DNA from: Escherichia phage Cyrano | Sequence record: OV696614 | Reading direction: 5' to 3' (one strand) | Length of the DNA: 64,000 bases | Part shown: piece by piece, positions 1 through 64,000 of the stretch | Layout: each line of letters opens with the position of its first letter | Numbering within the stretch: position 1 is the first letter of the stretch | Program-made: the position numbers and the translations under genes | The notes under the pieces: generated by a model | Database searches by the model: none | The model's input: the letters and a program-made list of their open reading frames with translations, nothing else | What the model was told of the DNA's origin: nothing

Positions 1-78
1 TTATTTCCGCCCACTTTCCAGAAGAACTGGAAGAAGCACGGCGGTTTATTGATCCCCTATCTAATTAACTAATACTAG

Positions 79-94
79 AAAACAATTTGTTTAA
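79..94. promoter_or_regulatory. Palindromic motif AAACAA-N-TTGTTT upstream of helicase gene
   Basis: aaaacaatttgtttaa about 18 nt upstream of the ATG at 112; same 13-bp palindrome recurs at 7 other gene 5' regions. Confidence 0.4.
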
Positions 95-111
95 AAAACA
101 AAGGAAAGCAC

Positions 112-1452
112 ATGACCGAACTTTGCCATACAGGACGCGGGCTGTCCGAAGAGTTTGATGAAGATTTCCAGAACAGACTGACGGCATATTTTTGTCGTGA
201 TCACGAGTTTCTTACTCGTGCGGGAGATCTGGTTGTGCCTAGCCAATTTGCCAATGCGGCCAATGCCATATTGGTTAATATGGTTTCGGGCTATTACCGT
301 ATGTACAAGAGCGCGCCCTCTTCATCTGCAATTCTGGATATGCTTAAGCGTGCGAAACGCGATAAGACTATCCGTGAGGAACTATTCGCCGATGTTGTTG
401 CTGCGTTTAAGCGCATTCTTGCAGAAAAATTGTCCGATACCTCGTACATGGTTGACCAGGTATCAACCTTCGCAAAAAGTGTAGCGTTTGATGATGCTCT
501 GATTAAGGCTGCTGAACTGAAAGAGAAAGGCGACTTTCAGGGGGCGATGGCAATCATGGCCAAGGTTCAGCAGATTGGATCGAACGAAGCGACCGGAATC
601 TATGACTACTACACCTCCGCAAGTGAGCGATTGAAAGCGCGTGAATATGAGGCTTCAGAGGAGTATGTGCCAAACAGCATTACAACTGGACTCCCTCTGC
701 TCGATAGGTTGCTGTACCAAAAAGGCTGGGCAAAGCGCGAAATGGTGCTCTTCATGGGGTTCGCTAAATCCGGTAAATCGACCGCAATGGGTGAGTTTTC
801 CATAAACGCAACGCTTGCTGGCTACAATGTTCTGTATCTCTCGCTGGAGGTTCACACCACCATTTTATCCGACCGTTTTGATGCAAGATTGTCGGAGACA
901 GAAATGTCCAAGCTGGTGGAACGGCGCGATGAGGTTCATCGTAAGTTGGCAGAGTTGGGAGCCACGAAGGGGATTGGTAGTTTGTGGGTGGTTGAGCGTC
1001 CGTCAGGAAGTATGTCACCGGCAGATCTGGACCGTATGCTTAACAGCATGAAAGCCAACGGCATGGTACCTGACATGGTTGTTGTCGACTACGCAGATTT
1101 GATGCGTGCCAGTTATGACCTTCGTGATGATCGCGCCAACATTCGTAGTATCTACACCGATTTACGTGCTCTTTATGACAAGCATAACGTTGCTGGGATC
1201 ACGGCATCGCAGACAAACCGTGAAGGTGGCGCGTCAGAAGTTGCCACAATGATGCACGCTGCCGACAACATCGAAAAAGTACGTATTGCTGACCTGGTAA
1301 TAACGATCAACAAAACCGAAGAAGAAGAAGCGAAAGGAGAGGCTCGTCTCTACTTTGCTGGTTCACGTAACCAGCAGGGAGGGATCAGCATTCGCGTTAA
1401 ACAAAACCTCGAACAAATGCGCTTCATTGAGCGAATCTTAGACGTTACCTAA
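112..1452 (+). CDS. DnaB-family replicative DNA helicase
   Basis: 446 aa; Walker A GFAKSGKST, Walker B-like VVVDYADLM, SQTNREG motif. Confidence 0.8.
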   Translation: MTELCHTGRGLSEEFDEDFQNRLTAYFCRDHEFLTRAGDLVVPSQFANAANAILVNMVSGYYRMYKSAPSSSAILDMLKRAKRDKTIREELFADVVAAFKRILAEKLSDTSYMVDQVSTFAKSVAFDDALIKAAELKEKGDFQGAMAIMAKVQQIGSNEATGIYDYYTSASERLKAREYEASEEYVPNSITTGLPLLDRLLYQKGWAKREMVLFMGFAKSGKSTAMGEFSINATLAGYNVLYLSLEVHTTILSDRFDARLSETEMSKLVERRDEVHRKLAELGATKGIGSLWVVERPSGSMSPADLDRMLNSMKANGMVPDMVVVDYADLMRASYDLRDDRANIRSIYTDLRALYDKHNVAGITASQTNREGGASEVATMMHAADNIEKVRIADLVITINKTEEEEAKGEARLYFAGSRNQQGGISIRVKQNLEQMRFIERILDVT

Positions 1453-1533
1453 AAAATAAGCGTGGAGAACACCTCCACGCTTGATTCATTGGTGAAACAA
1501 CTTTTCTTTTGCCAAACCACAAAAGAAAAACAC

Positions 1534-2715
1534 ATGAGCCTTTATGTTATATCAACATTTAGGTTGGTCACAATATTGCCTGTTAAAAGTGGAATTATCG
1601 TGAGCGAGCTGAAAGAGCTAATTACCGAATTAGATTTTGAACAATGGTTGGATACTGAAGGTATCGTTTATCGACGTGGAGGCGTGAGTACTCGCGGTCG
1701 TGAAGTGAATATCAAGGAGTGTCCGGTATGCGGCAGCTCCAACTGGAAGGTATATTTCAATCTGACCAGTGGCGTCGGTAAATGCTTCGCTGGTGATCAT
1801 CCCGAAGAGATTCAGTTCAATAAGCTGGTCTTCCTCAAGCACTACAGCGGCAAATCACGACGACAGTTCGAGGAATATGTGCAGAACGCCCTTCTTTCCC
1901 AGGGGTGGGCACCAAAGAAAGAAGAGCTAGTGCTTGCAAGCACAGTCGAGTTAGAGGGGCCAGTTGCACTCCCTCGTCATTACGAGCTTCCTATAGATGG
2001 CCGTCTTCCAGACTATCTGGTTGAACGAAACATATCGCCTGAAATGGCAAAATATTTTGACCTACGATACTGCGTCGAAGGCAAGCACGCCTATGTAGAT
2101 CCGTATACAGATCAGGTTAAAGGACAGATATTCGATATGCGAATACTGATACCGGTTTACGATCTGGATGGGGTAATGAAGACATTTCAGGGACGAGACA
2201 TTACCGGTACAGCAGAACGCCGCTACCTCTTTCCTATGCAGCTTCCAGCTTCAGGTAAGTTTCTCTACAACGGCCATAATGCAGTTGGCAAACAGACTGT
2301 AGTTGTCTGTGAGGGGGCGTTCGATGTTATGGGAGTTAAACGAGCTATTTTTGATGAAGAAACATTACGTGATTACGTGGAACCAATAGGAACGTTCGGG
2401 ATGCATCTATCTGGCAACACCACTCAGGATGCAGAAGATCAGTTGGGCGCGTTCCTGACGCTCAAGGCGCGTGGATTACGTAATGTGATCATGATGTGGG
2501 ATAGTGAAAAGCAAGCTATACGCAACACTATGGCCGCAGCCAAGCGACTGACCAGTATTGGTCTTAATGTCAAAGTAGCGTGTTTGGGCGAGGAAGGACT
2601 CGACCCAGGCGATGCAACGCCAGAACAAATTATCAAAGCCTATTATCGGGCAAAACCGTATACCAGACAGTTGGAGTTGCAAAGCAAGGTTTTAGGCATT
2701 AAGGCTCTATCGTAA
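1534..2715 (+). CDS. DNA primase (zinc ribbon plus TOPRIM-like)
   Basis: CPVCGSS zinc-ribbon motif, acidic VVVCEGAFD segment; start moved from track GTG 1462 to ATG 1534, which sits behind the conserved AAAAACACATG context and after a hairpin at 1460-1480. Confidence 0.65.
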   Translation: MSLYVISTFRLVTILPVKSGIIVSELKELITELDFEQWLDTEGIVYRRGGVSTRGREVNIKECPVCGSSNWKVYFNLTSGVGKCFAGDHPEEIQFNKLVFLKHYSGKSRRQFEEYVQNALLSQGWAPKKEELVLASTVELEGPVALPRHYELPIDGRLPDYLVERNISPEMAKYFDLRYCVEGKHAYVDPYTDQVKGQIFDMRILIPVYDLDGVMKTFQGRDITGTAERRYLFPMQLPASGKFLYNGHNAVGKQTVVVCEGAFDVMGVKRAIFDEETLRDYVEPIGTFGMHLSGNTTQDAEDQLGAFLTLKARGLRNVIMMWDSEKQAIRNTMAAAKRLTSIGLNVKVACLGEEGLDPGDATPEQIIKAYYRAKPYTRQLELQSKVLGIKALS

Positions 2716-2790
2716 CAAGTGCCGATAAAATAAGTAGATGATTACTTATCTTTCTGTAAGAATACTTTCATCTGTTAGCTAGGAGTTTGT

Positions 2791-3573
2791 ATGAAAGACG
2801 AAATTCAGAAATTAGCCTGCGACATCATTGATAAAACTGGTTTAGAAATCAGCGAGAGCAATCGGCTAGACATCATTGAAAAAGCCGTAAAAACAGCAAT
2901 GGATCATATCGCCACTCGTTTGGTCGAGATCCCGCTACCGGGGCTACCTTATCTGAAGGTTAAGTTACACGTATGGGGTGAACCTTCTTGTGCACGGCGT
3001 TCTGCATTAGTTGTTTTTATTAGCAAAGAAAACCCGATCAGTCTTAAAGTGCAGGTTGGGGCATGGATGGATGGCAAAGCGATCTACACAAATACCGTTT
3101 TTTGTGCGTCAAATGACAGTATTATTGAAGAGGCTATTCAAGAATCACTTCTAACTATGCATAGCTTAGTTTTGCTGGAAGACAAGCAAAACTACGAAGA
3201 GTACTTACGGTCGATAAAAGGTGAGAGAACATTGTCACTTAAAGCCGATTTCGTTACCCCGACAAACCTGTTGGAAGTCTTGCTTAATAAAGGGGCTAAT
3301 GATGCTGTAAACCTAATCAGGGAGAGCGAATATTCGACTCTTTGGGACATGTGCAAAAGCCAGTTGGATCTTGTGCATATCATTGTTGATGCGGGTAAGG
3401 CGTGTGATGGCGTAATGGCGGAATTTGCTGGGAAGGTGGTCAGGATTGCTAACGAATTACCGATGATAGAGCAAGAGGCTAAATCATACGCCACCAATCA
3501 TGTCACAGAGCTTCTTGCCCCCTATCGCTTAGAAAGCAATCAGCGCAAGATGATTAGCTGGGGAAGTTGGTAA
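2791..3573 (+). CDS. hypothetical protein
   Basis: 260-aa ORF with AGGAG RBS upstream; no recognised motifs. Confidence 0.45.
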   Translation: MKDEIQKLACDIIDKTGLEISESNRLDIIEKAVKTAMDHIATRLVEIPLPGLPYLKVKLHVWGEPSCARRSALVVFISKENPISLKVQVGAWMDGKAIYTNTVFCASNDSIIEEAIQESLLTMHSLVLLEDKQNYEEYLRSIKGERTLSLKADFVTPTNLLEVLLNKGANDAVNLIRESEYSTLWDMCKSQLDLVHIIVDAGKACDGVMAEFAGKVVRIANELPMIEQEAKSYATNHVTELLAPYRLESNQRKMISWGSW

Positions 3574-3628
3574 TCTCTCAGTGTGTCGTTTTTTACGCAA
3601 AGAATGATAGGTAAGTACAAGATTATTT

Positions 3629-4111
3629 GTGGCGGTGGTTGTGAAAGCTGATTTGTCAAAAATCCCCTCTATTTCAGGAAATAATGGTTATTCACTTCGT
3701 TGTGAGGAAGTAAAGATAAACGGTGAGTCGGCATATTGCAGCTACTCCGTTTGCCAGCACACCATTCTTGCCTTCAAAGAAAACCGTCTTCCTCGAACTT
3801 CATTCCAGTCGTGCGCAACCGCTATCAAAGCAGGCAAATGCAAGGCGTTAAAAATGATGGTTGAAGAGATTCGTAAAGGAGAATCTCTGTATTTCGAAGA
3901 TATGACCGCACTCATTAAGGAGGTTGAAGAACGGAATAAACAAGCCAGAACTATAAAACGAAAACGTGACAGTGTAACGATTAATAGCATGGTTAAGAAG
4001 AGCGCCACATCACAAACAGCGATCACTGACGTGTATGCGGCGTTGCTTGAAGAAACAACAAAAGAAACACATGAGCAAATCGATCAACATATGGAGGCAA
4101 AACAACAATGA
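3629..4111 (+). CDS. hypothetical protein (start uncertain)
   Basis: 160-aa ORF from a GTG; basic C-terminal half; true start may be an internal ATG. Confidence 0.3.
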   Translation: MAVVVKADLSKIPSISGNNGYSLRCEEVKINGESAYCSYSVCQHTILAFKENRLPRTSFQSCATAIKAGKCKALKMMVEEIRKGESLYFEDMTALIKEVEERNKQARTIKRKRDSVTINSMVKKSATSQTAITDVYAALLEETTKETHEQIDQHMEAKQQ

Positions 4112-5430
4112 AAAAGTTGATCGCACTTAAGCATAAGCTGGACGAAATGAAAGCTATGGGAACCAATGCAAAAAAAGAGGCATTGGCCAACATGGATGAC
4201 TTTGAACAAAGCATGGTTTCATTGATGCTCAACCCTTTCATCCGTTTTGGGGTAAAGAAATACAAAGTGGCAGAGCCGCTTAGTGAGTCCGTCCCAAGTG
4301 ACGAAAAAGCCATTGATGTACTGAATAAGCTGGCCTCTCGCGAGCTGACGGGGAACGCAGCAATAGCAGCTGTTGAGTCTATCGTGGCGTCAATGTGCGC
4401 CGATGGGCAGGACGTGTTCCGTCGTTTCCTCTTAAAAGACCCGAAAGCAGGTGTTGGGATTAGCCTATGCAACAAGGTTTTTGAAAATCCCATTCCGAAA
4501 TTCGAGGTGCAGCTGGCGTCACCGTATAAAGAAAAAGGCGACAAATACCCCTTCAAGCCAAATCCTAAAGCAAAATGGCCGATGATTGGCAGTCTTAAGC
4601 TCGATGGTTTGCGAGTAATTTGCGAGGTTATTGTTGACGAGGAAGAGGTTAACTTCCTTTCTCGTACTGGTAATCCAATCACGTCTCTCGATCACCTAAA
4701 GCCAGCAATGCTCGAATTAGGCAAACTTTCAGGCCACAAACACATCTTCTTCGATGGTGAAGGAACAGCCGGTTCATTTAACCAGTCCGTATCTGCATTG
4801 CGCAAAAAGAACGTGCAGGCAATTGGCGCTATTTATCATGTTTTCGACTTCTTCCTACCGGAATGGCGGGCACAGGCTAAATCCAAAGAGTATGCAAAGA
4901 CAGGTATGAAGCTGAAAGAGCGCCTGGCTATTCTCGTGGCGTTGTTCAAAAACGATCGCAGTGAAGGCTACGCACAAGACATTCACCTGCATCCGTTCTA
5001 TATCATCCATAGCCACGAAGACTTCATCGAACGCTTCATGAAACGCCTGGACGATAACGAAGAAGGGGAGATGGGCAAAGATCCGAACTCTGTTTACGAG
5101 TTTAAACGTACCCGCAGCTGGTGGAAGTTAAAAGACGAAGATTCAGAAGATGGTGAAATTATCGATTTTGAGCCGGGCGATCCGGACTCTGGTTTTGCCA
5201 ACACGCTTGGAAAAATTGTTATTCGCCTTGAAAACGGTGTGATTGTTCGTGCGAGCGGCATTAAGCATAAATATCTGGACGAGATCTGGAACAACAAAGA
5301 GAAGTACCGTGGTCGTATTGTTGAGGTTCATTGTCACGAGAAAACACCGGATGGCAGCTTACGCCACCCCCGACTGAAATGGCCGCGTTGCTTACGCGAT
5401 ACAGAAGATCGAATCGGAGATAAAGAATGA
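4108..5430 (+). CDS. ATP-dependent DNA ligase
   Basis: 440 aa; adenylation motif SLKLDGLRV (KxDG) and downstream ligase-like blocks; start overlaps upstream stop. Confidence 0.75.
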   Translation: MKKLIALKHKLDEMKAMGTNAKKEALANMDDFEQSMVSLMLNPFIRFGVKKYKVAEPLSESVPSDEKAIDVLNKLASRELTGNAAIAAVESIVASMCADGQDVFRRFLLKDPKAGVGISLCNKVFENPIPKFEVQLASPYKEKGDKYPFKPNPKAKWPMIGSLKLDGLRVICEVIVDEEEVNFLSRTGNPITSLDHLKPAMLELGKLSGHKHIFFDGEGTAGSFNQSVSALRKKNVQAIGAIYHVFDFFLPEWRAQAKSKEYAKTGMKLKERLAILVALFKNDRSEGYAQDIHLHPFYIIHSHEDFIERFMKRLDDNEEGEMGKDPNSVYEFKRTRSWWKLKDEDSEDGEIIDFEPGDPDSGFANTLGKIVIRLENGVIVRASGIKHKYLDEIWNNKEKYRGRIVEVHCHEKTPDGSLRHPRLKWPRCLRDTEDRIGDKE

Positions 5431-5606
5431 TGCTCGGCTGGATGATTGCATTTTTAGCAGTTGGTTTTTTCATAGGTATTGTGGTGATGTCCAGTTGCAT
5501 CAATGACTACATTAAAAGCGGTGTTATAGAAAGACGCGGTCGTATTTATCGCATTGTAGAAATAACCAACACCCTGAAGGAGATTAAGGATGATCGTATT
5601 AAGTAA
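5427..5606 (+). CDS. small membrane protein (below ORF-track cutoff)
   Basis: 59-codon ORF read by hand, ATG overlapping the ligase stop (ATGA); hydrophobic N-terminus MMLGWMIAFLAVGFFIGIVV. Confidence 0.3.
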   Translation: MMLGWMIAFLAVGFFIGIVVMSSCINDYIKSGVIERRGRIYRIVEITNTLKEIKDDRIK

Positions 5607-5805
5607 ACGGGAGAAGGAAACGCTTCATGAAATCAGTAAGTGGCCGGAGTTCCCTGAGTACTGGAAGCCTAAAACGCGAGCTAAGTTAGAGCGTTTAGGG
5701 TTGGTTGCAAACGTTTCTGAAACGAAGTGTTCGGCCAACTACCAGTTAACTGATAAAGGGAAAGTATTGCTACAGCAATTAGTAGAATCAGGAGTGTTAA
5801 AATGA
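5590..5805 (+). CDS. hypothetical protein
   Basis: 71 aa; AAGGAG RBS; translationally coupled to neighbours. Confidence 0.4.
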   Translation: MIVLSKREKETLHEISKWPEFPEYWKPKTRAKLERLGLVANVSETKCSANYQLTDKGKVLLQQLVESGVLK

Positions 5806-5954
5806 TTCCATACATCTCATTAGCTTTTATGGGTGGCTTCCTTATCGGCTTCGGCATCTGTCGTGATTTAATTAAGCAGGAACTTAAAACCAAAACACTG
5901 TGCATCGGAAAGCGTGTGTATCGGGTAGTTCATGAAACAAAGGTTAGAAAATGA
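5802..5954 (+). CDS. small membrane protein (below ORF-track cutoff)
   Basis: 50-codon ORF read by hand; ATGA overlap with upstream and downstream genes; hydrophobic segment. Confidence 0.3.
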   Translation: MIPYISLAFMGGFLIGFGICRDLIKQELKTKTLCIGKRVYRVVHETKVRK

Positions 5955-6241
5955 GCAATTTAACTTCTTGGGACTGGTGGTTGGCCACCTATTTCTTAGC
6001 GGCCGGAGTCGCATTCGCCTTTTACGTAGGTCAGTTAGTCGTAAAACTGTTGCTGATTAAATTTGCTAGTCATAAACGTATCGATGATGGTCTGTGGCGT
6101 CTTGGCACCCTGGTGGAAACTCGCTACGGGCAACTTAAGGAGAACGAAACCATTACTATCCAGGCGAAACGATTCACTGCCACCATCACAAGAACACCTA
6201 GTCGTAGAGTGGCCTTGATCAAAAAAGTCACAACCGAATAA
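5951..6241 (+). CDS. membrane protein, unknown function
   Basis: 96 aa; N-terminal transmembrane helix WWLATYFLAAGVAFAFYVGQLVV. Confidence 0.4.
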   Translation: MSNLTSWDWWLATYFLAAGVAFAFYVGQLVVKLLLIKFASHKRIDDGLWRLGTLVETRYGQLKENETITIQAKRFTATITRTPSRRVALIKKVTTE

Positions 6242-6250
6242 AAACATCAT

Positions 6251-6272
6251 GATAAGTATTTACTTACTTATC
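6251..6272. repeat. Intergenic palindrome family (GATAGGTAAGT..ACTTACCTATC-like)
   Basis: gataagtatttacttacttatc just after the stop at 6241. Confidence 0.4.
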
Positions 6273-7020
6273 TTTTATGTATAAGATGACTTTGTTTTCG
6301 TTGAGACGCGACTGTTTGAACTTAAATACAAGTGCAAACGAAGAAGTCTATCTGGCAGTAGCCTAATAAGCCAAACACCAGCGAGGTCAGTTTCCAGCCT
6401 CGTTACCGAAATGGGACACACTGAGCGAGTGTGATTGCAGAACGCAGGAGGGAACATTCATGTTCCCTCCGATGAAGTAACAGAATGGGCGGTTGGTATA
6501 TTTTCAACTCCATATGACTCCCGGATTCTTAGCCACTGACCGCCCATCCTGTTACGTCATTTTGTTCAATTATGTCGTTTATACTGGGTTAAAAAGCGGC
6601 GACGTAGCCCGGCTGGTATGGTTAGCCAGCACACAACGTTGAGGCCATTACATTTTTATCAATTCTAAGGTTCTATTCACAGAGATACCGGCGAGCGTTG
6701 ATATGTAACATGTTGGGCAAACATTCAATCGGAGTAGTGGCCTCAACGTTGTGAAGACGGGATTGTTGTGTAGGTTTAACCACTGTTGCCATTGGTGCCT
6801 GTTTTCACAACAAATGATTCCATACATCACATTGTATAAATTACAAAGTAGGTGCTGTCCTCAGAAACATCATCTACTTAAAGATTTTGCCTTCTACTAT
6901 TGAGCGAAGTCGAAAGCGTCTGGCACTAACGAAAAGTGCAAGTAGCGGTGCGTTTCCTGGCAGAAACTAAACCGTCGCGATTGGCACTGTTGAGTAAAAA
7001 AATACTGGCAGTGCCGAATT

Positions 7021-7095
7021 GATGGTGTAGCTCAGTGGTAGAGCAGTTGGCTGTTAACCAACTGGTCGGTGGTTCGAATCCACCCACCATCGCCA
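7021..7095 (+). tRNA. tRNA-Asn (anticodon GTT)
   Basis: Cloverleaf read by hand: acceptor gatggtg/caccatc, anticodon loop ctGTTaa, T-loop ttcgaat, 3' CCA. Confidence 0.85.
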
Positions 7096-7097
7096 AT

Positions 7098-7173
7098 GCC
7101 GGTTTAGCTCAGTTGGTAGAGCACCTGCCTTGTAAGCAGGATGTCAGCGGTTCGAATCCGTTAACCGGCACCA
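7098..7173 (+). tRNA. tRNA-Thr (anticodon TGT)
   Basis: Acceptor gccggtt/aaccggc, anticodon loop ctTGTaa, T-loop ttcgaat, 3' CCA. Confidence 0.85.
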
Positions 7174-7181
7174 ACACAATT

Positions 7182-7268
7182 GGAGAGTAGAGAGCATGGT
7201 GCTCAAGCGGTCTTGAAAACCGTCCCATTGCGCAAGCGATGATGGTTCGATTCCATTACTCTCCGCCA
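7182..7268 (+). tRNA. tRNA-Ser (anticodon TGA), type II with long variable arm
   Basis: 87 nt; acceptor ggagagt/actctcc, anticodon loop ctTGAaa, long variable arm, T-loop ttcgatt, 3' CCA. Confidence 0.8.
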
Positions 7269-7424
7269 GACACAGCGTTGAGCGGTTTGGCCTTTTAATC
7301 AACTCGATTAAGACTCCGCTAACATAAACCAGACCGCTCAACGCTGTGATAGACAATTACGGCAGACGTTCTTAACCATAGCTTGCTAACATCATAGCAA
7401 CACTTTTTTTTCAGCGCAAAATTC

Positions 7425-7448
7425 AAAGGGGCTTCGGCCCCTTTTTTG
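7425..7448 (+). terminator. Rho-independent terminator after tRNA cluster
   Basis: GC hairpin ggggcttcggcccc followed by ttttttg. Confidence 0.6.
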
Positions 7449-7490
7449 CAACTGAAAGAGTCAAGTCTACGAACTTTGTAGGAAGAAATA

Positions 7491-7841
7491 ATGACCAGCA
7501 AAGAGAACACACCACTAAAAGTCACCTCTGAACACATTGAACAACTCATTCAAAGTGAACATTATTTCACTGCATATGATGCCAGCCACGGGGATAACTT
7601 CATCTCTGTTTACAATTCAAAAACAGATATCGACAAAGGTCATGAGTCGTTAAAACTCTTAACGTTCTGCGTTATGGTTCTCAAAAATGGATATACCGTA
7701 ACGGGAAAATCTGCGTGCGTAAGACCAGAAATCTTCAACTTTGATGTTGGTCGCGAGTACGCTCGAAAAGATGCTGTCGATCAAATCTGGCCCCTGGAAG
7801 GCTATCTCCTGAAGCAAAAGTGGCATGAGGCAAAGCAATGA
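7491..7841 (+). CDS. hypothetical protein
   Basis: 116 aa; RBS aggaag; stop overlaps next start. Confidence 0.45.
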   Translation: MTSKENTPLKVTSEHIEQLIQSEHYFTAYDASHGDNFISVYNSKTDIDKGHESLKLLTFCVMVLKNGYTVTGKSACVRPEIFNFDVGREYARKDAVDQIWPLEGYLLKQKWHEAKQ

Positions 7842-8083
7842 CGATCACTATCTACGGACGAGATAACTGCTCATACTGCAAACGTGCGGTCGAGCTGGCG
7901 AGGCAACTAAAGGGACATGGCTACGGTGATTATGAGTACATCGACATCACCACTGCCGGTATCGACAAGAAAAAACTAAGTGAAATTGTTGGTAAACCGG
8001 TAGAGACTATCCCCCAGGTGCTGATCGATGGCCAGCCGATTGGCGGATACACAGAGATGGCATCTTTCGTAAGTTTCTTATAA
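7838..8083 (+). CDS. glutaredoxin-like protein (NrdH/NrdC-type)
   Basis: 81 aa; N-terminal active site IYGRDNCSYCKRA (CxxC) and glutaredoxin-like fold length. Confidence 0.75.
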   Translation: MTITIYGRDNCSYCKRAVELARQLKGHGYGDYEYIDITTAGIDKKKLSEIVGKPVETIPQVLIDGQPIGGYTEMASFVSFL

Positions 8084-8120
8084 GTAAAAGCCACATCTTT
8101 GTACATATAGTACATATAAC

Positions 8121-8146
8121 AAAAAAGGCCCATATGGGCCTTTTTC
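8121..8146. terminator. Bidirectional rho-independent terminator
   Basis: aaaaaaggcccatatgggccttttt: palindromic hairpin with A-run and T-run, between convergent genes. Confidence 0.6.
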
Positions 8147-8267
8147 ATAACTTCTAGCTAACCACTACAGTGGCTTAAAGACCACTTCACCCTTGCGTTC
8201 AGCTTCAGCTTTAGCAGTCATGAATCGTTTGATCATTTCGACTTTGCTAGCATGGATAGTTTTAAAA

Positions 8268-8822
8268 TCAATCTTCCCTTTGTTTTGGGTAGTGTTGTGT
8301 TCGTATCGCATAGGAAGCTCCGTCATTTAAATAAGTTAGGCCACGCTCTTGTGTAAATCTCTTCACATATCTCTTGTATGTGGCCATCAGTTCTTCGCGT
8401 TCTGCCGCAAAGAATAAAATCTGTATGCCTTCATTGTCGGCAACTTTGAGCATTAAGTCAACTAAAGTACCGTAAAGGTATTGAAGTTCACCTAAAGTAA
8501 GATTAAAAGACCCTTCGGGTTTGGCAAATACGTTAATTGGCTCTTCCGCTCCAAGAGCGACATTCTGGAGCTGTTCTTGCTGCCTGTCAAGTTGAATCAT
8601 GTCCACAAAACTAACGACAGATACACACAACCCATAAACATCAGCACCTAACATATTATGCATAGTTTCTGCGGCAACAGGATCTAAAGAAGGAGGGCAA
8701 AAGACTAAACGGTATCTAGCCTTACGAGCTTCATTGCCAGAGAAAACAAAGTCTATATCTAAATATGACAGATCACCCGGCAATGAAGCCAAACCAGGTG
8801 TAACCAACTTATGCAAGTGCAT
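8268..8822 (-). CDS. hypothetical protein
   Basis: 184-aa minus-strand ORF in a locally reversed segment next to the integrase. Confidence 0.4.
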   Translation of the reverse strand: MHLHKLVTPGLASLPGDLSYLDIDFVFSGNEARKARYRLVFCPPSLDPVAAETMHNMLGADVYGLCVSVVSFVDMIQLDRQQEQLQNVALGAEEPINVFAKPEGSFNLTLGELQYLYGTLVDLMLKVADNEGIQILFFAAEREELMATYKRYVKRFTQERGLTYLNDGASYAIRTQHYPKQRED

Positions 8823-9089
8823 CTGTCTCGAATCCCTCTTTATTAGTATAAGTTGTCTTATTGTACCCTACCAAACGTTTATATGCATTGTTATGTATTA
8901 TTTTGATTTTCAATATTACCTCCTAGAACGAAGGGTAGATTTCAAAAAACGCATCCTCAATGATTCCATACCTACTATGTATGGAATCATTACTGAAAAT
9001 GAGTTACTTTTACTCTTGATCCTATAAGAATCTATGCCTAATATACTGTTTACTTATACAGTGCATCGGCGTAACTCGGTGATTGTCAT

Positions 9090-10193
9090 ATGAAAAATAG
9101 CTTTGACAGAGCACGCGCTGCGGAGAACACCTCAAAAGAGGCGATTGAGTATCTCGAAAGAGCATCTCAAATGCAGGCCGTTATGATCTCCCAGGTCAGC
9201 AATGACATGAGATTCTCGGACGCATTCATGTTATTCACTCGCTTATCTCTGCTGATAACAAGACGTCGGCCAGAGATCGCTGTTCATTGTATTTTGATAC
9301 ATGTTTTGCCGCACATTGCCGATGTAAAAGTAAGTGATATTAATAGGTTCATGGTGAACCAACTGGTCAACCCACTAATACTGGATGGCAAAATTGTTAT
9401 GGGTCGCCGCGTTTTCTCTCTGATGAAGCAGTTCCTCAGCTGGTGCGCCTTCCAGGGGATGATCGACGTGTCACCGTTAAACGATATGTCACTTAACAAA
9501 GTTGCCGGTGGCGCAAAGCCCACACCTCGCGAGCGGAAGCTAACCGACGCAGAGGTATGGGTGTTCTGGAATATATGGGACTACTTCAATGTGTGTGCTG
9601 GTACAAAATGGGCGGCCAGGCTATGTCTTGTATCCGCAAGACGACCTGACGAAGTACTGCGGGCTAAAAAAAGTGAGTTCAACCTCCAGCGTGGGGTTTG
9701 GAATCAAGGCAAGAGAAACAAATCAGCCCGTGAGCATTCTCTGCCTTTAAGCACATTAATGCGCACATGCATTGAAGAGTTATTCGAATATGGTAAAGGC
9801 AGCCAGTGGCTTGTGCCTTCGAATAAAAAAATCGGGAAAGATCTTCCGATGTCTAAAGTGGCAATAGCCCAGGCATTACGCCGTATCCTGGAACGACCAG
9901 AACTGATGGAGCTTGAGCCATTTACACCACGAGATTTGCGTCGTACTGCGCGTAGTTACTTCCCAGCATTAGGCATAAGCCAGGAGGTATCACGTAAAAT
10001 CATGAACCACAGTCTTGAGGGGATAGATCGGGTCTACGACCGGCACGATTATATGGACGAGATGCGAGACGCCTTAGAAAGTTTCTCGACGTACATCGCA
10101 TCAATCGTAGAGCAACCGGATTTAGACGAAATTGACCACAAATTTAAGGGAGATCGTCTATCAACAGAGCTTATTCGTGTAAATTTTTCATAG
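9090..10193 (+). CDS. tyrosine recombinase / integrase (P4-like)
   Basis: C-terminal catalytic region PRDLRRTARS..KIMNHSLEGIDRVYDRHDY (R, H-x-x-R-like, terminal Tyr). Confidence 0.7.
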   Translation: MKNSFDRARAAENTSKEAIEYLERASQMQAVMISQVSNDMRFSDAFMLFTRLSLLITRRRPEIAVHCILIHVLPHIADVKVSDINRFMVNQLVNPLILDGKIVMGRRVFSLMKQFLSWCAFQGMIDVSPLNDMSLNKVAGGAKPTPRERKLTDAEVWVFWNIWDYFNVCAGTKWAARLCLVSARRPDEVLRAKKSEFNLQRGVWNQGKRNKSAREHSLPLSTLMRTCIEELFEYGKGSQWLVPSNKKIGKDLPMSKVAIAQALRRILERPELMELEPFTPRDLRRTARSYFPALGISQEVSRKIMNHSLEGIDRVYDRHDYMDEMRDALESFSTYIASIVEQPDLDEIDHKFKGDRLSTELIRVNFS

Positions 10194-10574
10194 AGACTTT
10201 ATGGCCTCAACAACCTTTTGTGATGCGCCTTTCTCTTTACCGAATCGCTCGTTATATGCAGCAAGAACCTGTTTTTCGTCCTCGTTAAGAGGAGCAGTGC
10301 CTTCTTTGTATAAAAATGCTGCGAGTTCGGGTTGGCGTTCTTCCAGCACCATCATCATAAGACGACTTGGCTCAATGCCCAGTGCCAGCGCCAGCGGACG
10401 AACCTTATCGATAGGCAAAGGAATTTTGCCGCTTTTAATTAAAGAAAGGTTGTTGGCGTTTTTATACCCAATTGTTTTGGCTATCTGGGCCTGGCTCATA
10501 GGTGAGGATTCAATCAACCCTGCGATAAAAGCAGCGTAGCGACTTTCTATAAATTCAATCTTGTTATCAGACAT
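10188..10574 (-). CDS. XRE-family helix-turn-helix transcriptional regulator
   Basis: 128 aa; HTH MSQAQIAKTIGYKNANNLSLIKSGK; divergent from downstream genes. Confidence 0.7.
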   Translation of the reverse strand: MSDNKIEFIESRYAAFIAGLIESSPMSQAQIAKTIGYKNANNLSLIKSGKIPLPIDKVRPLALALGIEPSRLMMMVLEERQPELAAFLYKEGTAPLNEDEKQVLAAYNERFGKEKGASQKVVEAIKSL

Positions 10575-10606
10575 GGTTACAACCTTTGCGCGTTCAATTC
10601 TCTCTG

Positions 10607-10620
10607 GTAAGTGCTTACCG
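10607..10620. promoter_or_regulatory. Palindrome GGTAAGTGCTTACC, candidate operator
   Basis: Perfect 6-2-6 inverted repeat about 35 nt upstream of the HTH regulator start; shares core with the recurrent intergenic palindrome. Confidence 0.4.
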
Positions 10621-10825
10621 ATATTACATCAAAGGTTAGGGTTGTAAAGCTATTATCATTTTTTTCGATAGGCACTTAAAAGACCGGTTAAAGGCCATTG
10701 CACGGAGAAAAATTAGCCCAAAACAGGTAAGAAAATCAACTTGCATATGATATGAATGTATTCAGTATTGATATAAATTTTAGTAGTATTCCTTACCATA
10801 GTATAAGTTAGAATGGATTGATTGA

Positions 10826-11038
10826 ATGAACACCACTATTTCCAGCCTAATCGCTCTTGAGATCGGACACGTACAGAAATTAGTTGATGAGTGTGTAGCT
10901 GACATCCTCACCGATCTACCGAATGAGCAGATTCAGGTTGGTGTGAATGACACAACTGGATTTATATTCGAACTTAACAACAAACGCTTCACGCTTCTCA
11001 ATACCGGCTCCGGGTCTTTAGCCGTCAGAATCTGTTAA
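10826..11038 (+). CDS. hypothetical small protein
   Basis: 70-aa ORF in divergent intergenic region; weak support. Confidence 0.25.
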   Translation: MNTTISSLIALEIGHVQKLVDECVADILTDLPNEQIQVGVNDTTGFIFELNNKRFTLLNTGSGSLAVRIC

Positions 11039-11136
11039 CCCCTCTTCTCCCTGCGCGAATGGCTTAGTTCCCTGTTCGCGCAGTGCTACATTAAACACAC
11101 TAGTAAATAATTTGTTTTCATAACAAAGGATTAGCC

Positions 11137-13245
11137 ATGTCTAAAAAACGTTCCATCAAAGAGGTTCAGGACTTCCGTGACAGTGTAAAACGAGTAGTCG
11201 CTCTCCTTTCAGGTAAAAACATCCCTGTTGCAGAACGAGGGGACGACGCTTATGTACGCTATAACGATGATGGAGAGCCAATTCTCGTAAACATCCCATC
11301 AATCCCGGATAACGCAACACCGGCATTGATGAATGCTGTGCGCGGATTTCTCGATCATGAGGTTGCTCACATTTTGTTTACCGATATTCGTGTGTCCAAC
11401 AAAATGAGAGAAAAAGGACGCGTTCCTTCCTGGTCGCTATGGAATGCCTTAGAAGACGTGTTCATCGAGCGAAAAATGGGTCAGGTCTTTAACGGAACAA
11501 GACGTAATCTGATGGCAACTCAGCGCCTTATTATCGAAAAAGTCTTTAAACCAAAGGCTTCAGAGGCTATTGCTTATTGTGGCAAAGATCAGCGCGCGCT
11601 TTTTCTAAACTTCTTTCTCTGTCCGGTTGTAAGAGCCTGGGATGGCCAAGCACCGTTCGTAGATTTCATGGATGAATATTGGCCTGTCATTGAGAAACCA
11701 ATTTCATTATTAAAAGAACATGGTATCGATGTGGCCGTGCGTAACATGTCTTGCACCGAGGATTGTGTAAAGGTGGCTGCGACCATAGCTAAGATCCTCA
11801 AAGACACTGAAAGTGAAAGCAACGGTAAGGAGTCAGCTCCGGGAAAAACTTCCGATCCTTCAGACGCTGACCAGACGGATGCCTCTGGAGAAAACAATGA
11901 AGATAACGAAGATCATGAGACACCCTCAGCGTTAGATAATCACAAATCTATCAAATCAGAATCACACAATAAGCACAAACATGATAATAATGACAGTGAT
12001 GATTTAGATAATTCTGAATCATCAGAAACAATATTCGATGATACAGAAAATGATAAAGAGGTATCAGATTCTGATGCTTCTGATAACGCGGCGTCAGAAT
12101 CATTAACCGCTGACCACGAAAAAAGAAAAACGACAGAAGACGGCTCTTCAGATATTCCAACTCCGTCAAAAATGAGTCTGGAAGAGGCTTTAGAGGAGCT
12201 GGATAGCATAGAAGATGAAGTCGGAGGCATGACAGAAGATGCTCTATCCGAAACGATTAAAAGCGAGTTAACAGAAAGCTCGAAAAGCGAATACAGGCCA
12301 TACAATCGCTCATACGACTTCATCGGCTCGATTGATCAGGCAGAAGCCCATATCAAACGGCTTATTAAAACATTCTCCGATATTGATTTAGGAGGATGTC
12401 CAATCAGCCGCTATCGCATCGTTCCTGAAGGCAACCAGCTCTTCGACAAATATATTGAAAAGCATCTTTCGTCAGGTGTTTCGTCGACGCTGGCAAAAGA
12501 CCTGGAGCGAGCAATAGCAAGCAGAAACAGAGTTCAGTTTATACCGGGCCAGCGTCGGGGGCGCATTCATGGTTCTAGTATCTACAGATTAGCAATGAAT
12601 GATGATCGCGTGTTTCGTAAAAAAGAAGAATCTAAAGCCGTTAACGCCTGTGTTCAACAAGTGATTGATTTATCAGGTTCAATGAGGGGTATAACGATAC
12701 AATTGGCTCTTGCAAGTGCATATACCATCGCCGATGCCCTTGATCGAATAAATGTTCCCAACATTATCACCGGCTTCACTACATTTGGTAGTCATATGGC
12801 GGCAGGAGAACTTAAGGCTGTCAAGTATGAGTTCTCTCGCTTTGAATCTTTAATGCTACCTATCATCAAAAATTGGAATGAAAAGGTAAATTCTCGCGAA
12901 GTTCGCTCACGTATGGGGTGCGTAGGCTACACATTCCCACTTCTTAATAACGTGGATGGTGAAAGCATAGCCAGCCTTGCATCGTTATTTTCCGGTCGCA
13001 TGGAGGACAGGAAGATCATGCTTGTTCTGAGCGATGGCGAGCCGTGGGCTGTTGGGAGAGGTTTTGACGCTCATTTGCGTTCGGTTGCGAAGCAAATTGA
13101 AACGCAGACTGACATTGATTTGATGGCAATTGGCATCATGACTGACGCACCGGAGAGATTTTACTCAAATCATGCCCTGGTAACGAGCGTTGATAGTCTT
13201 GGTTCATCTGTAGTTACTGAACTATCTCGTATCATTTTAAAGTGA
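11137..13245 (+). CDS. von Willebrand factor A domain protein (CobT-like)
   Basis: 702 aa; C-terminal vWA MIDAS motif VIDLSGSM; long acidic Ser/Asp/Glu-rich linker. Confidence 0.7.
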   Translation: MSKKRSIKEVQDFRDSVKRVVALLSGKNIPVAERGDDAYVRYNDDGEPILVNIPSIPDNATPALMNAVRGFLDHEVAHILFTDIRVSNKMREKGRVPSWSLWNALEDVFIERKMGQVFNGTRRNLMATQRLIIEKVFKPKASEAIAYCGKDQRALFLNFFLCPVVRAWDGQAPFVDFMDEYWPVIEKPISLLKEHGIDVAVRNMSCTEDCVKVAATIAKILKDTESESNGKESAPGKTSDPSDADQTDASGENNEDNEDHETPSALDNHKSIKSESHNKHKHDNNDSDDLDNSESSETIFDDTENDKEVSDSDASDNAASESLTADHEKRKTTEDGSSDIPTPSKMSLEEALEELDSIEDEVGGMTEDALSETIKSELTESSKSEYRPYNRSYDFIGSIDQAEAHIKRLIKTFSDIDLGGCPISRYRIVPEGNQLFDKYIEKHLSSGVSSTLAKDLERAIASRNRVQFIPGQRRGRIHGSSIYRLAMNDDRVFRKKEESKAVNACVQQVIDLSGSMRGITIQLALASAYTIADALDRINVPNIITGFTTFGSHMAAGELKAVKYEFSRFESLMLPIIKNWNEKVNSREVRSRMGCVGYTFPLLNNVDGESIASLASLFSGRMEDRKIMLVLSDGEPWAVGRGFDAHLRSVAKQIETQTDIDLMAIGIMTDAPERFYSNHALVTSVDSLGSSVVTELSRIILK

Positions 13246-13261
13246 ACAAAACAGCCTTAAC

Positions 13262-13284
13262 GATAAGTAACCACTTACGATAGA
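13262..13284. repeat. Intergenic palindrome family
   Basis: gataagtaaccacttacgatag just after the vWA gene stop. Confidence 0.35.
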
Positions 13285-13340
13285 TAATGATATATTTATA
13301 TAAGAAGTTGAACGCTCATTAGAAAACAAAGGAAAAACGC

Positions 13341-14576
13341 ATGACTACTACTGCACTGCAAAATGAAAAAAATCCTTCTGATTACCTTGTTTGCAAGTGG
13401 TGCGGAAAATCATTTCACTATTTTAAGTCCCATGTAGCCAATGGTAATTGCGAGGGCATTCCTGAGTCAGTAAAAGATGCCGATCCTGACACCGTACTGA
13501 AAATGTACACAACACAGTTTCCAGATGAGCCAACGCTATCGAAAAAGGCACTTGATGCAATTCAAGCTAAACGTGCCGAGCAAAAAAGCGAAATGGCCAA
13601 ATCATCTGGCGTGACCAGTAGCCCAGGCTACACAGGCACAGTTGAGTACAAGACAGATCTGGTCGCAGCTCACGAACTGCTAAATGTAACGGTGAAAGAA
13701 CTCGGAACAAAACGTGGGACGCCGCTCATGGTTAGCGTCAACGTCAATACGCCGTTTCCAGAGTTCGTTCCAGAAGTGAAGAAGGGCTACGTATATGGCG
13801 ACTTCGAACTGATCAAAGACATTTTCATGATGCTTGAACTTGGCATACCTGGCTATTTGTGGGGTCATGCAGGAACAGGCAAATCGTCATTGCCTACACA
13901 ACTATGTGCTTTGCTCAATCGTCCGTTGATCCGTGCCCAACATACAGCATCAATGGAAGAGGCACATGTTACGGGGCAAATTCTGGCGCGTGATGGCTCT
14001 ACGTATTTCGAGCCTGGCTTGCTTGCGCTCGCAATGAAGCATGGCTGGGTTTACCTCGCGGATGAATACGACTTTGCGTTTCCACAGATTCTTGGCGTGT
14101 ATCAGCCAGTGCTGGAAGGTGAAGCGTTGGTCATCAAAGAGGCGACTCCAGAATGGCGTCGCATTACTCCGCATGAACGGTTTGCTTTCATTGGCACTGG
14201 CAACACGAACGGATCTGGTGATGAAACCGGCTTGTACCAGGGTACAAACATCCAGAACGCCGCGAACTTTTCGCGTTTTGGCATCGTTTCGAATGTGAAA
14301 TACATGAGCAAAGAGGCAGAGATCAACATGTTGATAAATGCCGGTATCGTGGATGAATACGCAGAAAAGATGGTTAAGTTTGCCGGTATCGTTCGCGATG
14401 GATACGAAGAACACCTTATCAGTCAGCCAATTGGCCCTCGTGAACTTTTGTTGTCGGCCAAGATTGGAATGATGCGAGGCGACTTTGTGACAGGTATTGA
14501 GCGTTCTTTCATTAACAAACTCCCTTCAGCTTCTGCACAAGCGGCTCGTGAAGTTGTTCAAAAAATATTTGGTTGA
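13341..14576 (+). CDS. AAA+ ATPase, MoxR/CbbQ/CobS-like
   Basis: 411 aa; Walker A GHAGTGKSS, Walker B VYLADEYDFA; N-terminal Cys cluster; AAAGGAAAAACGCATG start context. Confidence 0.75.
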   Translation: MTTTALQNEKNPSDYLVCKWCGKSFHYFKSHVANGNCEGIPESVKDADPDTVLKMYTTQFPDEPTLSKKALDAIQAKRAEQKSEMAKSSGVTSSPGYTGTVEYKTDLVAAHELLNVTVKELGTKRGTPLMVSVNVNTPFPEFVPEVKKGYVYGDFELIKDIFMMLELGIPGYLWGHAGTGKSSLPTQLCALLNRPLIRAQHTASMEEAHVTGQILARDGSTYFEPGLLALAMKHGWVYLADEYDFAFPQILGVYQPVLEGEALVIKEATPEWRRITPHERFAFIGTGNTNGSGDETGLYQGTNIQNAANFSRFGIVSNVKYMSKEAEINMLINAGIVDEYAEKMVKFAGIVRDGYEEHLISQPIGPRELLLSAKIGMMRGDFVTGIERSFINKLPSASAQAAREVVQKIFG

Positions 14577-14756
14577 TCGTGCGTAAAGGATGTTTCGGCT
14601 CTCTTATCGCTGCTTCTGAAACTGGTAAGGCTTGTCTGGTATGTCCAGACAAGCCCGATTGTCACCAATCAGCAAAAGAAGTTGCGATTTCGATGTATGG
14701 GAAGTTCGTAGGCTTCCCCAATGACAAAATCAAAAAAACCATAAAGGTAAAAACAC

Positions 14757-17700
14757 ATGAAAGCACTGATGGTTCGAACTGACTTCTCACTTGGGGAGTC
14801 GGCTCTAAAAGCAGAAAACGCGGTGAAGATTGCCAGAGAAGCTGGCTACACCGCTGTAATTTCAGCAGATAGCATGAATATTGCGAGTGTTATTCCACTA
14901 CAACGTGCCGCTGGTGACGACATGGCGGTTATTTGTGGTGTGAAACTAAATATCGTTGATGATCCCACATACGAGCACCGGGCTAAACTTGCTAAAGAAT
15001 CTATGAGATGTATGGAATCATTAGAGCGGGGACGTAACTACTCGTTTACCGCTCTAATTAAAAATGAGCAAGGATATCGCGACATCTGCGAACTAATGAC
15101 GGCGGCCAACACACGAGAACAGTTCTACTTTGTACCGCGTCTCTCGCTCGAACAGTTGGTTTCTACATATGCCAAAGGCAACATCATCCTGCTTACTTCC
15201 GACATCGGTAGCGTGTTCCAACGCAACGATTTTGCAAAAATCATAAGCACACTGATTACAGCGGGTGGAAAAGACAACTTCTATAGTGTGGTTTATCCGC
15301 ACCCTACCCCATTCTACGACCAGATTAACGTCCGGGCGATGAAAGTCGCCAGCGCATTGAAAATAGAGCCAGTGGCGTTCTATCCCGCTTATTACGAATC
15401 GATCGACGATGCAGACATTAAAGACATTGCGCACATGGTTACGAACAACATCAAAATCGACCAGCCGCATCGTCTGCGTATCCCCCACCAGCGAGATAAC
15501 GCCATCAATGGTCGTCGCCATCTCCTTGAGGCGCTTAAAGCCTTCTCCGTTCGCATGGATGTGCCGGTAACAGCTGCAATGGCCTCAACAACGCAGGACT
15601 CCATTATCGATGCCTGCACATGGCGCTGGCATGAATTGCCACCAGCACTGCCCAAGATGGCAGACGACGAACCTGCAACGCTGATGAAACTGGCTGTTGC
15701 AGGGCTGCGTAAACGTCTTACCACAAAAGAGTTTGGATACACACCACCTGCTTCTGAGAACAGGGTTTATGTTGAGCGGCTAAAGTACGAAATGGACACG
15801 CTGACTCGCCTGGGATTCTGTGGTTACTTCCTGATGGTACGCGATCTGATGAATCACAGCCGTGAAACTGGCATTCCTGTCGGGCCTGGTCGTGGTTCCT
15901 CTGCCGGTTCTCTGGTGGCGTGGTGCATAGGCATAACCAACGTCGACCCAATCCGTCACGGTCTTCTGTTTGAGCGTTTCATCAACCCTGAGCGTCTCGA
16001 CTTGCCGGATGCGGACTTGGACTTCAGCCAGGCACGTCGCCATGAGGTGATCGAGTATCTGAATGAACGCTACGGCGAAGATTACGTTGCAGGCATTCCG
16101 AACTTCACCTATCTGGGCGCGGCATCTGCACTACGTGACACCGCTCGTATTTATGGTGTGGAGTCCGCAGATATGGCGGTATCAAAAGAACTGAAGAACG
16201 TCGAGGATGATAGCCTTCCATTGGAAGAGCTGCGCGAACAACTGGCAAGTCTCGACAAATACGCAACAAAATATCCTGATGCATTCAATGCAGCCTGCAA
16301 GTTACAAAGCCTTATGCGTGGCTTTGGTAGACATGCGGCAGGGATGATCGTAGCAGGTGTTCCTCTGACAGAACGTACACCGGTTGAGCGCCGTGGTGAC
16401 GCGCGTTGTATCGCATTTGACAAGCGTTACTGCGAGGCTATGGGCCTAATTAAGCTGGACGTGCTTGGCCTGGCAACTCTCGATTTGCTCGATAGTGCAA
16501 AACGCTACATCAAAGAGAGTACCGGGGAAGACATCAATCTCGACGCTATCCCACTGGACGATCGCAAGGTTCTGGATGGGTTCGCTGCAGGGTACACGCA
16601 GGGCGTATTCCAGCTGGAGTCCGGCCCCATGCGTAAGTTGCTTAAAGATCTGGGCGGTGGCATCGAGCCAATGAGCTTCAAGACCGTTGTCGCCACGACC
16701 GCACTCTTCCGACCAGGCCCGATCCAATCCGGCATGTTGGACGACTATGTCTCCGTGGCCAAAGGCTTCATGGCTCCACATTCAATTCATCCGCGTCTTG
16801 AGGAAGTCACCCGGGAGACTAATGGTGTTTTGCTCTATCAGGAACAAATCATGCAAAGTTCCCGAGTACTTGCCGGGTTCTCTATGGCCGAAGCAGACGC
16901 TCTGCGTTCCGCTATCGGTAAAAAGAACATGGATAAGATGAAAGCGATCGGCAGCGATTTTGTAGAACGAGCACAAGCAGGCTGGGTGACACTGTCACTC
17001 AAAAATGGAGGTACTGTAGAGGTTCACAAACACGCAAAACTGGATTGCTCAGACGGTAAGCGTAGAAGCTACAGCGAGGCTATTAGTGACGGCATAGACT
17101 ACGTGGAGATCGTCTCTGAACAAGAAGGTCTCAGTAAGGAAAAAGCCCAAGAAATATGGGACGCCTTTGAGAAGTTCGGTGGATATGCCTTCAACAAATC
17201 ACACAGTGTTGCTTATTCTTTAATCAGTTATCAGTCTATGTGGCTAAAGACGCACTACCCTGCTGAGTTCTTCGCAGCTGCGCTCACCATTCTGGGCGAG
17301 GATAAGCATCAGGGGCTGGTGAAGGATGCGCTGACCTATGGCATTCGCGTATTGCCACCAGACGTTAATGTGTCATCTAACCGAATTGAGATCCGCACAC
17401 TCGAAGACGGCAGTCAGGCACTGTATGCGCCATTCTCTGCTGTGAAAGGCTGTTCTGAAAATGGTTGTCAGGCAATTATGCGTGCGCGTGAGAAAGTTGG
17501 TGGCAAATTCGAGTCAGTGGCACAATTCGATGAAGCGGTCGAGAAGCGTGCATGTAACAGTCGTGTACGCGAGTCGCTTCATAAAGTAGGGGCTTTTGCG
17601 TCAATTGAGCCAGGCAGTCTGCCAGCAACTGATCCTGAACGACTGCGCGACCAGGCTGAGCTGATGGGCAATCTCATCATTGACGCTGTTAAAGCATCAC

Positions 17701-18263
17701 GTCCGTTCGAAATGAATCCTAAGCGTTCTGCCGAAATCAACGTACTCATGACACGTATGGCGGCTGAAATGGGCTTGGGTGAGGAGTTGATACGCCCGAC
17801 TATTGGTATTAAACCCAAAATCATGATCATTCTGGACAATGCGAACGGCAATGACGCTCGTACCGGCTACTTCATGGAGAACGGATACGACGACTTTAAG
17901 GCAAAACTACTGACAGTTGGAGATCTGCGCATGGGCGATCTTTATGTCACGGGTGTTTGTAAGAAGGTTAAGGACAAAGAGAAAGACTATACCAAAGACG
18001 AGATAGGCCAGTTCACAGACTTTATGCGGGAAGAAATTAATCTTGTACGACCAACCTACATTTTGACGTGTGGTAGTCGTTCAACCGCACTATTTAACAA
18101 TAAGAGTAAACCATCAGATCTGATTGGTCGTAAGGAGTACTTCCCAGAGCTTGATGCAACCGTCTTCTACGGATTTAACCCGAATATCCTGTACTTCCGA
18201 CCGGAAGAAGGAGAGCGACTGGAGGCCATTCTGGCTGATATCGCGGAGACAATAAATAAGTAA
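14757..18263 (+). CDS. dnaE: DNA polymerase III alpha subunit (DnaE-type, family C)
   Basis: 1168 aa; GPGRGSSAGSLVAWCIGIT palm motif; N-terminal PHP-like region lacks the usual His motif. Confidence 0.85.
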   Translation: MKALMVRTDFSLGESALKAENAVKIAREAGYTAVISADSMNIASVIPLQRAAGDDMAVICGVKLNIVDDPTYEHRAKLAKESMRCMESLERGRNYSFTALIKNEQGYRDICELMTAANTREQFYFVPRLSLEQLVSTYAKGNIILLTSDIGSVFQRNDFAKIISTLITAGGKDNFYSVVYPHPTPFYDQINVRAMKVASALKIEPVAFYPAYYESIDDADIKDIAHMVTNNIKIDQPHRLRIPHQRDNAINGRRHLLEALKAFSVRMDVPVTAAMASTTQDSIIDACTWRWHELPPALPKMADDEPATLMKLAVAGLRKRLTTKEFGYTPPASENRVYVERLKYEMDTLTRLGFCGYFLMVRDLMNHSRETGIPVGPGRGSSAGSLVAWCIGITNVDPIRHGLLFERFINPERLDLPDADLDFSQARRHEVIEYLNERYGEDYVAGIPNFTYLGAASALRDTARIYGVESADMAVSKELKNVEDDSLPLEELREQLASLDKYATKYPDAFNAACKLQSLMRGFGRHAAGMIVAGVPLTERTPVERRGDARCIAFDKRYCEAMGLIKLDVLGLATLDLLDSAKRYIKESTGEDINLDAIPLDDRKVLDGFAAGYTQGVFQLESGPMRKLLKDLGGGIEPMSFKTVVATTALFRPGPIQSGMLDDYVSVAKGFMAPHSIHPRLEEVTRETNGVLLYQEQIMQSSRVLAGFSMAEADALRSAIGKKNMDKMKAIGSDFVERAQAGWVTLSLKNGGTVEVHKHAKLDCSDGKRRSYSEAISDGIDYVEIVSEQEGLSKEKAQEIWDAFEKFGGYAFNKSHSVAYSLISYQSMWLKTHYPAEFFAAALTILGEDKHQGLVKDALTYGIRVLPPDVNVSSNRIEIRTLEDGSQALYAPFSAVKGCSENGCQAIMRAREKVGGKFESVAQFDEAVEKRACNSRVRESLHKVGAFASIEPGSLPATDPERLRDQAELMGNLIIDAVKASRPFEMNPKRSAEINVLMTRMAAEMGLGEELIRPTIGIKPKIMIILDNANGNDARTGYFMENGYDDFKAKLLTVGDLRMGDLYVTGVCKKVKDKEKDYTKDEIGQFTDFMREEINLVRPTYILTCGSRSTALFNNKSKPSDLIGRKEYFPELDATVFYGFNPNILYFRPEEGERLEAILADIAETINK

Positions 18264-18269
18264 TAAAGA

Positions 18270-18295
18270 AAACCCGCCTGTTGGCGGGTTTATAA
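18270..18295 (+). terminator. Rho-independent terminator after dnaE-like gene
   Basis: aaacccgcctgttggcgggttt hairpin then T-rich tail. Confidence 0.7.
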
Positions 18296-18566
18296 AGAAT
18301 TATGGCGCTTGTTGAGGAAGTCACTCCTCTTACGCACTTTGTTTTGCCATGCCGGCAGTTAGCTTCTGCCTTTGACTATTCATGCGGCAACCCCGCATTT
18401 CGCCACAATGGGCAATTCACTTTTATGGAATAAACTGGCCGTTGTGTCGATTTAATTAGCATGGCCTTACCATGCTAATTTATTCAACTTGTACAATCCT
18501 ACAAATCTATCCACTCAGGCTTACACCGTCTTCGTTATTGTAGAAATGAGGATCATCAGCGTTGAA

Positions 18567-18782
18567 TCAGCTTAGAGCAACGACATTTGCTGCTGCTGGG
18601 CCTTTAGCACCATTCTCGATAGAGAATTCGACCTGCTGGCCTTCTTCCAAAGTGCGGAAATTATTACTCTGAATTGCCGAAAAATGTACAAAAACATCTT
18701 TACTGCCATCAGCAGGAGAAATAAAGCCAAAGCCTTTATCAGAGTTAAACCATTTTACTAAACCAGTCATTTTATTAGACAT
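18567..18782 (-). CDS. cold-shock protein, CspA family
   Basis: Start moved to internal ATG giving about 70 aa: [30 protein letters not shown] (RNP1/RNP2 motifs). Confidence 0.85.
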
Positions 18783-19111
18783 AGATATTACCTTCTTAAT
18801 TTTGTGAGCCACATAGTGCGGCGAGAATTTGATCTGTATAGATTGGGACTTACTTAGGCACTTAAGGAGGAGACTCACGAAGAAGGGAAATCAGAAGATA
18901 ACACTGAACTGAGACTGCTTTACTAAAACTGCTTACATAAGGTCTGTCTTGCAAACCAACGATGCTATTAACGCATACCCCTTCTTTTCATGCAACCTTT
19001 ATTTTTCAAAGATAACTAATTTTTGTCACCATTGGTTTAGTAAACGTTAACGAACCAGACGATGCCAGACACCTTTACAGAGAACAGATGCCCGCCAATT
19101 GGCGGGCATCA

Positions 19112-19675
19112 TTATGCGCATTTCGCAATATCTTTGCGGCGTTTAATCAGTTTCTCCGCAATTTGCTCTATTTCGTTGAAATCTTTCGAGACGCTGTTTC
19201 GAAGCGCCAGATTCCATTTACTCAAAGTTCGGGCATTTTGGACAATTTGATCGCCCTCTTTAAGTCGTCCGTTATTCATGAGCCATTCAGCCACATCAGC
19301 CCAATCCCAGAGAGGAGACTGGCCTTTTATGCGTTGTACAGGGCAAGGGAAGTCGCCGCTTCCGCGCTTACCGTCTTTGAGCAACGCCACTGCCTGGCGA
19401 GACAGGTCTGTCAGTTCCGCGATATCGCTTAAGCCCACAAGAGCCGAGTCGACGGATTCAACAATTGCACCGATACCGGCTGATTCAATATTGTCGACCG
19501 CAGATGCGATAGCTGCATCAAGTGATTGTGCTTCGCGGTCAAATTCTACATAGACGGAGTTTCCATATGCGCAAATTAGCGCATCGTCACAGCCGTTTTG
19601 GTACAGCGCGTCTTCCAGTCCTTCCGTCTCATACGATACGCCTGAGAGCGTCAGAGTGAAGTTATAAAGCGCCAT
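19112..19675 (-). CDS. hypothetical protein with probable HTH
   Basis: Start moved to MALYNF with AAGGA RBS; central LSDIAELTDLSRQAVAL resembles an HTH. Confidence 0.4.
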   Translation of the reverse strand: MALYNFTLTLSGVSYETEGLEDALYQNGCDDALICAYGNSVYVEFDREAQSLDAAIASAVDNIESAGIGAIVESVDSALVGLSDIAELTDLSRQAVALLKDGKRGSGDFPCPVQRIKGQSPLWDWADVAEWLMNNGRLKEGDQIVQNARTLSKWNLALRNSVSKDFNEIEQIAEKLIKRRKDIAKCA

Positions 19676-19735
19676 AGTTTTCCTTTGAAGATAGTTGGAC
19701 AGTTTCTGCAAAAGGCGGCTAATGCCGCCTTGAAA

Positions 19736-19960
19736 TCATTTACAACGATCAACCATTCGTTTGATCTGTTTGGCATGGTTTTCGGGATTACCCGGAGTCG
19801 ACCATACGCTCATTTGGTGAGTTTTGTGTTCACCTTCTGGATTACCGCATCGCAGTCTGCAAAAACAATGTGCAGCACCACCAGCAGCTACCCAGATCCA
19901 GCCTTTACTTAATGCATAGTCAATGGCTGCTTGAATATGCTTATTCGGATGTTGCTTCAT
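19736..19960 (-). CDS. hypothetical small Cys/His-rich protein
   Basis: 74 aa, upstream of and co-directional with 19112-19675. Confidence 0.35.
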   Translation of the reverse strand: MKQHPNKHIQAAIDYALSKGWIWVAAGGAAHCFCRLRCGNPEGEHKTHQMSVWSTPGNPENHAKQIKRMVDRCK

Positions 19961-20213
19961 TCGCCTCAGATAATAGTATTCTATTCACAGTGTTGACATC
20001 TGTCAACGGCGACTGAATTTCATCCGTTCATGCCACACCCCATCCATCTCATGTATGTGACCTAAAGATGGTCAGCACAGCTTACCAAAATAAGACAACT
20101 AATTATCTTCGGTGATCTCAATATCTTCCCCTGAACAAAGTTGACATGACGCCATAAACCCGTTCTCTGTTTGATATAATTGATACAGATTTTATAAGTA
20201 GGAACCTATTAGA

Positions 20214-20645
20214 GTGAACACTGATATTTTTTCTAAAATCATGGCCGATCTGGAGTTCGACCGCGACAACCTTGAGGAAGTATGGCGTAAACAGCCACGG
20301 CTTTTAATGGAGTATGGGTCAAAACTAGCGCAGGCAGATCGAGATGTCGCAGAGGCAAAACTTAACCTTGAAGCTGTTGAAGCAAAGCTATACGACACAG
20401 AGCGTAAGAACTTGAGTATGAACGGCATTAAGTTCAACGAGTCTGTACTGGACGCTAAGGTTAAAACAAACCCACAGTATCTGTCTAAACGGCAGAAGTT
20501 GGATGAAGCACGGCACATCGCAGACATATACAAACATGCTGTCGCCGCCTTTTCGCATCGCCGAGACATGATCGTTCAGGCGTCAAAGATGGCCATCGTT
20601 GAATTAGAGCGATTAGGCTCTGAACGCTTTATTACTCCCCGTTGA
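20214..20645 (+). CDS. hypothetical protein
   Basis: 143 aa from a GTG; coiled-coil-like composition. Confidence 0.4.
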   Translation: MNTDIFSKIMADLEFDRDNLEEVWRKQPRLLMEYGSKLAQADRDVAEAKLNLEAVEAKLYDTERKNLSMNGIKFNESVLDAKVKTNPQYLSKRQKLDEARHIADIYKHAVAAFSHRRDMIVQASKMAIVELERLGSERFITPR

Positions 20646-20762
20646 TTTTTGATAGATAATAAGTAAGTACTGATCTATCATTTAACAGCTCGAAAGAGCC
20701 ACGAATGAACGAAAGCCCAACGCGCATAGCGCCATCGGCCAAATCACAACAAGGAGAAACAC

Positions 20763-21791
20763 ATGTCTAAGACATTACTTGATTTGCTTAACAAAACTCG
20801 TGAAGACATTGCCGCCAAACGTGGCAACAACGTTGATCTGACTCGCTTAAAAGACGGCGTCAACTATATCCGCATCTTCCCGAATAAAGACGACCCAAAC
20901 GGTAAGTTCTTCCAGACTTTCGGTATGCACTACGTTAAGTATCAGAACGAGGAAGGTAAAGAAGCAACCAACGCTTATATTTGTGAGCAACATACTCACG
21001 GTCGCGCTTGTCAGCTATGCGAAATGGTGATGGAAGGTCGCGCTCGTCACAAGGGTAACAAAGCAATGGAAGAACGCATCGGTCAAATGCGTGCCACTCC
21101 TCGCTACCTGGTCAACGGCATTCTTTCTGCTCGTGAGGATTTCGCAGATGCTGAGAAATGCCAGTTAATCGAGCTGCCGTCTACTGTATTCGATGATATC
21201 TGCAAAGCAATCACCGAAGACATCGCTGATGATATCGGCAATCCACTGAGCAAAGAGGAAGGCTACGCATTCCTGATTAAACGTACTGGCTCTGGTCGCG
21301 ATACCAAATATGACGTCTCGCCTAAGCGTAAAGTCTACAAAGGCGATATCGAAGATAAATTCTGGAACACCCAGCATGATCTGATCGCATACGCAAATCA
21401 GGCTGATGAAACTCGTCTTCTGTCGACAGTTCGCACTATGGGTCGTCTGATTGGCATCGCTGCACCAACTGCCGCAGCATCTGCACCAGCAATTTCCTCA
21501 ACCGCGAAAACATCGGCTGCGGCACTACCTGGATTTGGCTCTGTCACTGGTCATACAGAAGGAGCGACGGCTGTAGCAACCGCGCACACACCGGCTTCTG
21601 AACCAACCAGTCTGGTTGATGAAGAAATCCTCCGTGCCGTTGAAACTGAATTTAAACCAGAGGCAAGTTCCGCTGCCGTTGCCGTATCAGTCAAAGAGTC
21701 TGAAGCAGTCGCAGCGACATCTGTAGCAACCGCATCTGCGACGGAAGATGAAGGTCTGGATGACCTACTGAGAGAGCTGGACTCTCTGTAA
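20763..21791 (+). CDS. single-stranded DNA-binding protein, T4 gp32-like
   Basis: 342 aa; IRIFPNKDDP resembles gp32 N-terminal block; zinc motif CEQHTHGRACQLC; Ala/Ser-rich acidic C-terminal tail. Confidence 0.7.
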   Translation: MSKTLLDLLNKTREDIAAKRGNNVDLTRLKDGVNYIRIFPNKDDPNGKFFQTFGMHYVKYQNEEGKEATNAYICEQHTHGRACQLCEMVMEGRARHKGNKAMEERIGQMRATPRYLVNGILSAREDFADAEKCQLIELPSTVFDDICKAITEDIADDIGNPLSKEEGYAFLIKRTGSGRDTKYDVSPKRKVYKGDIEDKFWNTQHDLIAYANQADETRLLSTVRTMGRLIGIAAPTAAASAPAISSTAKTSAAALPGFGSVTGHTEGATAVATAHTPASEPTSLVDEEILRAVETEFKPEASSAAVAVSVKESEAVAATSVATASATEDEGLDDLLRELDSL

Positions 21792-21807
21792 TCCCATTAC
21801 GTGACCA

Positions 21808-21836
21808 GTAAGGCGTCTACGGACGCCTTACTTTTT
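21808..21836 (+). terminator. Rho-independent terminator after SSB gene
   Basis: taaggcgtctacggacgcctta hairpin then ctttttgg. Confidence 0.6.
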
Positions 21837-21851
21837 GGAAGGAATGTACCG

Positions 21852-22796
21852 GTGAATTATCTCTTCGTAGATGGCAATAGCCTGGGTTATTACCACCAAC
21901 AATCTGACAAATTGCACAACGGCGAAATGGAAGTACAGGCTGCTTTCGGCTTTGTTAAGAACGTCCGTCGTTATGCCTCCATCCTCCATGCCCGACCTAT
22001 GATTCTTTGGGATGGATTTAGTGACAAGCGTCGCGACTTTTACCCGGACTACAAGGCAAATCGCGACGACGATCCTGATATGAAAAAGATGAAGGAAGGC
22101 TTTGCTATCCAGAAGCCATACATCCTCAAAATGATGACCGCGCTTGGAGTTACCCAACTCATTGCAAAAGATGCAGAAGCGGATGATCTGGCCGGGCTGC
22201 TGGTATCCCGCATGGCACCGCAGCCAACCGTTGAACACATCTATCTGTTAACAGGCGATAGCGACTGGCTTCAGTTAGTTCGTGAAAACGTAAGCTGGGT
22301 AAGCCTGCGTGAAGACGCCAAAAACAAGCAGGTTAATTTTGAGCAATTTGCGGAGCTGACAGGATTCGCTACTCCTCGCGCATTTTTGGAAGCAAAAGCA
22401 TTACAAGGCGATAAATCGGACAACATTAGCGGTGTTGGTGGCATTGGTGCTGGCGGTGCGAAAGAGCTGCTGCATGAATGGGGAAGTGTCGCAACGATGG
22501 TACGCGGCATCAACGACGGCTCAATCGTGGTTGACAAAGGACGCCATAAGACCGCCTTCAACAAACTAGCGAAGAATGCCTTCAACGAGAAAACAGGCTG
22601 TCGAATGCTCGAAGCGTTCAAGAGAAACATCACGCTAATGAACCTGATTGAGACGAAGTTTCCGCCTACCGAAATCGAAACAATCAAAGGCAATCGTGAC
22701 GTGAAAGCATTCGAGCAACTGTGCTACGAGCTGAATTTCCGTTCGTTCCTTGAAGACCTTGAAGTGTTTGTTCTTCCATTCGAAAGGTATTGCTAA
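21852..22796 (+). CDS. 5'-3' exonuclease / flap endonuclease (RNase H-like, FEN family)
   Basis: Start moved to GTG 21852 behind GGAAGGA RBS because track start 21801 lies inside the terminator hairpin; NYLFVDGNSLGYY, GDSDWLQLV and KSDNISGVGGIG motifs. Confidence 0.8.
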   Translation: MNYLFVDGNSLGYYHQQSDKLHNGEMEVQAAFGFVKNVRRYASILHARPMILWDGFSDKRRDFYPDYKANRDDDPDMKKMKEGFAIQKPYILKMMTALGVTQLIAKDAEADDLAGLLVSRMAPQPTVEHIYLLTGDSDWLQLVRENVSWVSLREDAKNKQVNFEQFAELTGFATPRAFLEAKALQGDKSDNISGVGGIGAGGAKELLHEWGSVATMVRGINDGSIVVDKGRHKTAFNKLAKNAFNEKTGCRMLEAFKRNITLMNLIETKFPPTEIETIKGNRDVKAFEQLCYELNFRSFLEDLEVFVLPFERYC

Positions 22797-23062
22797 TGCT
22801 TAAATCGATTATTAATGGCGCTACAACCACCCCCACCCAACTGGCAAAAGAGATTGTCTTTTATCACGGTGAGTACGCTGTCATCGCACTGCCGTCAATT
22901 CTAGGCGCTGCCGGAATGAAAGCGACAGATCGCGAGTTTGGATTAGTCAGCGAGCAGGTCGTAAAAATCCTCGCTCGTGTATCCAGACTCCTTAATCACG
23001 ATGCGATTGTATTCGACGAATCCGCCGCTTTAAAACGAATCAACGAAACAAAAGGAGCCTGA
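22790..23062 (+). CDS. hypothetical protein
   Basis: 90 aa; translationally coupled between FEN and RecA-like genes. Confidence 0.4.
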   Translation: MLMLKSIINGATTTPTQLAKEIVFYHGEYAVIALPSILGAAGMKATDREFGLVSEQVVKILARVSRLLNHDAIVFDESAALKRINETKGA

Positions 23063-23064
23063 TC

Positions 23065-25404
23065 ATGGCAAAAGGAAAATCCGCACTGGCACTTGCTCTG
23101 AAAAAGAAAATCGGTAGCAACGACGAAATTCAGAAAGTAACTCATTGGATTGACACAGGCTTTCCTCCGTTAAACAAAGCTATTTCCGGTCGTTACGATG
23201 GCGGTTTCCCATGTGGTCGTATCGTAGAAGTATTCGGGCCACCAAGCGCGGGGAAATGTGTTACCGCAGACACCATGCTGCTGACGGAGCGTGGAATGGT
23301 AACAGTGAAAGAACTGTTTGAGATTGAGGGGCACAAAGCAACATGCACTACTCGCGATGTAGAGCATAACGTTGGACTCATCAATGAAAATGGCGTGATA
23401 GAGAAGACCTCACACCTGACATGGAACAACCGTCGCAAATTCAAGCGTATTAAGCTGGCATCAGGCGGTTATATCGAGGCTACGTTCCGTCACCCAATCC
23501 GTGTGGTTGACGACTTAGGTAATGTCGTCTGGCGACATGCTGAAAAAATCAGTGTAGGCGACACGATTCCTTCAATGGTTGGCACACATCAATTCGGCGA
23601 TCAGCACCTGGATGCCAATATCGCAAAACTGATGGGCTATTTAATTGCTGACGGATACGTGGCCTCTGAAAATTCAGTGAATTTTTCTAACACAGATCCT
23701 TTCATCAAGGATGAGTACTACCGCCTCATTTCGCTGGTATCAGACAAGATGCCAGTTACGAGAAAACATAACGGCTCGGAAGACCATGTGCTGTTTAGCA
23801 AAGAGGTGCGTTCGCTGCTTTTTAAAGAGTATGGTCTGGAGTATGAGAAAGCTGCTGGCAAGCAGGTTCCGTTGAGTGTGCGTCGCGCCAATAGCGAGGC
23901 TCAAATTGCATTCCTTCGCGGCTACTTTGAGCTGGAATGCCACGTCAATGATGGTCGCTGCATTGAGGTTGTGAGCGCGAGTGGGCTGCTGCTACAGCAA
24001 ATTCGCCTCATGCTCCTGAATCTGGGGATTACGTCAACTATCTCTGAAAAACACGTCGCGGGTTATGAAAATACATATTACCGGCTGTCATTCAGTGGCT
24101 CTAATTACGACCTTTTTCTGTCAACGATTGGTTTCGAATCTCCGGCACGTTTATCAGTGGCAACCAAACGGGACATTGGTTTTGACCGCACTTACTCAGG
24201 CTATGTTCCGCACATCAGCGGCTTAGTGAAATCACTCTACGAGTCGCTCACCAAGACCACCCGTGAAGACTACGCTCTGGTAGACCACGTTATTGGCCGC
24301 GGCGATCGTGTCGGAATAGACAAACTGCGAGAAATCTATGTCTCCTTCATTGGCAGAAAGAATCGTTTTAACGAGCATCTGTTTGCACAACTGGCAGCGG
24401 TAATTGGCTCTAACTTGTTCTACGACGAAGTCGTGGCTATTGAGGAAGGTGAAGCACCAACGTTCGACGTAGCGATGCCGGAAACACACTCTTTCTGGTC
24501 TAACGGGATTATCAGCCACAACACATTCCTTGCAACAGCAGCGATGATCTCCGCTCAAAAACAAGATGGTCTGGCGGTATTCCTCGATCATGAAAACAGT
24601 TTTGACGTTGGCCTGGCTGTAGCCAATGGCCTGAACGCAGATGAGGATGACGGTCAGTGGGTATACAAGCAGCCAGATACCTTCGAAGACTCTGTAGAGT
24701 TGATCGGCACAATACTTAAATTGGTTCGTGATGAAGAGCTTATCCCCGAATCAGCACCTATCTGTATCGTGGCTGACTCTCTTGCGTCTATGGTTCCGAA
24801 CTCCAAAGCCGAGAAGTTCGAAAAGATGGCTGAAGGCACTGCCAAAGACAAAGATCAGCTAAACATGAACGACAATACGGCACTGGCTCGTGCGACGAGT
24901 GCGAACTTCCCTACTCTGGCTTTGTGGGCACGCAAATACAACGCCTGCATCATCTTCTTGAATCAGGTTCGCACAAAAATCGGTGTAATGTTTGGCGACC
25001 CTACTACGTCGCCAGGTGGAGATTCACCGAAGTTTTACGCTTCTGTGCGCATCCGTCTCGGTGCATCGGTGATGAAGGATGGGAAAGAGAAGATCGGCCA
25101 GGACGTAGGCGCAGAATGCATCAAAAACAAAGTTGCACCACCGTATGGCAAATGCACCTGGAAATTCTACTTCGATCCTACTCGTGGCCTCGACGTTATC
25201 GAGTCGCTCGTCGAGTACATGCTGGAAGAAGGATACCTGCCAAAGAACGCCAGCGGGCGAGTTGAAATTGGTGACAAGAAATACACCAAATCGCAGATCG
25301 TCGACATGTATCGGGAGAAGCCATTAGCAGAAATCATTGCTGCGTTACAGGCGATAGATGACCGACGAGAGAAGACATCACCAACAGAAGAACTAGAAGA
25401 TTAA
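23065..25404 (+). CDS. recA: RecA-like recombinase interrupted by an intein
   Basis: 779 aa; extein GRIVEVFGPPSAGK..TFLATAAMISAQ resembles the RecA P-loop region GRIVEIYGPESSGKTT; 422-aa insertion inside the Walker A motif. Confidence 0.85.
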   Translation: MAKGKSALALALKKKIGSNDEIQKVTHWIDTGFPPLNKAISGRYDGGFPCGRIVEVFGPPSAGKCVTADTMLLTERGMVTVKELFEIEGHKATCTTRDVEHNVGLINENGVIEKTSHLTWNNRRKFKRIKLASGGYIEATFRHPIRVVDDLGNVVWRHAEKISVGDTIPSMVGTHQFGDQHLDANIAKLMGYLIADGYVASENSVNFSNTDPFIKDEYYRLISLVSDKMPVTRKHNGSEDHVLFSKEVRSLLFKEYGLEYEKAAGKQVPLSVRRANSEAQIAFLRGYFELECHVNDGRCIEVVSASGLLLQQIRLMLLNLGITSTISEKHVAGYENTYYRLSFSGSNYDLFLSTIGFESPARLSVATKRDIGFDRTYSGYVPHISGLVKSLYESLTKTTREDYALVDHVIGRGDRVGIDKLREIYVSFIGRKNRFNEHLFAQLAAVIGSNLFYDEVVAIEEGEAPTFDVAMPETHSFWSNGIISHNTFLATAAMISAQKQDGLAVFLDHENSFDVGLAVANGLNADEDDGQWVYKQPDTFEDSVELIGTILKLVRDEELIPESAPICIVADSLASMVPNSKAEKFEKMAEGTAKDKDQLNMNDNTALARATSANFPTLALWARKYNACIIFLNQVRTKIGVMFGDPTTSPGGDSPKFYASVRIRLGASVMKDGKEKIGQDVGAECIKNKVAPPYGKCTWKFYFDPTRGLDVIESLVEYMLEEGYLPKNASGRVEIGDKKYTKSQIVDMYREKPLAEIIAALQAIDDRREKTSPTEELED
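23257..24522 (+). mobile_element. Intein with LAGLIDADG homing endonuclease domain
   Basis: Begins with Cys right after GK of the P-loop, ends SHN followed by Thr that completes GKT; LAGLIDADG-like blocks LMGYLIADGYV and FLRGYFELECHV. Confidence 0.8.
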
Positions 25405-25409
25405 TTATC

Positions 25410-25434
25410 AGGCGTCCAAACGGACGCCTTTATT
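25410..25434 (+). terminator. Rho-independent terminator after recA-like gene
   Basis: aggcgtccaaacggacgcct hairpin then ttatt. Confidence 0.65.
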
Positions 25435-25497
25435 GTATGTTGAAAATGTATAAGCACTTACTTATCATTAGCACACAATAACCACATAGGAAAACAC

Positions 25498-25698
25498 ATG
25501 TTCAAACTCTATCTTATGGCAGTAGTTACAGGTCTATCTGTAGTTTTCATCTACTGTTTGCTGGTTCCGTCGCTGATCTCTGCTAAAAGCGACATTGCCG
25601 TAATGCTTGGAATCATCGTTGCTTTTGGTGCTCCTGTGATCGGGTTTATTGCAGGTCGTAAGTTTCTAAAGTCACTCATCAATTCGAAGGAGAAGTAA
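25498..25698 (+). CDS. small membrane protein (two predicted TM helices)
   Basis: 66 aa, hydrophobic; coupled to downstream SPFH gene. Confidence 0.5.
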   Translation: MFKLYLMAVVTGLSVVFIYCLLVPSLISAKSDIAVMLGIIVAFGAPVIGFIAGRKFLKSLINSKEK

Positions 25699-25701
25699 GT
25701 A

Positions 25702-26532
25702 ATGAAGAAAGGTTTACTTGCAGTTGCTCTGGCGGCTATTTGCACAATGGGTCTTACTGGCTGCGATCGCGTGGAGCCTGGATACGTTGGCATCAAAGTA
25801 AACAAATTAGGTGAAGACAAAGGGATTGGTGAAGTGGTTGGCGTTGGTCGCCAATGGACAGGTCTTAACACCGAACTTTACGTATTCCCGACCTTCAAAC
25901 AAATGAAGACCTACGACGAGCCGTTCACATTCCAGATGAGTGACGGTACTGCTATTGGTCACAAAATTGGCGTTGCGTATCTGGTTAATCGTGACAAGGT
26001 AACGACGGTGTTCCAGACCTATCGCAAAGGCGTAGACGATATCACCGAATCAGATCTGCGTCAGAAAATTGCCGACTCTCTAAACCGTTTGGCCAGCCGT
26101 ATGACCACTGACTCATTTATCGACGGTGGTAAGGCACAATTGCTGGACAACGCACTGAAAGATATTCAGAAAGAGATGTCTCCGGTTGGTATTGAGGTAC
26201 TGAGCCTGTCATGGGTTGGAAAGCCTGATTACCCAAAAACTGTCATTGAATCTATTAACGCCAAAGTAACGGCTAACCAGCGTACTCTGCAACGTCAGCA
26301 GGAAGTTGAACAACGTAAAGCTGAGGCGAATATGCTACGTGAACAGGCTAATGGTGAAGCTGATGCTATCCGTGCTCGTGCGCAAGCAGAAGCAGACGCC
26401 ATTCGTCTGCGCGGTGAAGCTCTGCGTCAAAACCCGAACGTTATGGAACTGGAAGCCATCAATAAATGGAATGGCCAGTTACCGCAGTACATGACTCAAG
26501 GGGCTAACACTCCTTTCATTACAGTGAAATAA
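25702..26532 (+). CDS. SPFH/band-7 family lipoprotein
   Basis: 276 aa; lipobox LTGC after signal peptide; C-terminal coiled coil rich in A/E/R/Q typical of stomatin/HflK-like proteins. Confidence 0.6.
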   Translation: MKKGLLAVALAAICTMGLTGCDRVEPGYVGIKVNKLGEDKGIGEVVGVGRQWTGLNTELYVFPTFKQMKTYDEPFTFQMSDGTAIGHKIGVAYLVNRDKVTTVFQTYRKGVDDITESDLRQKIADSLNRLASRMTTDSFIDGGKAQLLDNALKDIQKEMSPVGIEVLSLSWVGKPDYPKTVIESINAKVTANQRTLQRQQEVEQRKAEANMLREQANGEADAIRARAQAEADAIRLRGEALRQNPNVMELEAINKWNGQLPQYMTQGANTPFITVK

Positions 26533-26548
26533 CTCCCCTTAAAAGTTC

Positions 26549-26574
26549 AGGCGTCCAGTTGGACGCCTTTTTTA
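26549..26574 (+). terminator. Rho-independent terminator
   Basis: aggcgtccagttggacgcct hairpin then ttttttat. Confidence 0.65.
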
Positions 26575-26593
26575 TCGCAATTATCTTATTAAG

Positions 26594-26609
26594 AAAACAA
26601 TTTGTTTAA
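26594..26609. promoter_or_regulatory. Palindromic motif AAACAA-N-TTGTTT
   Basis: aaaacaatttgtttaa immediately after terminator, upstream of the 26747 gene. Confidence 0.4.
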
Positions 26610-26746
26610 AGGGTTAAGAAAATATAACAGCTATTAAGAAACTCTACGATGCCGCAAACGCGGCTCTGGATGTTATTGATGATGAAGTATCAAAAGGCTT
26701 TCCTGAACCTGATTGGGCGCATCAGCTACGAAACGCTATCGCCGAA

Positions 26747-27049
26747 ATGAATCCACCAGATCCGACCACCGAGGAGACAGACTGGCAGCGATTCATCCGT
26801 ATGTACGCTCAGGAAATAGGTCCAACGCCAACGGCAGAGCAGGCAATGCTGCTGAAATACTTCAAAGAGGCGGGAGAGGATTTACCAATTGATGACTCAG
26901 CATATTGGTTCCACTGCGCATGGCGTAAGTATGACGTGATATTCACACAAGGCATGGGAAGCAAAGATATGGTTGTGTGGCATCTACTCCATATAGACAC
27001 AGCCGTTGACAGAGTTATTGAACAGTTTTTCCCTAAACAAGAAGATTGA
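26747..27049 (+). CDS. hypothetical protein (start uncertain)
   Basis: 100 aa; about 40 in-frame stop-free codons upstream without an ATG, so start may be non-canonical. Confidence 0.35.
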   Translation: MNPPDPTTEETDWQRFIRMYAQEIGPTPTAEQAMLLKYFKEAGEDLPIDDSAYWFHCAWRKYDVIFTQGMGSKDMVVWHLLHIDTAVDRVIEQFFPKQED

Positions 27050-27104
27050 TCGCCTATTCATAACTAACAAAATAAGTAAACACTAACCACAAAAGGAAAA
27101 ACAC

Positions 27105-27380
27105 ATGAGAGTTTTAGTTCGAATCGTTACCAGCACTGTCTATGACGTGTTTCCGGTTTTTATGGTCAAAGCCGATGGCCTTAACGACGAAGAAACTGAC
27201 GCGCTGATCCAGCGTATTCTCGTTGAATATACAGGTCATGACGCTGATTCAGTGATGGTTGATGATGATGGTGTTTGTTGGCATAACGGCAACTGTTGGT
27301 ACGTAGAAGAGACTCAACAAATCAGTGATGAAGATGCCGAACATCTTGAGCGTATTTTAAGCATCAGCACTTTTGAGTGA
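27105..27380 (+). CDS. hypothetical acidic protein
   Basis: 91 aa; AAAAGGAAAAACACATG start context. Confidence 0.5.
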   Translation: MRVLVRIVTSTVYDVFPVFMVKADGLNDEETDALIQRILVEYTGHDADSVMVDDDGVCWHNGNCWYVEETQQISDEDAEHLERILSISTFE

Positions 27381-27595
27381 GTTTACAGTAAAATTTATAT
27401 AAGTTAGTATCTACCTATCATGAAGATTTTTATTGAATACTTGTTACTCATCGTTTCAATAGCTTTTGTCATCGACTGCATTTTCACTGGTGTCATTCGT
27501 AAAGTCTTTTCCCCGGTGCACGACGTAGTCATAAACGCTTTGGCTATCGTGCTCGTATTTAATTCAGCATTTGATGTAATCAAAGAGGTGGCAGC

Positions 27596-27931
27596 ATGAA
27601 GGCCATCCCATTCGCGCTGTTGTTCCTTTCTTCGATCGTTGTGGCCGACACCACTGTTTATCAGTGTGAAATGTCTGTAGCCGACGTTAAGAATGGCGCT
27701 CTTACCGACGTCATAAAAGCACCATATGGAGCGATGGTCGTAGACAGCGGCGACCAGTTCTATGTTGTGCGTGACGATCGAGTGTTGTCATCCCCATATC
27801 TCACAAATCGTAATGGCAAATTAACCGGCGTCGGAGAAGACCACTTCGTATACAACAAATACAAGGGCTTCTATGGCGTTCACGCTTCTCAGCAAAGCTA
27901 CCTTTTCGATGACTGCAAGGAGGTTGGATAA
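27596..27931 (+). CDS. secreted or periplasmic small protein
   Basis: 111 aa; N-terminal signal peptide MKAIPFALLFLSSIVVA. Confidence 0.5.
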   Translation: MKAIPFALLFLSSIVVADTTVYQCEMSVADVKNGALTDVIKAPYGAMVVDSGDQFYVVRDDRVLSSPYLTNRNGKLTGVGEDHFVYNKYKGFYGVHASQQSYLFDDCKEVG

Positions 27932-28143
27932 TGGCATTAACACTGGCAGGTCTGGAAATCGAGAAAACAAGCGGCTACTGGCGTGCCAAGGGTTTCAAGC
28001 AACCTGGCATTCTTGAGCGTCTGGAACGTGAAGATGGGTATATCGTCCACCAGCGGCGTGAATGGCGTATGTACAATCCAGAAACAGGAAAACTGACTAC
28101 AAAAGCCGGAACACTTTGGGGTCTGTTGAAGAAAATACACTAA
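27931..28143 (+). CDS. hypothetical protein
   Basis: 70 aa; coupled start. Confidence 0.35.
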   Translation: MALTLAGLEIEKTSGYWRAKGFKQPGILERLEREDGYIVHQRREWRMYNPETGKLTTKAGTLWGLLKKIH

Positions 28144-28150
28144 TAGCACC

Positions 28151-28634
28151 AACCACTGCGGTGAGTAGTCTGCTCACCGCATTCGTATCCAGCTCATTAT
28201 CCACTGTAGTCAGTAACAAAACCTTCCTACATATCTGCTAACCACTGTAGCGAGTAGACAGCCTTTCATTCGCATCAAACAACCACTATGGTGAGTATTG
28301 GAGTGAGATGTCCAGCGGGTATCCACTATGGTGAGTAAGCCTTTGCTGTTTTCAGTGGATATCCACTCGCCACAGTGGATACGCTCAAAGATGAGGGCGA
28401 CAACAACCACTATAGACAGTAAATTTTCCAAGATACCCAGTGACCACTAACCTCGCAGCCCTTGTTTCATCAGTGTTAGTGATCACTAACATTTAATTCA
28501 GTATTTGCATTCTACTGCCTACAGTGGTTATCAACAGATAACGATACTCACTATAGTGGATAGCGAATTACAGATATAAGTAAGGCTCACTACAGTGGAT
28601 AGTGAGCCTTACTACTAACTACAGTGGTTGGGCT
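28151..28634. repeat. Iteron array downstream of repA (incA-like copy-control region)
   Basis: About 7 copies of aaCCACTRYRGTGAGTA then about 4 inverted copies (ctacagtgg / cactatagtgg). Confidence 0.75.
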
Positions 28635-29688
28635 ATTTGCGAGTCTTTGCCTTGCGCAACTCTTCGAGAAGCGCCAGTTCTTCTTTACTCAACATGACCA
28701 TTTTGCCTTCTTTTTCGTCAGGCACAACGTCGATAATGTCATCTTGATTCTCATCTGGGAGGCTATATTCCGTCTCATCATTATCGATTTTTGTTGATAT
28801 TTGTGCCTGGCGTAACTTTGGCCGCCTATAGTGGATGACGAAGTAGACCGAGTTTCCGCGCTTAACTTCCGTGTAATCGAGATATCCTATCTCTCGCAGC
28901 TGTTCCATAGCCTTTCTTACCGTCGCATTCTGAGTAATAGTGCGACTTGTCAGATTAAGTCTGGCGCGTAAACGGGCTAGTGATATTGGTGCCGGATCAG
29001 GCGGCAAACTTTCAATAAAAGTATAAAGCGCCTGAGCGGATTCTTTTCTTGAGAGTTCGTTTATAGCCCGGAGTTGCAGAAGAACCTTTTTGTCGAACTG
29101 GTAGAGTTCGAAAATCTTGGGATCTGCTTTCAGTTCGACCGTATCGTGCTTGACACTATATTTTGCCGTTTGCACAAGATGCGTTACGTAAAACTCATCA
29201 GAGCCTTTGCTACGGAACGAGATGGTATTTGTGGCAATACGGCTTAGCGAACTGTCCAGGCGTTTGCGTAACTTCGCTGATGACCTGGCGGTCGGAATGC
29301 CACACAGCCTTACAAACTCAACGAACGGCAACGTGACAGTATCGCCAACGACCTTGTGTTTGGCAAACGCGTGGATTATTCCCACCCACGTTTTAAAGTC
29401 GTTATCCATATCAAGCCGAAGGCCAGAGATCCTTATGTCTTCGTACCCTTCGGCTTTTGCCAGAGACAGCTGTTTGAGTTCAGCAGAGGCATCCATAGAG
29501 ACCATTTGCCCCTTTCTTCCTCTGGATGTCGATTTCAGCGTCGGAACGAAGAGGCCCAGACGCATCAAAGCAACAGGCTGAACAGTGTTATTAGTGTTAG
29601 GAACCAACGTAACAACTTCGCCTGTCTTTTTATCTGTTTCTGAAAATGCTTCAACGATCGCTATGTTTTTATTGCCGTTTTCGCTCAT
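28633..29688 (-). CDS. repA: Plasmid replication initiator RepA (P1 RepA-like)
   Basis: 351 aa; flanked by iterons; blocks [54 protein letters not shown] match my recollection of phage P1 RepA. Confidence 0.8.
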
Positions 29689-29732
29689 TCCAAATGTCTC
29701 TTGTTATTCGACGGCTTTGGTGGCCTTTGCTG

Positions 29733-29856
29733 ATTACAGTGGATAGTAGCACTCATCACAGCGGTTATCCTACCGTCTATAGTGGTTTTTCTCCTCTCTA
29801 TAGTGGTTGCTTTGCTCCCTATAGTGGATTATTCGCTCTCTATAGTGGATATCGAT
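29733..29856. repeat. Iteron array upstream of repA (origin/incC-like)
   Basis: ctctatagtggWT units at about 22-bp periodicity. Confidence 0.75.
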
Positions 29857-29898
29857 CATGTCTGAAGGCAGATGGCACAACGGTTTGAGGTGGGCGGG

Positions 29899-29971
29899 GA
29901 TCTTATTGGGTCTTTATGGGTCTCTTTGGTTCTCTTTGTGATCTGAATTACTGGATCGGGCCTGTGGATAA
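29899..29971. promoter_or_regulatory. Origin core elements: GATC sites and DnaA box
   Basis: GATC at about 29899, 29940 and 29954; perfect DnaA box tgtggataa at about 29963-29971; AT-rich stretch follows at about 30040-30110. Confidence 0.6.
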
Positions 29972-30129
29972 AAATCAGAGGATTTCAAGAACAGGTAACT
30001 CTACTCTTCTGTGGATATTTAAGGACATAAGAATCATGACTAAGAGTAGAGTTTAAAATATATCTATGTATATCAGTATGTTAATGAAGAATTAAGTCAT
30101 TAAGTTATCCATAAAAGACAATGTGCTCT

Positions 30130-30235
30130 ACTCTCTACAGTGGATATATACAGCTCTCCAGAGTGGTTGTTTTACTCTTCATAGCGGTTATTCAGCTCTC
30201 TACAGAGGTTTCTTTGCTCTCCATAGTGGATGGCA
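30130..30235. repeat. Second iteron array on far side of origin
   Basis: Five units (ctctacagtgg, ctccagagtgg, cttcatagcgg, ctctacagagg, ctccatagtgg) at 22-bp spacing. Confidence 0.7.
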
Positions 30236-30272
30236 ACACCCTTTCAGACCAGTAACCGCAACGGCTAGAGGC

Positions 30273-30330
30273 GATCGGGGATCTCTTTGGATCTTCTATT
30301 TGATCTTACTTGGGATCTCTTATTTGGATC
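30273..30330. promoter_or_regulatory. GATC cluster (probable Dam/SeqA-controlled origin element)
   Basis: Six GATC within about 58 bp at 7-13 bp spacing, followed by a DnaA-box-like agtggataa. Confidence 0.6.
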
Positions 30331-30431
30331 TATCCAGTGGATAACTGGGATAAGTAAAACAGGCAAATGCAGATTAAGGTATGCCTAATGAGTTATCGTA
30401 GCATCGGCCAATAACTACTGAAAAAACGATT

Positions 30432-31076
30432 ATGGATCTAAAACGCACGCGCTGGGTTCGTCGTCTTGAGGACGGCTCCTACACTATCGAATCAAATTCC
30501 AACCTGAATAAGCAGAAGTTACTTTGTGATATCTGCGGTATAGCGGCGAAGTGCCCGATCTACGAAACCAGAATTAAACTTGATAAGGCTGGTGTGAACT
30601 TTCATTTGAATAGTTGTATCAGGTACGTTCCATTGCTCGCATTTCGTAAACCGATCATCGGATTGGATGCGCCCTACTTCAACACACTCCGTTCAGGAGT
30701 AACGTGGCGAGATCGTTTAACACCAGACAAACTGATTTGCCTTGTATCCGCAGATACAGGAAAAATCATTCGTTTTGGGAAAGTAGACAAGGTTTACTCA
30801 GGCCCAGTTGACGAGATGTTGCGGAAACACAGCCGGTTTAATCACCTCTGCATGGGTGGTGAGAAAATCGAGAAGGTTGAAGAAGTGATCCGCAAATCCT
30901 ACGGACACTTCCTGACCAAAGATAGCCTGCTCACTGCAATCTACATCAGACATGTAAAACGTGAGTTCGACCTTGAATACCATAGCGAAGAAGAACTGAA
31001 CCTTGTCGATCCACGTCCTAAAGCTGGCGTCATAAGCATAAATGCAGCGCGTAAAAAGCCCACTGACGCGCTGTAA
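30432..31076 (+). CDS. hypothetical protein
   Basis: 214-aa ORF. Confidence 0.45.
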   Translation: MDLKRTRWVRRLEDGSYTIESNSNLNKQKLLCDICGIAAKCPIYETRIKLDKAGVNFHLNSCIRYVPLLAFRKPIIGLDAPYFNTLRSGVTWRDRLTPDKLICLVSADTGKIIRFGKVDKVYSGPVDEMLRKHSRFNHLCMGGEKIEKVEEVIRKSYGHFLTKDSLLTAIYIRHVKREFDLEYHSEEELNLVDPRPKAGVISINAARKKPTDAL

Positions 31077-31330
31077 CCCTCCAGATCGTATATTGGCGTA
31101 GATAGAATCTACGCCCCCTCAAAATAGCTCTCATAGCGTTCTACAGTGATCCAGTCTTATTTTTAGTCATACAGACAAGCAAAGTTGCGCCACGATAAAT
31201 AGGTATATACTTACTTATAAATTTTGTATATTAAGGCGCTCGTTTCATTCCTAACATACCGTTATGCATAGTTGTTTACCTCCTCATTGCTCTTAGAATT
31301 TGTATCAAAATAACCACAAAGGAAAAACAC

Positions 31331-32416
31331 ATGACTTTGCCATACGGCGTCATTTCTGACTGCCACTACCACAAATGGGATGCGTTCTCCACGACGAACG
31401 CTGAGGGGCTTAACTCCAGACTTGAAATACAGTTGGAAGCAACGAAAGAAGCAGCCATCGCCATGAAGAAGGCCGGTTGTAAGTACATGTTGGTTGCCGG
31501 TGATACATTTCACGTCCGAGGAACTGTGTCCCCTTCTGTTTTGCATTACGTAACTGAAACGTACAAGTGGATTATCAACGAGCTTGATCTGACAGTAGTA
31601 ATGCTGGCCGGTAATCACGATCTTGAAACCAACGATTCAGTATATAGCGCCAACGCAGCAGCATCGCTGAGTTCTATCGGCGTGGTAATCGTATGTGGCA
31701 AGCGCCCACACTCAATAAAAATTGGTGATGTGACTGTCCACCTGATTAGCTGGCGTAACAATCATGCGGAGCTTATCAGCGATCTGAAAGCATTACGTAA
31801 GAGCGTAGAAGGTGATAATCATGACGTTGTTATCCATACATCCATTAACAAAGCCATTCCAACAATGCCTGACGTCGGTATCGATGCGCAGGAGTTAAAG
31901 GATATCGGCTTTCGTCTCGTGCTTAGTGGGCATTACCACAACCACAAAGAGGTCATTCCTGGAGTTATCAGTGTCGGTGCACTGACTCATCAAAATTGGG
32001 GAGATGTTGGATCTCTGGCTGGCTACATGATCGTAAACCCGGACGGCAGTTTCAGTCACTACGAAACCAGTGCGCCTAAATTCATTAACCTGGAAGATGA
32101 TGTTGCTGATGACCAAATTCGCGGCAACTACGTGCGTTTCCGCGCCGTAATTGAGAACGATGAAGAAGGCATTAAGTACCAGAACATCCTCAAAACAATG
32201 GGTGCAAAAGGTGTCGTGTGCAACTTCATCCGTAAGTCATCAATGATGGAAGGGACAGCCAGCACAACTGAAACCAGCAAAATCGATAGCCTGGGAGAGT
32301 CGGTATCTGCTTATTGCAAGATTGTCCACGATACTGACGGCGGATTTGATCTGAGCAAATTGGATATTTTGTGTCAGGAAATCCTCACCGAAGCGGAGAG
32401 TTCGGAGGCTGTGTGA
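31331..32416 (+). CDS. SbcD/Mre11-family nuclease
   Basis: 361 aa; phosphoesterase motifs GVISDCHYH, LVAGDTFH, LAGNHD, SGHYHNH. Confidence 0.8.
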   Translation: MTLPYGVISDCHYHKWDAFSTTNAEGLNSRLEIQLEATKEAAIAMKKAGCKYMLVAGDTFHVRGTVSPSVLHYVTETYKWIINELDLTVVMLAGNHDLETNDSVYSANAAASLSSIGVVIVCGKRPHSIKIGDVTVHLISWRNNHAELISDLKALRKSVEGDNHDVVIHTSINKAIPTMPDVGIDAQELKDIGFRLVLSGHYHNHKEVIPGVISVGALTHQNWGDVGSLAGYMIVNPDGSFSHYETSAPKFINLEDDVADDQIRGNYVRFRAVIENDEEGIKYQNILKTMGAKGVVCNFIRKSSMMEGTASTTETSKIDSLGESVSAYCKIVHDTDGGFDLSKLDILCQEILTEAESSEAV

Positions 32417-32649
32417 AGCAAAGTCGTTATGGGAGCTTTCGAGACTTTGCCATCACGATGAAAAGACTTGAACGAGGCCAGACGGTGATGTTTCACAAGC
32501 CCTACCCGCCACAAGGAAATCCCGTAGCGTTTTATCTTGGAAGGTTAACAAGAAAAGGCGTATTGAGGCGCAGATCCTTCCCGGCGCATACGGAGTTCAG
32601 ATTGAAAGAAGGTCAAAAGCTAACACACGGTATCAAAGGTGTTATATGA
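32413..32649 (+). CDS. small hypothetical protein between sbcD and sbcC
   Basis: GTG start overlapping the sbcD stop; basic 78-aa product; weak support. Confidence 0.3.
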   Translation: MKQSRYGSFRDFAITMKRLERGQTVMFHKPYPPQGNPVAFYLGRLTRKGVLRRRSFPAHTEFRLKEGQKLTHGIKGVI

Positions 32650-34562
32650 AGTTTTTAAAGCTCCAGGTTGAGAATTTTATGGCTATCGCCAGCGCAGAGG
32701 TCGAGTTAGATCAGCGTGGTTTAGTGCTTATTCAGGGTGTTAATAGTGATGATAGTTCCGCATCAAGTAATGGCTCTGGAAAGTCAACTCTAATGAATAG
32801 CCTGATGTGGTGTCTTTATGGCGAAACAGCTCATGGTGTGAAGGGTGAAGATGTGTTGTCTACCGACCATGAAAAGAACTGTCGTGTTGCAGTAACCATC
32901 GAGGATGAAGGCAAGAGATACGCAATCATTCGTCACCGTAAACACAAAGAGTTCAAAAATCGTCTTATCGTTCGTGGTGAAGATGGCGATATGACGAAAG
33001 GCAAAGATGCGCTGACGCAGGAGTTCGTCGAGCGTCTGATCGGTGCATCTAAAGAGGTTTTCATGGCTTCCATCTATGCGAGCCAAGAAGCTATGCCAGA
33101 TTTACCTGGAATGTCCGACAAAAACCTCAAAACCATCGTAGAAGAAGCCGCTGGCGTTGACAGACTGACACGCGCCTACGCTATTGCTCGTGAGCGAGCT
33201 AATGCAGCTGCCGCACGTATGGATGTGGTTAAAACCAAATTGGAGTCGACAATCTCGACCATTGAGGCAACACAGTCAGAAATTGAGTCAGCGAAAGCCT
33301 CCTCTGAATCATGGGAGCAAGAGCGTTCTAAACGTTATGACGATGCCCTGGCTGGGCTGGCCAGTGCCGAAGTTGAGTTAACGGAAGTTGAACTTGAGAT
33401 CCGCACTCTTCCCGAACAGATACGTGATACCGAGAAGGCAATCGAAAGTGAGCGCAAAAAGTTAGCCTCAAAAGAAGAACATGACGCCAAGTTGCTCAAA
33501 GTTCGTGGTGCGATAACTGATATTCGGGCAAGCATCAAAGCTACAGAAAATAGTCAGGCTGATGCAATGAACCGCGCGCGTAATTTTAAGACCAAAGCAG
33601 AAGAGGTTGGTACTAAAGTGGGATCACCATGCCCTACTTGTGGCAAAGCCTACTGCGAAGAAGATCTATCAACGGTGAAGGAGAGTTTCATTGAACAAGC
33701 ACGTCAGGAAATTGGTCAGGCGAAGACACTTGCAGAGGCAATGGCTAAACACAAAACGAATCTTGAGAAAGCGTTAAGCATTGAGTCTGCCCTTGTTAAA
33801 ACGACACCTGATGTAACGGCTATCATTGCCCGGATTGAAGAGCTTACGAAACAACTCTCATCTTTGCGTCATCGTGAGAAGGAGGTTGTTGCTATTGAGT
33901 CTCTTGTGACTCGTGCTCGTACTGAGGTCGATCGTATATCAAAAGAGATTAATCCGTTTATTGCTCTTATCGCCAGACACGAAGATAACTTGGTATCCAG
34001 TAAGTCTACCTTCAAGTCCTTAAAAGATGAGTTGAAGGCTATTCAGGAACAAACGTTGCTATTGGAAAAAGCTCGTCAGGTCTACTCTCCTGCCGGGGTG
34101 CGTTCTCATATTTTGACGTCTGTTACGCCTTTCCTGAATACACGCACTGCCGAGTATCTCAATACGTTGTCTGACGGGAATATTACTGCTGAGTGGTCGA
34201 CGATGGATGTCACTAAAAAAGGTGAGTATCGCGACAAATTCAACATTAGTGTGCAGAAGAAAGGTTCAAGTAAGTCGTTCCAGACCCTCTCTGGTGGTGA
34301 GAAGCGGAAGGTTCGCATTGCGTGTTCTTTGGCATTGCAGGATCTGGTTAGTAACCGGGCGAGTAAAAACATCGATTTGTTTATCGGCGACGAAATTGAC
34401 GATGCACTCGATACAGCCGGTCTTGAACGCCTCATGGGTATTCTGGAGTCCAAAGCTCGCGAGCGAGGTACTGTGCTGATTATCTCCCATAAAGAGATGA
34501 AGTCATGGTTCCGGGAAACTATTACGCTGGAAGTTAAAGAGGGGCGCAGCTATGTCGTTTAA
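32646..34562 (+). CDS. SbcC/Rad50-family ATPase
   Basis: 638 aa; Walker A GVNSDDSSASSNGSGKST, coiled-coil middle with CPTCGK zinc hook, signature SGGEKRKV, Walker B LFIGDEIDDALD. Confidence 0.8.
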   Translation: MKFLKLQVENFMAIASAEVELDQRGLVLIQGVNSDDSSASSNGSGKSTLMNSLMWCLYGETAHGVKGEDVLSTDHEKNCRVAVTIEDEGKRYAIIRHRKHKEFKNRLIVRGEDGDMTKGKDALTQEFVERLIGASKEVFMASIYASQEAMPDLPGMSDKNLKTIVEEAAGVDRLTRAYAIARERANAAAARMDVVKTKLESTISTIEATQSEIESAKASSESWEQERSKRYDDALAGLASAEVELTEVELEIRTLPEQIRDTEKAIESERKKLASKEEHDAKLLKVRGAITDIRASIKATENSQADAMNRARNFKTKAEEVGTKVGSPCPTCGKAYCEEDLSTVKESFIEQARQEIGQAKTLAEAMAKHKTNLEKALSIESALVKTTPDVTAIIARIEELTKQLSSLRHREKEVVAIESLVTRARTEVDRISKEINPFIALIARHEDNLVSSKSTFKSLKDELKAIQEQTLLLEKARQVYSPAGVRSHILTSVTPFLNTRTAEYLNTLSDGNITAEWSTMDVTKKGEYRDKFNISVQKKGSSKSFQTLSGGEKRKVRIACSLALQDLVSNRASKNIDLFIGDEIDDALDTAGLERLMGILESKARERGTVLIISHKEMKSWFRETITLEVKEGRSYVV

Positions 34563-35295
34563 ATTAAGCCGCTCGCAGTTTTTGCAGGTATTTGCAGTGA
34601 TGCAGTCGATAAAACTGATCAATGGGCATACTTCCAATGGTGCGGCTCCACGTATTCTGTGGGGCAGCAACAATATTGACGGAGTACAATTCGCCGCGTT
34701 GCTTGGTCTAATATCCGAGACGCCATTGATGCAAAGTTTGAAATCACTACCACCTGGATGTATTGCGCCGATCCTGATTAATCCTTTTGTTGAGGGGGGA
34801 TATCTTCCCAACGTCGGGCCTGGGTTTATTGCATCCCATGAAACTGAAGATCTTAACATTAATAGCGAAGGGTTCTTTGGGGGAATGGGTGCGCATCACT
34901 GTATGGCTTTCACGAACCTTATTCGACTTGCCAATAAGCGGGTGGATAGTTTGGCATCGCCAGGTGATGCTTTTACTGGTTTCCTTATCCAAAGGAGGGA
35001 TAAAAAGTACAGTGCGGACAAACTACAGTTTGTTGGTAAGTATGGAGAAATGGTAGAAATCGAACTTCAGCTCCCTCATGTTTTAGCAAACGATAGTGCA
35101 GACAGTCGGAGGCTATTGGGCATCATGCGTCATTTCATAGCAAGTGGTGTTAAACATGCCGCAGATAAACGTGTCACGCAGGAAAATGAGTATTCAGACT
35201 TTGCAAACTATCCCCAACCAACGTTGCAAACGGCAATAGTAGCCAATTCGTTGGAGGCGAGATTATTGGAAAACCCTATATGGGGAACATGGTAA
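34552..35295 (+). CDS. hypothetical protein (possible sliding-clamp-like)
   Basis: 247 aa; N-terminus loosely resembles T4 gp45; size fits a clamp; weak. Confidence 0.3.
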   Translation: MSFKLSRSQFLQVFAVMQSIKLINGHTSNGAAPRILWGSNNIDGVQFAALLGLISETPLMQSLKSLPPGCIAPILINPFVEGGYLPNVGPGFIASHETEDLNINSEGFFGGMGAHHCMAFTNLIRLANKRVDSLASPGDAFTGFLIQRRDKKYSADKLQFVGKYGEMVEIELQLPHVLANDSADSRRLLGIMRHFIASGVKHAADKRVTQENEYSDFANYPQPTLQTAIVANSLEARLLENPIWGTW

Positions 35296-35304
35296 GGAGA
35301 CTAT

Positions 35305-35874
35305 ATGAGTAAAAAAATCAGCGTAGTTGGTGTTGATCCCTCAATGAGCAACTTTGGGCTTGCTGTGGGCACTTTAGACCTTGAGACGGACGAACTTGAG
35401 ATTCACGGCCTTACTCTTGTTGAGACTAAAGCGGGGAGTAACAAAAAGACCGTTCGTGTGAACAGTGACGATCTGCGCCGCGCCAGTGAAATATGGCGTG
35501 TTGCGAAGCCAATCATTGATAAGGCAAATATGGTTTTTTGTGAGCTACCGGTTGGGAGCCAAAACTCTCGTTCGCAGACGTCTTACGGTATTTGTATCGG
35601 TGTACTTGCGTGTGTGGATAAGCCATTGATCCAGGTTACTCCAAACGAAATCAAGCATTTTGTCGGCAATAAACTTACTACATCGAAAGAAGAGATTATC
35701 CAGTGGGCTACGAAAAAACACCCTAAAGCACCGTGGCTGCGTCGTAAGCAATCTGGACAGGATGTTCTCGTGAACAAAAACGAACATTTGGCTGATGCGG
35801 TGGCTGCCATCCATACCGGTATGCAAACAGATCAGTTCCGCCAGGTGCGCGATGTTCTTAAGTCTCTCATTTGA
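35305..35874 (+). CDS. RuvC-like Holliday junction resolvase
   Basis: 189 aa; ISVVGVDPSMSNFGLAVG N-terminus and HLADAVAAIHTG C-terminal motif, both RuvC-like. Confidence 0.55.
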   Translation: MSKKISVVGVDPSMSNFGLAVGTLDLETDELEIHGLTLVETKAGSNKKTVRVNSDDLRRASEIWRVAKPIIDKANMVFCELPVGSQNSRSQTSYGICIGVLACVDKPLIQVTPNEIKHFVGNKLTTSKEEIIQWATKKHPKAPWLRRKQSGQDVLVNKNEHLADAVAAIHTGMQTDQFRQVRDVLKSLI

Positions 35875-35881
35875 TTTCATT

Positions 35882-35902
35882 GATAGGTAAGTGCTTATCT
35901 AT
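35882..35902. repeat. Intergenic palindrome family
   Basis: gataggtaagtgcttatctat just after the stop at 35874. Confidence 0.4.
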
Positions 35903-35947
35903 TAACATGGGCCACTATATTTAGTGGCCCTCTTTATTTGGTGATAC

Positions 35948-38263
35948 ATGATAAGCATCGTAAAACGTAACGGCCAAACAGAGCCGTTATCCGAAGAAAA
36001 ATACAACCGCGTCGTAATGTATGGCGTAGAAGGCATTCGTGGTGTAAGCGCATCCGCTGTAGCAATGGGAGCTGCGGCCAGCATTTTTGATGGGATTACC
36101 ACCAGCCAGTTGCATGAGGCTTTGGTTAAATCTGCCGCTGATTTGATCTCACCAGAAGCACCAAATTACTCACAGGTGGCTGCCCGCCTGAACATTTTTA
36201 AAATCCGCAAAGATGCCTTCGGTCGTTACGACTATCCGAACTTCTACCAACACATTGTCAAGAACGTTAACAAGGGCGTTTATGACAAGGATTTGCTGAC
36301 ACATTATTCGTTTGAAGAGATCGAAGAACTCGGCAATTACATTAAGCCGAAACGTGACGATCTTTTTGGCTATGCAGCTACGGTGCAGTTGCAAAGCAAA
36401 TACCTCGTTCAAAACCGTGTTACTGGTGAGATTCATGAGGGGCCGCAACATATCTATATGCTGGTAGGCATGTGTCTGTTCCAGAATTGGGAAGACGACT
36501 GCGCTGGCAAAACACGTATGGAGATGGTCAAAGGTTTCTATGACGTTACAAGTACGTTCAAACTGTCTCTGCCCACACCAATCATGGCCGGCGTCCGTAC
36601 TCCAACCCGTCAGTTCTCCAGTTGTGTGCTGATTGAGTCTGGCGATAGTCTGAAAGGGATTAGTGCAGCTTCAGCCGCAATTATCGACTACGTTTCACGT
36701 CGTGCTGGAATTGGTATTGGTTTTGGCCGTATCCGTGCGCTGGGCAGCGAGATCCGCAATGGTGAAGCCACCCATACTGGAGTTATTCCATTCCTGAAGC
36801 ATTTCCAGACGGCTGTTAAATCTTGTTCGCAAGGTGGTGTTCGTGGTGGCGCAGCAACAGCGTTTTACCCGATCTGGCATCTTGAAGTTGAAAGTCTGCT
36901 GGTGGTGAAAAATAACCGTGGTATTGATGAAAACCGCGTTCGCCATCTTGATTACGGCGTCATGAGTAACCGTCTAATGTACCGTCGACTCGTCAGAAGC
37001 GAGAACATCACTCTGTTCAGCCCGCATGATGTGCCTGATATGTACGAAGCCTTCTTCACAGACCAGGAGCTGTTTGAAAAGCTGTACCATAAATACGAAG
37101 CCGATGATTCAATTCGCAAGAAGTCAGTACCTGCCATTGAGCTGTTCTCATCTCTGATGCAGGAACGAGCGTCCACGGGCCGAATTTATATTGCGAACGT
37201 CGATCATATTAACGAGCATGGCGCTTTCATTCCCGCTCTTGCACCTGTTCGCCAGTCAAACCTGTGCATGGAGATCACTCTACCCACTCGTCCACTGGCA
37301 TTTACCGACGACCCGAACGGTGAGATCGCGCTATGCACTTTATCCGCTTTTAACCTCGGAGCCATCCGTTCACTGGAGTCTCTTAAAGAGGTGGCGTTCT
37401 ATGCCGTTGCTGCACTGGATTCGTTACTGGATTATCAAGACTATCCGATGGAGGCAGCCGAAGTGCCTGCCAAAGCTCGTCGTAGCTTGGGAATTGGTGT
37501 AACCAACTTTGCTTATTACCTGGCAAAGAATGGCGTTCGTTATTCTGATACCGCTGGCAATAAACTGGTGCATGAAACGTTCGAAGCTATCCAGTATTAC
37601 CTTCTTGATGCCAGCTGCCGACTTGCTGAAGCAAAAGGTGAGTGTGACTGGTTTGAGCAGACCAAGTACGCAATTGGTCAGTTGCCGATCGACCATTACC
37701 GTTCTTCATTAGACGAAAGTGGCGAAACCAACTTTGAGTTAAAGATGCCGTGGGAAGAACTGCGTGAACGTATTGCAAAATACGGCCTTCGCAACTCCAC
37801 ACTGACGGCACAAATGCCATGCGAGACTTCCAGCCAGATCACTAATTCCACCAACGGCATCGAACCGCCTCGTGGACCGGTGTCGGTGAAATCTTCTAAG
37901 GACGGCATCGTTAAGATGGTCGTGCCTGAGTTTGAAAAACTGAAGGAACAGTATGAATACCTGTGGGATATGCCGGACAACCGCGGCTATCTGACAAAGG
38001 TGGCGATCATCCAGAAGTTCTTTGACCAGGCTATTTCAGCCAATACCAACTATGACCCTTCTCGCTTTGAAGGCGATAAAGTCCCAATGATGACGCTACT
38101 GTCAGATTTGCTTCTCGCCTACAAGATGGGAGTTAAAACGCTTTACTACCACAACACCAGAGATGGGGCAGGAAAGCGTGATGACGACGAACCGCAGAAT
38201 CCACTGACGCAAGCTGTAGCCGTCGAGCCAGAAGATGAGTGCGACGGAGCCTGCAAAATCTGA
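35948..38263 (+). CDS. nrdA: Ribonucleoside-diphosphate reductase alpha subunit (class Ia)
   Basis: 771 aa; active-site block SNLCMEITLPT, C-terminal Cys pair ECDGAC; overall enterobacterial NrdA-like. Confidence 0.9.
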   Translation: MISIVKRNGQTEPLSEEKYNRVVMYGVEGIRGVSASAVAMGAAASIFDGITTSQLHEALVKSAADLISPEAPNYSQVAARLNIFKIRKDAFGRYDYPNFYQHIVKNVNKGVYDKDLLTHYSFEEIEELGNYIKPKRDDLFGYAATVQLQSKYLVQNRVTGEIHEGPQHIYMLVGMCLFQNWEDDCAGKTRMEMVKGFYDVTSTFKLSLPTPIMAGVRTPTRQFSSCVLIESGDSLKGISAASAAIIDYVSRRAGIGIGFGRIRALGSEIRNGEATHTGVIPFLKHFQTAVKSCSQGGVRGGAATAFYPIWHLEVESLLVVKNNRGIDENRVRHLDYGVMSNRLMYRRLVRSENITLFSPHDVPDMYEAFFTDQELFEKLYHKYEADDSIRKKSVPAIELFSSLMQERASTGRIYIANVDHINEHGAFIPALAPVRQSNLCMEITLPTRPLAFTDDPNGEIALCTLSAFNLGAIRSLESLKEVAFYAVAALDSLLDYQDYPMEAAEVPAKARRSLGIGVTNFAYYLAKNGVRYSDTAGNKLVHETFEAIQYYLLDASCRLAEAKGECDWFEQTKYAIGQLPIDHYRSSLDESGETNFELKMPWEELRERIAKYGLRNSTLTAQMPCETSSQITNSTNGIEPPRGPVSVKSSKDGIVKMVVPEFEKLKEQYEYLWDMPDNRGYLTKVAIIQKFFDQAISANTNYDPSRFEGDKVPMMTLLSDLLLAYKMGVKTLYYHNTRDGAGKRDDDEPQNPLTQAVAVEPEDECDGACKI

Positions 38264-38324
38264 CATATGGTGGGGGATATCCCCACCTTCTCTTTGATTT
38301 GTAAGCCTTGTTTAAACACATAAG

Positions 38325-38340
38325 ATAACAACTTGTTTAA
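38325..38340. promoter_or_regulatory. Palindromic motif AAACAA-N-TTGTTT
   Basis: ataacaacttgtttaa about 30 nt upstream of the nrdB start. Confidence 0.4.
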
Positions 38341-38369
38341 ACCCACCAAAAAAGAAAAAGGAAAAACAC

Positions 38370-39512
38370 ATGTCATATTCAACGTTCCGTTTGGGTGCTA
38401 ATGATGCAACCAAAGAGCCTATGTTCCTCGGACAATCTGTCAACGTGGCACGTTACGATCAGCAAAAATACCGTGATTTTGAAAAGTTGATTGAACGTCA
38501 ATTGTCTTTCTTCTGGCGGCCGGAAGAAGTTGATATTTCGAGCGATCGTATCGACTTCAACACGAAGCTGCGGGACCACGAACGTCACATTTTTCTGAGC
38601 AATCTCCGTTATCAAACGTTACTCGATTCAGTTCAGGGACGTAGCCCAAATGCAACGCTGCTGCCGCTTATCTCTATTCCTGAACTGGAAACGTGGGTTG
38701 AAACATGGTCTTTCTCTGAGACTATCCATAGCCGCAGCTACACCCACATTATTCGTGGCATGGTGGACGATCCGAGCATTGTTTTTGACGGTATTGTTAC
38801 GGATGAAGAAATCATCAACCGAGCGATCAGTATCTCTGCTGAATATGACAGGCTTTATGGGATGACCTGCGAGCGCCAGTCGTTAGGTGAGAAAGAGTTT
38901 GAACGTCTGTACGTAAATGAATATGGCTGGGAGCCATACCCTTTGCATCGTCAGCTTTTCCGCACGTTGGTGTCCATTAATGCGCTTGAGGCGATCCGTT
39001 TCTATGTAAGTTTTGCATGTACGTTTGCCTTTGGCGAACGGAAGTTGCTTGAGGGTAACACCAAAATTATGCGCTTTATTGCCCGTGATGAAGCTCTGCA
39101 TTGCGAAGGAACTGAACGCATGATCCGCTTCATGCGTACCGGTCGCGAAGGTTTATTGTGGAAAGAGATTGCTGCTGATGAAGAAAACGTCATTTACGAC
39201 ACCATGAAATCAGTCGCCGAACAAGAAATGAACTGGGCAGACTATCTCTTCAAAGACGGTTCGATGATTGGTTTAAACGCGGATATTCTGAAGACCTATG
39301 TAAAATACCGAACCAATCTGGCTATGAATCGTCTTGGCCTGAAGGCTTTATTTCCAGAGGTTACCACCGATCCGCTGGTCTGGATGAACAAGTGGTTGTT
39401 AACCGACACACTGCAAATTGCACCACAAGAGGCAGAGCAAAGCACATATCTGGTAGGTCAGATCGATTCTACCGTGGATAAGGCTTCTCTAAGCCAGTTT
39501 GCTGACCTGTAA
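38370..39512 (+). CDS. nrdB: Ribonucleoside-diphosphate reductase beta subunit
   Basis: 380 aa; blocks [51 protein letters not shown] match my recollection of E. coli NrdB. Confidence 0.85.
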
Positions 39513-39589
39513 ACCGATACAAAGCATTATGTGGCCTGGCAACGCTGGGCCACAATGGATCACAAGAATTAAGAAGGAACAAAACTAGC

Positions 39590-40459
39590 ATGAACTTTAC
39601 CAAACTGACTGACCACCTGAAACTTGCCACCGATCGACTCATTGGATTTAAGCCAGAACCATATGAGTTGCATGAAGGTCATGGTGTAGCTACTGAAAGT
39701 ATTTACAAGATGGTCGATCAGTTTCATGAACTCTTCCAGCATCCGAGACGCGTTATGCCGACACCAGAGCTGCTTCGTCTCCGTGCAAGCCTGATTCATG
39801 AAGAAGCTGTAGTGGAAGGTATTCCAGCTGCAATGAATGGGGATATTGAGCAACTGCTGGATGCAATGGCCGACTTTTTATACGTTGGTGTTGGTACGAT
39901 GGTCGCCATCAAAGGTGGTATTTCTACCGGCATGACCTATTACACGCAGGAACAGAGCATTGATCGCTTTATGCAGACAATTTTTGTGCCTGGTAACACT
40001 GTTTTCGATGATATGGCAATGCCATTTCAGGAAGCTCGTGAGGCGTCATGTATGCTCGAAGAGCTGGCAGATAAACTTGAGAACAAGACTGTTAAGGATT
40101 CTGAGCTGATTCAGGAACTGCGCCGTGTCATGAACAAAATCTATGTGGCGTGCATGATGACCTATCGACTGGCTGATTTCCTCGGTATCAATGTAGTCGA
40201 GCTGGTTGGCGAAATTCATCGGTCTAACATGACAAAATTATGGCCTGCTGATGTTGAGGAACGTCGCCAGGCTGTGGCCAACTGCAAATACGACTCTTCA
40301 GATCTGGGATTCCGCCATGCTGATGGCACCGATAAGATGATCGGTTTTCGAATTTCCGATGGAAAGATTCTGAAGTCTCCAACCTATAGTGATGTCGATT
40401 TATCCTCCTTTGTTGAGCAAGCTAAAGCCTCAGCAATGTACGGAATGATCAAAAAATAA
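39590..40459 (+). CDS. hypothetical protein, possibly MazG-like NTP pyrophosphohydrolase
   Basis: 289 aa; acidic helical motif LIHEEAVVEGIPAAMNGDIEQLLDAMADFLYV resembles the MazG EExxE..D pattern; tentative. Confidence 0.4.
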   Translation: MNFTKLTDHLKLATDRLIGFKPEPYELHEGHGVATESIYKMVDQFHELFQHPRRVMPTPELLRLRASLIHEEAVVEGIPAAMNGDIEQLLDAMADFLYVGVGTMVAIKGGISTGMTYYTQEQSIDRFMQTIFVPGNTVFDDMAMPFQEAREASCMLEELADKLENKTVKDSELIQELRRVMNKIYVACMMTYRLADFLGINVVELVGEIHRSNMTKLWPADVEERRQAVANCKYDSSDLGFRHADGTDKMIGFRISDGKILKSPTYSDVDLSSFVEQAKASAMYGMIKK

Positions 40460-40629
40460 TTGTAGGTAGTTATCTATCTGTGTATATTTAACATGCGTAA
40501 TAAAACTCTGGAATGACTATTCGTTTTGGTGGCCTATGGCCACCATTTTTTTATCTGTCTGGTCTTGTTCTCTCAATGAATGTAAACTCACACGATGAAT
40601 AAGTAATTACTTATCTTTGTGAGGTTTTT

Positions 40630-41733
40630 GTGTCACTCCTTTTGAATCGAGAGCATACGAACGGTCAGGTAACAAACGCATCGTATGCAAAAGTTATTGA
40701 GACGGTGCTTAAAAGCGGCGTGCAGGCTGATGATCGCACAGGCACTGGCACTTTAAGCACCTGCTACGTTCCCTCTTACTACATGCTTACTGGTGGGACT
40801 GTGCCGCTTATTTCTGGAAAGGCGGTAAATCTTAAGCCACTACTTGTCGAACTTGAGTGGTATCTGAAAGGCACGGGCAACATCCAATTTCTCAAGGATA
40901 ACGGCGTTAAGATTTGGGATGCATGGGCCGATGAGAATGGCGATTTGGGGCCGGTTTACGGTAAGCAGTGGCGTCGATGGGAAGATACCCGCATCGTGAG
41001 CCATAGTGAATATCTGAGCAAGATCGCTACTTTCCGTGAACGCGGGTACAAAGTCGAGGGATACCTGGGTATCAGTGAAGATCGCGTAGTGCTGTCCCGT
41101 GAAATCGATCAGCTACAGCGTATTGTCGATACACTGCGCACGAACCCTACCGATCGTCGCATCATGCTTAACGCATGGAACGTAGGCGAGCTTGAGGATA
41201 TGAAACTGCCACCTTGCCACTTTGTCTTCTCTTTGTGGAGTCGTGAGCTGGATTTTGAAACCCGTTTAACGATGGCAACTGACATTGGTCTTCAACACAG
41301 TCGCCTCGGTTACGAGTCTATCTACACCAAGATGCTATACGATCTGGAGATGGACGGCAGTGTTACTGAAGCTGAACTGGATGAACTTGGAATCCCCAAA
41401 CGCATCCTCAACTCCTGCCTCGTACAGCGTAGCGTAGACACTTTTGTTGGTATGCCATTCAATATTGCTGGCTATGGCATTCTCACTCATTTTCTCGCGA
41501 AGATTACGGGTCACATGGCCGGTGCATTTGTGCATTTTGGCTTTGACGTGCATTTGTACAACAACCACATGGAAGGTGTGTGTGAGCTAATGAAACGACA
41601 GGCTCCAGAGCATTCAGATCCGGTCGTTATTTTCCCTCATGAATGGTCAGAGTTGGATGATTTCAAATGGGACGAGGTTTTAATTCTTGGCTATGACCCT
41701 CTACCGTGGATCAAGGTTCCAGTGGCGGTGTGA
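40630..41733 (+). CDS. Thymidylate synthase with internal insertion
   Basis: 367 aa; ThyA blocks DRTGTGTLS, DENGDLGPVYGKQWR, NAWNVGELE, PCH, GMPFNIAGY; about 100 extra residues. Confidence 0.85.
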   Translation: MSLLLNREHTNGQVTNASYAKVIETVLKSGVQADDRTGTGTLSTCYVPSYYMLTGGTVPLISGKAVNLKPLLVELEWYLKGTGNIQFLKDNGVKIWDAWADENGDLGPVYGKQWRRWEDTRIVSHSEYLSKIATFRERGYKVEGYLGISEDRVVLSREIDQLQRIVDTLRTNPTDRRIMLNAWNVGELEDMKLPPCHFVFSLWSRELDFETRLTMATDIGLQHSRLGYESIYTKMLYDLEMDGSVTEAELDELGIPKRILNSCLVQRSVDTFVGMPFNIAGYGILTHFLAKITGHMAGAFVHFGFDVHLYNNHMEGVCELMKRQAPEHSDPVVIFPHEWSELDDFKWDEVLILGYDPLPWIKVPVAV

Positions 41734-41734
41734 T

Positions 41735-42148
41735 ATGGCAAGAGGTATGTATGTCTTATGCGAAATTGAAGGTGTGCTGGCAAATGCCAGCCATCGTAAA
41801 TCAGTATCTGACGCGGATGCAGGCCAGCTCATTGCCGGTGATGAACTCATTTTCCCCACCAGCCGTATGTTGCGTGGTTTTGCTCGCTCAGGGGCTGAAG
41901 TGGTGCTTATCAGTAGCCGCTCTGAAACTCTTGAAGCGCCCACTAAACGATGGCTGAAAGATTTTGGCGTTGATTACGACTGGCTTCATCTCGTACCGAA
42001 TAGCACCAGTTATGAGAAGCATATTAAGCGCACATTAGCGGAGCATAAAGGCGATCTGCTTATCGCTGCGCTGGTGCACGATCCTCGACTCCGTGCCGCT
42101 TTAGCTGACTCTCATCATAGACCGGTCATCTATGAGGTGAGCAAATGA
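41735..42148 (+). CDS. hypothetical protein
   Basis: Start moved to ATG right after the thyA stop (MARGMYVL); 137 aa. Confidence 0.4.
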   Translation: MARGMYVLCEIEGVLANASHRKSVSDADAGQLIAGDELIFPTSRMLRGFARSGAEVVLISSRSETLEAPTKRWLKDFGVDYDWLHLVPNSTSYEKHIKRTLAEHKGDLLIAALVHDPRLRAALADSHHRPVIYEVSK

Positions 42149-42621
42149 AGATGATAGCTGCTGTTGGCCGTAACTATGAGATCGGCATAGCGAACGAACT
42201 GCCCTGGCGTTGTTCTACCGATCTGAAGCTATTTAAGAGACTCACCAAAAACGCCACTGTCGTTATGGGGCGTAAAACGATGGAAAGTCTCAAACGCCCT
42301 CTTCCAGAGCGTCATAACCTCGTTTTGACGCGCTCTCATGGCTTTGTACCAAATGGATTCTACCCTGCTGGTGTGGATGATGTGTTGCGATTACCAGAGC
42401 CTGTGTGGGTGATTGGCGGGGAACAAATTTACTCGCTATTCATGCCGCATGTTGAAGAGATTTGGCTCTCCCACATCGGCGTTGATGTACCAAACGCCGA
42501 TGCATTCTTCCCGGCAAGCATGATGCGTAACTTAGGCTTTGTGCCTGTTGAAACAGCTTATACCCAACGAGCCAGCGAGGAAGAGCCTGGCTTTTCGCAG
42601 ATCGTATACAGAAGGTCGTAA
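42145..42621 (+). CDS. Dihydrofolate reductase
   Basis: 158 aa; MIAAVGRNYEIG..LPW, VVMGRKT, VIGGEQIY motifs. Confidence 0.85.
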   Translation: MKMIAAVGRNYEIGIANELPWRCSTDLKLFKRLTKNATVVMGRKTMESLKRPLPERHNLVLTRSHGFVPNGFYPAGVDDVLRLPEPVWVIGGEQIYSLFMPHVEEIWLSHIGVDVPNADAFFPASMMRNLGFVPVETAYTQRASEEEPGFSQIVYRRS

Positions 42622-43265
42622 TGGATTACCGGATTGGGATCACTGGTGCTCAGGGCAGTGGGAAAACAACCCTGGCTAAATATATCGACAAACATTACGG
42701 AATCCCTTACGTGGATGCTGGTGTCGGAAGTTTGATGAGCCGCCTCGGTGTTCGAGTAGGTGAGTCTATGCCTCTATATGAGCGGCTTCAGATTCAAATG
42801 GAAATAGCAAAGCATATAGAGCTACTTACACGTGGTGTTGAAGGCTTTGTTATCGATCGCACACCTGCTGATGTTATGGCCTACACGTTGGATTTGGTCG
42901 GCCATACAAATGAAGATCGGTGTATTGAGTTAGCCCTCGATATCGAAAAGTTTTGCCACAAAACTGCTATTTCAAACTTTAACGCCATTGCTGGCCTACG
43001 CCCGGGGGTCGCTCTCTCAGAGCGAGATTACTTGCGATCACAACGAGCATCATTAGACCGTCTGTATGTCGCTCGTATTGATGCGTTGATGTGCGGGGAA
43101 CTGACAAAAATTCACCTGCATCCGCAAAGGGGAGATCTGCAAACCTTCGTCGTTTCCAACCGATATCGCACGGTTGAAGCAAGAGCCAGATCAGTGATGA
43201 GAATGCTAGATAACGCTGTAGAAAAGATAGAAAACCGGTTCTGTGGCCGAGTAACCGTTCATTAG
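42621..43265 (+). CDS. P-loop nucleotide kinase (dNMP kinase-like)
   Basis: 214 aa; Walker A GITGAQGSGKTT near N-terminus; sits in the nucleotide-metabolism cluster. Confidence 0.55.
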   Translation: MDYRIGITGAQGSGKTTLAKYIDKHYGIPYVDAGVGSLMSRLGVRVGESMPLYERLQIQMEIAKHIELLTRGVEGFVIDRTPADVMAYTLDLVGHTNEDRCIELALDIEKFCHKTAISNFNAIAGLRPGVALSERDYLRSQRASLDRLYVARIDALMCGELTKIHLHPQRGDLQTFVVSNRYRTVEARARSVMRMLDNAVEKIENRFCGRVTVH

Positions 43266-43326
43266 AAATTGTTCGCCTCTTCGACATTGCGACAATAAAA
43301 CTCTCAAAATGGGTTAAGGATAAAAA

Positions 43327-43746
43327 ATGTTTAGTGAAATGTTACTTGAAGATGAACTGGATCGGAAAACAACAGAGGCTTTGATTCGTGTAGCGGACGA
43401 ACATTCCCGGTCGCTTATGAGCGATCGAGAGGCTCGTCTGGCTATTCGTACCGTATTCGAAATTGCGCAAGGGCTTGTTGGCGCACAAGTAGGTGAAGCC
43501 ATTAACATCGCCATGTCTCAGTTCAGTGAAGACAGTAAAAAGCCTCTGTTTCCTATGCATTTGATGCTGGCTGGTGGCACGGTGCTTTATATCTCTGTTT
43601 GTCTGGATAGCAACCAAATCAATATTCTCAACACTGCGTCAGGTAAGTGGAAAGATCCGATTGTCTGTGAAACCAGTGAAGAAACTTTGAAAAAAGCGGC
43701 TCAATTTGTACGTAGCGCACTACTTAAGGGCGCTAAGAAGTTGTAA
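43327..43746 (+). CDS. hypothetical protein
   Basis: 139-aa ORF. Confidence 0.4.
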   Translation: MFSEMLLEDELDRKTTEALIRVADEHSRSLMSDREARLAIRTVFEIAQGLVGAQVGEAINIAMSQFSEDSKKPLFPMHLMLAGGTVLYISVCLDSNQINILNTASGKWKDPIVCETSEETLKKAAQFVRSALLKGAKKL

Positions 43747-43755
43747 GGAGTTCTG

Positions 43756-44313
43756 ATGACAACGATTGTTGCAGGCATCGATATCGAGTCTACGGGACTG
43801 GATTTCCTTGCTGGTCATAAAATTATTGAAATCGCAATTACCCGCTATGAACTGGAGACACAGAGACATATTGATAGTCTGGAGATGCGTTTTAACCCTC
43901 GCAGAAACATAGATCCGAAAGCTCAAGCCGTTCATGGCATTTCATTAGAACAGCTGGCAGCTGAACCTTTGTTGTCAAATCATGCCAGCGAAATTGGCGC
44001 TTATATGGAGGCATGTAGTGCGTGGGTTGCTCATAACGGCGAAGCATTTGATATACCATTTATTAGACACGAGTTTTCAGGGTATGGAGTAAGACTGCCA
44101 GACGTTCCCGTTATAGATACTATGTTATCGGGATTGTGGGCCACAGAAGACGGTAAACGTCCTCGTCTTGAAGAATTGGCCTTCTCTCTTGGCTTTATAT
44201 ACGATCATGCCAAAGCACATAGTGCCTTATATGACACAAACTTAATGATGCAATGCTTCTTTAAGGCACGTAATAAATACGGATTTTTTAAATTACCCTC
44301 TGAAATTGTGTAA
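43756..44313 (+). CDS. DnaQ-like 3'-5' exonuclease
   Basis: 185 aa; Exo I GIDIESTG, Exo II AHNGEAFDIPF, Exo III HSALYDT; AGGAG RBS. Confidence 0.75.
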   Translation: MTTIVAGIDIESTGLDFLAGHKIIEIAITRYELETQRHIDSLEMRFNPRRNIDPKAQAVHGISLEQLAAEPLLSNHASEIGAYMEACSAWVAHNGEAFDIPFIRHEFSGYGVRLPDVPVIDTMLSGLWATEDGKRPRLEELAFSLGFIYDHAKAHSALYDTNLMMQCFFKARNKYGFFKLPSEIV

Positions 44314-44317
44314 AACA

Positions 44318-44357
44318 AAAGCCTGCTTTAAAGAGAGTTTGAAGCAGGCTTTCTTTT
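44318..44357 (+). terminator. Probable rho-independent terminator
   Basis: agcctgctt .. aagcaggct stem followed by ttcttttaaag. Confidence 0.5.
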
Positions 44358-44473
44358 AAAGAACAGTCGCCTTTCAATCATTTCCTGCCTGTATTTAATA
44401 CTTTTCCGCCTGATAGGTTTAGTCAAAATGTAGCCATCGAAACGCAAATGCAACTAAACAGAAGGAGACTTAC

Positions 44474-45283
44474 ATGAGTTCGGTTGAAAATGTAATGACA
44501 AATGATGATCTGGATGAGCTGACAGCCATGTTGCAATCACTTGATGAACCAGTAAAAAAAGCTGCACAGGTTGAAAATACTGATGATATTGACGATCTGC
44601 TTCTCGGCCTCGATGCTGGCGTAGCCATGAGTTCTGATGATGTTGCCGAAGAACTGTTCAATGAAGAAAAAGCAGGTGATTTCAGCTCTGCTTTAAATGA
44701 GTTGGAGTTAGCGCATGAGCCTATAAACGTAATTAATGCTGAAAGTGTTGAAGCTGCCGTAAACGAGCCAGAACAATTGGGATTTATTGAGGTTGAAGGG
44801 TGTGTTGAGGTTAATGAAGAATTAAAAGTTCAACAGTCAAATGATAGCAATACAAATAAAAAAGCTCGTACTGCAAGAGGTCCTCGCTTCACTTTAAGTG
44901 ATAAAGATGATTCGTTTTTCAATAAAGCGGGCTTAGAAAAAGATATTTTCTTAGACGCTTACGATAACGCGCCTGTCAAAGCAAAGGATAAGATATTAAA
45001 CCTTCTTAATTGGTTTAGCGGAGGTCCAGATATTAGTGTTTACACGGTAATTTCCATGAGACACCTTCTCACAGAAAAGAAGGCTACAAGTAATAGTATT
45101 AAGATTGCTTTAATGAGCAATCCAGAAAAACCGTATCCGCTTAACACTGCGTCAACTCAGGCTGGGCAAATGATGGCTGTATTTCCAGCGACAGGAATTG
45201 CCGTTAGAGACGGTGGAAATCTAACATTGAACGAAGAATCACCGATCGTTAAGAAGTTTGTAGCGGAGTACACTATTGGATGA
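44474..45283 (+). CDS. highly acidic protein, unknown function
   Basis: 269 aa; N-terminal half very rich in Asp/Glu; GAAGGAG RBS. Confidence 0.5.
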   Translation: MSSVENVMTNDDLDELTAMLQSLDEPVKKAAQVENTDDIDDLLLGLDAGVAMSSDDVAEELFNEEKAGDFSSALNELELAHEPINVINAESVEAAVNEPEQLGFIEVEGCVEVNEELKVQQSNDSNTNKKARTARGPRFTLSDKDDSFFNKAGLEKDIFLDAYDNAPVKAKDKILNLLNWFSGGPDISVYTVISMRHLLTEKKATSNSIKIALMSNPEKPYPLNTASTQAGQMMAVFPATGIAVRDGGNLTLNEESPIVKKFVAEYTIG

Positions 45284-45435
45284 CGTCCCCCTACTGAAAA
45301 TAAAGCCCATAGAGAGCTTTATAGTGCTGGGTAAGCCAATCACATATCCAGCACCACAAAAACGCGCCAGAGAGCTTCTCGTTTGCATTTCTGGCGCGTT
45401 TTATTTGATTGCCAGACATAAAATCAAATGCAAAA

Positions 45436-45456
45436 ATAGGTAATCACTTACCTATC
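45436..45456. repeat. Intergenic palindrome family (best copy)
   Basis: ataggtaatcacttacctatc, near-perfect inverted repeat just upstream of the methyltransferase gene. Confidence 0.45.
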
Positions 45457-45466
45457 GAGAAAGAAG

Positions 45467-46060
45467 ATGATTGCAGCCGAAAAAATCAAACAGCGAAAGC
45501 GCGACAACTCTCTTCGTGACCTCTGGAGAACACCTGACTGGCTGTTTTCTGCCATTCAACGTTATCTTGGAGTGACATTTGATGTTGACGTTGCCTGCAA
45601 CAAGGACAATGCGAAGCTGCCTAATTTCATAGGCGTTGAGCGTGATGCTTTGAAATCTGAATGGGGACAGCCAGGTACAATTGCCTTCCTCAATCCACCC
45701 TACTCCAAAATCTCCCCCTGGATTGATGCGGCTATACGTGAGCAGGCTCGCGGAGTTACAACAGTGATGCTAATTCCTCAATCCCTCGATACAAAGTGGT
45801 ATGAGCGTGCAACAGAGTGTGCGAATGAGACGATTATTCTGTCTGGTGGCCGCGTAGCGTTTGTCGAGCCTGACGTCAATTTGGGTCAGGTAGAAGTAAA
45901 CATCAACCCCGGTGGCAGTATGCTCGTTGTTTTTCGAGGATTCTGTCAGGACGCTGGGCACTCTATAAGCAAGATCCCTTTGGACGTCATGAAAAGTCTG
46001 GGAGGGTATGATCCTGCGAATGTGATCAGGAAAAAAAGACCATCAAAGAAGGCTGCTTAG
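45467..46060 (+). CDS. DNA N6-adenine methyltransferase (phage Dam-like)
   Basis: 197 aa; catalytic motif FLNPPYS. Confidence 0.7.
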   Translation: MIAAEKIKQRKRDNSLRDLWRTPDWLFSAIQRYLGVTFDVDVACNKDNAKLPNFIGVERDALKSEWGQPGTIAFLNPPYSKISPWIDAAIREQARGVTTVMLIPQSLDTKWYERATECANETIILSGGRVAFVEPDVNLGQVEVNINPGGSMLVVFRGFCQDAGHSISKIPLDVMKSLGGYDPANVIRKKRPSKKAA

Positions 46061-46222
46061 TTTGTTCTGGCGTCTGTAATTAGCCTGCTTCTGTATATAT
46101 AAATAACTACATATTAATTATTAATATACGGAAGCAGGCTGTTTTATATCAGAGACTCCCAGACCTGAACACCACTACAGAATCCACTAGAACCCCTTCC
46201 CAGACGCTTTAAAATCGATTTT

Positions 46223-46477
46223 ATGAACCACTTTAAGGAAACCAACATGTCATACCCGACTAATGTCGTTGCGCTCGTAGAGAGCGATTTTCTGGCCCAG
46301 GCTCGTGAAATGATGAAAGATCGTGAGCAGGCTTTCAACTTGTACGAGTGGGCAATTAAGTGCTTGCATCTTGGCGAGCATCGCGAACTTGTTGAACAGC
46401 TTTTAGGTGAGTTGATCAATGAGGTGTTTGCCTTGAATGTTCAACTACATGGTCGAGAAAATAATCAATCACAATGA
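46223..46477 (+). CDS. hypothetical protein
   Basis: 84-aa ORF. Confidence 0.4.
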   Translation: MNHFKETNMSYPTNVVALVESDFLAQAREMMKDREQAFNLYEWAIKCLHLGEHRELVEQLLGELINEVFALNVQLHGRENNQSQ

Positions 46478-47060
46478 TAGATAAGTACAAACTATTTATA
46501 AAGTGAATTGTAAGTGCTAAGATCTGATAGTTTCCAGTCGTAGACTGGAGACTCGACCTGATGGGTGGGGGTAAGCGTCACTGGCGTCAGGTTTAAAAAA
46601 GCTCACTACCAGCGTAGAACCGGCACCGTTTAGGGGTTGGGGAAGGGGGAACCAAAGTGGGCAGAGACAAGGGTCACTTTATGATTGTCGAGTCTGGAGT
46701 GTTTCGAGAGGTTGAATCCAGTACTCCCCTTCATAAAGTGTGGGAAGATCTCGGTTCTGGGGTGCTGTCATCCATAACTTCCCAAGCCTAAGCTGGCAGT
46801 AGACTTAGGTCATAACTTTTCAGGTTATGAAACGACCAGGTTGGTGAGGAAATTTTGTACTCACCTCCCTGGGAGAGTATTACCTGAAAAGACAACCTCT
46901 CACTTCGTTCGAGGTGAACTTCACTCACTTCGTTCGTTCAGTTCAGGTTTATAAAAACCTGTTCTGGGAAGTAATTTGTTTATTTTAATAATTATTAACA
47001 CGCACGCGTGTGCGCACGCGCGAGGAAAAAATCGGCGCGGCGCTTGATTCAGGAGTTTAT

Positions 47061-47654
47061 ATGACGACGAAGACACCAGCCCGATCGCAAGCAAAAACTC
47101 GCAAAAAAGCCAAAAACAAAAATTCTCCCCGCACCAATCCCACAACGTCTGTCGTAGAGTTCAATCCCCAGCTTAAAACCGTGAAAATCTTCAGTGATGG
47201 CTCTTGCCTTAAAAATCCGGGTGGCCCGGGCGGTTACGGTATAGTTCTCCAGTATCGTGGTGAGGAACGCGAGTTCTCAGATGGTTTTCATAGCACCACC
47301 AATAACCGCATGGAGATGATGGGGGCACTTATCGGGCTGGAGCGTTTGAAATATCCATGCAACGTTATTTTGCACTCTGATAGCCAGTATCTGAAAAACG
47401 GCATGACACTGTGGATGAAATGGTGGAAACGCAATGGATGGATGACTTCTGACAAAAAACCGGTAAAGAATGTTGATCTGTGGAAGCGTCTGGATGAGGC
47501 CGCAAGTCGACATAATGTTCGCTGGAAGTGGGTTAAAGGTCACGCCGGGCATCGTGAAAATGAAATATGTGATCGACTCGCGAAGATCGCAGCTTTTTCA
47601 GCAGCAGATATGCCTCACAAGAAAGATATTGGTTTTGTTTATAACAAGTGGTAA
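47061..47654 (+). CDS. Ribonuclease HI
   Basis: Start moved to internal ATG behind AGGAG RBS; basic N-terminal tail then RNase HI blocks [29 protein letters not shown]. Confidence 0.85.
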
Positions 47655-47671
47655 GTAAGTGTTTACCTATC
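47651..47671. repeat. Intergenic palindrome family
   Basis: gtaagtaagtgtttacctatc just after the RNase H stop. Confidence 0.35.
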
Positions 47672-47799
47672 ATTTTAAATCATGTATCTTATCAGCGTCA
47701 GGATGACAATGTGTCGGTAAGACACAGTTCCAGGATGGAACGAGAAAGGCGGCTGGCAATCGCCAGCCGCAACTCTTTCTGACACTGGATGGAGTCCAC

Positions 47800-48294
47800 A
47801 TGGCACGTCAAACCTATTTCACTTCTGCAACTAAACGTCCTCGTTCACTACGTCAAATTTTGGCCGAATTATTTAGCGGTCGTGTTCTGTCACGTCTTGA
47901 TGAACTGGAGACTACCGTTCGGTTGCTGAATGAACGTTTAGATAAGCAAGCGTCAGTTGTTGCGAACGTGGGGGCGATTGTTACCTCTGGTTCTTCACAC
48001 CAAGCGAAAAATGCACGGCCTTTAGTGAAGGAGAAAAACAACAAGGACAGTTCGAATGGAAAATTTTCAAAGAAAGAGGCTGAAACCAATGGCCTACGTT
48101 CTCATTATAGTTTCACTGGCGACGGTAGCCGTTCCAGCCGGCCAGAGCCTTTTGATGCCGGGTTCATCCATCACCACACCTCCGTCGACGACAATTACCA
48201 CCACTCCAGTAGAGCGTCCTGTCACTCTGGATGGGATGACGGTGGATGCGATACCTCAAGTTCATCCGGTTACTCAGGATCATGCTGTGACTAA
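47800..48294 (+). CDS. hypothetical protein with Ser/Cys-rich C-terminus
   Basis: 164 aa; C-terminal low-complexity tail SSSSGYSGSCCD. Confidence 0.4.
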   Translation: MARQTYFTSATKRPRSLRQILAELFSGRVLSRLDELETTVRLLNERLDKQASVVANVGAIVTSGSSHQAKNARPLVKEKNNKDSSNGKFSKKEAETNGLRSHYSFTGDGSRSSRPEPFDAGFIHHHTSVDDNYHHSSRASCHSGWDDGGCDTSSSSGYSGSCCD

Positions 48295-48303
48295 GGCGGT
48301 TGT

Positions 48304-48492
48304 ATGAACTGGTTTTCAAATCACTTTGGAAAAATTTGGCTGGCAATTCTTGCCCTCATGGCCGCCGGTTGGGTATCGAACATTATAAAACTTGTTTGCT
48401 CTGGCGATCTCCAGTTTCAGGCTGGCATGACCTTGGCTCGTGTAGTTGGGATTTTTGTTTTTCCAGTCGGTTCGGTACTTGGTTATTTCTGA
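48304..48492 (+). CDS. small membrane protein
   Basis: 62 aa with two hydrophobic segments. Confidence 0.4.
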   Translation: MNWFSNHFGKIWLAILALMAAGWVSNIIKLVCSGDLQFQAGMTLARVVGIFVFPVGSVLGYF

Positions 48493-48546
48493 CGGCTGTT
48501 AGTGCATATGCATTGACCATCTTTGCGTAAGCAATTTATGAAACTA

Positions 48547-48561
48547 TAAAACAACTTGTTT
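48547..48561. promoter_or_regulatory. Palindromic motif AAACAA-N-TTGTTT
   Basis: aaaacaacttgtttt about 25 nt upstream of the 48586 start. Confidence 0.4.
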
Positions 48562-48585
48562 TGACAAATAACAAAAGGAAAACAC

Positions 48586-49011
48586 ATGTTAGGTTTCTTC
48601 AAAAAGAAAACTCGTAAAGCAGTTATCGAAGTCAAAAAAATGGAGAACCGTGATGCGGTTGAGGCCACCGTGTGGGGCGCGTACATGATCTCCTATGCCG
48701 ACGGCACATGTGACGCAAAAGAAATTGCCATTCTTGAGAAGACAATTGCAGCTCTGCCTGCGTTTTCTCCGTTTGCTGGTGAAATTGCCCAAATGAGCGC
48801 CAATATCCGTGCTCGTTACGAAGCGTCCCCTCGTTCTGCTAATGCACAGGCTATTCGTGAGCTGTCTGATATTGCGGGTACTCCAGAGGCGGTCGATGTT
48901 CTGTGTCTGTGCCTTGATATTGCCGACCAGGACGGCATTGATGAACCAGAAGAGCAGGCGCTGAAAAAGATCGCCCAGGCGCTTCAGTTGTCACTGGATG
49001 CTTATCTCTAA
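48586..49011 (+). CDS. TerB-like domain protein (tentative)
   Basis: 141 aa; helical acidic pattern ADGTCDAKEIAILEK..EQALKKIA reminiscent of TerB; tentative. Confidence 0.4.
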   Translation: MLGFFKKKTRKAVIEVKKMENRDAVEATVWGAYMISYADGTCDAKEIAILEKTIAALPAFSPFAGEIAQMSANIRARYEASPRSANAQAIRELSDIAGTPEAVDVLCLCLDIADQDGIDEPEEQALKKIAQALQLSLDAYL

Positions 49012-49276
49012 TGCTTGAGAGATTCCGGCTTGTGACCGTCATTGCTCTTCTGGTGATAGCGGTGTTGGTGGATTTTACGGGAAAGATGATGTCTGTCATT
49101 TCTGATGGCGTCCTCATTGGTCTGGCGATCTACTTCGCTTATCCGCTAGTCCGTAAAGCAACGTGTTAATGACAAGGGCCAAATGGCCCTTGTGTTTCGT
49201 TGACCGAAATAGAGAGTTTGCACCTTTACGTTTAGCTTGCTCCCCTTTTATGCCACATCACAATAAAGCCAATAAG

Positions 49277-49292
49277 AAAACAACTTGTTTAA
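49277..49292. promoter_or_regulatory. Palindromic motif AAACAA-N-TTGTTT
   Basis: aaaacaacttgtttaa upstream of the 49309 start. Confidence 0.4.
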
Positions 49293-49308
49293 GCATTAGG
49301 AAAAATAC

Positions 49309-49878
49309 ATGTGCAAGAAATGCAAAGCGATAGCTGATGAACAAAACGCCTTATTCGAAGAAATGGATGCTAATGAGCTGGTCAAAATGTTAGCCATTCT
49401 TCGAGGAATAGAAGACGTTTCCATATTTGAGAGAGTGGTTACAGCACTTAATTTTGAGTCCACCTTTGAAGAGCCAACTCAGGTTGTAGCTTTAGCACAT
49501 CATTTCGGTGTTCATTATCTTGCTGAAAAAGAGCGCGCTGATAAGTTGCAGGCGACTTTGGATATGGTGAGCGAGACTCAACGAACTGATGACACTAACA
49601 AGAGTGAGGCGATTATTGCCAGCAAAGATCGTGAAATTGCTGGGCTTAAATCCTCTCTAACGATGTTGATGTCTGCGTTCAATCTTATGTCTTCTCAGGC
49701 GGGTTATAAAATGCCATCACTAAACAGCGATGATCCGATGGCCGTTCGTCAGCTTTTGGGAGCAATGGCCGACCAACTCGACGACACAAAGAGTCGCCTT
49801 GAAGACATGATGCGTGAGTTAAGCCATCGACATAACCTCGCAACACAACCACACAAAGTCTTTCAAAGCTCTAATTGA
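49309..49878 (+). CDS. hypothetical protein
   Basis: 189 aa; N-terminal CKKC. Confidence 0.45.
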   Translation: MCKKCKAIADEQNALFEEMDANELVKMLAILRGIEDVSIFERVVTALNFESTFEEPTQVVALAHHFGVHYLAEKERADKLQATLDMVSETQRTDDTNKSEAIIASKDREIAGLKSSLTMLMSAFNLMSSQAGYKMPSLNSDDPMAVRQLLGAMADQLDDTKSRLEDMMRELSHRHNLATQPHKVFQSSN

Positions 49879-49932
49879 TCTGATATGGCCGCATGATCGG
49901 CCATATTGTGTTGATAAAAACAAGGGTGAAAA

Positions 49933-50214
49933 ATGGCATACGGTACAGGGATTTACAACAATAAAGGAATTAACGTTACTGGCTTCCTTACACCTATTTT
50001 TTTTCTTGATCGATTTACGGCGTCATCAGGCTCTAAGACGTACTCTAATCCGCCACCGGGTAAATCACTACATGCCGTGTGGTCATTAATGCCTCTTAAC
50101 AACGACAACTACATCAATTTACCTGTTCCAAATGTTACTATTAATGGAAATACGGTTAGTTGGTCAAATTTATATACGGGGCTTGGTTCTTACATATACA
50201 CATACTGGGGATAA
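49933..50214 (+). CDS. hypothetical protein (AT-rich cassette)
   Basis: 93 aa; Asn/Tyr/Thr/Gly-rich; noticeably AT-rich local DNA. Confidence 0.4.
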   Translation: MAYGTGIYNNKGINVTGFLTPIFFLDRFTASSGSKTYSNPPPGKSLHAVWSLMPLNNDNYINLPVPNVTINGNTVSWSNLYTGLGSYIYTYWG

Positions 50215-50216
50215 TT

Positions 50217-50831
50217 ATGTTCGGGATGTCAATTACTCAATCAGATGGAAGTTTGTGGATGAGTCCAGAATTTACTCCGCAAAATCTGATTAATAAAGGG
50301 ACAATGTCTACATCTAAAGGTTCTGTTTTTCAAACATCAATCCCATCAAACAAATCATGTTTTTTTTTCATAAAAAGCAGTAATAAGGCGAACATGATGT
50401 TTATTCATGAGCATAGTAACGGATACAATGCTCTCAGATTGCATCAGGTAAATGGTAGCCCCGGAACAATAACAGTTTATGCTTTTTCTGATATGGTGTT
50501 ACCACATTCTGGCTATGGCATTGCCATGTATAACAGCGCAGGCGCAATGGTGTATCACGGTGAGATGATGCCCCTTGATGCGAAACTTATCACTATTTCT
50601 GACCCTCAATTTACAATAGATATGGGGTATCCATGTGCGGTAATGCCTGCTATGGTTGGAGTATATAACTATAGACGAACCGATTACGACAGACCTGTCT
50701 ATGTAACAATGACAGGTGCAACTGGAAACCAAGTATATAACGGTAAATGGTATTCCGGTAATGTCACATGGGATATTAAGAAGATTTATACAAACAAAAT
50801 TCTGGTGATAAATACCTCCAAGTATGATTAG
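50217..50831 (+). CDS. hypothetical protein (AT-rich cassette)
   Basis: Start moved to ATG 3 nt after the upstream stop; about 204 aa; beta-rich Tyr/Asn/Thr composition. Confidence 0.45.
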   Translation: MFGMSITQSDGSLWMSPEFTPQNLINKGTMSTSKGSVFQTSIPSNKSCFFFIKSSNKANMMFIHEHSNGYNALRLHQVNGSPGTITVYAFSDMVLPHSGYGIAMYNSAGAMVYHGEMMPLDAKLITISDPQFTIDMGYPCAVMPAMVGVYNYRRTDYDRPVYVTMTGATGNQVYNGKWYSGNVTWDIKKIYTNKILVINTSKYD

Positions 50832-50934
50832 CCAATGCCTTTATTTGAAGGATTGCCTGTTTATTTCTATTTAGTACCTTTTCATTTTTGAAATAATTGC
50901 ACCATTAAACAAATCACTTCTTAATGGTGCAATT

Positions 50935-52620
50935 ATGAATACAGCCCTTTCCATCATCGACGATGCCAACTCAAACACTGCTATCGACTATCGGCAGGAA
51001 ATGAACGTCATCCACGAAATTGTGGCCGAGTGCGAGAAAGAGATCGCTTTCATGTACCAGGTTCACGACTTCGTTTATGGCGACGAACGCCACAACATGA
51101 TTAATCGCCTGCTGCAACTGAACCACCGACCAGATGAAGAACGCTCACGTTTGAATCGAGCTTGGCTGGATAAAGTCGATCTGGAATGGGTGAAACAGAA
51201 TATTTGGGCCGAGTACTGGAGGAAGGTCACGGACATGACTAACGTTTTGCTGATCATGCCAGCTTCCCGTCGAGATGAGTGGCGCGAGCAGTTTATAGAG
51301 GGCAAACAGGAAGTCATCAAAACTGACAGAACCGGCTACCAGATGAAGGTTAAAGAGTTCGTTGGTGTACCGGAGTTCAAAGCAGAAACGGTCATACCCA
51401 CGATGCTTAATTTGCTGAATGACAGGCACAAATATCTCTCTGAGCGCGTGTATGGCTTGTTTAAGGCGCTGAGTCCTGCGCACAAGACAAATAAGACAAA
51501 CGGTTTCAGCGAGCGGCTGATAATCGCTGACTGCATTTCTGATTTCTGGCGGGACAGCGTTAGCGTGAACTATCGCAAAGAGGACTACATCGACGATCTG
51601 CGTGTCTTGCTTCATTTCTTCGCGCACAAAGAATTTATTACCATCAACCGCACTGCTGAGGTGCTATCAGCTGCGTATCGGGCAAACGACTGCCAGACCG
51701 GTGACTGGATGAACGTCGATGGAAATCTGATGCGCGTGAAGATGTTCAAGAACGGCAACGTTCACTTTGAAATACATCCTGACGTGGCCTGGAAGTTGAA
51801 TGAGGTGCTGGCTTACAGTATGCCTGCTGCAATTCCCGCGCCATGCCGAACTGCGCCAAAAACACGGGCACCAAAGCAGTTCGGGTTAATCCAGAAGACG
51901 ATCTCCGTGCCGGTTCGCACTGCGCTTCGTGACGGGCGATTGAGCAAAGACAAAGGCGTATGGTACTTCTCTGATTCAGCTCTCCAGAAGTCGCAGGTGG
52001 AAGAGCTTGAGCGCACACTGAGCTTCATTGGCGGCGTGCAGGAGAAAAAGCACTGGCAGTTCCCGTATGACATCGGCCATACGCTAAATACGATTGTGGC
52101 TACCGGTTTAATACCGGATACAAAATCACACCAGTTCTACCCTACCCCACGCTTGATTGCTGAGTACGTTGCCAGAGCCACTGAATTGAAGCCTGGTGAG
52201 AAGCTGCTTGAGCCTCAAGCCGGACGTGGGGATCTTCTGGCCTATATTAACGCCGATCTGGAAGATGTTACCTGCATAGAAATCGCACCTCTCTTCGCTG
52301 ATATCCTGCGTGGAAAAGGGTATACGAACACGATTTGCTGCGACTTCATAAAGTGGTCTGAGGACAACGCAGGTTATCAGTTCGACAAAATCGTTATGAA
52401 CCCGCCGTACTCGCTTGGTCGTCATAGAGAGCACACGCTGGCTGCGCTGGGGCATCTGAAAGTCGGCGGGCGTCTTGTAGCAGTATTGCCGGGCACTGCG
52501 CCAATCCTGAGCTGGATGACGATGGATAATTACGTTTATGCCAAAGGGAAGTCGTTTACCAACGAGTTTGAAGATACCGGGATCACAGTCAGCGTATACG
52601 TTTTCAAACGCGTTAAATGA
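50935..52620 (+). CDS. N6-adenine DNA methyltransferase with large N-terminal domain
   Basis: 561 aa; C-terminal SAM-binding LEPQAGRGDL and catalytic MNPPYS; N-terminal about 380 aa unassigned. Confidence 0.65.
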   Translation: MNTALSIIDDANSNTAIDYRQEMNVIHEIVAECEKEIAFMYQVHDFVYGDERHNMINRLLQLNHRPDEERSRLNRAWLDKVDLEWVKQNIWAEYWRKVTDMTNVLLIMPASRRDEWREQFIEGKQEVIKTDRTGYQMKVKEFVGVPEFKAETVIPTMLNLLNDRHKYLSERVYGLFKALSPAHKTNKTNGFSERLIIADCISDFWRDSVSVNYRKEDYIDDLRVLLHFFAHKEFITINRTAEVLSAAYRANDCQTGDWMNVDGNLMRVKMFKNGNVHFEIHPDVAWKLNEVLAYSMPAAIPAPCRTAPKTRAPKQFGLIQKTISVPVRTALRDGRLSKDKGVWYFSDSALQKSQVEELERTLSFIGGVQEKKHWQFPYDIGHTLNTIVATGLIPDTKSHQFYPTPRLIAEYVARATELKPGEKLLEPQAGRGDLLAYINADLEDVTCIEIAPLFADILRGKGYTNTICCDFIKWSEDNAGYQFDKIVMNPPYSLGRHREHTLAALGHLKVGGRLVAVLPGTAPILSWMTMDNYVYAKGKSFTNEFEDTGITVSVYVFKRVK

Positions 52621-52681
52621 TAGGTAAATGCTTACTTAATTTGTGTAAGAATGTAGTAACTAAACGATAAGAGAAAAACAC

Positions 52682-53386
52682 ATGAGCAACCTCCAGTTAG
52701 AGCATTTTAACGTCACAGGACATTCCGATTTTCCTTTCAAGTTTACATTGAAAGGTTATGCAGAGGATGCGGTAGGCCAGATCATTATTGATAAAGGCAT
52801 CGTTAAGTTTGAGGGGAATTTTGATGAATCCGCGAAAACATTCATAGACTTCGTTGCCAAACGTTGGAGCGAGCAATGGAAAGACCTGGAAAAGCGCGCT
52901 AGTGAGTTTGATCGGTTCATGGATGCAATGGATACAGCAAAAGAGGCTATTGCTGCCGGGACTCCGTTAGATCTGGAGTCACTTTTCAACGGCGAAGTGG
53001 CCTCTGCGATGTTCGCTACCATGTTCGCGGGTGAGTTCGTCCGCAGCGGTGCCAAAAACTACCTTGAGCTGGATTACAACGTCCCTGCAATTGGCGATTT
53101 CGTCGTTACCATCCAACGCAAAGAAGGTAAGACGCCAGGTGAACGCGTCGCAGAACTTGAGGCTGTTGTGGATCAGCGTAACGGAGAGTGTGACCGTTTG
53201 ATCAACGAGCTTCATGCACTTCGGGAAGAAAGAATATGCGAGGGTAGTAATACACGTAATGCAGCGGATATCTACTTCCAGTTAGTTGAGGAATGCCAGA
53301 TTCCACCAGGTGGCTCTCTTGTCGATTACGTCGGACATTTAATGGCGGAAGTTAACTCCAGCCATAAAGATGGTGAGGTGCGCTGA
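52682..53386 (+). CDS. hypothetical protein
   Basis: 234 aa; GAGAAAAACACATG start context. Confidence 0.45.
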   Translation: MSNLQLEHFNVTGHSDFPFKFTLKGYAEDAVGQIIIDKGIVKFEGNFDESAKTFIDFVAKRWSEQWKDLEKRASEFDRFMDAMDTAKEAIAAGTPLDLESLFNGEVASAMFATMFAGEFVRSGAKNYLELDYNVPAIGDFVVTIQRKEGKTPGERVAELEAVVDQRNGECDRLINELHALREERICEGSNTRNAADIYFQLVEECQIPPGGSLVDYVGHLMAEVNSSHKDGEVR

Positions 53387-53766
53387 TGTTTGGCATTGAC
53401 GCACAGCGTATAGCCGCTTTTGCAAAAAGCCCTCTTGATAATCCCTTGTCTCGTAGTGAGCAAATGGAGCTGGCAAGGCTTTTTCTTCACATTCAAAAAC
53501 AGGCAGACATTTTCAATAACATGCCTAATCAACCTATTCTGGATGGTCACATCCAGATGGTCATTAACAGTCATGAGAAAGGCTGGGCTGCAATCGTCCC
53601 CTGCACAATTACATACAGGTTGGCTAAAGAGGTTCAAGAGTTTCGAAAAGTCAGTGTCGAATCAGAGTCTACCAAAGCCGCAATAAACACTCTTATTCGC
53701 ATGGGGTTCACATGGACCGGTGGAGCCTACTGGCAAGCACCTCACCCCATTTTATCCGGCAATTAG
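53386..53766 (+). CDS. hypothetical protein
   Basis: 126 aa; ATGA-coupled start. Confidence 0.4.
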   Translation: MFGIDAQRIAAFAKSPLDNPLSRSEQMELARLFLHIQKQADIFNNMPNQPILDGHIQMVINSHEKGWAAIVPCTITYRLAKEVQEFRKVSVESESTKAAINTLIRMGFTWTGGAYWQAPHPILSGN

Positions 53767-53903
53767 ACGCTACAAATCCTTCGGCATGAATAAATAAAGG
53801 CCATAAGTTGTGGCCTTAAATAAATTGTTTTCTACCTTTTCTTATTTGTGAAAATAACCAGCACTTGGTAGTGCTTATGTAACAGCAAAGAAGAGAAAAA
53901 CAC

Positions 53904-54455
53904 ATGAGTAACAAAATCGAAAATCCCGTAGTTCTCATTCACAAGCGCGAGAACCACGACTCCTATGCGGTGGCGATCACCAATGGGAGTCACGATTTTT
54001 ACGATGGCCTGCTAATGGCCTCAGTGTCGCCTGATAAGGCAGACAACTCTTTTGCCGTCTTCGCTATGGTTGGTTACTACATGGCTGCCGAAATTGAGAA
54101 GTTGCGGGCGCAGAGAGACGCATTAGCGGCGGAGAATGTGGCATTGCGATCTAAGGCTGCGGAACTGGCACATGAAGCGTCAAAAATTTACTCGGCATAT
54201 AACGCCACTATCACAGAGCCTGACGGGGATTTTATGGACATGCAGACATTGCATGAAATGCAGTGCATAGAAACTCCAGCCACCGATGCTTTTCTGGCTG
54301 AAGTACGTGCGCAGGGCGTGGATATGGCTCGTAACGCGATGATTGATTTTGTTGATGGTGAAGTTGGGCCAAACAAGAACGTTCCGGGGCTGATTAGAGG
54401 CGCAGAGATATGCGTAAGTATTGCTGAACAGCTTCGTAAAGGAGTCATCCAGTGA
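53904..54455 (+). CDS. hypothetical protein (lambdoid early-region-like)
   Basis: 183 aa; AGAGAAAAACACATG context; DAFLAEVRAQGVDMA resembles ead/Ea22-type proteins. Confidence 0.45.
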   Translation: MSNKIENPVVLIHKRENHDSYAVAITNGSHDFYDGLLMASVSPDKADNSFAVFAMVGYYMAAEIEKLRAQRDALAAENVALRSKAAELAHEASKIYSAYNATITEPDGDFMDMQTLHEMQCIETPATDAFLAEVRAQGVDMARNAMIDFVDGEVGPNKNVPGLIRGAEICVSIAEQLRKGVIQ

Positions 54456-55012
54456 GCAAGATTGACTATCAGGCACTGCGTGAGATAGCAGAGAAAGCAA
54501 CGTGTGGTGTGTGGTCGCTCGAGTATGGAGAGGGCCGATTTGATGGTGATGATGCACTAATTCATCGCGAGGCTGCTGGATATATTCCCATTTGCAGAAT
54601 TGAAGGAGCGCATCCTGAAAGCGGTTTCGATGAAGATTTCCAAATGGAACAGCAGGCCAATGCTGAATTCATCGCCGCAGCCAATCCGGCTACTGTGCTG
54701 ACGCTGCTGGATGAACGGGAAGGAAACCAGCAATACATCAAACGCCGCGACCAGGAGAACGAGGAGATTGCGTTAACGGTAGGGAAGTTGCGCGTTGAGC
54801 TTGAGGCAGAAAAACAGCGGGCAAAGGATCTGTTTATGGAAAATGCTCGGCTTAAGTCAGGCATAGCTGGTCTGATACACCTCGGTATTCGATATGCGGA
54901 TGTTGAGGTCATGAAAATTGCTGGAGATGCCCAGCTTTCTACTCCATGCACTGACAGCATCATAAACAGCATTGCAGCAGGCATTTTCACCAAAGAGGGG
55001 GCAGCACGATGA
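54452..55012 (+). CDS. Ead/Ea22-like protein
   Basis: 186 aa; EFIAAANPATVLTLLDE block typical of Ea22-like prophage proteins as I recall them. Confidence 0.45.
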   Translation: MSKIDYQALREIAEKATCGVWSLEYGEGRFDGDDALIHREAAGYIPICRIEGAHPESGFDEDFQMEQQANAEFIAAANPATVLTLLDEREGNQQYIKRRDQENEEIALTVGKLRVELEAEKQRAKDLFMENARLKSGIAGLIHLGIRYADVEVMKIAGDAQLSTPCTDSIINSIAAGIFTKEGAAR

Positions 55013-55194
55013 GAACACTAGAGGTTCGCGCTGAAGACGTAATCCCTGGTGATGTGCTCATAACATCTAAAGGTCAACAATGTGCGGTTAAATCTTTTTG
55101 GATGGAAAATGACAAAGTGACTCTGTTCGGTACGGATGGTTCCGAAACTGATTATGACTACGACGAATTGCTTGTTGTTGAGAGAGCTGCCTAA
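55009..55194 (+). CDS. hypothetical small protein
   Basis: 61 aa; coupled starts on both sides. Confidence 0.35.
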   Translation: MRTLEVRAEDVIPGDVLITSKGQQCAVKSFWMENDKVTLFGTDGSETDYDYDELLVVERAA

Positions 55195-55847
55195 TGACCA
55201 CCGTTAACAATAAGAAATGCTACCCAAGCGAGAAATATCTTAATGAGCTGATCACCAACATTGAGTTTGCTGCAAGGGCACCAGTTGAAGTCGTGAGAGC
55301 GATTGCAGCAGAGCTACAGAAGCACCGTAAGGCCTATGCCAATACAGCCGCATCTAAGGATGGTTGGATAAGCTGTAGTGAGCGAATGCCTGTAATCGGC
55401 GAGCTAAATTGGAGAACTGGTTTTCCTTTGCTGATTACGTGTGAGATCGGCGTTATACCTGCTTATTACGGCTTTGTGAGCGTTAATGGTGATAGGCATT
55501 ATGGCTTTATGGAGAGTCTTAAATACGGAGACGATAACGGCAACCATCCTCAAACTAATGAATATGGTCTGATTAGCAATGTCACACACTGGATGCCACT
55601 ACCAGAACGCCGCAGGAGTCGAACAGTGAATAATGCAGAGTTATTTCAGAAAATATCGGCTCTCGCGACTGAATGCCACGCTATAGCATCTGAGCTTGAT
55701 GTTGGCGATGAACGAACCGAGATGTTCGAAATATACAGTGTGCTGCGCAATCTCTGTCGGCGTGGCTACGCCACTCAAGTAGGGCGAATGACTAACCCAC
55801 TACTCTCATCCTGTGATGAGGATGACTCGGATGAGGATGACGAATGA
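55194..55847 (+). CDS. DUF551-like protein
   Basis: 217 aa; GWISCSERMP block resembles the DUF551 signature of lambdoid prophage proteins. Confidence 0.45.
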   Translation: MTTVNNKKCYPSEKYLNELITNIEFAARAPVEVVRAIAAELQKHRKAYANTAASKDGWISCSERMPVIGELNWRTGFPLLITCEIGVIPAYYGFVSVNGDRHYGFMESLKYGDDNGNHPQTNEYGLISNVTHWMPLPERRRSRTVNNAELFQKISALATECHAIASELDVGDERTEMFEIYSVLRNLCRRGYATQVGRMTNPLLSSCDEDDSDEDDE

Positions 55848-56509
55848 TGCATAAATCAGTAGCCGGTGAGTTTCAGAAGGAAGTCGATAATACTACCGTT
55901 CTATTGGACGATATTTTAAGCATTCTCGCGCTTCTTGAGGCTGGCGATTGGTCAGAACATTGCACTAAAACGGAGTTAGGCGGTCGGCTTGAAAGAGAGA
56001 TTACACGACTTATTGGTGATGCGCAGGAAGCTACAGTCACTAGTTATGAGTTAATCGCTGAAGCCTGGCGTTTGATGGATGGACAAGATCCTAAAACCAG
56101 CGATTGGCATAGCAAGGCTTCGAAGTATTTAAATTCCGATAGGGTAGAAAAAGTTGATGATGTGAAACCGAAGCCAGTAGACCACGGTTTCCGCGATAAC
56201 TGCGAATGCTCTAGTTGCCAGACCACGGCCCGTATTTGTTCCGAATTGACAGATAAGTCCAGCCTAATCTACGAAGTTAATGTAGGCGGTAATACATGGG
56301 TCGAATGCACAAGAGCTGCATACGTAAGAGCAAAAGACAAGGGTGAATTAACCAGAGTTGTTACCAATCACCCAAATAATGAGCTTAAAGATCACCAGAT
56401 TCGAGAACTGGTGAACGAGTTGAGAGATATTGCGGTTCAGTACCACGGAACGCAGCAATTGCGGGAGAAGATTGCCAGAGCAGTGAACAACTCAGTCCGT
56501 AAAAAATAA
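55844..56509 (+). CDS. hypothetical protein
   Basis: 221 aa; ATGA-coupled start. Confidence 0.45.
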   Translation: MMHKSVAGEFQKEVDNTTVLLDDILSILALLEAGDWSEHCTKTELGGRLEREITRLIGDAQEATVTSYELIAEAWRLMDGQDPKTSDWHSKASKYLNSDRVEKVDDVKPKPVDHGFRDNCECSSCQTTARICSELTDKSSLIYEVNVGGNTWVECTRAAYVRAKDKGELTRVVTNHPNNELKDHQIRELVNELRDIAVQYHGTQQLREKIARAVNNSVRKK

Positions 56510-56949
56510 GCAATAGTACGATAAAGAGGCCCCATGCTCTTGATGGGGCCTGTAGCAACTAGCGTTATGGACGCTGGTTTACGTACTCAATGATCGCTTT
56601 GATAATCGCGAACATCGGCGGCACGATTTTGAACAGTAAGTTAACCATAACAGGCCTCACTTAGTTTTATCGCGCCTAGCTGCAAATACCTTTGGGCTTG
56701 CCTTTGCAGTTGCAATATCTGTAGTCGCCAGATACTTACGGCACGATTTCGAGTTAAGGTAAGGTTTTAGAGTCACCAAAAACCTGGACTTAAATCTTCT
56801 TTGAGAACAACGATGTTTAGTAAATGGTCATTATTACCTGGTATGACCACTCAACGTTTCTTGATGAATCCAGTACATTCGGTTAATCTTAATTCAGTCG
56901 CCAGATACTTATGGCTCAGGAACAGAGCCGCAAACTCTGTTTCCTTTTA

Positions 56950-56980
56950 AAAAGCCCAGCCTAGTCAACTGGGCTTTTTA
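56950..56980. terminator. Bidirectional rho-independent terminator
   Basis: aaaaagcccag..ctgggcttttta hairpin with flanking A and T runs. Confidence 0.6.
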
Positions 56981-57274
56981 ATGTCTATTTTTAACCCAAT
57001 GAACCTTCAATACCGCAACATCAGTGTCTTGCGAATTAAGATAGTGTGTATAGGTTATGCATGCAAGTGCATAACTCTGTGGATAACTCAGGAAGGAAAA
57101 AGTAGCTTCCGCGCAATTTAGGCCAGACAAGGCTTTCGCAAAAGTCAACAGAGAGAAAAAATTTGTTAAAAATAACGTTTGTTGGAATTGTATATATTTA
57201 TGCCTTTCAATAGTTAGCATCTTATTAACATCTTTTTTAAGAGATAGAGTTCAAAAATATATAGCTTCAACATA

Positions 57275-57294
57275 TACTGTATGTGTATACAGTA
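57275..57294. promoter_or_regulatory. LexA (SOS) box
   Basis: tactgtatgtgtatacagta: perfect CTGT-N8-ACAG palindrome about 17 nt upstream of the humD-like start. Confidence 0.8.
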
Positions 57295-57310
57295 TTAAGA
57301 GGCGAGTATT

Positions 57311-57700
57311 ATGGGCTTCCCTTCTCCTGCGGCGGATTATGCTGAGAGCCGTATTTCTCTTGATCAGCAGATAATTAGACATCCTTCAGCGACCTACTTC
57401 ATGAGGGCAGCTGATAGTCATCATCGTGAGGGAATATTACAGGGTGCATTGCTGGTGGTCGATTCCTCACTTACCCCGGTTGATGGTTCTCTGCTTGTAT
57501 GCGCTCTGGATGGGGAATATCGCGTAAAAAGATACCGGAAGTACCCACGTCAGCATCTGGAGGATTTAAGAACCGGTAAGAAGGAAGCATTGCCAAAGGA
57601 TGACGATGGATGCACGGGCAGCAATGCCGTGTTTGGTGTGATCACTCACATTATCAACGACGCAAGAAGTGGCGAGTTTGATGATTGTCCCGTGATGTAG
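57311..57700 (+). CDS. humD: UmuD'-like protein (P1 HumD-like, pre-truncated)
   Basis: 129 aa beginning MGFPSPAADYAE, i.e. at the position of the UmuD Cys24-Gly25 cleavage site; S24 peptidase-like core. Confidence 0.8.
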   Translation: MGFPSPAADYAESRISLDQQIIRHPSATYFMRAADSHHREGILQGALLVVDSSLTPVDGSLLVCALDGEYRVKRYRKYPRQHLEDLRTGKKEALPKDDDGCTGSNAVFGVITHIINDARSGEFDDCPVM

Positions 57701-57712
57701 GAGAACTGATTA

Positions 57713-57736
57713 GGCGGTGCATTGCACCGCCTTTTT
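57713..57736. terminator. Bidirectional terminator between humD-like gene and mrp
   Basis: ggcggtgcattgcaccgcc hairpin followed by tttttat. Confidence 0.7.
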
Positions 57737-57737
57737 A

Positions 57738-58838
57738 TCACACTGCGCGGAATGCGATTTCGCCAGGTATTACTTCACCTTGCCAATACATTTGGGCAGC
57801 AACGCGATCTGCGAGGTCACGATAAATAGCCGTAAATTCGCTATCTGGACGACTAATAACGGTTGGTGTTCCGTTATCCAGATCTTCACGAAGAGAGATA
57901 TGAAGTGGCATTTGGCCTAACAACTGCGTGTTGTATTTCTCGGCCAGTTTCTGTGCGCCACCGGTGCCAAAAATTGGCTCGTGATGACCGCAGTTACTGC
58001 AAATATGCACACTCATGTTTTCGACGATACCCAGTACCGGCACTTCGACTTTTTCGAACATCACAATGCCTTTCTTCGCATCGATCAGCGCGATGTCTTG
58101 CGGCGTAGTTACCACAACCGCACCAGTTACAGGAATGTTCTGCGCCAGCGTCAACTGAATATCACCAGTGCCCGGCGGCATATCGAGAACGAGATAGTCC
58201 AGATCAGGCCACAGTGTTTCCTGCAACATCTGCATCAGCGCCTTGCTGGCCATCGGTCCACGCCACACCATCGCATTGTCGTCAGTGACCAGATAACCAA
58301 TTGAATTGGTTGCCAGGCCATGAGACATGATAGGTGCCATGTGAGTACCGTCAGGTGAGGTTGGACGTTGGTTTTCCGCGCCCAGCATGGTTGGAATTGA
58401 TGGCCCGTAGATATCGGCATCCAAAATACCAACTTTCGCACCTTCAGCCGCCAGCGCCAGCGCCAGGTTTACCGCCGTGGAGGATTTACCCACGCCGCCT
58501 TTACCGGAGCTGACCGCAATGATGTTCTTCACGCCATTAATGCCTGGTTGGTTTTTGACGCGCTTAAGCGTGGCAATGTTGTACGACAGCTTCCAGTCAA
58601 TAGCCTTTGCGCCAGTGATACGGAGCAGATCACCACTACATTGCTCTTTCAGATCTTCAAAAGGCTTATTCCACACGAAAGGCATGATTAGTTCGACATG
58701 CAGTGTGTCATCCATCAACGCAACATGGTGTAACGCTTTAAGCGTAGTCAGGTTGTGTTTCAGGGTTGGGTGCTGAAAATTAGCCAGCGTACCGGCTACC
58801 ATTGCTCTCAGGGCATCCGGCGATTTGGACTCGCTCAT
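57738..58838 (-). CDS. mrp: Iron-sulfur cluster carrier ATPase Mrp/ApbC
   Basis: 366 aa; P-loop SSGKGGVGKSST, CxxC motif ICSNCGHHEPIFG; enterobacterial Mrp-like; divergent from metG. Confidence 0.9.
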   Translation of the reverse strand: MSESKSPDALRAMVAGTLANFQHPTLKHNLTTLKALHHVALMDDTLHVELIMPFVWNKPFEDLKEQCSGDLLRITGAKAIDWKLSYNIATLKRVKNQPGINGVKNIIAVSSGKGGVGKSSTAVNLALALAAEGAKVGILDADIYGPSIPTMLGAENQRPTSPDGTHMAPIMSHGLATNSIGYLVTDDNAMVWRGPMASKALMQMLQETLWPDLDYLVLDMPPGTGDIQLTLAQNIPVTGAVVVTTPQDIALIDAKKGIVMFEKVEVPVLGIVENMSVHICSNCGHHEPIFGTGGAQKLAEKYNTQLLGQMPLHISLREDLDNGTPTVISRPDSEFTAIYRDLADRVAAQMYWQGEVIPGEIAFRAV

Positions 58839-58995
58839 CCCGTCTCCTTTATTTTAATTTGCGCAATTGTCGCCTTGTAGTGTACTCCAGCTACGACATT
58901 TAATCATTTATGAGAAATGCTGTTATCACATGGCAGACATAAGGCCATTTTGTTACTATCAAGCCCCTTTTCACTACAAAGAAGTAATGCCTACT

Positions 58996-61029
58996 ATGAC
59001 CCAAGTCGCGAAGAAAATTCTGGTGACGTGCGCGCTGCCGTACGCTAACGGCTCAATCCACCTCGGCCATATGCTGGAGCACATCCAGGCTGATGTCTGG
59101 GTTCGTTACCAGCGAATGCGCGGCCACGAGGTTAATTTCATCTGTGCCGACGATGCCCACGGTACGCCGATCATGCTGAAAGCACAGCAGCTTGGTATCA
59201 CACCGGAGCAGATGATTGGCGAAATGAGTCAGGAGCATCAGACTGATTTCGCAGGCTTTAACATCAGCTATGACAACTATCACTCGACGCACAGCGAAGA
59301 GAACCGTCAGTTGTCTGAGCTTATCTATACTCGCCTGAAAGAGAACGGTTTTATTAAAAACCGCACTATCTCTCAGTTGTACGACCCGGAAAAAGGCATG
59401 TTCCTGCCGGATCGTTTTGTGAAAGGCACCTGCCCGAAATGTAAAGCGCCAGATCAATACGGCGATAACTGTGAAGTCTGCGGCGCAACATATAGCCCGA
59501 CTGAATTGATCGAGCCGAAATCGGTGGTTTCTGGCGCTACCCCGGTAATGCGTGATTCCGAACACTTCTTCTTTGATCTGCCTTCTTTCAGCGAAATGTT
59601 GCAGGCATGGACCCGCAGCGGCGCGTTGCAGGAGCAGGTGGCAAACAAAATGCAGGAGTGGTTTGAATCTGGCCTGCAACAGTGGGATATCTCCCGCGAT
59701 GCGCCTTACTTCGGTTTTGAAATTCCGGACGCGCCGGGCAAATATTTCTACGTCTGGCTGGACGCGCCGATTGGCTACATGGGTTCCTTCAAGAATCTGT
59801 GCGACAAGCGCGGCGATACCACCAGCTTCGATGAATACTGGAAGAAAGACTCCACCGCCGAGCTGTACCACTTCATCGGTAAAGATATTGTTTACTTCCA
59901 CAGCCTGTTCTGGCCTGCCATGCTGGAAGGCAGCAACTTCCGCAAGCCGACCAACCTGTTTGTTCACGGCTATGTGACGGTGAACGGCGCGAAGATGTCC
60001 AAGTCTCGCGGCACCTTTATTAAAGCCAGCACCTGGCTGAATCATTTTGACGCTGACAGCCTGCGTTACTACTACACTGCGAAACTCTCTTCGCGCATTG
60101 ATGATATCGATCTCAACCTGGAGGATTTCGTTCAGCGCGTGAATGCCGATATCGTGAACAAAGTGGTTAACCTGGCCTCCCGTAATGCAGGCTTTATCAA
60201 CAAGCGTTTTGACGGCGTGCTGGCAAGCGAACTGGCTGACCCGCAACTGTACAAAACCTTTACTGATGCCGCTGAAGTGATTGGCGAAGCATGGGAAAGC
60301 CGTGAATTTGGTAAAGCTATCCGTGAAATCATGGCATTGGCTGACCTGGCTAACCGCTATGTCGATGAACAGGCTCCGTGGGTGGTGGCGAAGCAGGAAG
60401 GACGCGATGCCGATCTGCAGGCGATTTGCTCTATGGGCATTAACCTGTTCCGCGTGCTGATGACGTACCTGAAGCCGGTACTGCCGAAACTGACTGAACG
60501 TGCAGAAGCATTCCTGAATACAGAACTGACCTGGGATGGCATCCAGCAACCGTTGCTGGGCCATAAAGTGAATCCGTTCAAGGCACTGTATAACCGCATC
60601 GATATGAAGCAGGTTGAAGCACTGGTGGAAGCATCCAAAGAAGAAGTGAAAGCCACAGCCGCACCGGTAACTGGCCCACTGGCTGACGACCCGATTCAGG
60701 AAACTATCACCTTTGACGACTTCGCCAAAGTTGACCTGCGCGTGGCGCTGATTGAAAACGCAGAGTTTGTAGAAGGTTCTGACAAACTGCTACGCCTGAC
60801 GCTGGATCTCGGTGGTGAAAAGCGTAATGTCTTCTCAGGCATCCGTTCTGCTTATCCAGACCCACAGGCACTGATTGGTCGTCACACCATTATGGTGGCT
60901 AACCTGGCTCCGCGTAAAATGCGCTTCGGTATCTCCGAAGGCATGGTGATGGCTGCTGGCCCCGGCGGGAAAGATATCTTCCTGTTAAGCCCGGATGCTG
61001 GTGCTAAACCAGGCCACCAGGTTAAGTAA
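58996..61029 (+). CDS. metG: Methionyl-tRNA synthetase
   Basis: Start set at [26 protein letters not shown] (HIGH motif), KMSKS present, zinc-knuckle CPKC..CEVC, C-terminal tRNA-binding domain; 677 aa. Confidence 0.9.
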
Positions 61030-61049
61030 TTAAACAACCTCTCTTCGCA

Positions 61050-61076
61050 ATGCCCGGCAACACGCCGGGCATTTTC
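61050..61076 (+). terminator. Rho-independent terminator after metG
   Basis: gcccggcaacacgccgggc hairpin then atttt. Confidence 0.65.
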
Positions 61077-61102
61077 ATATAGACACAATCCCTTCTGATT
61101 TA

Positions 61103-61117
61103 CACAGTACCTAAAAC
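61103..61117. promoter_or_regulatory. Palindromic motif AAACAA-N-TTGTTT
   Basis: aaaacaatttgtttt downstream of metG. Confidence 0.4.
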
Positions 61118-61153
61118 AATTTGTTTTCTGCCTTTTGTTGATTGAGATAATAA

Positions 61154-61167
61154 GCCACATAAGAAAA
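61154..61167. promoter_or_regulatory. Palindromic motif AAACAA-N-TTGTTT
   Basis: aaaacaaattgttt about 15 nt upstream of the 61182 start. Confidence 0.4.
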
Positions 61168-61181
61168 CAAATTGTTTCGGA

Positions 61182-61490
61182 GTGGTTGAAATGTTGAACA
61201 TTACCCAAGCCTACCAGGTGGCATTGATCAGTTCATCTCATACATCAGAGGAAGATGCTCGCCGATTCATGATCGCAAGCAATGAGCTGGATTGGGTTTC
61301 ACAAATTGATGGCGGTTGTATTGTCCACGCCGGGTTACAGGATGATGTCTGGAAAGAGGACTTGCGTCGATATGGTATATCCGAAGGCGCGATTGCTAAC
61401 ATTCAGAAAGTACTTGATGTAGGCTTTGACTCTGTACATTTTGATTGTGGTGCACCGGTCGTTGAAGGGCTTGAGTGCTGGAACTGGTAA
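61182..61490 (+). CDS. hypothetical protein
   Basis: 102 aa. Confidence 0.45.
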   Translation: MVEMLNITQAYQVALISSSHTSEEDARRFMIASNELDWVSQIDGGCIVHAGLQDDVWKEDLRRYGISEGAIANIQKVLDVGFDSVHFDCGAPVVEGLECWNW

Positions 61491-61535
61491 CAGATATTAA
61501 AGCATTGGTAGTTTGTTTTTAGGATTATCAAAGAA

Positions 61536-62270
61536 ATGAAAAAGTTGAAAAGTTTAGAAATCCCTGGAACTGGTTATAAATTCTTTATGGACAACGCGGA
61601 GTGTGCACCTAACGCGTTGGAAAAAATACAAAGTCTTATCAACAGCCTTACTGAAGAAGCGAAAGAACTGAAGAGCGAGGCGACAAAGGACAATACAGCT
61701 AAAATCCAATGCTTAAATCTCGTCTCTTATTGTTTATATCAAGTATCCAAAACACTGATTAAAGGCAATATCTATTACGACGATGAAGACACCTCGACAC
61801 CTGAAGAAAAAGATAGCGATGAAGAACTCTATGAAGATATCTCTACTAGTGCGGGTCACGCTGCCTTCGATGCTATGGGTGAATCGTCAGGCATCAGATC
61901 ATTTGTTGAACAGAACAATTCGACAATAATGATTGAGTACTGTGAACAAACAAGCTCCAAGGCCATACATGTTCTTCACGATGTTGCTGCAGGGGTTCGC
62001 TGTGAGGCTGAAGCGGTCAGAAAAGATGTATTTGGTGCAGACAGTAATACCGTGAAAGCGTTTATCAACAGTGCTCTGCTAAATTCTTACTCAAACCTTA
62101 TAGTCAATGCGGCACTATGCGCAAATTCAGGTGAAGAACACATTGTCATAACTGAAACCAAACATGAGCATCAACAGTCACCAACCATAGAAGAGGTAAC
62201 TGCATTGGCTATCAAACAGGCGAGTGAAATTAGTGATGAAATTCTCTCTCTGCTAAACAAAACTAAGTAA
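61536..62270 (+). CDS. hypothetical acidic protein
   Basis: 244 aa; acidic, Ser/Glu-rich. Confidence 0.45.
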   Translation: MKKLKSLEIPGTGYKFFMDNAECAPNALEKIQSLINSLTEEAKELKSEATKDNTAKIQCLNLVSYCLYQVSKTLIKGNIYYDDEDTSTPEEKDSDEELYEDISTSAGHAAFDAMGESSGIRSFVEQNNSTIMIEYCEQTSSKAIHVLHDVAAGVRCEAEAVRKDVFGADSNTVKAFINSALLNSYSNLIVNAALCANSGEEHIVITETKHEHQQSPTIEEVTALAIKQASEISDEILSLLNKTK

Positions 62271-62399
62271 AACATTGATAATGGCGGTCACAATTTGATT
62301 CTTTTCTATAAGAATCCGTTGATCGCCACTACTCCCCTTCCATACCCGCAACCACATCCTTAAATATCAATAAGTTATAGTTGTTTATACAATCAAGAA

Positions 62400-63120
62400 A
62401 ACAACTGAATAACAGATCAACGAAACGTCAACGCTTTCACCCGATTTGGCCTAAAAAATTGACGTTTTCACACATCACTGCTTATACCCGTAATTCTACG
62501 CAGCAGACAGCACCACAGCGTTCAATTTTCACCACAGACGACTCAACACACTACCAACAAAAACACACGCTCAAAATCGCTCCCGTTGCGTTACATAACC
62601 ATATAAACAACTTATTTTCAGGCATAACAAAACAACTAAATAACACATATGCCATTACCCAAAACAACCAACCTCTTTATGGCAGGCTACCGAAAAGACC
62701 CACCTCTTCTTCCCAGGCTACCGGACAACCAACCTAACTTTCACAGGCAATCCGAAAACATTCATACGCGCGATACCCACGACACGCCATTACCCAAACA
62801 GCGAAGAAACACCAGAATCACTGAAACCCCAACGAAGCCTGTAACCGCAAGGTTTCTCTCAATCCCAAAAGACACGAAACATAACAATCACGGGAAACGC
62901 CATTACCCAATACACGAATAACTACAAAAGCCTTTCACACACTCCAGACAAACAACTCAAACACAATAACGAAAGGAATCGCCCACCTGCCATTACTCCA
63001 TACACGGAGAAGAACAATCACCAAAACGACGAGAACACCCCATAGAAGAACCACCGCAAAACTAACGAAACCACATACACCGACAGAGAAAACAACACAC
63101 CCAATTCACCAACAGAAATA
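62400..63120. repeat. Strand-asymmetric A+C-rich noncoding region with dispersed GCCATTACYC repeats
   Basis: Top strand almost devoid of G and T runs; four copies of gccattac(c/t)c at about 62651, 62786, 62899 and 62989. Confidence 0.5.
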
Positions 63121-63329
63121 GTCGCCGTATAGAACGTTCTGGAAGGAGTGAGCATTAACGCCTATAGAGAGGTTGAAACAGATAAAACACGAAGAAAACA
63201 CAACATGTATAGCGAACAAGACAGGTATGTATAAGTGGGGAGGGAAGGAGGGGTGTCGCCTCCTTTTTCGTATTTATTCAACTCCTGATTTTATCCCCCG
63301 TAACACCCCTACGGTCAGCCTTCGGTCCA

Positions 63330-63475
63330 TACAGGGAAAAGGCTGCATCCCGCTACAGAAACGGCTGGGTTGCCTTCGGGGAACGGCTGGAGGTTTTCAG
63401 GGAAACGGTCGAGTTGCCTGTGTGGATTTCGGGAAAAGGCTCGATGCCGGTTCAGGAACGGCGGCGTACCGGTAT
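63330..63475. repeat. G-rich iteron-like direct repeat array
   Basis: About six units resembling cAGGGAAAcGGCTsG at 22-23 bp periodicity. Confidence 0.5.
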
Positions 63476-63789
63476 AGCGTGAGGGAGAGTTGCGGCTACC
63501 CACCTGTAATGTGCGGGAAGAAGAGAGGCGCTCACGTGCAGGCGAACTTACTTACCGCAGGATTCCCTCTGAATGCCCAACTACAGCGTAATTGTGCCAG
63601 ACAGCCAACGGGCCACAATCGATTTCAGTAGGTTTTCGGGGAGATGATTATTCTGCCCACCAGCCACCTTCGGCCACTAAATCAGAATAATGTAAAAAGT
63701 GTACTCGGTACTGAACCTGAAAACTCACTGCCAAAACCACATTCACCGGAATAAAATCCTTTTTCGCCTTTGCGTTATTGCGATAATAA

Positions 63790-63805
63790 CACCATCAAGA
63801 AAACA
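63790..63805. promoter_or_regulatory. Palindromic motif AAACAT-N-TTGTTT (one mismatch)
   Basis: gaaaacatgttgtttaa about 10 nt upstream of the partial gene. Confidence 0.35.
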
Positions 63806-63815
63806 TGTTGTTTAA

Positions 63816-64000
63816 GGATTGCTTTATGTTTGCAAATATCGACATCAACCAAATTAAGAAATTGACTCAAAAAGAGTTTGACCAGTTTTATGAGTTAGAA
63901 GGTTGGTCTTCCACTCTGATTAATTCAAGATGGGTGCTGGAACTGATGACTCGTGATGACGCACCTGCTTTGATGATCAGCGACCTGGGTGAAGATGCTG
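63816..64000 (+). CDS. hypothetical protein (3' truncated by window end)
   Basis: ATG at 63816 read by hand, open to the end of the window. Confidence 0.4.

Follow-up and report, generated by a model that had tools for sequence, protein, structure and literature searches.

[quoted passage not shown] In Drexlerviridae, Queuovirinae, Hendrixvirinae and the short-tailed Stx phages, genes for a small 'Ig-like' protein and a 'hand-like' protein of ~21 kDa lie beside gpJ or the tail-spike gene, and in 2025 Matusiak proposed that the two are undetected receptor-binding proteins, naming the PHROG 557 protein 'small Ig-like protein' (PMC12309495). Published support for a receptor role of PHROG 557/425 consists of receptor correlation and AlphaFold models. 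Direct receptor binding has been shown solely for a distant single-chain relative, the DUF6453 RBP of Oekolampad, which was solved bound to LptDE (PDB 9RPT; Dunbar et al., bioRxiv 10.1101/2025.07.07.663478). FritzSarasin (Bas04) and JK16 use BtuB, the hits recorded for Bas04 being btuB, tonB, dcrB and sdaC, and BamA is the reported receptor of phi24B, where it was not assigned to the Ig-like/hand-like pair (PMC12309495).

In the genomes that we compared, PHROG 557/425 pairs adjoin gpJ in FritzSarasin (BtuB), PeterMerian (FhuA), herni, SaltyDalty and JenP1, the Stx-phage pair adjoins the J-like ORF71/gp61, and SSU5 carries a pair too, after its tail fibre and tail-fibre assembly genes; linkage to tail-tip genes was thereby seen in at least five other phage lineages. 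In JenP1, FritzSarasin, PeterMerian, herni, SaltyDalty, SSU5 and the Stx phages the two genes are always neighbours, small then large and on the same strand, and in the single-chain fusions P0085 and P0194 (about 315-322 aa) phrog_557 forms the N-terminal and phrog_425 the C-terminal part. A further point of comparison is pb5 (oad) of phage T5, a dedicated receptor-binding protein that sits non-covalently on the straight central fibre, sets the specificity for a TonB-dependent transporter and, like the cassette described here, is encoded apart from the other tail genes. It differs from the cassette in that pb5 is one chain of 640 aa and has an exclusion lipoprotein, Llp, linked to it, and no homology between the two was detected.

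The window analysed in this work is a stretch of 64,000 nucleotides from Escherichia phage Cyrano (OV696614), and its source is an E. coli SSU5-like phage-plasmid. Phage-plasmids of this kind are frequent in E. coli, Klebsiella, Enterobacter and Salmonella, and can carry antibiotic-resistance genes (PMC9600943). The first-pass annotation had described two adjacent ORFs in AT-rich DNA encoding beta-rich, Asn/Tyr/Thr-rich proteins, and these descriptive points were borne out. Both ORFs lie on the plus strand, ORF1 at 49933-50214 (93 aa) and ORF2 at 50217-50831 (204 aa). Sliding-window analysis gave a GC content of 38.3% for 49933-50831 compared with 45.9% for the window; among 899-bp windows across the whole stretch (mean 45.9%, sd 3.1%) 0.6% are equally low, the global minimum of 36.7% is centred on the cassette, and GC3 is 0.36 in both ORFs as opposed to 0.42-0.60 in the adjoining genes. 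Since the window has three further GC troughs of 37.6-38.9%, the cassette is the extreme of a tail and not unique. Asn, Tyr, Thr, Gly and Ser together make up 52% of ORF1 and 40% of ORF2, versus 26% in the long ORFs of the window, with Glu, Arg, Ala and Leu depleted in both proteins, and the AlphaFold2 models of both are all-beta. The statement that the proteins have no recognisable motifs stood for Pfam and NCBIfam and failed for PHROGs, where both had strong matches. With a dN/dS of 0.06-0.10 against the PhiR41_1 and JenP1 alleles, ORF1 and ORF2 are real genes. They are flanked by a homologue of SSU5_094 on one side and a gene for a DUF4942 methylase on the other, in surroundings of early or plasmid-type genes of the same orientation.

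ORF1, read from its ATG, encodes a small all-beta subunit that matches phrog_557 at 6.1e-29 over residues 1-93 in the PHROGs search. Its AlphaFold2 model (pLDDT 82.8) has seven strands, and the protein is 76% identical to JenP1 gp22, 49% to FritzSarasin bas04_0024 and 30% to SSU5_023. A Foldseek search of the model against the PDB gave nothing significant, the best E being 0.4 (Sf6 tailspike, pyocin fibre tips), and lent no support to the published likeness of the small protein to the C-terminal domain of lambda gpJ. We propose that ORF1 is an adaptor or co-subunit of a tail-tip receptor-binding module.

The second protein, ORF2, is the putative receptor-binding subunit. It has 204 aa and ~22 kDa when counted from its ATG (the mechanical ORF list puts the start farther upstream, at a TTG at 50160), is a two-lobed, all-beta 'hand-like' protein, and matches phrog_425 at 2.7e-72 over residues 1-204. 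Its identity is 82% to the JenP1 homologue gp21, 39.0% at 100% coverage to FritzSarasin bas04_0023, and 39.7% to SaltyDalty CDS0061; a search of the PDB with the homologue profile found no sequence relatives at E values up to 10. A short motif, 'YG-x-x-I-x-N-x-x-G', is the sole feature common to the starts of ORF1, the ORF2 N-lobe and the ORF2 C-lobe, and the idea that these three are copies of one domain was dropped when hhalign proved not significant.

A role in the envelope of the lysogen was suggested by RefSeq phage records and PHROGs, which name the proteins 'outer membrane protein' and 'membrane associated protein', and by the fact that the pair adjoins lom in Stx phages. The two genes would then encode lysogenic-conversion membrane proteins, either Lom-like or with an exclusion function, an explanation that is by now largely refuted and that we regard as highly improbable. 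Neither ORF1 nor ORF2 has a signal peptide, a lipobox or a transmembrane segment, with the maximum 19-residue Kyte-Doolittle hydropathy reaching 0.94 and 1.10, respectively; their AlphaFold2 models are soluble beta-sandwich folds, which together with the missing signal peptide sets them apart from Lom-type outer-membrane proteins. Low membrane affinity was likewise computed for homologues (Matusiak 2025, PMC12309495), and the true exclusion lipoproteins are encoded by separate genes (bas04_0025, SaltyDalty CDS0063, the Cor proteins). In lysogens of Cyrano (pLF82), the published supplementary table gives values of 7.6 for CYRAN_88 and 11.4 for CYRAN_89, the two cassette genes, which is the local background, compared with 117 for a true lysogeny-expressed gene. 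This background level argues against a function in lysogenic conversion.

The first-pass annotation had likened the composition of the two proteins to that of carbohydrate-binding or surface proteins. The beta-rich, Asn/Tyr/Thr/Gly-rich make-up, and model structures weakly similar to the C-terminal domains of tailspikes, the tips of pyocin fibres and certain carbohydrate-binding modules, would agree with lectin-like proteins recognising LPS or capsule. No family of lectins or carbohydrate-binding proteins was matched by homology or clearly by fold, and we consider this function very doubtful. 'Surface protein' holds in the sense of the phage surface, given that the proteins are homologues of tail-tip receptor-binding modules. 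Normal local GC and clear homology to ordinary structural proteins had been named as grounds for giving up the original view of the cassette; its GC content was found to lie outside normal variation, yet homology to virion host-recognition proteins is clear.

Among typed loci, the nearest is the BtuB allele of FritzSarasin (Bas04), composed of the lipoprotein bas04_0025, bas04_0024 and bas04_0023 (PMC8594841). It shares with the cassette the same two families, the small-then-large order, a 2-nt gap, full-length alignment (49% and 39%) and the same C-terminal motif of J. In contrast to FritzSarasin, the pair in the window is not beside gpJ but about 45-50 kb away, and has no linked exclusion lipoprotein; in addition, the identity between the two pairs is too low for BtuB specificity to be transferred with confidence. 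A BtuB-specific RBP family has been defined by >30% identity and >99% coverage to typed members (bioRxiv 10.64898/2026.04.02.716166). With 39.0% identity at full coverage to bas04_0023 and 39.7% identity to SaltyDalty CDS0061, ORF2 would be a candidate member if these are the locus genes meant as the RBP in that preprint; closer relatives, at 61%, are found in phi24B-type phages, for which BamA was reported. JenP1, BRET and 933W are not mentioned in the supplements of the preprint, herni was rejected as a stand-in for the BtuB phage Bas06 as its locus is of the FhuA/Cor type, and a literature search found no receptor for JenP1 or for E. coli SSU5-like phage-plasmids. The closest relative outside phage-plasmids is the gp22/gp21 pair of JenP1 (Nonagvirus, Queuovirinae), in which the lipoprotein gene is absent too. 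In JenP1, by contrast, the pair is on the opposite strand and is flanked by gpJ and a gene for a tail protein, and the phage itself is virulent and has modified DNA.

The Stx phages carry further relatives, namely Sp5 ORF72 (92 aa) and ORF73 (205 aa) (ECs1234/1235), phi24B YP_009168169/70, and 933W L0126 with its downstream neighbour. These have 63-66% and 61% identity to the cassette proteins and the same gene order, stand directly after a J-like protein with the same end motif and likewise have no linked exclusion lipoprotein, whereas the virion is that of a podovirus. The pair of SSU5 itself, SSU5_023 and SSU5_024 with the Cor-like SSU5_025, comes from the same phage-plasmid lineage and the same PHROG families (7.6e-22 and 7.5e-44), and the trio is also present in many E. 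coli and Enterobacter SSU5-like plasmids. Unlike the cassette, to which it has 27-30% identity, it is located after the tail fibre/assembly genes and has a Cor-type lipoprotein. The Oekolampad RBP and Rtp44 are members of Pfam DUF6453 (phrog_1265), where one chain, of 321 aa in Oekolampad, takes the place of the two chains seen here; the receptor is LptD, and the J protein has a different extreme C-terminus. A fold similarity of a cassette protein to a solved receptor-binding protein was found. Sequence similarity to the Oekolampad RBP is marginal (3 bits in a direct profile search, and <1% probability by hhalign against that single sequence), and the cassette, being neither a single chain of about 310-320 aa nor scoring at the gathering level, falls outside DUF6453/phrog_1265.

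In all eight aligned tail-tip proteins from genomes with a phrog_557/425 pair, the protein ends in the motif ..V.D.NG.LRV.IGR(L).. The J protein of pRHB23-C03_2, which ends in ...IDVYDDNNVLRVRIGRL, aligns with the J ends of JenP1, FritzSarasin, PeterMerian, herni, SaltyDalty and SSU5, and with Stx gp61. From this common ending we infer that the motif may be the docking site of the pair. In the identical plasmid CP057560.1, J occupies 39691-44418, whereas the cassette is found at about 87.7-88.6 kb. The cassette thus has neither gpJ nor a tail-spike gene as its neighbour. Some 45-50 kb separate it from the tail genes, and it is inserted with an early gene on one side and a DNA methylase gene on the other, a location that appears not to have been reported before.

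We consider it probable (roughly 60%) that the cassette is a two-subunit receptor-recognition module of the virion of an SSU5-like phage-plasmid. Under this model the two proteins would be made in the cytoplasm during lytic growth, presumably late, and would attach, without covalent bonds, to the J-like protein at the centre of the tail tip, at its conserved C-terminal end; the gene of this J-like protein would be the one about 45-50 kb away. Together, ORF1 and ORF2 would then recognise a beta-barrel protein in the E. coli outer membrane, and this binding would set the terminal receptor and the host range. As a guess by analogy, the typed siphovirus relatives make BtuB a candidate receptor and phi24B makes BamA one. 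The model assumes that the cassette is expressed late together with the tail genes, and the cassette lies away from those genes.

The homology and the genomic context fit equally well with the pair being an auxiliary adhesin of the virion, that is, a tail-tip pair that raises the adsorption rate or adds an alternative receptor while J or a side tail fibre does the essential recognition. When single deletions of Sp5 ORF72 and ORF73 were made, neither gene was among the nine essential for plaques or lysogeny on K-12, and the mutants still infected this strain (PMC5155283). The pair is therefore at most auxiliary in that podovirus. In addition, SSU5 reportedly uses the LPS core via its tail fibre gp22 (as quoted in PMC12312913), and two pairs at once are present in up to 7 plasmids, which suggests additive use. 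In small siphoviruses, on the other hand, the allele predicts the terminal receptor without exception and receptor knock-outs abolish infection (PMC8594841; bioRxiv 10.64898/2026.04.02.716166). Moreover, the near mutual exclusivity of the pair types (see below) suggests that one pair is needed and not optional, and the phage-plasmid J ends in the shared motif, with no extra receptor-binding domain beyond it. An auxiliary role is rated as possible though rather unlikely. That the locus correlates with the receptor in siphoviruses yet is dispensable in Sp5 turns the role of the pair into a concrete, testable question.

Comparison with Salmonella phage SSU5 shows the cassette to be an insertion. 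On the left, homology to SSU5 stops at 49857 and homology to JenP1 starts at 49926, leaving a junction at 49858-49925 (plus strand); on the right, homology to JenP1 extends up to 50831 and that to SSU5 starts again at 50877, so that the junction spans 50832-50876 (plus strand). Immediately past the stop codon of the preceding gene (49309-49878), the left junction contains a stable hairpin at about 49874-49915, whose core is formed by the arms ATATGGCCG and CGGCCATAT. RNA folding of 49872-49932 gave -17.5 kcal/mol (z -3.3), and none of 200 shuffles was as stable. The hairpin has no counterpart in SSU5 or JenP1, a simple scan called no T-run terminator at this junction, and the structure may serve as a partial terminator or else stabilise the RNA. 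A Shine-Dalgarno-like AAGGGTG can be read at 49922-49928 (plus strand), 4 nt upstream of the ORF1 ATG and within the segment common to JenP1 and the Stx phages, homology to JenP1 and TL-2011c starting at 49925/49926. At the boundary of the two genes, a region of probable translational coupling (50207-50219, plus strand) comprises GGGG at 50207-50210, the ORF1 stop TAA at 50212-50214 and the ORF2 ATG at 50217-50219. The same 2-nt gap between stop and start is found in JenP1, FritzSarasin and SaltyDalty, while the paired genes abut or are 1 nt apart in PeterMerian/herni and are separated by 5 nt in PhiR41_1 and 41 nt in SSU5. RNA folding of the right junction showed a weak hairpin (about 50833-50855) with a U-rich stretch after it, which may act as a weak terminator for the cassette and was not called by the simple scan. 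A sigma-70 scan recognised no promoter for the cassette, and no convincing repeat pair flanking it was seen in 48900-51100, in a search not specific to short target-site duplications at the junctions.

Recent horizontal acquisition had been suggested from the compositional break. Mobility is indeed supported by the insertion relative to SSU5, by the sharing with JenP1 and Stx phages and by the swapping of alleles; this support does not extend to 'recent'. The segment 49926-50831, which is exactly the two ORFs and their ribosome-binding site, has 76% nucleotide identity to the virulent JenP1, and the cassette has 65% to the Stx phage TL-2011c. Given that the nearest relative outside phage-plasmids is only 76% identical, and that over 100 plasmids of E. 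coli and Shigella carry the cassette fixed at the same site, a recent arrival is unsupported. Furthermore, cassettes of this gene family have 37-45% GC in genomes of 43-52% in every lineage examined, and low GC is therefore a trait of the family and not a date stamp of acquisition. Near-identical phage-plasmid backbones were found to carry different cassette alleles. In the comparison with PhiR41_1, whose record names E. coli K-12 MG1655 as host and whose allele has 83% protein identity to that of the window, the cassette is 77-89% identical and most of the flanks 92-100%, with another local dip (75%) at 48800; dS in the cassette is 0.65-0.85 and dN/dS 0.08-0.10. Where the backbones are otherwise near-identical, the cassette stands out as a hot spot of divergence, which appears to be unreported, and such divergence is the signature described for RBP loci.

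Plasmid records matching the cassette flanks numbered 537. We examined 185 Escherichia and Shigella plasmids (192 places) with either the ectopic cassette or an SSU5-type pair at the tail locus, and at most 7 of the 185 had both types together (Fisher one-sided p 1e-18 or lower, a value that ignores the shared ancestry of the plasmids). This near mutual exclusivity has seemingly not been reported, and the SSU5-type trio at the tail locus appears to be an alternative that the cassette of the window replaces. A search of the window and of the other 47 kb of the identical plasmid revealed neither a second cassette copy nor an SSU5_023/024/Cor trio, nor any homologue of Cor or of another exclusion lipoprotein. 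Many typed RBP loci do carry a linked Cor or Llp-type lipoprotein gene, which the cassette lacks.

That the cassette lies away from the structural module, amid accessory or early genes, could also point to a competition factor that is not part of the virion. A soluble decoy made during induction might cap the J tips (..NG.LRV.IGR.. end) of co-resident or superinfecting phages or, once released at lysis, mask BtuB- or BamA-type receptors on neighbouring cells. The J-tip motif is common to many competing E. coli phages, a few phage-plasmids also keep a complete tail-locus pair, and PHROGs lists family 425 as 'moron/host takeover'. We know of no precedent for such a factor. The background expression in Cyrano lysogens makes constitutive protection of the lysogen impossible, the two proteins have no export signal, and since most carriers of the cassette are without the other pair, the phage-plasmid would lack the module for which its J tip seems built. 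We hold a decoy function to be improbable. Somewhat more support exists for the idea that SSU5-like phage-plasmids have uncoupled their receptor-binding module from the tail operon and moved it into a separate swap site, where host range can be exchanged with virulent phages while the structural genes stay untouched.

The pair family and its role as RBP have already been proposed by others, and the cassette of the window is most likely a known, widely exchanged module. The comparison corrects the misleading 'outer membrane protein' and 'membrane associated protein' labels that the family bears in RefSeq and PHROGs. If the cassette is a receptor-binding module, over 100 sequenced plasmids would have their host-range determinant identified. 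Such a determinant could then sit outside the tail operon, and annotation pipelines or receptor predictors limited to the region downstream of gpJ would miss the module. It would also mean that the same module is exchanged among temperate phage-plasmids, Stx-converting podoviruses, and virulent Queuovirinae and Drexlerviridae.

The cassette at 49933-50831 consists of two forward-strand genes, ORF1 (49933-50214, 93 aa) and ORF2 (50217-50831, 204 aa), 2 nt apart, and is most likely a two-part tail-tip receptor-recognition module of a kind recently proposed by others. The first-pass annotation had described an AT-rich pair encoding proteins of biased composition, and this was borne out by the ORF coordinates, by a GC content of 38.3% compared with 45.9% for the window, and by residue counts, as Asn, Tyr, Thr, Gly and Ser account for 52% of ORF1 and 40% of ORF2 but 26% of the window's long ORFs. 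In a sliding-window analysis the cassette ranked among the bottom 0.6% of all 899-bp windows, with the global GC minimum centred on it, and its GC3 was 0.36 against 0.42-0.60 in neighbouring genes. It was also proposed that this compositional break reflects horizontal acquisition. Homologous cassettes have 37-45% GC where the genomes have 43-52%, which held in all nine loci compared (JenP1, FritzSarasin, TL-2011c, SSU5, PeterMerian, herni, SaltyDalty, PhiR41_1 and the window). Low GC is a trait of the gene family, and the proposal of mobility is right, on the strength of homology rather than of GC content. Comparable AT-rich troughs at 44219-45117 (37.6% GC, covering an acidic 269-aa ORF at 44474-45283), 8210-9108 (38.3%) and 61495-62393 (38.9%) are possibly additional mobile or accessory segments, and strand composition is strongly anomalous at 62501-63000 (GC skew -0.48, AT skew +0.41 within 500 bp).

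The genes flanking the cassette match those of Salmonella phage SSU5. Homology to SSU5 ends at 49857, close to the end of the SSU5_094 homologue, and restarts at 50877, 58 bp upstream of the methylase ATG, the insertion site being ~100 bp long in SSU5 and ~1 kb in the window. The segment shared with the virulent Nonagvirus JenP1 is exactly 49926-50831, the ribosome-binding site and both ORFs (76%), and the one shared with Stx phage TL-2011c is 49925-50831 (65%). The 68-bp left and 45-bp right junctions match neither SSU5 nor JenP1/TL-2011c. RNA folding predicted hairpins in both junctions, a stable one on the left (-17.5 kcal/mol, z -3.3) and, on the right, a weak one preceding a U-rich tract. 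No sigma-70-like promoter for the cassette was called in our scan. A perfect 16-nt inverted repeat with a 12-nt loop, ATAATTGCACCATTAA / TTAATGGTGCAATTAT, lies at 50893-50936, is conserved in SSU5, and overlaps with its right arm the ATG (50935) of the DUF4942/DNA methylase gene (50935-52620); the fold of 50832-50945 reached -26.8 kcal/mol (z -4.1), and the repeat may occlude the start codon, as translational control, or serve as an operator. A ~32-nt element at 49262-49293, just 5' of the ORF at 49309-49878, recurs upstream of other genes in SSU5 (sequence L002, 11876-11907, 94%; 5974-6004, 87%) and is possibly a common regulatory site.

The 1.7 kb around the cassette was 100% identical in two E. 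coli plasmids, CP057560.1 (pRHB23-C03_2, 109,880 bp, IncFIB, non-mobilizable) and NZ_CP124469.1, and 98.4% identical in 'Escherichia phage CMS-2020a'. Given this plasmid identity and the SSU5 match of the flanks, the window belongs to an E. coli SSU5-like phage-plasmid, with head, tail and lysis genes in the remainder of CP057560.1, outside the window. Iteron-like tandem repeats of 21 bp (29776-29852, 30124-30229) and 24 bp (30285-30331) probably mark the plasmid replication origin.

The two proteins had been said to lack recognisable motifs, which holds for Pfam and NCBIfam, where neither gave a match above threshold, but not for PHROGs, where ORF1 matched phrog_557 (6e-29) and ORF2 phrog_425 (3e-72). 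The PHROG labels 'outer membrane protein' and 'membrane associated protein' found no support, as neither signal peptide, lipobox nor transmembrane segment was found and the models are soluble all-beta folds. The suggestion of carbohydrate binding was likewise judged unsupported. ORF2 was modelled confidently (pLDDT 92.6, pTM 0.87); the model of ORF1 (pLDDT 82.8) had no significant match among PDB structures. The family is small, a profile search against 1.84 billion cluster representatives yielding 188 clusters (E up to 1e-3), and is widespread in enterobacterial phages (tblastn matches to phage records, 325 for ORF2 and 277 for ORF1). The pair members are adjacent in all cases, with tight spacing in most lineages, and single-chain proteins of ~315-322 aa join a phrog_557 N-terminus to a phrog_425 C-terminus (P0085, 4e-8 and 4e-28; P0194, 5e-12 and 1e-20), suggesting that the ORF1 and ORF2 proteins work together. 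ORF2 also matched DUF6453 (0.011, Pfam) and phrog_1265 (2.2e-6, PHROGs), to which the Oekolampad receptor-binding protein (RBP) bas18_0025 belongs (2e-121 and 2e-122); its 321-aa product is encoded convergently on gpJ beside a lipoprotein gene, and cryo-EM showed that this protein binds LptD and that the adjacent lipoprotein Rtp45 acts in exclusion (bioRxiv 10.1101/2025.07.07.663478). The matches of ORF2 are weak, and it is a distant structural relative of this proven RBP, outside its family.

Apart from the ectopic phage-plasmid site, the pair adjoins a tail-tip gene in all other lineages tabulated. JenP1 gp22/gp21 lie between gpJ and a tail protein gene; FritzSarasin (Drexlerviridae) has lipoprotein, small and large genes convergent on gpJ; PeterMerian and herni have gpJ, small and large genes, then Cor on the opposite strand; temperate SaltyDalty (Hendrixvirinae) has gpJ, lipoprotein, small and large genes; SSU5 has tail fibre, adhesin, SSU5_023, SSU5_024 and a Cor-like gene; and short-tailed Stx phages have a J-like gene (gp61/ORF71), small and large genes and Lom. 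PHROG scans placed the PeterMerian and SSU5 pairs in phrog_557/phrog_425 as well. All eight aligned tail-tip proteins from genomes with the pair, among them J from the window's plasmid (1575 aa), J from SSU5 and gp61 from Stx phages (422 aa), carry the C-terminal stretch ..(I/V)xVxDxNGxLRVxIGR(L).., in contrast to the J of Oekolampad, with its single-chain RBP, whose C-terminal end differs. We infer that the conserved end may be a docking site for the pair.

Such genes were described as 'bona fide RBP loci', whose alleles in small siphoviruses invariably track the terminal receptor (Maffei et al. 2021, PMC8594841), the receptor being BtuB for FritzSarasin and FhuA for PeterMerian. A 2026 preprint (bioRxiv 10.64898/2026.04.02.716166) confirmed this correlation with genome-wide screens and AlphaFold3 models and mentions co-localised accessory proteins, and modelling alone led Matusiak et al. 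2025 (PMC12309495) to propose explicitly small 'Ig-like' and ~21 kDa 'hand-like' proteins as undetected RBPs. ORF2 is 82% identical to JenP1 gp21, 61% to the Stx-phage protein, and 39-40%, over its full length, to the proteins of FritzSarasin (BtuB experimental) and SaltyDalty (BtuB predicted), but only 23-31%, mainly in the first ~130 residues, to FhuA/Cor-type proteins and SSU5_024. By the preprint's rule of over 30% identity at full coverage, ORF2 would fall in the BtuB family; it is nearer still to relatives in phi24B-type phages, for which BamA is the reported receptor (Matusiak et al. 2025, PMC12309495). Homologous lipoproteins of ~87-89 aa with lipobox LTGC are encoded upstream of the pair at the two BtuB-type loci (FritzSarasin bas04_0025, 5451-5720 of its sequence L004; SaltyDalty CDS0063, 3741-4004 of L011), and by analogy with Cor, Llp and Rtp45 are probably BtuB-directed superinfection-exclusion proteins; the JenP1/Stx-phage/phage-plasmid sub-clade is without them.

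We consider the ORF1-ORF2 pair a putative obligatory RBP, with a probability of about 0.6. Counted against this are the individual in-frame deletions made in Stx phage Sp5, where neither ORF72 (92 aa) nor ORF73 (205 aa) was one of the nine genes required for plaque formation or lysogeny on K-12, while the J-like ORF71 was essential for tail formation (Mondal et al. 2016, PMC5155283); in this podovirus the pair is at most auxiliary. Also counted against it are that late expression at the ectopic position is an assumption and that no exclusion lipoprotein lies alongside the cassette. The pair might instead be an auxiliary adhesin, which seems rather unlikely to us.

No second pair was found in the window's plasmid, where a holin gene directly follows the tail fibre gene, whereas relatives such as CP099126.1 and SSU5 have a tail-fibre assembly protein, 023-like and 024-like genes and Cor at the tail locus. 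A 2.9-kb block of CP099126.1 (L013, 3594-6449) comprising the distal tail fibre and these four genes is replaced in CP057560.1 by a 1-kb alternative tail-fibre C-terminus (L007, 7186-8207), and this lineage has therefore exchanged a second host-range determinant. A combined megablast query located the cassette or the tail-locus pair in 185 Escherichia/Shigella plasmids, in only 192 places, so that at most 7 carry both; tblastn counts agree with this, and a naive Fisher test that ignores plasmid relatedness gave p of 1e-18 or lower for the near-exclusivity. The PhiR41_1 backbone is mostly 92-100% identical to the window, with one dip to 75% at 48800, whereas the cassette is 77-89% identical (dS 0.65-0.85, dN/dS 0.08-0.10), which points to old alleles moved by recombination and maintained by purifying selection, as reported for RBP loci.

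In Cyrano, a phage-plasmid of E. coli LF82, the same cassette (CYRAN_88/89) occupies the corresponding site, flanked by CYRAN_87 and the DUF4942 gene. ORFs 48586-49011 and 49011-49169 are counterparts of CYRAN_85 and CYRAN_86, annotated as P1 TciA-like and TciB-like, the former being a 'tellurite resistance protein' in one plasmid record. In lysogens CYRAN_88/89 transcription was at local background (7.6 and 11.4; neighbours ~5-11), compared with 117 for a true lysogeny-expressed gene, which argues against a role in lysogenic conversion; non-virion roles in general are disfavoured. The ectopic position, the complementary distribution with the tail-locus pair, and the sharing with virulent Queuovirinae and Stx phages are features for which we found no earlier description. 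As the sole pair of its plasmid, with a tail-locus alternative in relatives, near-exclusivity, local divergence and silence in lysogens, the cassette probably serves the virion of the phage-plasmid.

What the first reader, a model, noticed from the sequence alone, without database searches (positions are those of the whole stretch)
50935..52620. Second orphan N6-adenine methyltransferase fused to a large unassigned N-terminal domain
The C-terminal about 180 aa carry SAM-binding (EPQAGRGDL) and catalytic (NPPY) motifs. The preceding about 380 aa have no motif I recognise and could be a target-recognition or regulatory domain. Two distinct adenine methylases in one element suggests layered protection against different restriction systems.
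Basis: partly seen in the sequence, partly recalled or inferred. Interest (0 to 1): 0.45.

Follow-up and report, generated by a model that had tools for sequence, protein, structure and literature searches.

The report
Phage-plasmid orphan adenine methylase with DUF4942
This is a real but already catalogued gene of SSU5-type phage-plasmids: a lone (no restriction partner) N6-adenine DNA methyltransferase whose large front half is the known but uncharacterised Pfam domain DUF4942, so it is ordinary for this element although nobody has shown what the front half does.

Summary
The ORF 50935-52620 (+, 561 aa) is real. The reported motifs are present: EPQAGRGDL at aa 426-434 and NPPY at aa 489-492, preceded by FYPTP at aa 401-405. 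That order is the gamma (TaqI/EcoKI/DarB-like) arrangement.

The window is the replication and DNA-metabolism half of an SSU5/pHCM2-like phage-plasmid. The gene is 98-99.5% identical to genes in E. coli plasmids that RefSeq annotates as "DUF4942 domain-containing protein", and 90% identical to SSU5_095 "DNA methyltransferase". It matches PHROG 6263 end to end. It is found in 564 plasmids.

The "unassigned" N-terminal part contains Pfam DUF4942 (E=1.6e-20). This two-module architecture is stable, with more than 600 clusters at 50% identity. A permuted form (methylase first, DUF4942 second) occurs in phages of Firmicutes and Bacteroidetes.

The DUF4942 region is basic, has invariant polar residues, and has no fold match in the PDB. 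No nuclease lies beside the gene here, in two distant prophages or in two distant phages.

Best reading: an orphan phage N6-adenine DNA methylase that uses DUF4942 as its DNA-binding or target-recognition module, most likely to protect itself from restriction. Activity, specificity and role are untested. Already known; low interest.

The parts
50935..52620 (+). Complete gene for the 561-aa DUF4942-methyltransferase protein (orthologue of SSU5_095; named YdiA in a Salmonella Typhi record)
   Evidence: ORF list. 90-99.5% nucleotide identity to annotated genes in SSU5 and E. coli plasmids. PHROG 6263 matches full length.
50935..51201 (+). aa 1-89: variable, acidic N-terminal helical region (two long helices; first ~15 residues disordered)
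   Evidence: AlphaFold2 secondary structure. Low conservation. pI 4.9. No Pfam hit.
51202..51864 (+). aa 90-310: conserved DUF4942 core. The Pfam match itself covers aa 140-295 (nt 51352-51819). The region is basic and mixed alpha/beta.
51481..51492 (+). H183-K-T185-N186 loop: H, T and N are invariant across the family and the loop is modelled with low confidence. KTNK is also present in the permuted phiFN37 protein.
   Evidence: (pLDDT below 50 at residues 183-186).
51865..52119 (+). aa 311-395: small alpha/beta linker domain directly upstream of the methylase core. It contains the near-invariant IGG (G366).
   Evidence: AlphaFold2 models. Conservation. PHROG 9133 matches aa 328-560 as one unit.
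52120..52617 (+). aa 396-561: Rossmann-fold N6-adenine methyltransferase catalytic domain, motif order X-I-IV, ending at the C-terminus with no domain after it
52135..52149 (+). Motif X, FYPTP (the 'TP' motif of EcoKI/TaqI-like methylases)
   Evidence: Q400 invariant; Y402, P403, T404 and P405 86-93% conserved. Role of the TP motif as described in PMC5512222.
52210..52236 (+). Motif I, EPQAGRGDL (AdoMet-binding loop)
   Evidence: E426, P427, A429, G430 and G432 are 96-100% conserved. Aligned to M.TaqI LEPACAHG.
52399..52410 (+). Motif IV, NPPY (catalytic)
   Evidence: 127 of 130 full-length family representatives carry NPP[YFW].
50893..50936 (+). 16-bp perfect hairpin covering the Shine-Dalgarno-like GGUG and the first two bases of the start codon. 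Specific to the E. coli lineage.
   Evidence: RNA fold -20.6 kcal/mol, z=-5.8. Absent or weak in SSU5 and Klebsiella relatives.
45467..46060 (+). The other methylase of the element: 197-aa Dam-family (PF05869) phage N6-adenine methyltransferase. Context only; not part of the gene in question.
   Evidence: Pfam E=2.5e-38. PHROG 111. RefSeq name 'phage N-6-adenine-methyltransferase'.

Best explanation
The gene encodes a stand-alone (orphan) S-adenosylmethionine-dependent N6-adenine DNA methyltransferase. It is a near-core gene of the SSU5/pHCM2 group of phage-plasmids. The C-terminal 166 aa form a compact TaqI/EcoKI/DarB-type catalytic domain (FYPTP, EPQAGRGDL, NPPY) that has no target-recognition domain of its own. 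The conserved, basic DUF4942 region in front of it (aa ~90-310, joined by a small linker domain) most likely supplies DNA binding and target recognition, that is, the job done by the C-terminal recognition domain in classical gamma-class enzymes. The gene sits in the early replication and nucleotide-metabolism module. From there the enzyme would methylate the element's own DNA as it replicates. DNA that is packaged, or that enters a new host, would then resist restriction enzymes whose sites overlap the methylated sequence, alongside the separate Dam-family methylase 5 kb upstream. Shown here: gene, family membership, domain layout, fold of the catalytic part, absence of a nuclease partner. 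Inferred: DNA as substrate, the recognition role of DUF4942, and the anti-restriction purpose.
For: Catalytic domain:
- Motifs in gamma order.
- Best PDB sequence hits are M.TaqI, another adenine-specific DNA methylase (7vru) and EcoR124 HsdM.
- hhalign probability 95% to the methylase domain of the P1 anti-restriction protein DarB.
- The same ~125-aa core matches methylase segments of giant phage proteins (PHROGs 15406, 11358, 10691). Iyer et al. assign such segments to the EcoKI/TaqI family by the TP and NPP(Y/F) motifs (PMC5512222).

Coupling of DUF4942 to the methylase:
- 620 clusters at 50% identity match the N-terminal part. Nearly all of the 150 listed are 500-580 aa with the match at the N-terminus, and 127 of 130 full-length ones carry NPP[YFW].
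- The same two modules occur in the opposite order in Fusobacterium phage phiFN37 (methylase aa 6-126, DUF4942 aa 275-472). Full-length relatives of that protein are in Bacillus phage SPR and in Faecalibacterium, Tunturiibacter, Tenacibaculum and Riemerella phages. In phiFN37, DUF4942 occupies exactly the position of the gamma-class recognition domain.
- The DUF4942 core is basic across the family (median pI 9.1, against 5.9 for the catalytic domain).

Orphan status and phage role:
- No nuclease or defence model in the neighbours.
- Distant homologues sit in early or nin-type regions of prophages and phages, often beside other orphan methylases and never beside a nuclease.
- The gene lies with nrdAB, thyA, folA, exonuclease and RNase H.
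- It is present in 564 plasmids, against 755 that carry the element's dnaE region. The ratio is about 85-100% within Escherichia, Klebsiella, Enterobacter, Salmonella and Citrobacter.
Against: - No methylation activity, substrate or recognition sequence is known for any family member. Five literature searches found nothing experimental.
- A recognition domain would be expected to vary where specificity varies. Yet DUF4942 carries polar residues that are invariant or nearly so in 148 divergent members (S180, H183, T185, N186, D221, R223, D262, H277, N289). That fits a single shared specificity, sequence-independent DNA handling, or a second catalytic site at least as well.
- Anti-restriction is inferred from context only.
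Confidence: 0.6

Rival explanations
1. It is a DNA adenine methylase, but its purpose is epigenetic control of the element's own life cycle (replication initiation, packaging-site use, lysis/lysogeny or plasmid copy control) rather than protection from restriction.
For: The gene is near-core in the SSU5 group. That is more typical of an essential life-cycle function than of a swappable anti-defence gene. It lies among replication genes. Its DUF4942 residues are invariant, which suggests one fixed target. In the E. coli lineage a strong hairpin buries its ribosome-binding site, which suggests tight dosage control. From general knowledge: phage P1 needs Dam methylation at pac and in promoter regions, and the P1 record marks such sites.
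Against: Homologues are scattered among unrelated phages with different replication and packaging modules, and often sit beside several other orphan methylases. That pattern is typical of anti-restriction cargo. No conserved target motif or regulated promoter was identified.
Confidence: 0.2
2. The catalytic domain methylates RNA or protein (for example host rRNA, tRNA or a translation factor) rather than DNA, and DUF4942 recognises that substrate. The protein would then be a host-takeover factor.
Confidence: 0.1
3. DUF4942 is a second enzymatic or effector domain (a bifunctional protein) and not a recognition module. It could, for example, act on DNA ends or nucleotides, or bind a host restriction or defence protein.
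For: Polar residues typical of active sites are invariant or 98-99% conserved (S180, H183, T185, N186, D221, R223, D262, H277, N289). The fold is unlike any solved recognition domain. Small stand-alone relatives of about 250-300 aa exist in phages (PHROG 38825; two BFVD hits).
Against: The domain is almost always covalently joined to this one methylase type, in either order. That argues for a shared task on one substrate. The catalytic domain has no other DNA-binding module. The domain is basic. No match to any catalytic Pfam family, even at E<=10.
Confidence: 0.1
4. It is the modification half of a restriction-modification or other methylation-based defence system carried by the element.
For: PADLOC gives partial hits of the catalytic core to mad2 of MADS (E=1.2e-15) and to Type II and IIG methylase models.
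Against: These hits cover only aa ~394-522. Flanking proteins hit no nuclease, defence or PADLOC model. Neighbours are not conserved between distant homologues and none is a nuclease. The flanking genes are small phage proteins of unknown function.
Confidence: 0.03

Closest known systems
SSU5_095 of Salmonella phage SSU5 and the RefSeq 'DUF4942 domain-containing protein' of pHCM2/SSU5-like phage-plasmids (PHROG 6263; named YdiA in a S. Typhi record)
   Same: Orthologue. Same length (561 aa), same position in the genome, 93% amino-acid identity to SSU5 and 98-99% to E. coli plasmid copies.
   Different: Nothing substantive. The E. coli lineage has a strong hairpin over the start site that SSU5 lacks.
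Gamma-class N6-adenine DNA methyltransferases (M.TaqI; also M.BseCI, CamA, Type I HsdM)
   Different: No recognition domain follows the catalytic core, and the protein ends there. The accessory DUF4942 region precedes the core and resembles no solved recognition domain. No restriction partner.
Phage P1 DarB and the methylase domains of phage and plasmid 'polyvalent proteins' (Iyer et al. 2017, PMC5512222)
   Same: The catalytic core is homologous (hhalign prob 95%, E=2.9e-8 to DarB aa 79-228). The same core matches several giant phage proteins. Both are carried by phage-plasmids or phages with a presumed anti-restriction role.
   Different: No SF2/SNF2 helicase, no other effector domains, 561 aa against 2255 aa. 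The gene lies in the early replication module and not among virion genes, so there is no sign of it being packaged and injected. DUF4942 replaces the short LPD36 region.
M.EcoGIX / M.BceJIII plasmid single-strand-specific orphan methylases (Fomenkov et al. 2020, PMC7736820)
   Same: Orphan m6A methylases on mobile elements of enterobacteria that protect incoming DNA from restriction. A possible functional analogue.
   Different: Those enzymes are beta-class with a DPPY motif and lie in conjugative leading regions. This protein has gamma order, NPPY and DUF4942, on a non-conjugative phage-plasmid. Not the same family.
Permuted methylase-DUF4942 proteins (Fusobacterium phage phiFN37 CDS0160; relatives in Bacillus phage SPR and in Faecalibacterium, Tunturiibacter and Riemerella phages)
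   Same: The same two modules: catalytic core 35% identical (E=1e-18) and a DUF4942 with the KTNK motif.
   Different: Domain order is reversed (methylase N-terminal, DUF4942 C-terminal). These proteins lack the long N-terminal helices.

Membership tests
Pfam DUF4942 (PF13708) | Score above the curated gathering threshold (25 bits) | tested here: met
   74 bits, E=1.6e-20, aa 140-295 against profile positions 35-187 of 190. 77 bits on the isolated segment.
PHROG 6263 (phage 'DNA methyltransferase') | Full-length match to the family profile | tested here: met
   E=1.1e-299, residues 1-561 against profile 1-548 of 548.
Gamma-class (TaqI/EcoKI-like) N6-adenine DNA methyltransferase | Motif order X (F/Y-x-T-P), then I (AdoMet loop), then IV (NPP[YF]) | tested here: met
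   FYPTP at 401-405, EPQAGRGDL at 426-434, NPPY at 489-492. All 86-100% conserved in 148 relatives.
Gamma-class (TaqI/EcoKI-like) N6-adenine DNA methyltransferase | Class I Rossmann methyltransferase fold closest to DNA adenine methylases | tested here: inconclusive
Gamma-class (TaqI/EcoKI-like) N6-adenine DNA methyltransferase | Target-recognition domain C-terminal to the catalytic domain | tested here: not met
   The protein ends with the catalytic domain, whose last strand is aa 551-559. The only accessory region is N-terminal. In the permuted phiFN37 relative, DUF4942 does sit C-terminally.
Gamma-class (TaqI/EcoKI-like) N6-adenine DNA methyltransferase | Demonstrated transfer of methyl to N6 of adenine in DNA at a defined sequence | not testable with these tools
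   No experimental report found for any family member.
Restriction-modification system methylase | Cognate restriction endonuclease encoded adjacent to, or fused with, the methylase | tested here: not met
   Neighbours hit no nuclease or defence model in Pfam, PADLOC or PHROGs. None is seen beside distant homologues. No nuclease domain in the protein itself.
DarB-like methylase-helicase polyvalent proteins | EcoKI/TaqI-type methylase domain with TP and NPP(Y/F) motifs | tested here: met
   hhalign prob 95%, E=2.9e-8 to P1 DarB aa 79-228. Family definition from PMC5512222.
DarB-like methylase-helicase polyvalent proteins | SF2/SNF2 helicase fused C-terminally, multi-domain giant protein, virion-gene neighbourhood | tested here: not met
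   The protein stops at aa 561 right after the methylase. No helicase domain. Neighbours are early and DNA-metabolism genes.
M.EcoGIX/M.BceJIII single-strand-specific plasmid methylases | Beta-class motif order with catalytic DPPY | tested here: not met
   The paper states beta family and DPPY. This protein has gamma order and NPPY.
MADS defence system (mad2 methylase) | Full-length mad2 match plus the other mad genes nearby | tested here: not met
   Only aa 394-522 match mad2 profile positions 265-400 of 492. The four flanking ORFs and the upstream Dam-family methylase submitted to PADLOC give no mad-gene hit; the Dam methylase matches only orphan and Type II methyltransferase models.

The most novel reading that the evidence does not exclude
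DUF4942 is a structurally new DNA-handling module. Its invariant polar loop (S180, H183, T185, N186, together with D221, R223, D262, H277 and N289) would give this widespread phage methylase family an unusual mode of action. Examples are very relaxed or sequence-independent adenine methylation, structure- or strand-specific methylation of replicating DNA, or a second chemical step. That would make it a broad-spectrum anti-restriction enzyme, not an ordinary site-specific methylase.
Probability: 0.2. Interest if true: 0.5.

Novelty: already known. Interest (0 to 1): 0.22.

Why it matters
SSU5/pHCM2-like phage-plasmids are common in E. coli, Klebsiella, Salmonella and Enterobacter, and some carry resistance genes. 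A near-core methylase may help them cross restriction barriers between hosts. The wider DUF4942-methylase family (more than 600 clusters at 50% identity, in phages of several phyla) has no determined specificity, structure or role. A single methylome experiment on this gene would annotate hundreds of plasmids and phages and would assign a function to a Pfam DUF. Beyond that, the finding adds nothing unexpected: the gene, its domains and its orphan status are already in public annotation.

Tried and rejected
1. Link to M.EcoGIX, the best-studied enterobacterial plasmid orphan methylase. Rejected: it is beta-class with DPPY.
2. Link to the MADS defence system through the PADLOC mad2 hit. Rejected: only the catalytic core matches and no mad neighbours are present.
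4. Pfam scan of three N-terminal segments at E<=10. Only DUF4942 was found. PDB sequence searches found nothing for the N-terminal part.
5. Literature searches for DUF4942, SSU5 or pHCM2 methylases, and phage-plasmid orphan methylases. No experimental data.
6. Equivalence of aa 311-395 to the LPD36 region of DarB. Reading the DarB N-terminus (GYTGEGGIGG motif) against this protein's IGGV gave no convincing match. Left open.
7. Whether the start-site hairpin is a conserved RNA element. Rejected as family-wide: it is weak or absent in SSU5 and Klebsiella relatives, with no compensatory changes, and the arm motif occurs nowhere else in the window.
8. Promoter and terminator scans around the gene gave fewer sites than shuffled controls.

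Full report
**Observation**

The window has an uninterrupted ORF at 50935..52620 on the + strand, encoding 561 aa. EPQAGRGDL is at aa 426-434 and NPPY at aa 489-492. A third diagnostic motif, FYPTP, lies at aa 401-405. The ORF is a real gene:
- It is 97.6-98.3% identical at the DNA level to three Escherichia phage records (two CMS-2020a records and PhiR41_1) and 90.3% identical to gene SSU5_095 ("DNA methyltransferase") of Salmonella phage SSU5.
- It matches 564 plasmid records, the best at 99.5%, where RefSeq calls it "DUF4942 domain-containing protein".
- The protein database holds full-length relatives from 99% down to about 32% identity.
- PHROG 6263 ("DNA methyltransferase") matches residues 1-561 with E~1e-299.

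**What the element is**

Annotation of SSU5 and of the near-identical E. coli plasmid pAVS0747-B (IncFIB, non-mobilizable, 105 kb) shows that the window covers the replication and DNA-metabolism half of an SSU5/pHCM2-type phage-plasmid. Annotated genes include repA, dnaE, a DnaB-like helicase, ligase, nrdAB, thyA, folA, an exonuclease, a Dam-family methylase, RNase H, and then this gene.

The gene is close to core for the group. It matches 564 plasmids, against 755 for the element's dnaE region. Counts per genus are nearly equal for Escherichia (210/229), Klebsiella (186/216), Enterobacter (81/93), Salmonella (47/46) and Citrobacter (24/26).

**Anatomy**

Pfam places DUF4942 (PF13708) at aa 140-295 (74 bits, cut-off 25). 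It gives only sub-threshold hits for the methylase part. Nothing else appears in the N-terminal segments, even at E<=10.

An AlphaFold2 model built from 22 diverse homologues (mean pLDDT 83, pTM 0.71) shows four parts; conservation and charge figures are:
- aa 1-89: long helices, variable and acidic.
- aa ~90-310: a conserved mixed alpha/beta region that contains DUF4942.
- aa 311-395: a small alpha/beta linker domain.
- aa 396-561: a Rossmann domain that runs to the C-terminus.

A family profile searched against PDB sequences gives M.TaqI as best hit (E=7.6e-4), followed by another adenine-specific DNA methylase and EcoR124 HsdM.

Profile comparison with phage P1 DarB aligns aa ~388-522 to DarB residues 79-228 with probability 95% and E=2.9e-8. 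The same core matches methylase segments inside several giant phage proteins. Iyer et al. place these DarB-like domains in the EcoKI/TaqI adenine-methylase family on the basis of the N-terminal TP motif and NPP(Y/F) (PMC5512222). This protein has both.

The catalytic part is therefore a gamma-order, TaqI/EcoKI/DarB-type N6-adenine methylase core.

**The N-terminal region**

An exhaustive phmmer search with aa 1-343 found 620 clusters at 50% identity. Almost all of the 150 listed are 500-580 aa with the match at their N-terminus. 127 of 130 full-length representatives carry NPP[YFW] near the C-terminus. The "fusion" is thus the normal, stable architecture of a large family.

In an alignment of 148 members, the DUF4942 core has residues as conserved as the catalytic motifs:
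- W95, L179, S180, H183, T185, N186, H277, N289 and L292 are invariant.
- D221, R223, W258 and D262 are 98-99% conserved.

The H183-K-T-N186 loop is the one poorly modelled spot in the full-length model. The core is basic across the family (median pI 9.1), whereas the catalytic domain is acidic (median pI 5.9).

**Permutation**

In Fusobacterium phage phiFN37 the same two modules occur in the opposite order. The methylase core starts at residue 6 with FYPTP (35% identity, E=1e-18). DUF4942 lies at aa 275-472 and carries the KTNK motif.

tblastn with the phiFN37 protein finds full-length relatives (at least 90% of its length, 26-48% identity) in Bacillus phage SPR and in Faecalibacterium, Tunturiibacter, Tenacibaculum, Leeuwenhoekiella and Riemerella phages. 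I confirmed the domain order by Pfam only for phiFN37.

In that order, DUF4942 sits where classical gamma-class enzymes carry their target-recognition domain. Three observations make a DNA-binding or recognition role the most economical reading:
- The catalytic core has no recognition domain of its own.
- The two modules are obligately coupled.
- The DUF4942 core carries positive charge.

The extreme conservation of polar residues is unusual for a recognition domain. It leaves room for a single shared specificity, sequence-independent DNA handling, or a second activity.

**Context and orphan status**

The flanking ORFs match no nuclease or defence family in Pfam, PADLOC or PHROGs. They are:
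- 50160-50831, a PHROG "membrane associated protein".
- 52682-53386, 53386-53766 and 49309-49878, all of unknown function.

Distant homologues lie in early or nin-type regions of other phages and prophages, never next to a nuclease:
- A Variovorax prophage, immediately followed by an N6_N4 methylase.
- An Enterobacterales prophage, with two other methylases nearby.
- Pseudomonas phage MR15, annotated "putative restriction alleviation protein" and flanked by further methylases.
- Aeromonas phage 56, between ant and ninG.

The element's other methylase, at 45467-46060, belongs to the unrelated Dam family PF05869. No further methylase is annotated in the corresponding 64 kb of the reference plasmid.

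**Mechanism proposed**

Shown here:
- The gene is real and belongs to the DUF4942-methylase family.
- Its catalytic domain is a gamma-order TaqI/DarB-type core.
- It has no nuclease partner.
- It sits in the early DNA-metabolism module of a phage-plasmid.

Inferred:
- It methylates adenine N6 in the element's DNA.
- DUF4942 provides DNA binding and target selection.
- The biological pay-off is resistance to host restriction on infection or establishment, complementing the Dam-family enzyme.

Rivals:
- The same enzyme used for life-cycle regulation (0.2).
- An RNA or protein methylase (0.1), kept alive by the METTL5/KsgA/Erm structural hits.
- DUF4942 as an independent effector or enzyme (0.1).
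- Membership of a restriction or defence system (0.03).

**Comparison with known systems and literature**

The enzyme is not related to M.EcoGIX/M.BceJIII, which are beta-class DPPY enzymes of conjugative leading regions (PMC7736820). They are a possible functional analogue. It shares its catalytic core with DarB-type polyvalent proteins but lacks their helicase, size and virion context. The PADLOC mad2 hit covers only the core. Searches for DUF4942, SSU5 or pHCM2 methylases and phage-plasmid orphan methylases returned no experimental work on this family.

**Verdict**

It overstated the novelty of the N-terminal part, which is Pfam DUF4942 and is already the basis of the RefSeq product name. 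The gene is already known and annotated, and only its biochemistry is unknown. Interest is low (about 0.2). The residual interest lies in DUF4942 itself: widespread in phages, no solved fold relative, invariant polar residues and a permuted architecture.

**Seen in passing**

- A 16-bp perfect hairpin at 50893-50936 buries the GGUG ribosome-binding sequence and the AU of the start codon (-20.6 kcal/mol, z=-5.8). It is identical in pAVS0747-B but weak or absent in SSU5 and Klebsiella relatives.
- The element carries full-length apbC and metG genes at 57738-61029. About 200 related plasmids share them.
- ORF 23065-25404 is a RecA-like protein interrupted by an intein with a LAGLIDADG endonuclease.

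Noticed in passing
window 50893-50936 (+): A perfect 16-bp hairpin with a 12-nt loop lies immediately upstream of the methylase gene. It sequesters the Shine-Dalgarno-like GGUG and the first two bases of the AUG. RNA MFE is -20.6 kcal/mol, z=-5.8 against shuffles. It is identical in pAVS0747-B, reduced to about 5 bp (CACCA/UGGUG) in SSU5 and a Klebsiella relative, and absent in pJN2-26. It could be a lineage-specific translational throttle or a palindromic operator.
   Followed up: partly
window 57738-58838 (-) and 58867-61029 (+): Full-length housekeeping-type genes apbC/mrp (NUBPL/ParA-type Fe-S carrier, E=2.4e-102) and metG (methionyl-tRNA synthetase, E=4.6e-166) sit divergently on the phage-plasmid, in a local GC rise to 0.51. 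The same pair is on 207 plasmids, mostly non-mobilizable E. coli SSU5-like ones. Identity to the chromosomal copies and any function (for example a back-up synthetase or homology for integration) were not examined.
   Followed up: partly
window 23065-25404 (+): A 779-aa ORF combines RecA (PF00154), an intein splicing domain and a LAGLIDADG homing-endonuclease domain. It is an intein-interrupted RecA-like recombinase. RefSeq labels the orthologue only 'LAGLIDADG family homing endonuclease'.
   Followed up: partly
L008:2248-3825 (Fusobacterium phage phiFN37); relatives in Bacillus phage SPR and other phages: A circularly permuted version of the family, with the methylase core first and DUF4942 second. 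Full-length relatives are found in phages of Firmicutes, Bacteroidetes and Acidobacteria, whereas the DUF4942-first order was seen in Proteobacteria phages and prophages.
   Followed up: partly
window 11137-13245 and 13341-14576 (+): A CobT-like VWA protein (702 aa) lies next to a dynein-related AAA_5 ATPase (411 aa), just upstream of the element's dnaE. This is a CobT/CobS-like (VWA + AAA) pair in a phage replication module, of unknown role.
   Followed up: no
window 18263-20763: The segment just downstream of dnaE appears variable between related plasmids. Only 62 of 755 plasmids cover at least 80% of window 16600-20000, and the best matches annotate a cold-shock gene cspG there.
   Followed up: no
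window 57311-57700 (+): A short (129 aa) S24 peptidase-like ORF (LexA/CI-type C-terminal domain, E=1.6e-9) lies directly beside apbC. It is a possible truncated repressor or UmuD-like protein.
   Followed up: no

What the first reader, a model, noticed from the sequence alone, without database searches (positions are those of the whole stretch)
57275..57700. Pre-truncated UmuD'-like gene (HumD-like) under a perfect LexA box
The 129-aa product begins at the residue corresponding to the UmuD autocleavage site (Cys24-Gly25), so it is made already in the activated UmuD' form. A perfect SOS box (TACTGTATGTGTATACAGTA) lies just upstream, and no umuC partner is adjacent. This matches the phage P1 humD arrangement and implies SOS-induced modulation of host translesion synthesis by the element.
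Basis: partly seen in the sequence, partly recalled or inferred. Interest (0 to 1): 0.55.

Follow-up and report, generated by a model that had tools for sequence, protein, structure and literature searches.

The report
Known HumD gene under LexA box
This is an ordinary, already catalogued copy of the phage P1-type humD gene, a ready-made "pre-cut" UmuD' subunit switched on by DNA damage, carried here by an SSU5-like phage-plasmid of E. coli.

Summary
ORF 57311-57700 (+) encodes 129 aa. Gly2 aligns with UmuD Gly25, and an in-frame TAA four codons upstream rules out an N-terminal arm. TACTGTATGTGTATACAGTA (57275-57294) matches the LexA consensus at 18/20 positions with perfect 8-bp arms, overlaps a -10-like hexamer, and never appeared in shuffled sequence. 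No umuC is present in the window.

The interpretation also holds, but the gene is already known. The protein is 91% identical to P1 HumD (dN/dS 0.05) and matches NCBIfam's HumD equivalog over its full length (220 bits, cutoff 120). Identical copies sit in public plasmid records. The window is an SSU5-like phage-plasmid, about 98% identical to E. coli pAVS0747-B.

Similarity to P1 starts at the LexA box and ends at the stop codon, so box and gene move together as a cassette. All 80 close relatives keep the box arms while its centre varies.

Two additions come from family comparison. The Ser/Lys dyad decays in divergent members. A C-terminal tail (EFDDCPVM) is conserved instead; it is absent from UmuD and resembles the SSB tip DFDDDIPF. 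That resemblance is an untested lead.

Low interest; already known.

The parts
57250..57255 (+). -35-like hexamer TTCAAA of the humD promoter
   Evidence: Consensus scan found TTCAAA-17 nt-TATACT, 9 of 12 matches. It is conserved in the SSU5-type upstream regions. Promoter activity was not tested.
57273..57278 (+). -10-like hexamer TATACT; its last four bases are the first four of the LexA box
   Evidence: The overlap with the box is read.
57275..57294 (+). LexA (SOS) box TACTGTATGTGTATACAGTA
   Evidence: 18/20 to the consensus. It is the only site in the window within 3 mismatches, and none occurred in 100 shuffles. A CTG-N10-CAG box lies 36-39 nt before the ATG in all 80 related viral loci, with arms kept and centre variable. 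The homologous P1 site is annotated as a LexA binding site.
57296..57298 (+). In-frame TAA stop that excludes any N-terminal extension
   Evidence: Read. The ORF list starts at 57311.
57297..57302 (+). Shine-Dalgarno-like AAGAGG, 8 nt before the ATG
   Evidence: Read.
57311..57700 (+). humD coding sequence (129 aa plus stop), a pre-truncated UmuD' analogue
   Evidence: dN/dS against P1 humD is 0.05.
57416..57418 (+). Codon for Ser36, equivalent to the UmuD Ser60 nucleophile position
   Evidence: Alignments. The position is Ser or Thr in close relatives but M/P/Y/R/A in divergent ones.
57527..57529 (+). Codon for Lys73, equivalent to UmuD Lys97
   Evidence: the K97A mutant chain 8gmt_B shows Ala at this position. 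The residue is replaced by R/W/S in divergent family members.
57674..57697 (+). HumD-family C-terminal tail EFDDCPVM (aa 122-129), absent from UmuD
   Evidence: Nearly invariant in 120 cluster representatives. It is retained as [EV]FDD-x-P down to 38-40% identity. Its function is unknown.
57712..57737 (+). Intrinsic-terminator-like hairpin (9-bp stem, 7 G-C pairs) plus T-run, between humD and the convergent apbC

Best explanation
The feature is a self-contained, SOS-controlled humD cassette: promoter, LexA operator, ribosome-binding site, 129-aa gene and terminator. It is carried by an SSU5-related phage-plasmid of E. coli.

In undamaged cells a host LexA dimer on 57275-57294 would cover the -10 hexamer and the transcription start, keeping the gene off. 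DNA damage activates RecA, LexA cleaves itself, and the gene is transcribed.

The product is made directly in the shape of UmuD', starting at the Gly that follows the UmuD cleavage site. It therefore skips the slow RecA-dependent processing step that normally delays activation of UmuD. By homology to P1 HumD (91% identical), it should dimerise and bind host UmuC and RecA filaments. It would then supply the accessory subunit of a Pol V-like translesion polymerase. That would help replication of damaged element and host DNA, at the cost of mutations.

Shown here: the anatomy, the orthology, purifying selection, conservation of the operator, and the absence of umuC. Inferred: LexA binding, induction, and partnership with UmuC.
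For: - Anatomy.
- UmuD' homology with Gly2 aligned to Gly25.
- 91% identity to P1 HumD and the same length.
- Full-length hit to the NCBIfam HumD equivalog, 219.8 bits against a cutoff of 120.
- PHROG 811 'UmuD-like protein', E = 3e-54.
- dN/dS 0.05 against P1 humD.
- DNA similarity to P1 runs only from the box to the stop codon.
- The box is statistically unexpected.
- The box is kept at a fixed distance in 80/80 related loci behind at least five unrelated upstream sequences, with variation confined mainly to its centre.
- It is also present upstream of N15 gp26 and phiKO2 gp23.
- No umuC in the window, nor in the RefSeq annotation of the roughly 98% identical plasmid.
- From my own knowledge of McLenigan et al. 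1999 (J Bacteriol 181:7005; not held in the library): HumD complements UmuD' functions in vivo, dimerises, and binds UmuC and RecA filaments.
Against: - Nothing functional was tested for this copy.
- The promoter call is a weak consensus match (9/12), and the scan found fewer promoter-like sites than shuffles of the region gave on average.
- The family carries a strongly conserved C-terminal tail that UmuD' lacks, so 'UmuD' substitute' may not be the whole function.
- From memory of McLenigan 1999, P1 HumD complemented well only from a high-copy plasmid, so its natural role may differ.
- About 24 of 57 more divergent family loci show no CTG-N10-CAG box within 120 nt upstream, so LexA control is common but not universal in the family.
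Confidence: 0.85

Rival explanations
1. HumD is more than, or other than, a UmuD' substitute. Its conserved C-terminal tail (EFDDCPVM) would act as a docking peptide that mimics the SSB C-terminal tip (DFDDDIPF). It would bring HumD, or HumD-UmuC, to SSB-binding proteins, or compete with SSB for them.
For: - The tail is nearly invariant in 120 cluster representatives and always ends the protein.
- An [EV]FDD-x-P-hydrophobic end persists down to 38-40% identity, while the catalytic dyad decays.
- The tail is absent from UmuD and from UmuD'-like genes that have a umuC directly downstream (L141, L143, L144, L155).
- The SSB partner-binding peptide is DFDDDIPF (PMC3936761).
- One family variant ends EFDDTPF (L126).
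Against: - The resemblance was noticed after the fact in a short acidic motif.
- In most members Pro is at position -3, not -2, and the last residue is Met/Ile rather than Phe.
- No binding or structural test was possible. The AlphaFold model was unusable (mean pLDDT 45).
- The tail could equally serve dimerisation, UmuC binding or protein stability.
Confidence: 0.1
2. The protein is an active S24 peptidase acting in trans, for example cleaving host UmuD, LexA or a phage repressor. This would follow from its keeping Ser36 and Lys73.
For: Ser36 and Lys73 align with UmuD Ser60 and Lys97. Position 36 is Ser or Thr in 119 of 121 close relatives, next to a highly variable position 35.
Against: In more divergent family members the nucleophile position is M, P, Y, R or A, and the Lys is R, W or S. 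The N-terminus and the tail stay conserved in those same members. Proteolysis is therefore not the function under selection across the family.
Confidence: 0.04
3. The ORF is a 5'-truncated remnant of a umuD gene left by recombination, with no function.
For: There is no umuC partner, and the gene lies at a junction with captured chromosomal-type genes (apbC, metG).
Against: - dN/dS against P1 humD is 0.05 at dS 0.8.
- The same Met-Gly-Phe-Pro-Ser-Pro start recurs across relatives from 38% to 100% identity.
- The gene has its own Shine-Dalgarno sequence, operator and terminator.
- A dedicated curated family model exists for it.
Confidence: 0.01

Closest known systems
Bacteriophage P1 HumD (humD, P1_gp103)
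   Same: 129 aa with 118 identical residues. Same Met-Gly start at the UmuD cleavage position and same C-terminal tail. A LexA box 36-39 nt before the ATG. No umuC. Carried by a plasmid prophage.
   Different: Different host element: an SSU5-like siphovirus-type phage-plasmid rather than P1. The flanks differ: no divergent lxr, no hot upstream, no phd-doc downstream. Here a convergent apbC follows a terminator. The box centre is GTGT rather than AAAT and the upstream promoter sequence is unrelated.
E. coli UmuD' (RecA-processed UmuD, accessory subunit of Pol V)
   Same: 44% identity over the whole UmuD' body, E = 7e-23 to the solved structure. Begins at the same Gly. Ser and Lys dyad residues are present. 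The operon is LexA-controlled.
   Different: It is made directly rather than by cleavage, so it has no 24-residue arm. It has a small insertion near residues 96-105 and a 10-residue C-terminal extension. It is not co-transcribed with umuC. It scores below the NCBIfam UmuD subfamily cutoff, 87 against 110 bits.
N15 gp26 and phiKO2 gp23 (UmuD-like proteins of linear plasmid prophages)
   Same: 68-73% identical. Same start and same tail. A LexA box lies upstream, the genes are orphans, and a terminator and a convergent gene follow.
   Different: Thr replaces Ser at the nucleophile position. phiKO2 has a divergent dinI and a second, partial box.
Plasmid and ICE UmuD homologues MucA, SamA, RumA
   Same: S24-fold accessory subunits of mobile-element translesion polymerases. 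They appear among the plasmid hits at 38-48% identity.
   Different: Those are full-length, need RecA-mediated cleavage, and sit in operons with their own UmuC-type polymerase gene (established knowledge; see also PMC7092418).

Membership tests
HumD family (NCBIfam NF051876, equivalog) | Full-length match to the curated family model above its cutoff | tested here: met
   219.8 bits against a cutoff of 120; residues 1-129 on profile positions 1-129.
HumD family (NCBIfam NF051876, equivalog) | Translation starts at the residue equivalent to UmuD Gly25, with no N-terminal arm | tested here: met
   Gly2 aligns with UmuD Gly25. In-frame TAA at 57296-57298. 117 of 121 family sequences have Met-Gly at this point.
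HumD family (NCBIfam NF051876, equivalog) | Orphan gene: no cognate umuC-type polymerase gene beside it | tested here: met
   Neighbours listed. No Y-family polymerase is annotated anywhere on the roughly 98% identical plasmid. The UmuC tblastn probe was negative in the window and positive in control loci.
HumD family (NCBIfam NF051876, equivalog) | Family-specific C-terminal extension ending EFDDCPV[MIL] | tested here: met
   Residues 122-129 are EFDDCPVM, nearly invariant in the family. This is my own descriptive criterion drawn from the alignments, not a published definition.
HumD family (NCBIfam NF051876, equivalog) | Functionally replaces UmuD' (restores SOS mutagenesis; binds UmuC and RecA filaments) | not testable with these tools
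   Known for P1 HumD from McLenigan et al. 1999 (title cited; full text not held). Inferred here from 91% identity.
UmuD / autoproteolytic S24 peptidases (LexA-like) | Peptidase S24 domain | tested here: met
   Pfam PF00717, 37.9 bits against a cutoff of 23.3. PDB UmuD' E = 7e-23.
UmuD / autoproteolytic S24 peptidases (LexA-like) | Ser-Lys catalytic dyad | tested here: inconclusive
   Ser36 and Lys73 are present in this copy, but both positions are replaced in divergent family members. Activity was not tested.
UmuD / autoproteolytic S24 peptidases (LexA-like) | Cleavable N-terminal segment with an Ala/Cys-Gly site | tested here: not met
   No residues precede Gly2 other than the initiator Met. 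The protein also scores below the NCBIfam UmuD subfamily cutoff, 87 against 110 bits.
LexA (SOS) regulon of Enterobacteria | CTGT-N8-ACAG operator placed over the promoter or transcription start | tested here: met
   Box at 57275-57294 overlaps the -10-like hexamer at 57273-57278. The box is conserved in relatives.
LexA (SOS) regulon of Enterobacteria | LexA binding and damage-inducible expression | not testable with these tools
   This needs EMSA or ChIP and reporter assays. The only support is that a paper calls humD a LexA-regulated SOS gene (PMC9603915).

The most novel reading that the evidence does not exclude
The orphan HumD family may be defined less by being 'pre-cut UmuD' than by its conserved C-terminal tail ([EV]FDD-x-P-hydrophobic end). 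The tail resembles the SSB C-terminal tip DFDDDIPF. It is missing from UmuD and from UmuD'-like genes that keep a umuC partner. If the tail docks onto SSB-tip-binding proteins of the host replisome or repair machinery, HumD would be a phage and plasmid device for hijacking or rerouting those hubs during SOS, not just a shortcut to Pol V.
Probability: 0.1. Interest if true: 0.55.

Novelty: already known. Interest (0 to 1): 0.12.

Why it matters
For this window the finding matters little. The gene, its truncated form, its LexA box and its lack of a umuC partner were described for P1 in 1999, and the family has a curated NCBI model that names this protein. The gene is also common. The same humD-apbC junction occurs in 98 of 5,426 complete E. 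coli genomes, and PLSDB holds 148 plasmids at 99% or higher protein identity plus 460 at 90-95%, the range of the P1-type copies. SOS-inducible, pre-activated translesion accessory subunits therefore ride on many clinical phage-plasmids. That is relevant to stress-induced mutagenesis under quinolone or other DNA-damaging treatment. The one open point is what the conserved C-terminal tail does.

Tried and rejected
- **Structure prediction.** AlphaFold2 on a 101-sequence family alignment gave an unusable model (mean pLDDT 45.3, pTM 0.34). The alignment is too shallow, with all members at least 67% identical. I ran no fold search and draw no structural claim about the tail.
- **Primary paper.** McLenigan et al. 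1999 (PMC94175) is not held in the library. Its content is cited from memory and from other papers' descriptions.
- **Phage-plasmid speciality.** I considered that HumD might be specific to plasmid prophages (P1, N15, phiKO2, SSU5-like). I rejected this because integrative phages (HK639, HK140, BTP1, MG40) and many chromosomal loci carry it.
- **Trans-acting protease.** I considered this because Ser36 and Lys73 are kept. I downgraded it because both positions decay in divergent members.
- **Database entries of 148-223 aa.** These might have shown a real N-terminal arm. Most still have Met-Gly at the junction (one has Met-Asp, three lack the Met), and none of the extra residues resemble the UmuD arm. 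They look like over-called starts.
- **gp32-like protein.** I checked whether the element's own gp32-like ssDNA-binding protein carries an SSB-tip-like end. It does not; it ends ...LLRELDSL.
- **Heterology index.** I did not compute one for the box because I could not retrieve the Lewis et al. 1994 matrix. I used mismatch counts, shuffles and comparison with an experimentally used LexA site instead.
- **Window-versus-plasmid comparison.** The first attempts failed because the locus files were not yet exported. It was done later.

Full report
**What is in the sequence**

The ORF at 57311-57700 (+) starts with ATG and encodes 129 aa. Four codons upstream, in frame, is TAA (57296-57298), so no longer product can be made from this frame. 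AAGAGG (57297-57302) sits 8 nt before the ATG.

TACTGTATGTGTATACAGTA lies at 57275-57294. Its 8-bp arms are perfect inverted repeats. It differs from the idealised LexA consensus TACTGTATATATATACAGTA at two central positions. It is the only site in the 64-kb window within three mismatches of that consensus, and no such site occurred in 100 dinucleotide-preserving shuffles. The bare core CTGT-N8-ACAG occurs twice in the window, which is no more than chance gives for the core alone.

The box differs at only two central positions from TACTGTATGAGCATACAGTA, a sequence used experimentally as a LexA-binding site (PMC3950707). A sigma-70-like promoter (TTCAAA at 57250, 17-nt spacer, TATACT at 57273-57278) ends inside the box. 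A strong hairpin plus T-run at 57712-57737 follows the stop codon. The unit is therefore a complete small transcription unit.

**What the protein is**

- Pfam assigns it to Peptidase_S24.
- Its best solved relatives are UmuD' and UmuD, E = 7e-23. Query Gly2 aligns with residue 1 of UmuD' and with Gly25 of full-length UmuD.
- It is 91% identical to P1 HumD (118/129 residues, same length), 68% to N15 gp26, 73% to phiKO2 gp23 and 44% to E. coli UmuD.
- It matches NCBIfam NF051876, 'HumD family translesion DNA polymerase' (an equivalog model), end to end with 219.8 bits against a cutoff of 120. It falls below the UmuD subfamily cutoff, 87 against 110 bits.
- PHROGs calls it UmuD-like.
- Against P1 humD, dS is 0.80 and dN is 0.042, giving dN/dS 0.05. 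It is a gene under strong purifying selection, not a remnant.

**Where it sits**

A 2-kb piece around the gene is 100% identical to several E. coli plasmids of 100-120 kb. RefSeq annotates the gene there as 'S24 family peptidase' or 'HumD family translesion DNA polymerase'. In total, 98 of 5,426 complete E. coli genomes carry the same humD-apbC junction.

The window is collinear with plasmid pAVS0747-B over 60,078 of 64,000 bases, at 97-99% identity in all large blocks but one, a 1-kb block at 84%. That plasmid encodes RepA, ParB-like proteins, DnaE, NrdAB, thymidylate synthase, DfrA51, tRNAs, terminase, portal, capsid and a long tail module. It is therefore a phage-plasmid. SSU5 is the phage-plasmid that carries dfrA51, and pJN2-26 is its relative (PMC12217456). 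pJN2-26 matches the window's recombinase region at 72% identity.

No Y-family polymerase is annotated on the plasmid. Every window ORF of 250 aa or more has another identity. The same probe found umuC at 42-50% identity immediately downstream of UmuD-like genes in four control loci.

**The cassette and its operator**

DNA similarity to P1 (about 85%) begins a few bases before the LexA box and stops at the stop codon. Both flanks are unrelated. In P1 the homologous 20-mer is annotated as the LexA binding site of lxr and humD.

In 80 viral-contig loci encoding proteins 91-100% identical, every one has a CTG-N10-CAG box 36-39 nt before the ATG. These sit behind at least five unrelated upstream sequences. 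There are 16 box sequences, which differ mainly in the central bases while the TACTGT/ACAGTA arms are kept. N15 and phiKO2 also have boxes.

In 57 more divergent loci from one-genome-per-species sampling of Enterobacterales, 33 have one or two boxes within 120 nt and 24 have none. LexA control is therefore frequent but not universal in the family.

This pattern is what selection for LexA contact positions predicts. It is the strongest evidence available without an experiment that the operator works.

**Mechanism**

LexA bound at 57275-57294 would occlude the -10 hexamer and the start site. SOS induction removes LexA, and the product appears already in the UmuD' form. That bypasses the RecA-filament-dependent cleavage which normally gates UmuD activity.

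[quoted passage not shown] From my own knowledge of McLenigan et al. 1999 (not held in the library), HumD restores mutagenesis and UV survival in UmuD'-deficient backgrounds. The same paper reports that it dimerises and binds UmuC and RecA filaments.

For this copy, the anatomy, orthology, selection and operator conservation are shown. LexA binding, inducibility and partnership with host UmuC are inferred.

**What family comparison adds**

The family is large: 555 database clusters at E ≤ 1e-10, mostly 126-130 aa, across Escherichia, Citrobacter, Klebsiella, Enterobacter, Salmonella, Kluyvera and others. It occurs in plasmid prophages, integrative phages and chromosomes. Longer database entries of 148-223 aa look like over-called starts. 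Most keep Met-Gly at the junction, and none of the extra residues resemble the UmuD arm.

In close relatives the nucleophile position is Ser or Thr and the Lys is kept. In members at 38-58% identity the nucleophile position is M, P, Y, R or A and the Lys is R, W or S. Self-cleavage chemistry is evidently not what selection preserves.

What is preserved everywhere is the MGFPSPA start and a C-terminal extension ending EFDDCPVM. Variants include EFDDIPVI, EFDDTPF and VFDDTPCI. UmuD lacks this extension, and so do four UmuD'-like genes that have umuC directly downstream (L141, L143, L144, L155).

The tail resembles the SSB partner-binding tip DFDDDIPF (PMC3936761). This resemblance was noticed after the fact in a short acidic motif and could not be tested. 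The structure prediction failed (pLDDT 45). I record it as the most novel reading not excluded, at about 10% probability.

**Verdict**

Both the observation and the interpretation are correct. However, the feature is an already named and curated gene family, and this exact protein is in public records. Interest is low and the novelty class is 'already known'.

Noticed in passing
window 9044-9063 (+), upstream of ORF 9090-10193: A second LexA-box-like site, TACTGTTTACTTATACAGTG, lies 27 nt before the ATG of the element's tyrosine recombinase ('integrase'). It starts where a promoter-like TTGATC-17-TAATAT (9018-9046) ends. CTG-N10-CAG is kept in relatives down to about 72% identity (Klebsiella pJN2-26: TACTGTATATAAACACAGTA), with the centre varying. 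The recombinase may be SOS-regulated.
   Followed up: partly
window 8959-8991: A lox-like perfect inverted repeat: AATGATTCCATAC, a 7-nt spacer, then GTATGGAATCATT, about 100 bp upstream of the recombinase gene. The arms are invariant and the spacer differs among the four related elements aligned. It is a candidate recombinase target site, or else a hairpin.
   Followed up: partly
window 57738-58838 (-) and about 58990-61029 (+): The phage-plasmid carries intact-looking copies of the housekeeping genes apbC (mrp) and metG (methionyl-tRNA synthetase). They are only 80-90% identical to the chromosomal E. coli locus, which every one of 5,426 genomes matched at that level. This looks like a captured chromosomal segment from another enterobacterium, directly abutting the humD terminator.
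   Followed up: partly
window 57674-57697 (HumD aa 122-129): The family-wide C-terminal tail EFDDCPVM resembles the SSB C-terminal tip DFDDDIPF. It is absent from UmuD and from UmuD'-like genes that have a umuC partner.
   Followed up: partly
L144 2501-2845 and L143 2501-2806 (genome-contig loci): Pre-truncated UmuD'-like genes starting MGFPSPA, 115-117 aa, without the HumD tail, lie directly upstream of a umuC homologue. The contigs are MAGs labelled Chitinophagaceae and Proteobacteria. So 'born-cleaved' UmuD' also exists with a cognate polymerase.
   Followed up: no
window 57284-57285 (centre of the LexA box): Among otherwise nearly identical SSU5-type upstream regions, the two central box positions carry three alleles (TG, CA, TA). 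That is 2 of the 6 variable sites in 57210-57340 among the seven closest sequences. This may be tuning of operator strength, or neutral variation at non-contact positions.
   Followed up: partly
database proteins P0023, P0024, P0031, P0046, P0048, P0063, P0070, P0071, P0082, P0088: HumD-family entries of 148-223 aa, some representing hundreds to more than 1,000 member sequences, appear to have over-called start codons reading through the operator region. Most keep Met-Gly at the junction (P0048 has Met-Asp; P0063, P0071 and P0088 lack the Met).
   Followed up: partly
L007 1436-1455 (phiKO2): The best LexA box upstream of phiKO2 gp23 (TACTGTATGCATATACAGTA) lies just left of the interval annotated as the lexA binding site (1454-1474). 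That interval covers only a partial second box. Several Klebsiella and Kluyvera relatives have two tandem boxes at about 64 and 40 nt.
   Followed up: no
window 14757-18263, 20763-21791, 23065-25404, 35948-41733: The element carries an unusually full replication and nucleotide-metabolism set: its own dnaE, a gp32-like ssDNA-binding protein, a 779-aa LAGLIDADG endonuclease ORF, nrdAB, thyA and dfrA51. UmuD-type proteins are known to contact Pol III subunits, so a link between HumD and the element's own DnaE is conceivable but untested.
   Followed up: no

Follow-up and report, generated by a model that had tools for sequence, protein, structure and literature searches.

The window analysed here is the whole stretch of 64,000 nucleotides from Escherichia phage Cyrano (sequence record OV696614). 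Towards its end lie an intact apbC and an intact metG, which are arranged divergently in the same way as on the E. coli chromosome. The block and its direct neighbours comprise the following features.

57311 to 57700, plus strand: humD (UmuD'-like S24 peptidase), the P1-like left neighbour of the block
57712 to 57732, plus strand: terminator hairpin of humD from the terminator scan, abutting the apbC stop codon at the left junction of the block
57738 to 58838, minus strand: apbC (mrp), an Fe-S cluster carrier P-loop ATPase of 366 amino acids
58839 to 58995, unstranded: putative divergent intergenic promoter region with a sequence break at about 58949
58996 to 61029, plus strand: metG, methionine-tRNA ligase of 677 amino acids, full length including the C-terminal tRNA-binding/dimerisation domain
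61049 to 61078, plus strand: terminator-like hairpin 3' of metG, ATGCCCGGC-AACAC-GCCGGGCAT, then TTTCAT, read from the sequence
61182 to 61490, plus strand: DUF5983-family gene (Pfam PF19419, E = 7.8e-11), the right neighbour of metG

Gene products and borders of the block

The metG product passes the equivalog test of the NCBIfam model NF001100 with 1020.9 bits over residues 4 to 677 (cut-off 587) and matches TIGR00398 with 697 bits (cut-off 336). The signature motifs are intact (HLGH at residue 22, KMSKS at 333, and the zinc knuckles CPKC at 146 and CEVC at 159), the Pfam domains Anticodon_3 and tRNA_bind are present, and residues 1 to 551 match crystal structures of the E. coli MetRS. Model match, motifs, and domains place the protein among the class I MetRS of the long dimeric enterobacterial form. 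The gene is 94.3% identical to K-12 metG and the protein 98.7%, with 9 of 677 residues differing, and a dN/dS of 0.009 to 0.076 over dS values of up to 0.33 indicates strong purifying selection; given the protein identity and dN/dS values of 0.01 to 0.05, the enzyme is predicted to aminoacylate tRNA-Met. The mechanical open reading frame opens at a TTG at 58867, whereas homology places the start at the ATG at 58996. An antisense open reading frame within metG (59053 to 60564, 503 amino acids) was set aside as a by-product of the high GC3.

ApbC reaches 759.3 bits against the NCBIfam equivalog NF008669 (cut-off 348) and retains both the deviant Walker A motif (GKGGVGKS, residue 112) and the C-terminal CxxC motif (CSNC, residue 280), the score and motifs assigning it to the ApbC/Mrp Fe-S carriers (NBP35/Mrp P-loop ATPases). 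Its N-terminus is three residues shorter than that of chromosomal ApbC, and this 366-residue form is common to the element lineage. The protein is 94.6% identical to that of K-12, the gene 82.7%, with about 83% nucleotide identity to every chromosome sampled. A preliminary description of this DNA had called the two products ordinary enterobacterial Mrp and MetRS, which these values confirm, and had described the divergent pair as bounded by terminators; a hairpin with a T-run is indeed found on each side.

The hairpin behind metG is conserved across every phage-plasmid copy and specific to the phage-plasmid: nothing homologous follows metG in E. coli, E. albertii, or Citrobacter. The consensus terminator scan did not list it. 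An Rfam scan of 53 to 64 kb at E <= 0.1 gave no match, and a search of 56.4 to 64 kb for tandem repeats gave nothing relevant.

The comparison of the block and its flanks with host chromosomes, which the preliminary description had suggested, separates the two clearly. The 5426 E. coli chromosomes align to 57742 to 61030 only, with 90.1 to 90.8% identity and no match beyond, the homology ending exactly at both stop codons. The GC content of 58 to 61 kb is 0.50 to 0.53, and that of the flanks is 0.42 to 0.47. An identity of only about 90.5% to any E. coli chromosome means that the block does not represent the locus of the host itself.

The carrier element and the spread of the block

By homology, the window can be assigned to a circular phage-plasmid of about 108 kb, belonging to an E. 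coli/Shigella clade of the SSU5 supergroup whose members include p09EL50, Escherichia phage CMS-2020a, PhiR41_1, and the pWPMR2-like plasmids. The assignment builds on a backbone homologous to and syntenic with SSU5 (about 80% identity over 58% of positions 1 to 25000 and 40% of positions 40000 to 64000) and on the circular extrachromosomal state of near-identical relatives, which are complete plasmids of 105 to 114 kb, classified as rep_cluster_488 and non-mobilisable. The circular plasmid p1444_3 matches at 99.1% identity in a single piece spanning both block junctions, and three deposited phage genomes are 96 to 98% identical to the window; CMS-2020a and PhiR41_1 (host K-12) are among the relatives deposited as phages. 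Replication, early, and accessory genes make up the half of the element that lies in the window, and its phage nature is suggested by the relatives. Other auxiliary genes of the element are those for tRNA-Asn/Thr/Ser, nrdAB, thyA, folA, RNase H, and a cspG-like gene.

The element shares its type, its size of about 108 kb, its circular and non-mobilisable state, the rep_cluster_488 replicon, and the site of apbC-metG with the pWPMR2-type plasmids. The block is 97.0 to 98.7% identical to that of the Shigella sonnei plasmids NZ_CP045933 and NZ_CP034066, which stand in for pWPMR2 itself in this comparison. The nearest relatives of the window, however, are E. coli plasmids (p1444_3, 99.1%).

The apbC-metG block is present in nearly every member of this phage-plasmid clade. 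Plasmids holding at least 80% of positions 57200 to 61500 occur in 214 of the 5426 complete E. coli genomes, 80% or more of the block occurs in 201 plasmids of the PLSDB collection, whose hosts are E. coli, S. sonnei, and E. albertii, and the backbone dnaE region is found at 90% identity or more in about 217 records. All 5426 genomes match the metG region, with 5538 chromosomal places besides the plasmid copies. The plasmid metG of the 214 genomes is thus a second one, added to the chromosomal gene, as in the pWPMR2-like plasmids.

More than 200 independently assembled, complete circular plasmids and three phage genomes share the right-hand junction of the block, which rules out an assembly chimera, and a junction with the chromosome is not possible because the element is an extrachromosomal circular phage-plasmid. 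The preliminary description had weighed both alternatives, namely host chromosome misjoined to the phage-like DNA or the end of an integrated prophage, and the host-type genes and raised GC content would fit either. The low identity to all 5426 chromosomes and the element-specific promoter cassettes and genes that continue downstream of metG, as well as the recurrent junction, speak so strongly against such an artefact that we give it practically no credence. The metG segment is contiguous with phage-like DNA in the more than 200 assemblies, and with element DNA on both sides the proposal of captured cargo inside an element stands.

The block of about 3.3 kb sits inside a variable early-gene island from 53.86 to 61.11 kb, whose edges and surroundings carry the palindrome AAACAA-N-TTGTTT.

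53787 to 53860, plus strand: putative related promoter cassette at the left edge of the island, with a palindrome at 53818 to 53830 (one mismatch)
61110 to 61177, plus strand: putative element promoter cassette at the right edge of the island, with two palindromes (61114 to 61126 and 61165 to 61177) flanking a GATAAT -10-like hexamer
63801 to 63813, plus strand: further palindrome copy, AAACATGTTGTTT, with one mismatch, 13 bases upstream of an ATG

In the window, the palindrome has 6 exact sites against 0.19 expected and, with up to one mismatch, 11 sites against 0.46 expected. It is found in every phage-plasmid locus examined, SSU5 included, and is absent from 81 enterobacterial chromosomal loci (about 640 kb), so that it is not a common host sequence, a possibility that the preliminary description had named as counting against its cargo proposal. 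Its three copies downstream of metG are real, two exact and one with a mismatch; only the positions first given for them were about 11 bases off.

The right-edge cassette is homologous to two cassettes of SSU5 (positions 19701 to 19756 and 22413 to 22480 of locus L084). Salmonella phage SSU5 and pHCM2, the founders of the supergroup, resemble the window in these cassettes and in the syntenic backbone of the replication and early regions, whereas SSU5 lacks apbC-metG and has SSU5_099-103 between the equivalent cassettes, encoding a phosphohydrolase, an LprI-family protein, ydfZ, and hypothetical proteins. The 7.2-kb island sits in place of these genes. The promoter cassettes of about 60 bp, repeated at both island edges, may have served as substrates for module exchange.

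The DUF5983-family gene adjoins metG in all phage-plasmid copies and in a second lineage (loci L089 to L092). The left flank differs among the plasmids, consisting of humD, der, or a truncated humD. In the window, HumD scores 219.8 bits against its NCBIfam equivalog (cut-off 120), the humD stretch is about 91% identical to P1, and a LexA box, TACTGTATGTGTATACAGTA, is read from the sequence at 57275 to 57294. One sister plasmid has also captured der.

Discordant histories of apbC and metG

The two genes of the block differ in their histories as far as these can be read from composition and divergence. For apbC, the comparisons with E. coli, E. albertii, and Citrobacter all give a dS of 1.3, and GC3 is 0.51 to 0.53 (0.53 in the window copy) versus 0.61 to 0.76 in chromosomes. 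As its synonymous sites are saturated against all sampled chromosomes and its GC3 has partly drifted to the composition of the element, apbC appears to be an old resident of the element. The GC3 of the plasmid metG genes is 0.60 to 0.63, versus 0.625 in E. coli. The cargo was evidently not picked up recently from the present host, and the apbC half seems to be far older than the metG half.

The boundary between the two lies in the intergenic region, where the break at about 58949 separates the "old" apbC-side sequence from the Escherichia-like metG-side sequence. Only the last 47 bases of this region align to E. coli and E. albertii (93.6%), and about 135 bases align to Citrobacter with 77 to 78% identity. 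The locus therefore resembles that of K-12 in its divergent order, in near-equal protein lengths, and in about 50 promoter-proximal bases of metG, but differs in an overall identity of 90.5%, in an intergenic region that is rearranged and Citrobacter-like in length, in the shorter ApbC, and in lacking homology past either stop codon.

No donor of the block was found among the matches listed in a search of genome contigs with MetRS, which include E. albertii, Citrobacter, Enterobacter, and others and are without E. coli, Salmonella, E. fergusonii, E. marmotae, and E. ruysiae; the best chromosome among them is E. albertii with 88%, versus 90.5% for E. coli. A donor of apbC was likewise not found among the chromosomes and protein clusters compared, the cluster search with ApbC giving none closer than 95% in clusters made at 90%, a level that hides finer structure.

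Of 7 phage-plasmid copies, 6 encode the same ApbC protein although dS is 0.12 to 0.27, and the window gene differs from two plasmid copies by 29 to 31 synonymous differences with dN = 0, indicating strong purifying selection. A protein frozen in this way despite long residence may reflect an element-specific need for ApbC. One could go further and take apbC as the gene that the element mainly needs, for example for Fe-S delivery to an element enzyme, metG being carried along via the shared divergent promoter. The invariant protein, the distinct N-terminus common to the element lineage, and the ancient residence and compositional adaptation of apbC would suit this explanation. However, metG is likewise under strong purifying selection, the reported phenotype belongs to metG as far as the summary in PMC12452169 goes, and the analysis revealed no Fe-S client of the element, making a leading role of apbC unlikely.

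For metG, the S. sonnei plasmid gene has a 344-base perfect run with K-12, a stretch over which the window copy mismatches at 16 positions (P < 5e-5), and pZ1323 has a conversion tract with P of about 0.001. Such tracts in sister plasmids, identical to the E. coli chromosomal metG, indicate gene conversion. The metG copy of the window itself has no significant conversion tract (P = 0.11), and the likeness of metG to E. coli could partly reflect codon-bias constraint, not recombination. The second, more diverged lineage (loci L089 to L092) keeps the pair with 96.9% identity to K-12 for metG and 72.9% for apbC, the GC3 of apbC being 0.43 there.

We tentatively suggest, holding it to be slightly less probable than its opposite, that the pair does not stem from a single simple capture but is a lineage that has long lived on mobile elements and evolves in two modes, with apbC frozen at the protein level and metG kept nearly host-identical by recurrent conversion. 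In such a lineage, the partner of metG in conversion would be the chromosomal metG of the current Escherichia or Shigella host of the plasmid. If true, this would be a case of concerted evolution between a mobile aminoacyl-tRNA synthetase gene and its host copy, would account for plasmid metG alleles being "highly variable", and would allow alleles to pass into the essential chromosomal metG.

The same data bear on whether the block is a recent, functionless hitch-hiker, a piece of chromosome brought in by illegitimate recombination and passively carried. Phage-plasmids do acquire host DNA, as the sister plasmid with der illustrates. However, purifying selection on both genes has been strong over a large synonymous divergence, the borders are trimmed exactly to the coding units, the GC3 of apbC is partly ameliorated, and the pair is retained both in nearly every clade member and in the second diverged lineage, so that passive carriage is highly improbable.

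Expression of the cargo and related systems

The palindrome AAACAA-N-TTGTTT is absent from the intergenic region (58839 to 58995) and from the whole apbC-metG block, and from this absence we infer that the block has its own, moron-like transcription in the plasmid (lysogenic) state. A consensus promoter scan gave a number of sites not above that of shuffled sequence, with none convincing in the apbC-metG spacer; the homology of the last 50 or so bases before the metG ATG points to a host-type promoter.

The block is very probably selected chromosomal cargo of an SSU5-supergroup phage-plasmid, with its own intergenic region and a presumed moron-like expression. The divergent pair of 3.3 kb would have been copied together with its intergenic promoter region from an enterobacterial chromosome into the element and trimmed to both stop codons, with a terminator hairpin of its own behind metG. 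It would be transcribed autonomously in the lysogen, and the host would gain an additional MetRS that is practically wild-type, together with an additional ApbC.

The "moron" concept of Hendrix and colleagues reportedly describes autonomously transcribed cargo between phage genes. The block resembles morons in its foreign composition, its position between two element genes, the missing regulatory motif of the element, the variability of the region among relatives, and the hairpin behind it. Unlike typical morons, which bring in a virulence or exclusion gene, the block carries two housekeeping genes of the essential type, and its autonomous transcription is a prediction.

Mobile second aminoacyl-tRNA synthetase genes are known to give inhibitor resistance, for example the plasmid-borne ileS2/mupA for mupirocin, where the enzyme is strongly diverged from that of the host and drug-insensitive. 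The plasmid metG is likewise an extra synthetase gene on a mobile element, but its MetRS shares about 99% identity with that of the host, and target replacement is therefore unlikely. An inhibitor-insensitive MetRS variant was rejected, the 9 differences from K-12 being conservative and none of them fixed across the plasmid copies. N245D is private to the window copy, and G134C, A410T, and D565E occur in the examined S. sonnei plasmid MetRS and are absent from that of the window.

A MetRS that serves the phage itself, by aiding translation initiation and elongation in lytic growth or by countering a host or rival defence directed at Met-tRNA or MetRS through depletion or modification, would make antibiotic survival a by-product. 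The tRNA, nucleotide-metabolism, and cspG-like auxiliary genes of the element are in keeping with this, as is the selection on the plasmid metG although the host has its own. The block nevertheless lacks the putative promoter/operator motif that precedes the neighbouring early genes, its host-type promoter-proximal region is more in line with activity in the lysogen than with a timed lytic programme, and the near-identity to the host MetRS makes an escape from an inhibitor or toxin targeting the host enzyme unlikely; overall, we consider a phage-serving role improbable, and the analysis lends no support to the role in infection or defence evasion that the preliminary description had raised. 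The segment is best filed as a cargo module that is already known and under selection in the SSU5-like E. coli/Shigella clade; it is not an artefact, nor does it mark a junction.

Phage-plasmid-borne metG is already known and is annotated in hundreds of plasmids. The pWPMR2-like plasmids of S. sonnei and E. coli are described in bioRxiv 10.1101/2025.09.12.675607, and Tam et al. 2024 (medRxiv 10.1101/2024.10.27.24316207) is cited for pWPMR2 both there and in PMC12452169. According to the summary given in PMC12452169, the pWPMR2 phage-plasmid metG promotes antimicrobial survival, and its expression leaves a surviving subpopulation predisposed to acquire cephalosporin resistance. As summarised, this evidence concerns the antimicrobial survival of the lysogen, not lytic translation or defence evasion. 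Perturbation of metG has also been tied to persistence (PMC11004401). A literature search joining metG with persisters and Shigella sonnei, or methionyl-tRNA synthetase with SSU5, found nothing.

Added here are the borders at the stop codons, the purifying selection, the discordance of apbC and metG, and the finding that the block is without the putative operator motif of the element. The old, frozen apbC, the host-homogenised metG, the trimmed borders, and the repeated cassettes are possible leads on why the elements keep the pair and on the strong variation among plasmid metG alleles. A metG-bearing phage-plasmid is found in about 4% of the complete E. coli genomes, and metG has been tied, in the work summarised above, to antimicrobial survival of epidemic S. 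sonnei; recognising the plasmid metG may be useful in the surveillance of resistance-prone lineages.

Genomic setting and recurrence of the apbC-metG pair

Over 56000-64000, the window aligns to p1444_3, a circular E. coli plasmid of 108 kb, with 99.1% identity as one piece covering both flanks of the divergent apbC-metG block, and 40000-64000 matches the phage genomes CMS-2020a (two records) and PhiR41_1 at 96 to 98% and Salmonella phage SSU5 at about 80%. The first 25 kb of the window show the same pattern. Because of these matches and the typing of the relatives, which are circular, non-mobilisable plasmids of 105 to 114 kb in rep_cluster_488, the window is assigned to an SSU5-supergroup phage-plasmid, of which it is a part.

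The preliminary description regarded the two genes as cargo captured inside the element, with a chimeric assembly or a different junction architecture as alternatives. The cargo reading is borne out, as the block lies within a phage-plasmid, has element DNA on both sides, and recurs in plasmids. Of the 5426 complete E. coli genomes, 214 have a plasmid with at least 80% of 57200-61500. In PLSDB, 201 plasmids cover 80% or more of the block with 95.8 to 99.4% identity; their hosts are E. coli (including O104:H4, the source of p09EL50), Shigella sonnei, and E. albertii. This recurrence refutes a chimeric assembly. A different junction architecture is refuted as well, since the element is extrachromosomal and no element/chromosome junction is to be found. 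The backbone dnaE region occurs at 90% identity or more in about 217 records; judged by comparing these counts (214 and 201 versus about 217) and not by record-by-record intersection, the block appears to be present in nearly every member of the clade.

Three tRNA genes (Asn-GTT, Thr-TGT, and Ser-TGA) are also clustered on the element at 7021-7268. One more host-type gene, a cspG/cspB-like cold-shock protein gene (18567-18782, minus strand; about 79% nucleotide identity to E. coli cspG), adjoins the dnaE-like gene.

Gene products, borders, and the variable island

Features of the block and its surroundings
53787-53860, plus strand: promoter-like cassette at the left island edge
57311-57700, plus strand: humD, HumD-family (UmuD'-like) gene with an upstream LexA box
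57712-57732, plus strand: humD terminator hairpin (terminator scan), abutting the apbC stop codon
57738-58838, minus strand: apbC (mrp), 366-residue open reading frame
58996-61029, plus strand: metG, 677 residues, ATG start set by homology to E. coli
61049-61078, plus strand: phage-plasmid-specific hairpin 3' of metG
61110-61177, plus strand: promoter-like cassette at the right island edge

The products were described beforehand as ordinary enterobacterial Mrp and MetRS encoded divergently, and this is correct. ApbC scores 759 bits (cut-off, 348) and MetRS 1021 bits (cut-off, 587; methionine-tRNA ligase) against NCBI curated equivalog models, both have the expected Pfam architecture, and the gene order is that of the E. 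coli chromosome. The catalytic signatures are complete in MetRS (HLGH-22, KMSKS-333, and two CxxC knuckles) and ApbC (GKGGVGKS-112 and CSNC-280), and residues 1 to 551 of the plasmid MetRS match the solved structure of the E. coli enzyme. By E. coli homology, metG begins at the ATG at 58996 and not at the TTG further upstream at 58867.

Matches to E. coli chromosomes are confined to 57742-61030, in two pieces of 90.1 to 90.8% identity. Comparison of the block with its flanks, the check proposed in the preliminary description, showed that the E. coli, E. albertii, and Citrobacter chromosomes are homologous from the apbC stop codon to the metG stop codon and no further. The hairpin 3' of metG is kept in all plasmid copies and is unrelated to chromosomal terminators. 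The left neighbour differs between plasmids. Most have humD, a 64-kb derivative from E. albertii has humD in truncated form, and pZ1323HEC0016-2 (NZ_CP148383.1; positions 2771-4243 of locus L085) has a full-length der in place of humD. This gene for a ribosome-biogenesis GTPase shares about 91% identity with E. coli der, borders apbC directly, and is unique among the 5426 complete genomes; with it, a second housekeeping gene linked to translation has been captured at this position.

SSU5 lacks the block. Its synteny with the window backbone extends to 53636 and resumes at about 61110, and in between it has SSU5_099-103, whereas the window has Ea22/EaA-like genes, humD, apbC, and metG. Each window cassette (about 60 to 70 bases) matches SSU5 cassettes at both corresponding positions, suggesting that modules could be exchanged by recombination at the repeated edge cassettes.

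Phage P1 shares about 91% identity with 54.3-57.7 kb, which makes the accessory island a mosaic common to two different phage-plasmid families. A perfect LexA (SOS) box, TACTGTATGTGTATACAGTA, lies at 57275-57294, 17 bases upstream of humD. In the non-coding stretch 56520-57000, where the match to p1444_3 starts (about 56175), the 20-base sequence AGTCGCCAGATACTTAYGGC is directly repeated (56723 and 56896), and there are two terminator-like hairpins (56527-56551, minus strand; 56958-56975, plus strand).

Selection and discordant histories

Seven plasmid copies were compared with the chromosomal genes. The metG dN/dS is 0.009 to 0.076, with dS between plasmid copies reaching 0.33, the depth of E. 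coli versus E. albertii (0.34). Six of the seven copies encode an identical ApbC protein, and the window apbC differs from two of them by 29 to 31 synonymous and 0 non-synonymous changes. The low metG dN/dS and the unchanged ApbC despite synonymous changes indicate that both genes are maintained by selection on the element.

Identity of metG and apbC
Plasmid versus K-12: metG 94.3%, apbC 82.7%
Plasmid versus E. albertii: metG 93.2%, apbC 82.5%
Plasmid versus Citrobacter: metG about 87%, apbC 80.6 to 82.2%
E. coli versus E. albertii chromosomes: metG 93.2%, apbC 89.3%

By identity, the plasmid metG falls inside Escherichia, whereas apbC is about equidistant from E. coli, E. albertii, and Citrobacter (dS about 1.3). 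The break between the two histories lies in the spacer at about 58949; alignment to Escherichia is limited to the 47 bases next to metG, and for the remainder Citrobacter is the better match in both length and sequence. The GC3 values agree with this discordance (apbC, 0.51 to 0.53 on plasmids versus 0.61 to 0.76 on chromosomes; metG, 0.60 to 0.63, equal to the E. coli value of 0.625).

In the S. sonnei plasmid metG, nucleotides 427 to 770 form a 344-base run identical to K-12 (P < 5e-5, shuffle among variable sites), where the window copy has 16 mismatches. The metG of pZ1323HEC0016-2 has a 191-base identical run (P of about 0.001), and that of the O104:H4 plasmid has 3 mismatches across nucleotides 208 to 674. 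We read these tracts in sister plasmids as gene conversion; the window's own metG has no significant conversion tract (P = 0.11).

Four draft E. coli assemblies (GCA_016987495, GCA_021582475, GCA_021861085, and GCA_016989725) contain a second, rarer, and strongly diverged block lineage, which is found in none of the complete E. coli genomes. It keeps apbC-metG-DUF5983, the downstream palindrome, and the short ApbC N-terminus of the window's lineage, and its neighbours are Rpn, IS605 tnpB, hok, a cytochrome c peroxidase gene, and cybC. With metG at 96.9% and apbC at 72.9% (79% in amino acids) to K-12 and an apbC GC3 of 0.43, its sequences repeat the pattern of a close metG and a distant apbC more strongly.

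The apbC-metG pair would thus have been captured long ago, apbC would have diverged while on the element, and metG would have been repeatedly homogenised with the host chromosomal metG; codon-bias constraint may contribute to the closeness of metG to the host. Since plasmid-borne apbC-metG is already known and widely annotated, the discovery interest of the feature is modest. The two-speed evolution of the pair, in which apbC is anciently resident but frozen as a protein and gene conversion keeps metG close to the host, may be new, as may the exact trimming of the block and the cassette-flanked island.

The element's palindrome and the possible role of the block

The 13-base palindrome AAACAA-N-TTGTTT has 6 exact sites in the window (0.19 expected) and 11 with at most one mismatch (0.46 expected), at 80, 11105, 26595, 38326, 48549, 49278, 53818, 61114, 61165, 62605, and 63801. 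It is not a common host sequence, a possibility the preliminary description had raised against its own reading: we found 0 copies in 81 chromosomal loci (about 640 kb), and all phage-plasmid loci contain it (8 copies in 31 kb of SSU5). Most copies have a -10-like hexamer a few bases upstream and a plus-strand start codon 10 to 45 bases downstream, and in the 61.1-kb cassette two copies bracket GATAAT. This positioning suggests that the palindrome is probably the operator of an element regulator acting at many dispersed early promoters, resembling the scattered C1 operators of P1.

No copy lies inside 57738-61029, and the cargo would therefore be outside the palindrome regulon. As proposed in the preliminary description, the MetRS could conceivably serve lytic-phase translation or defence evasion, but the missing regulatory motif of the element and the retained host-type promoter-proximal sequence fit expression in the lysogen better. 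According to PMC12452169, which summarises Tam et al. 2024, S. sonnei multidrug resistance goes together with variable metG copies on a phage-plasmid, whose metG expression yields a sub-population predisposed to acquiring third-generation cephalosporin resistance. In a large survey (bioRxiv 10.1101/2025.09.12.675607), 18% of S. sonnei had elements like pWPMR2, the S. sonnei phage-plasmid concerned; such elements also occurred in E. coli CC131, CC23, and CC73. Independent work describes raised persistence upon MetRS perturbation (PMC11004401).

Relative to K-12, the plasmid MetRS has 9 conservative substitutions, none of them fixed in all plasmid copies (N245D is private to the window). This marks it as a further MetRS of essentially wild-type character and not as a drug-insensitive replacement.

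Downstream, no gene is annotated in the roughly 900 bases of 62280-63150, whose plus strand is strongly G-poor and A-rich (GC skew, -0.32) and which are 67% conserved with SSU5. Repeats of the GCCATTACCCAA type lie at 62651, 62786, 62899, and 62989, and three tandem 31-base units at 62659-62750. Rfam gave no match here; the stretch may encode a non-coding RNA or serve as a site of iteron or partition type.
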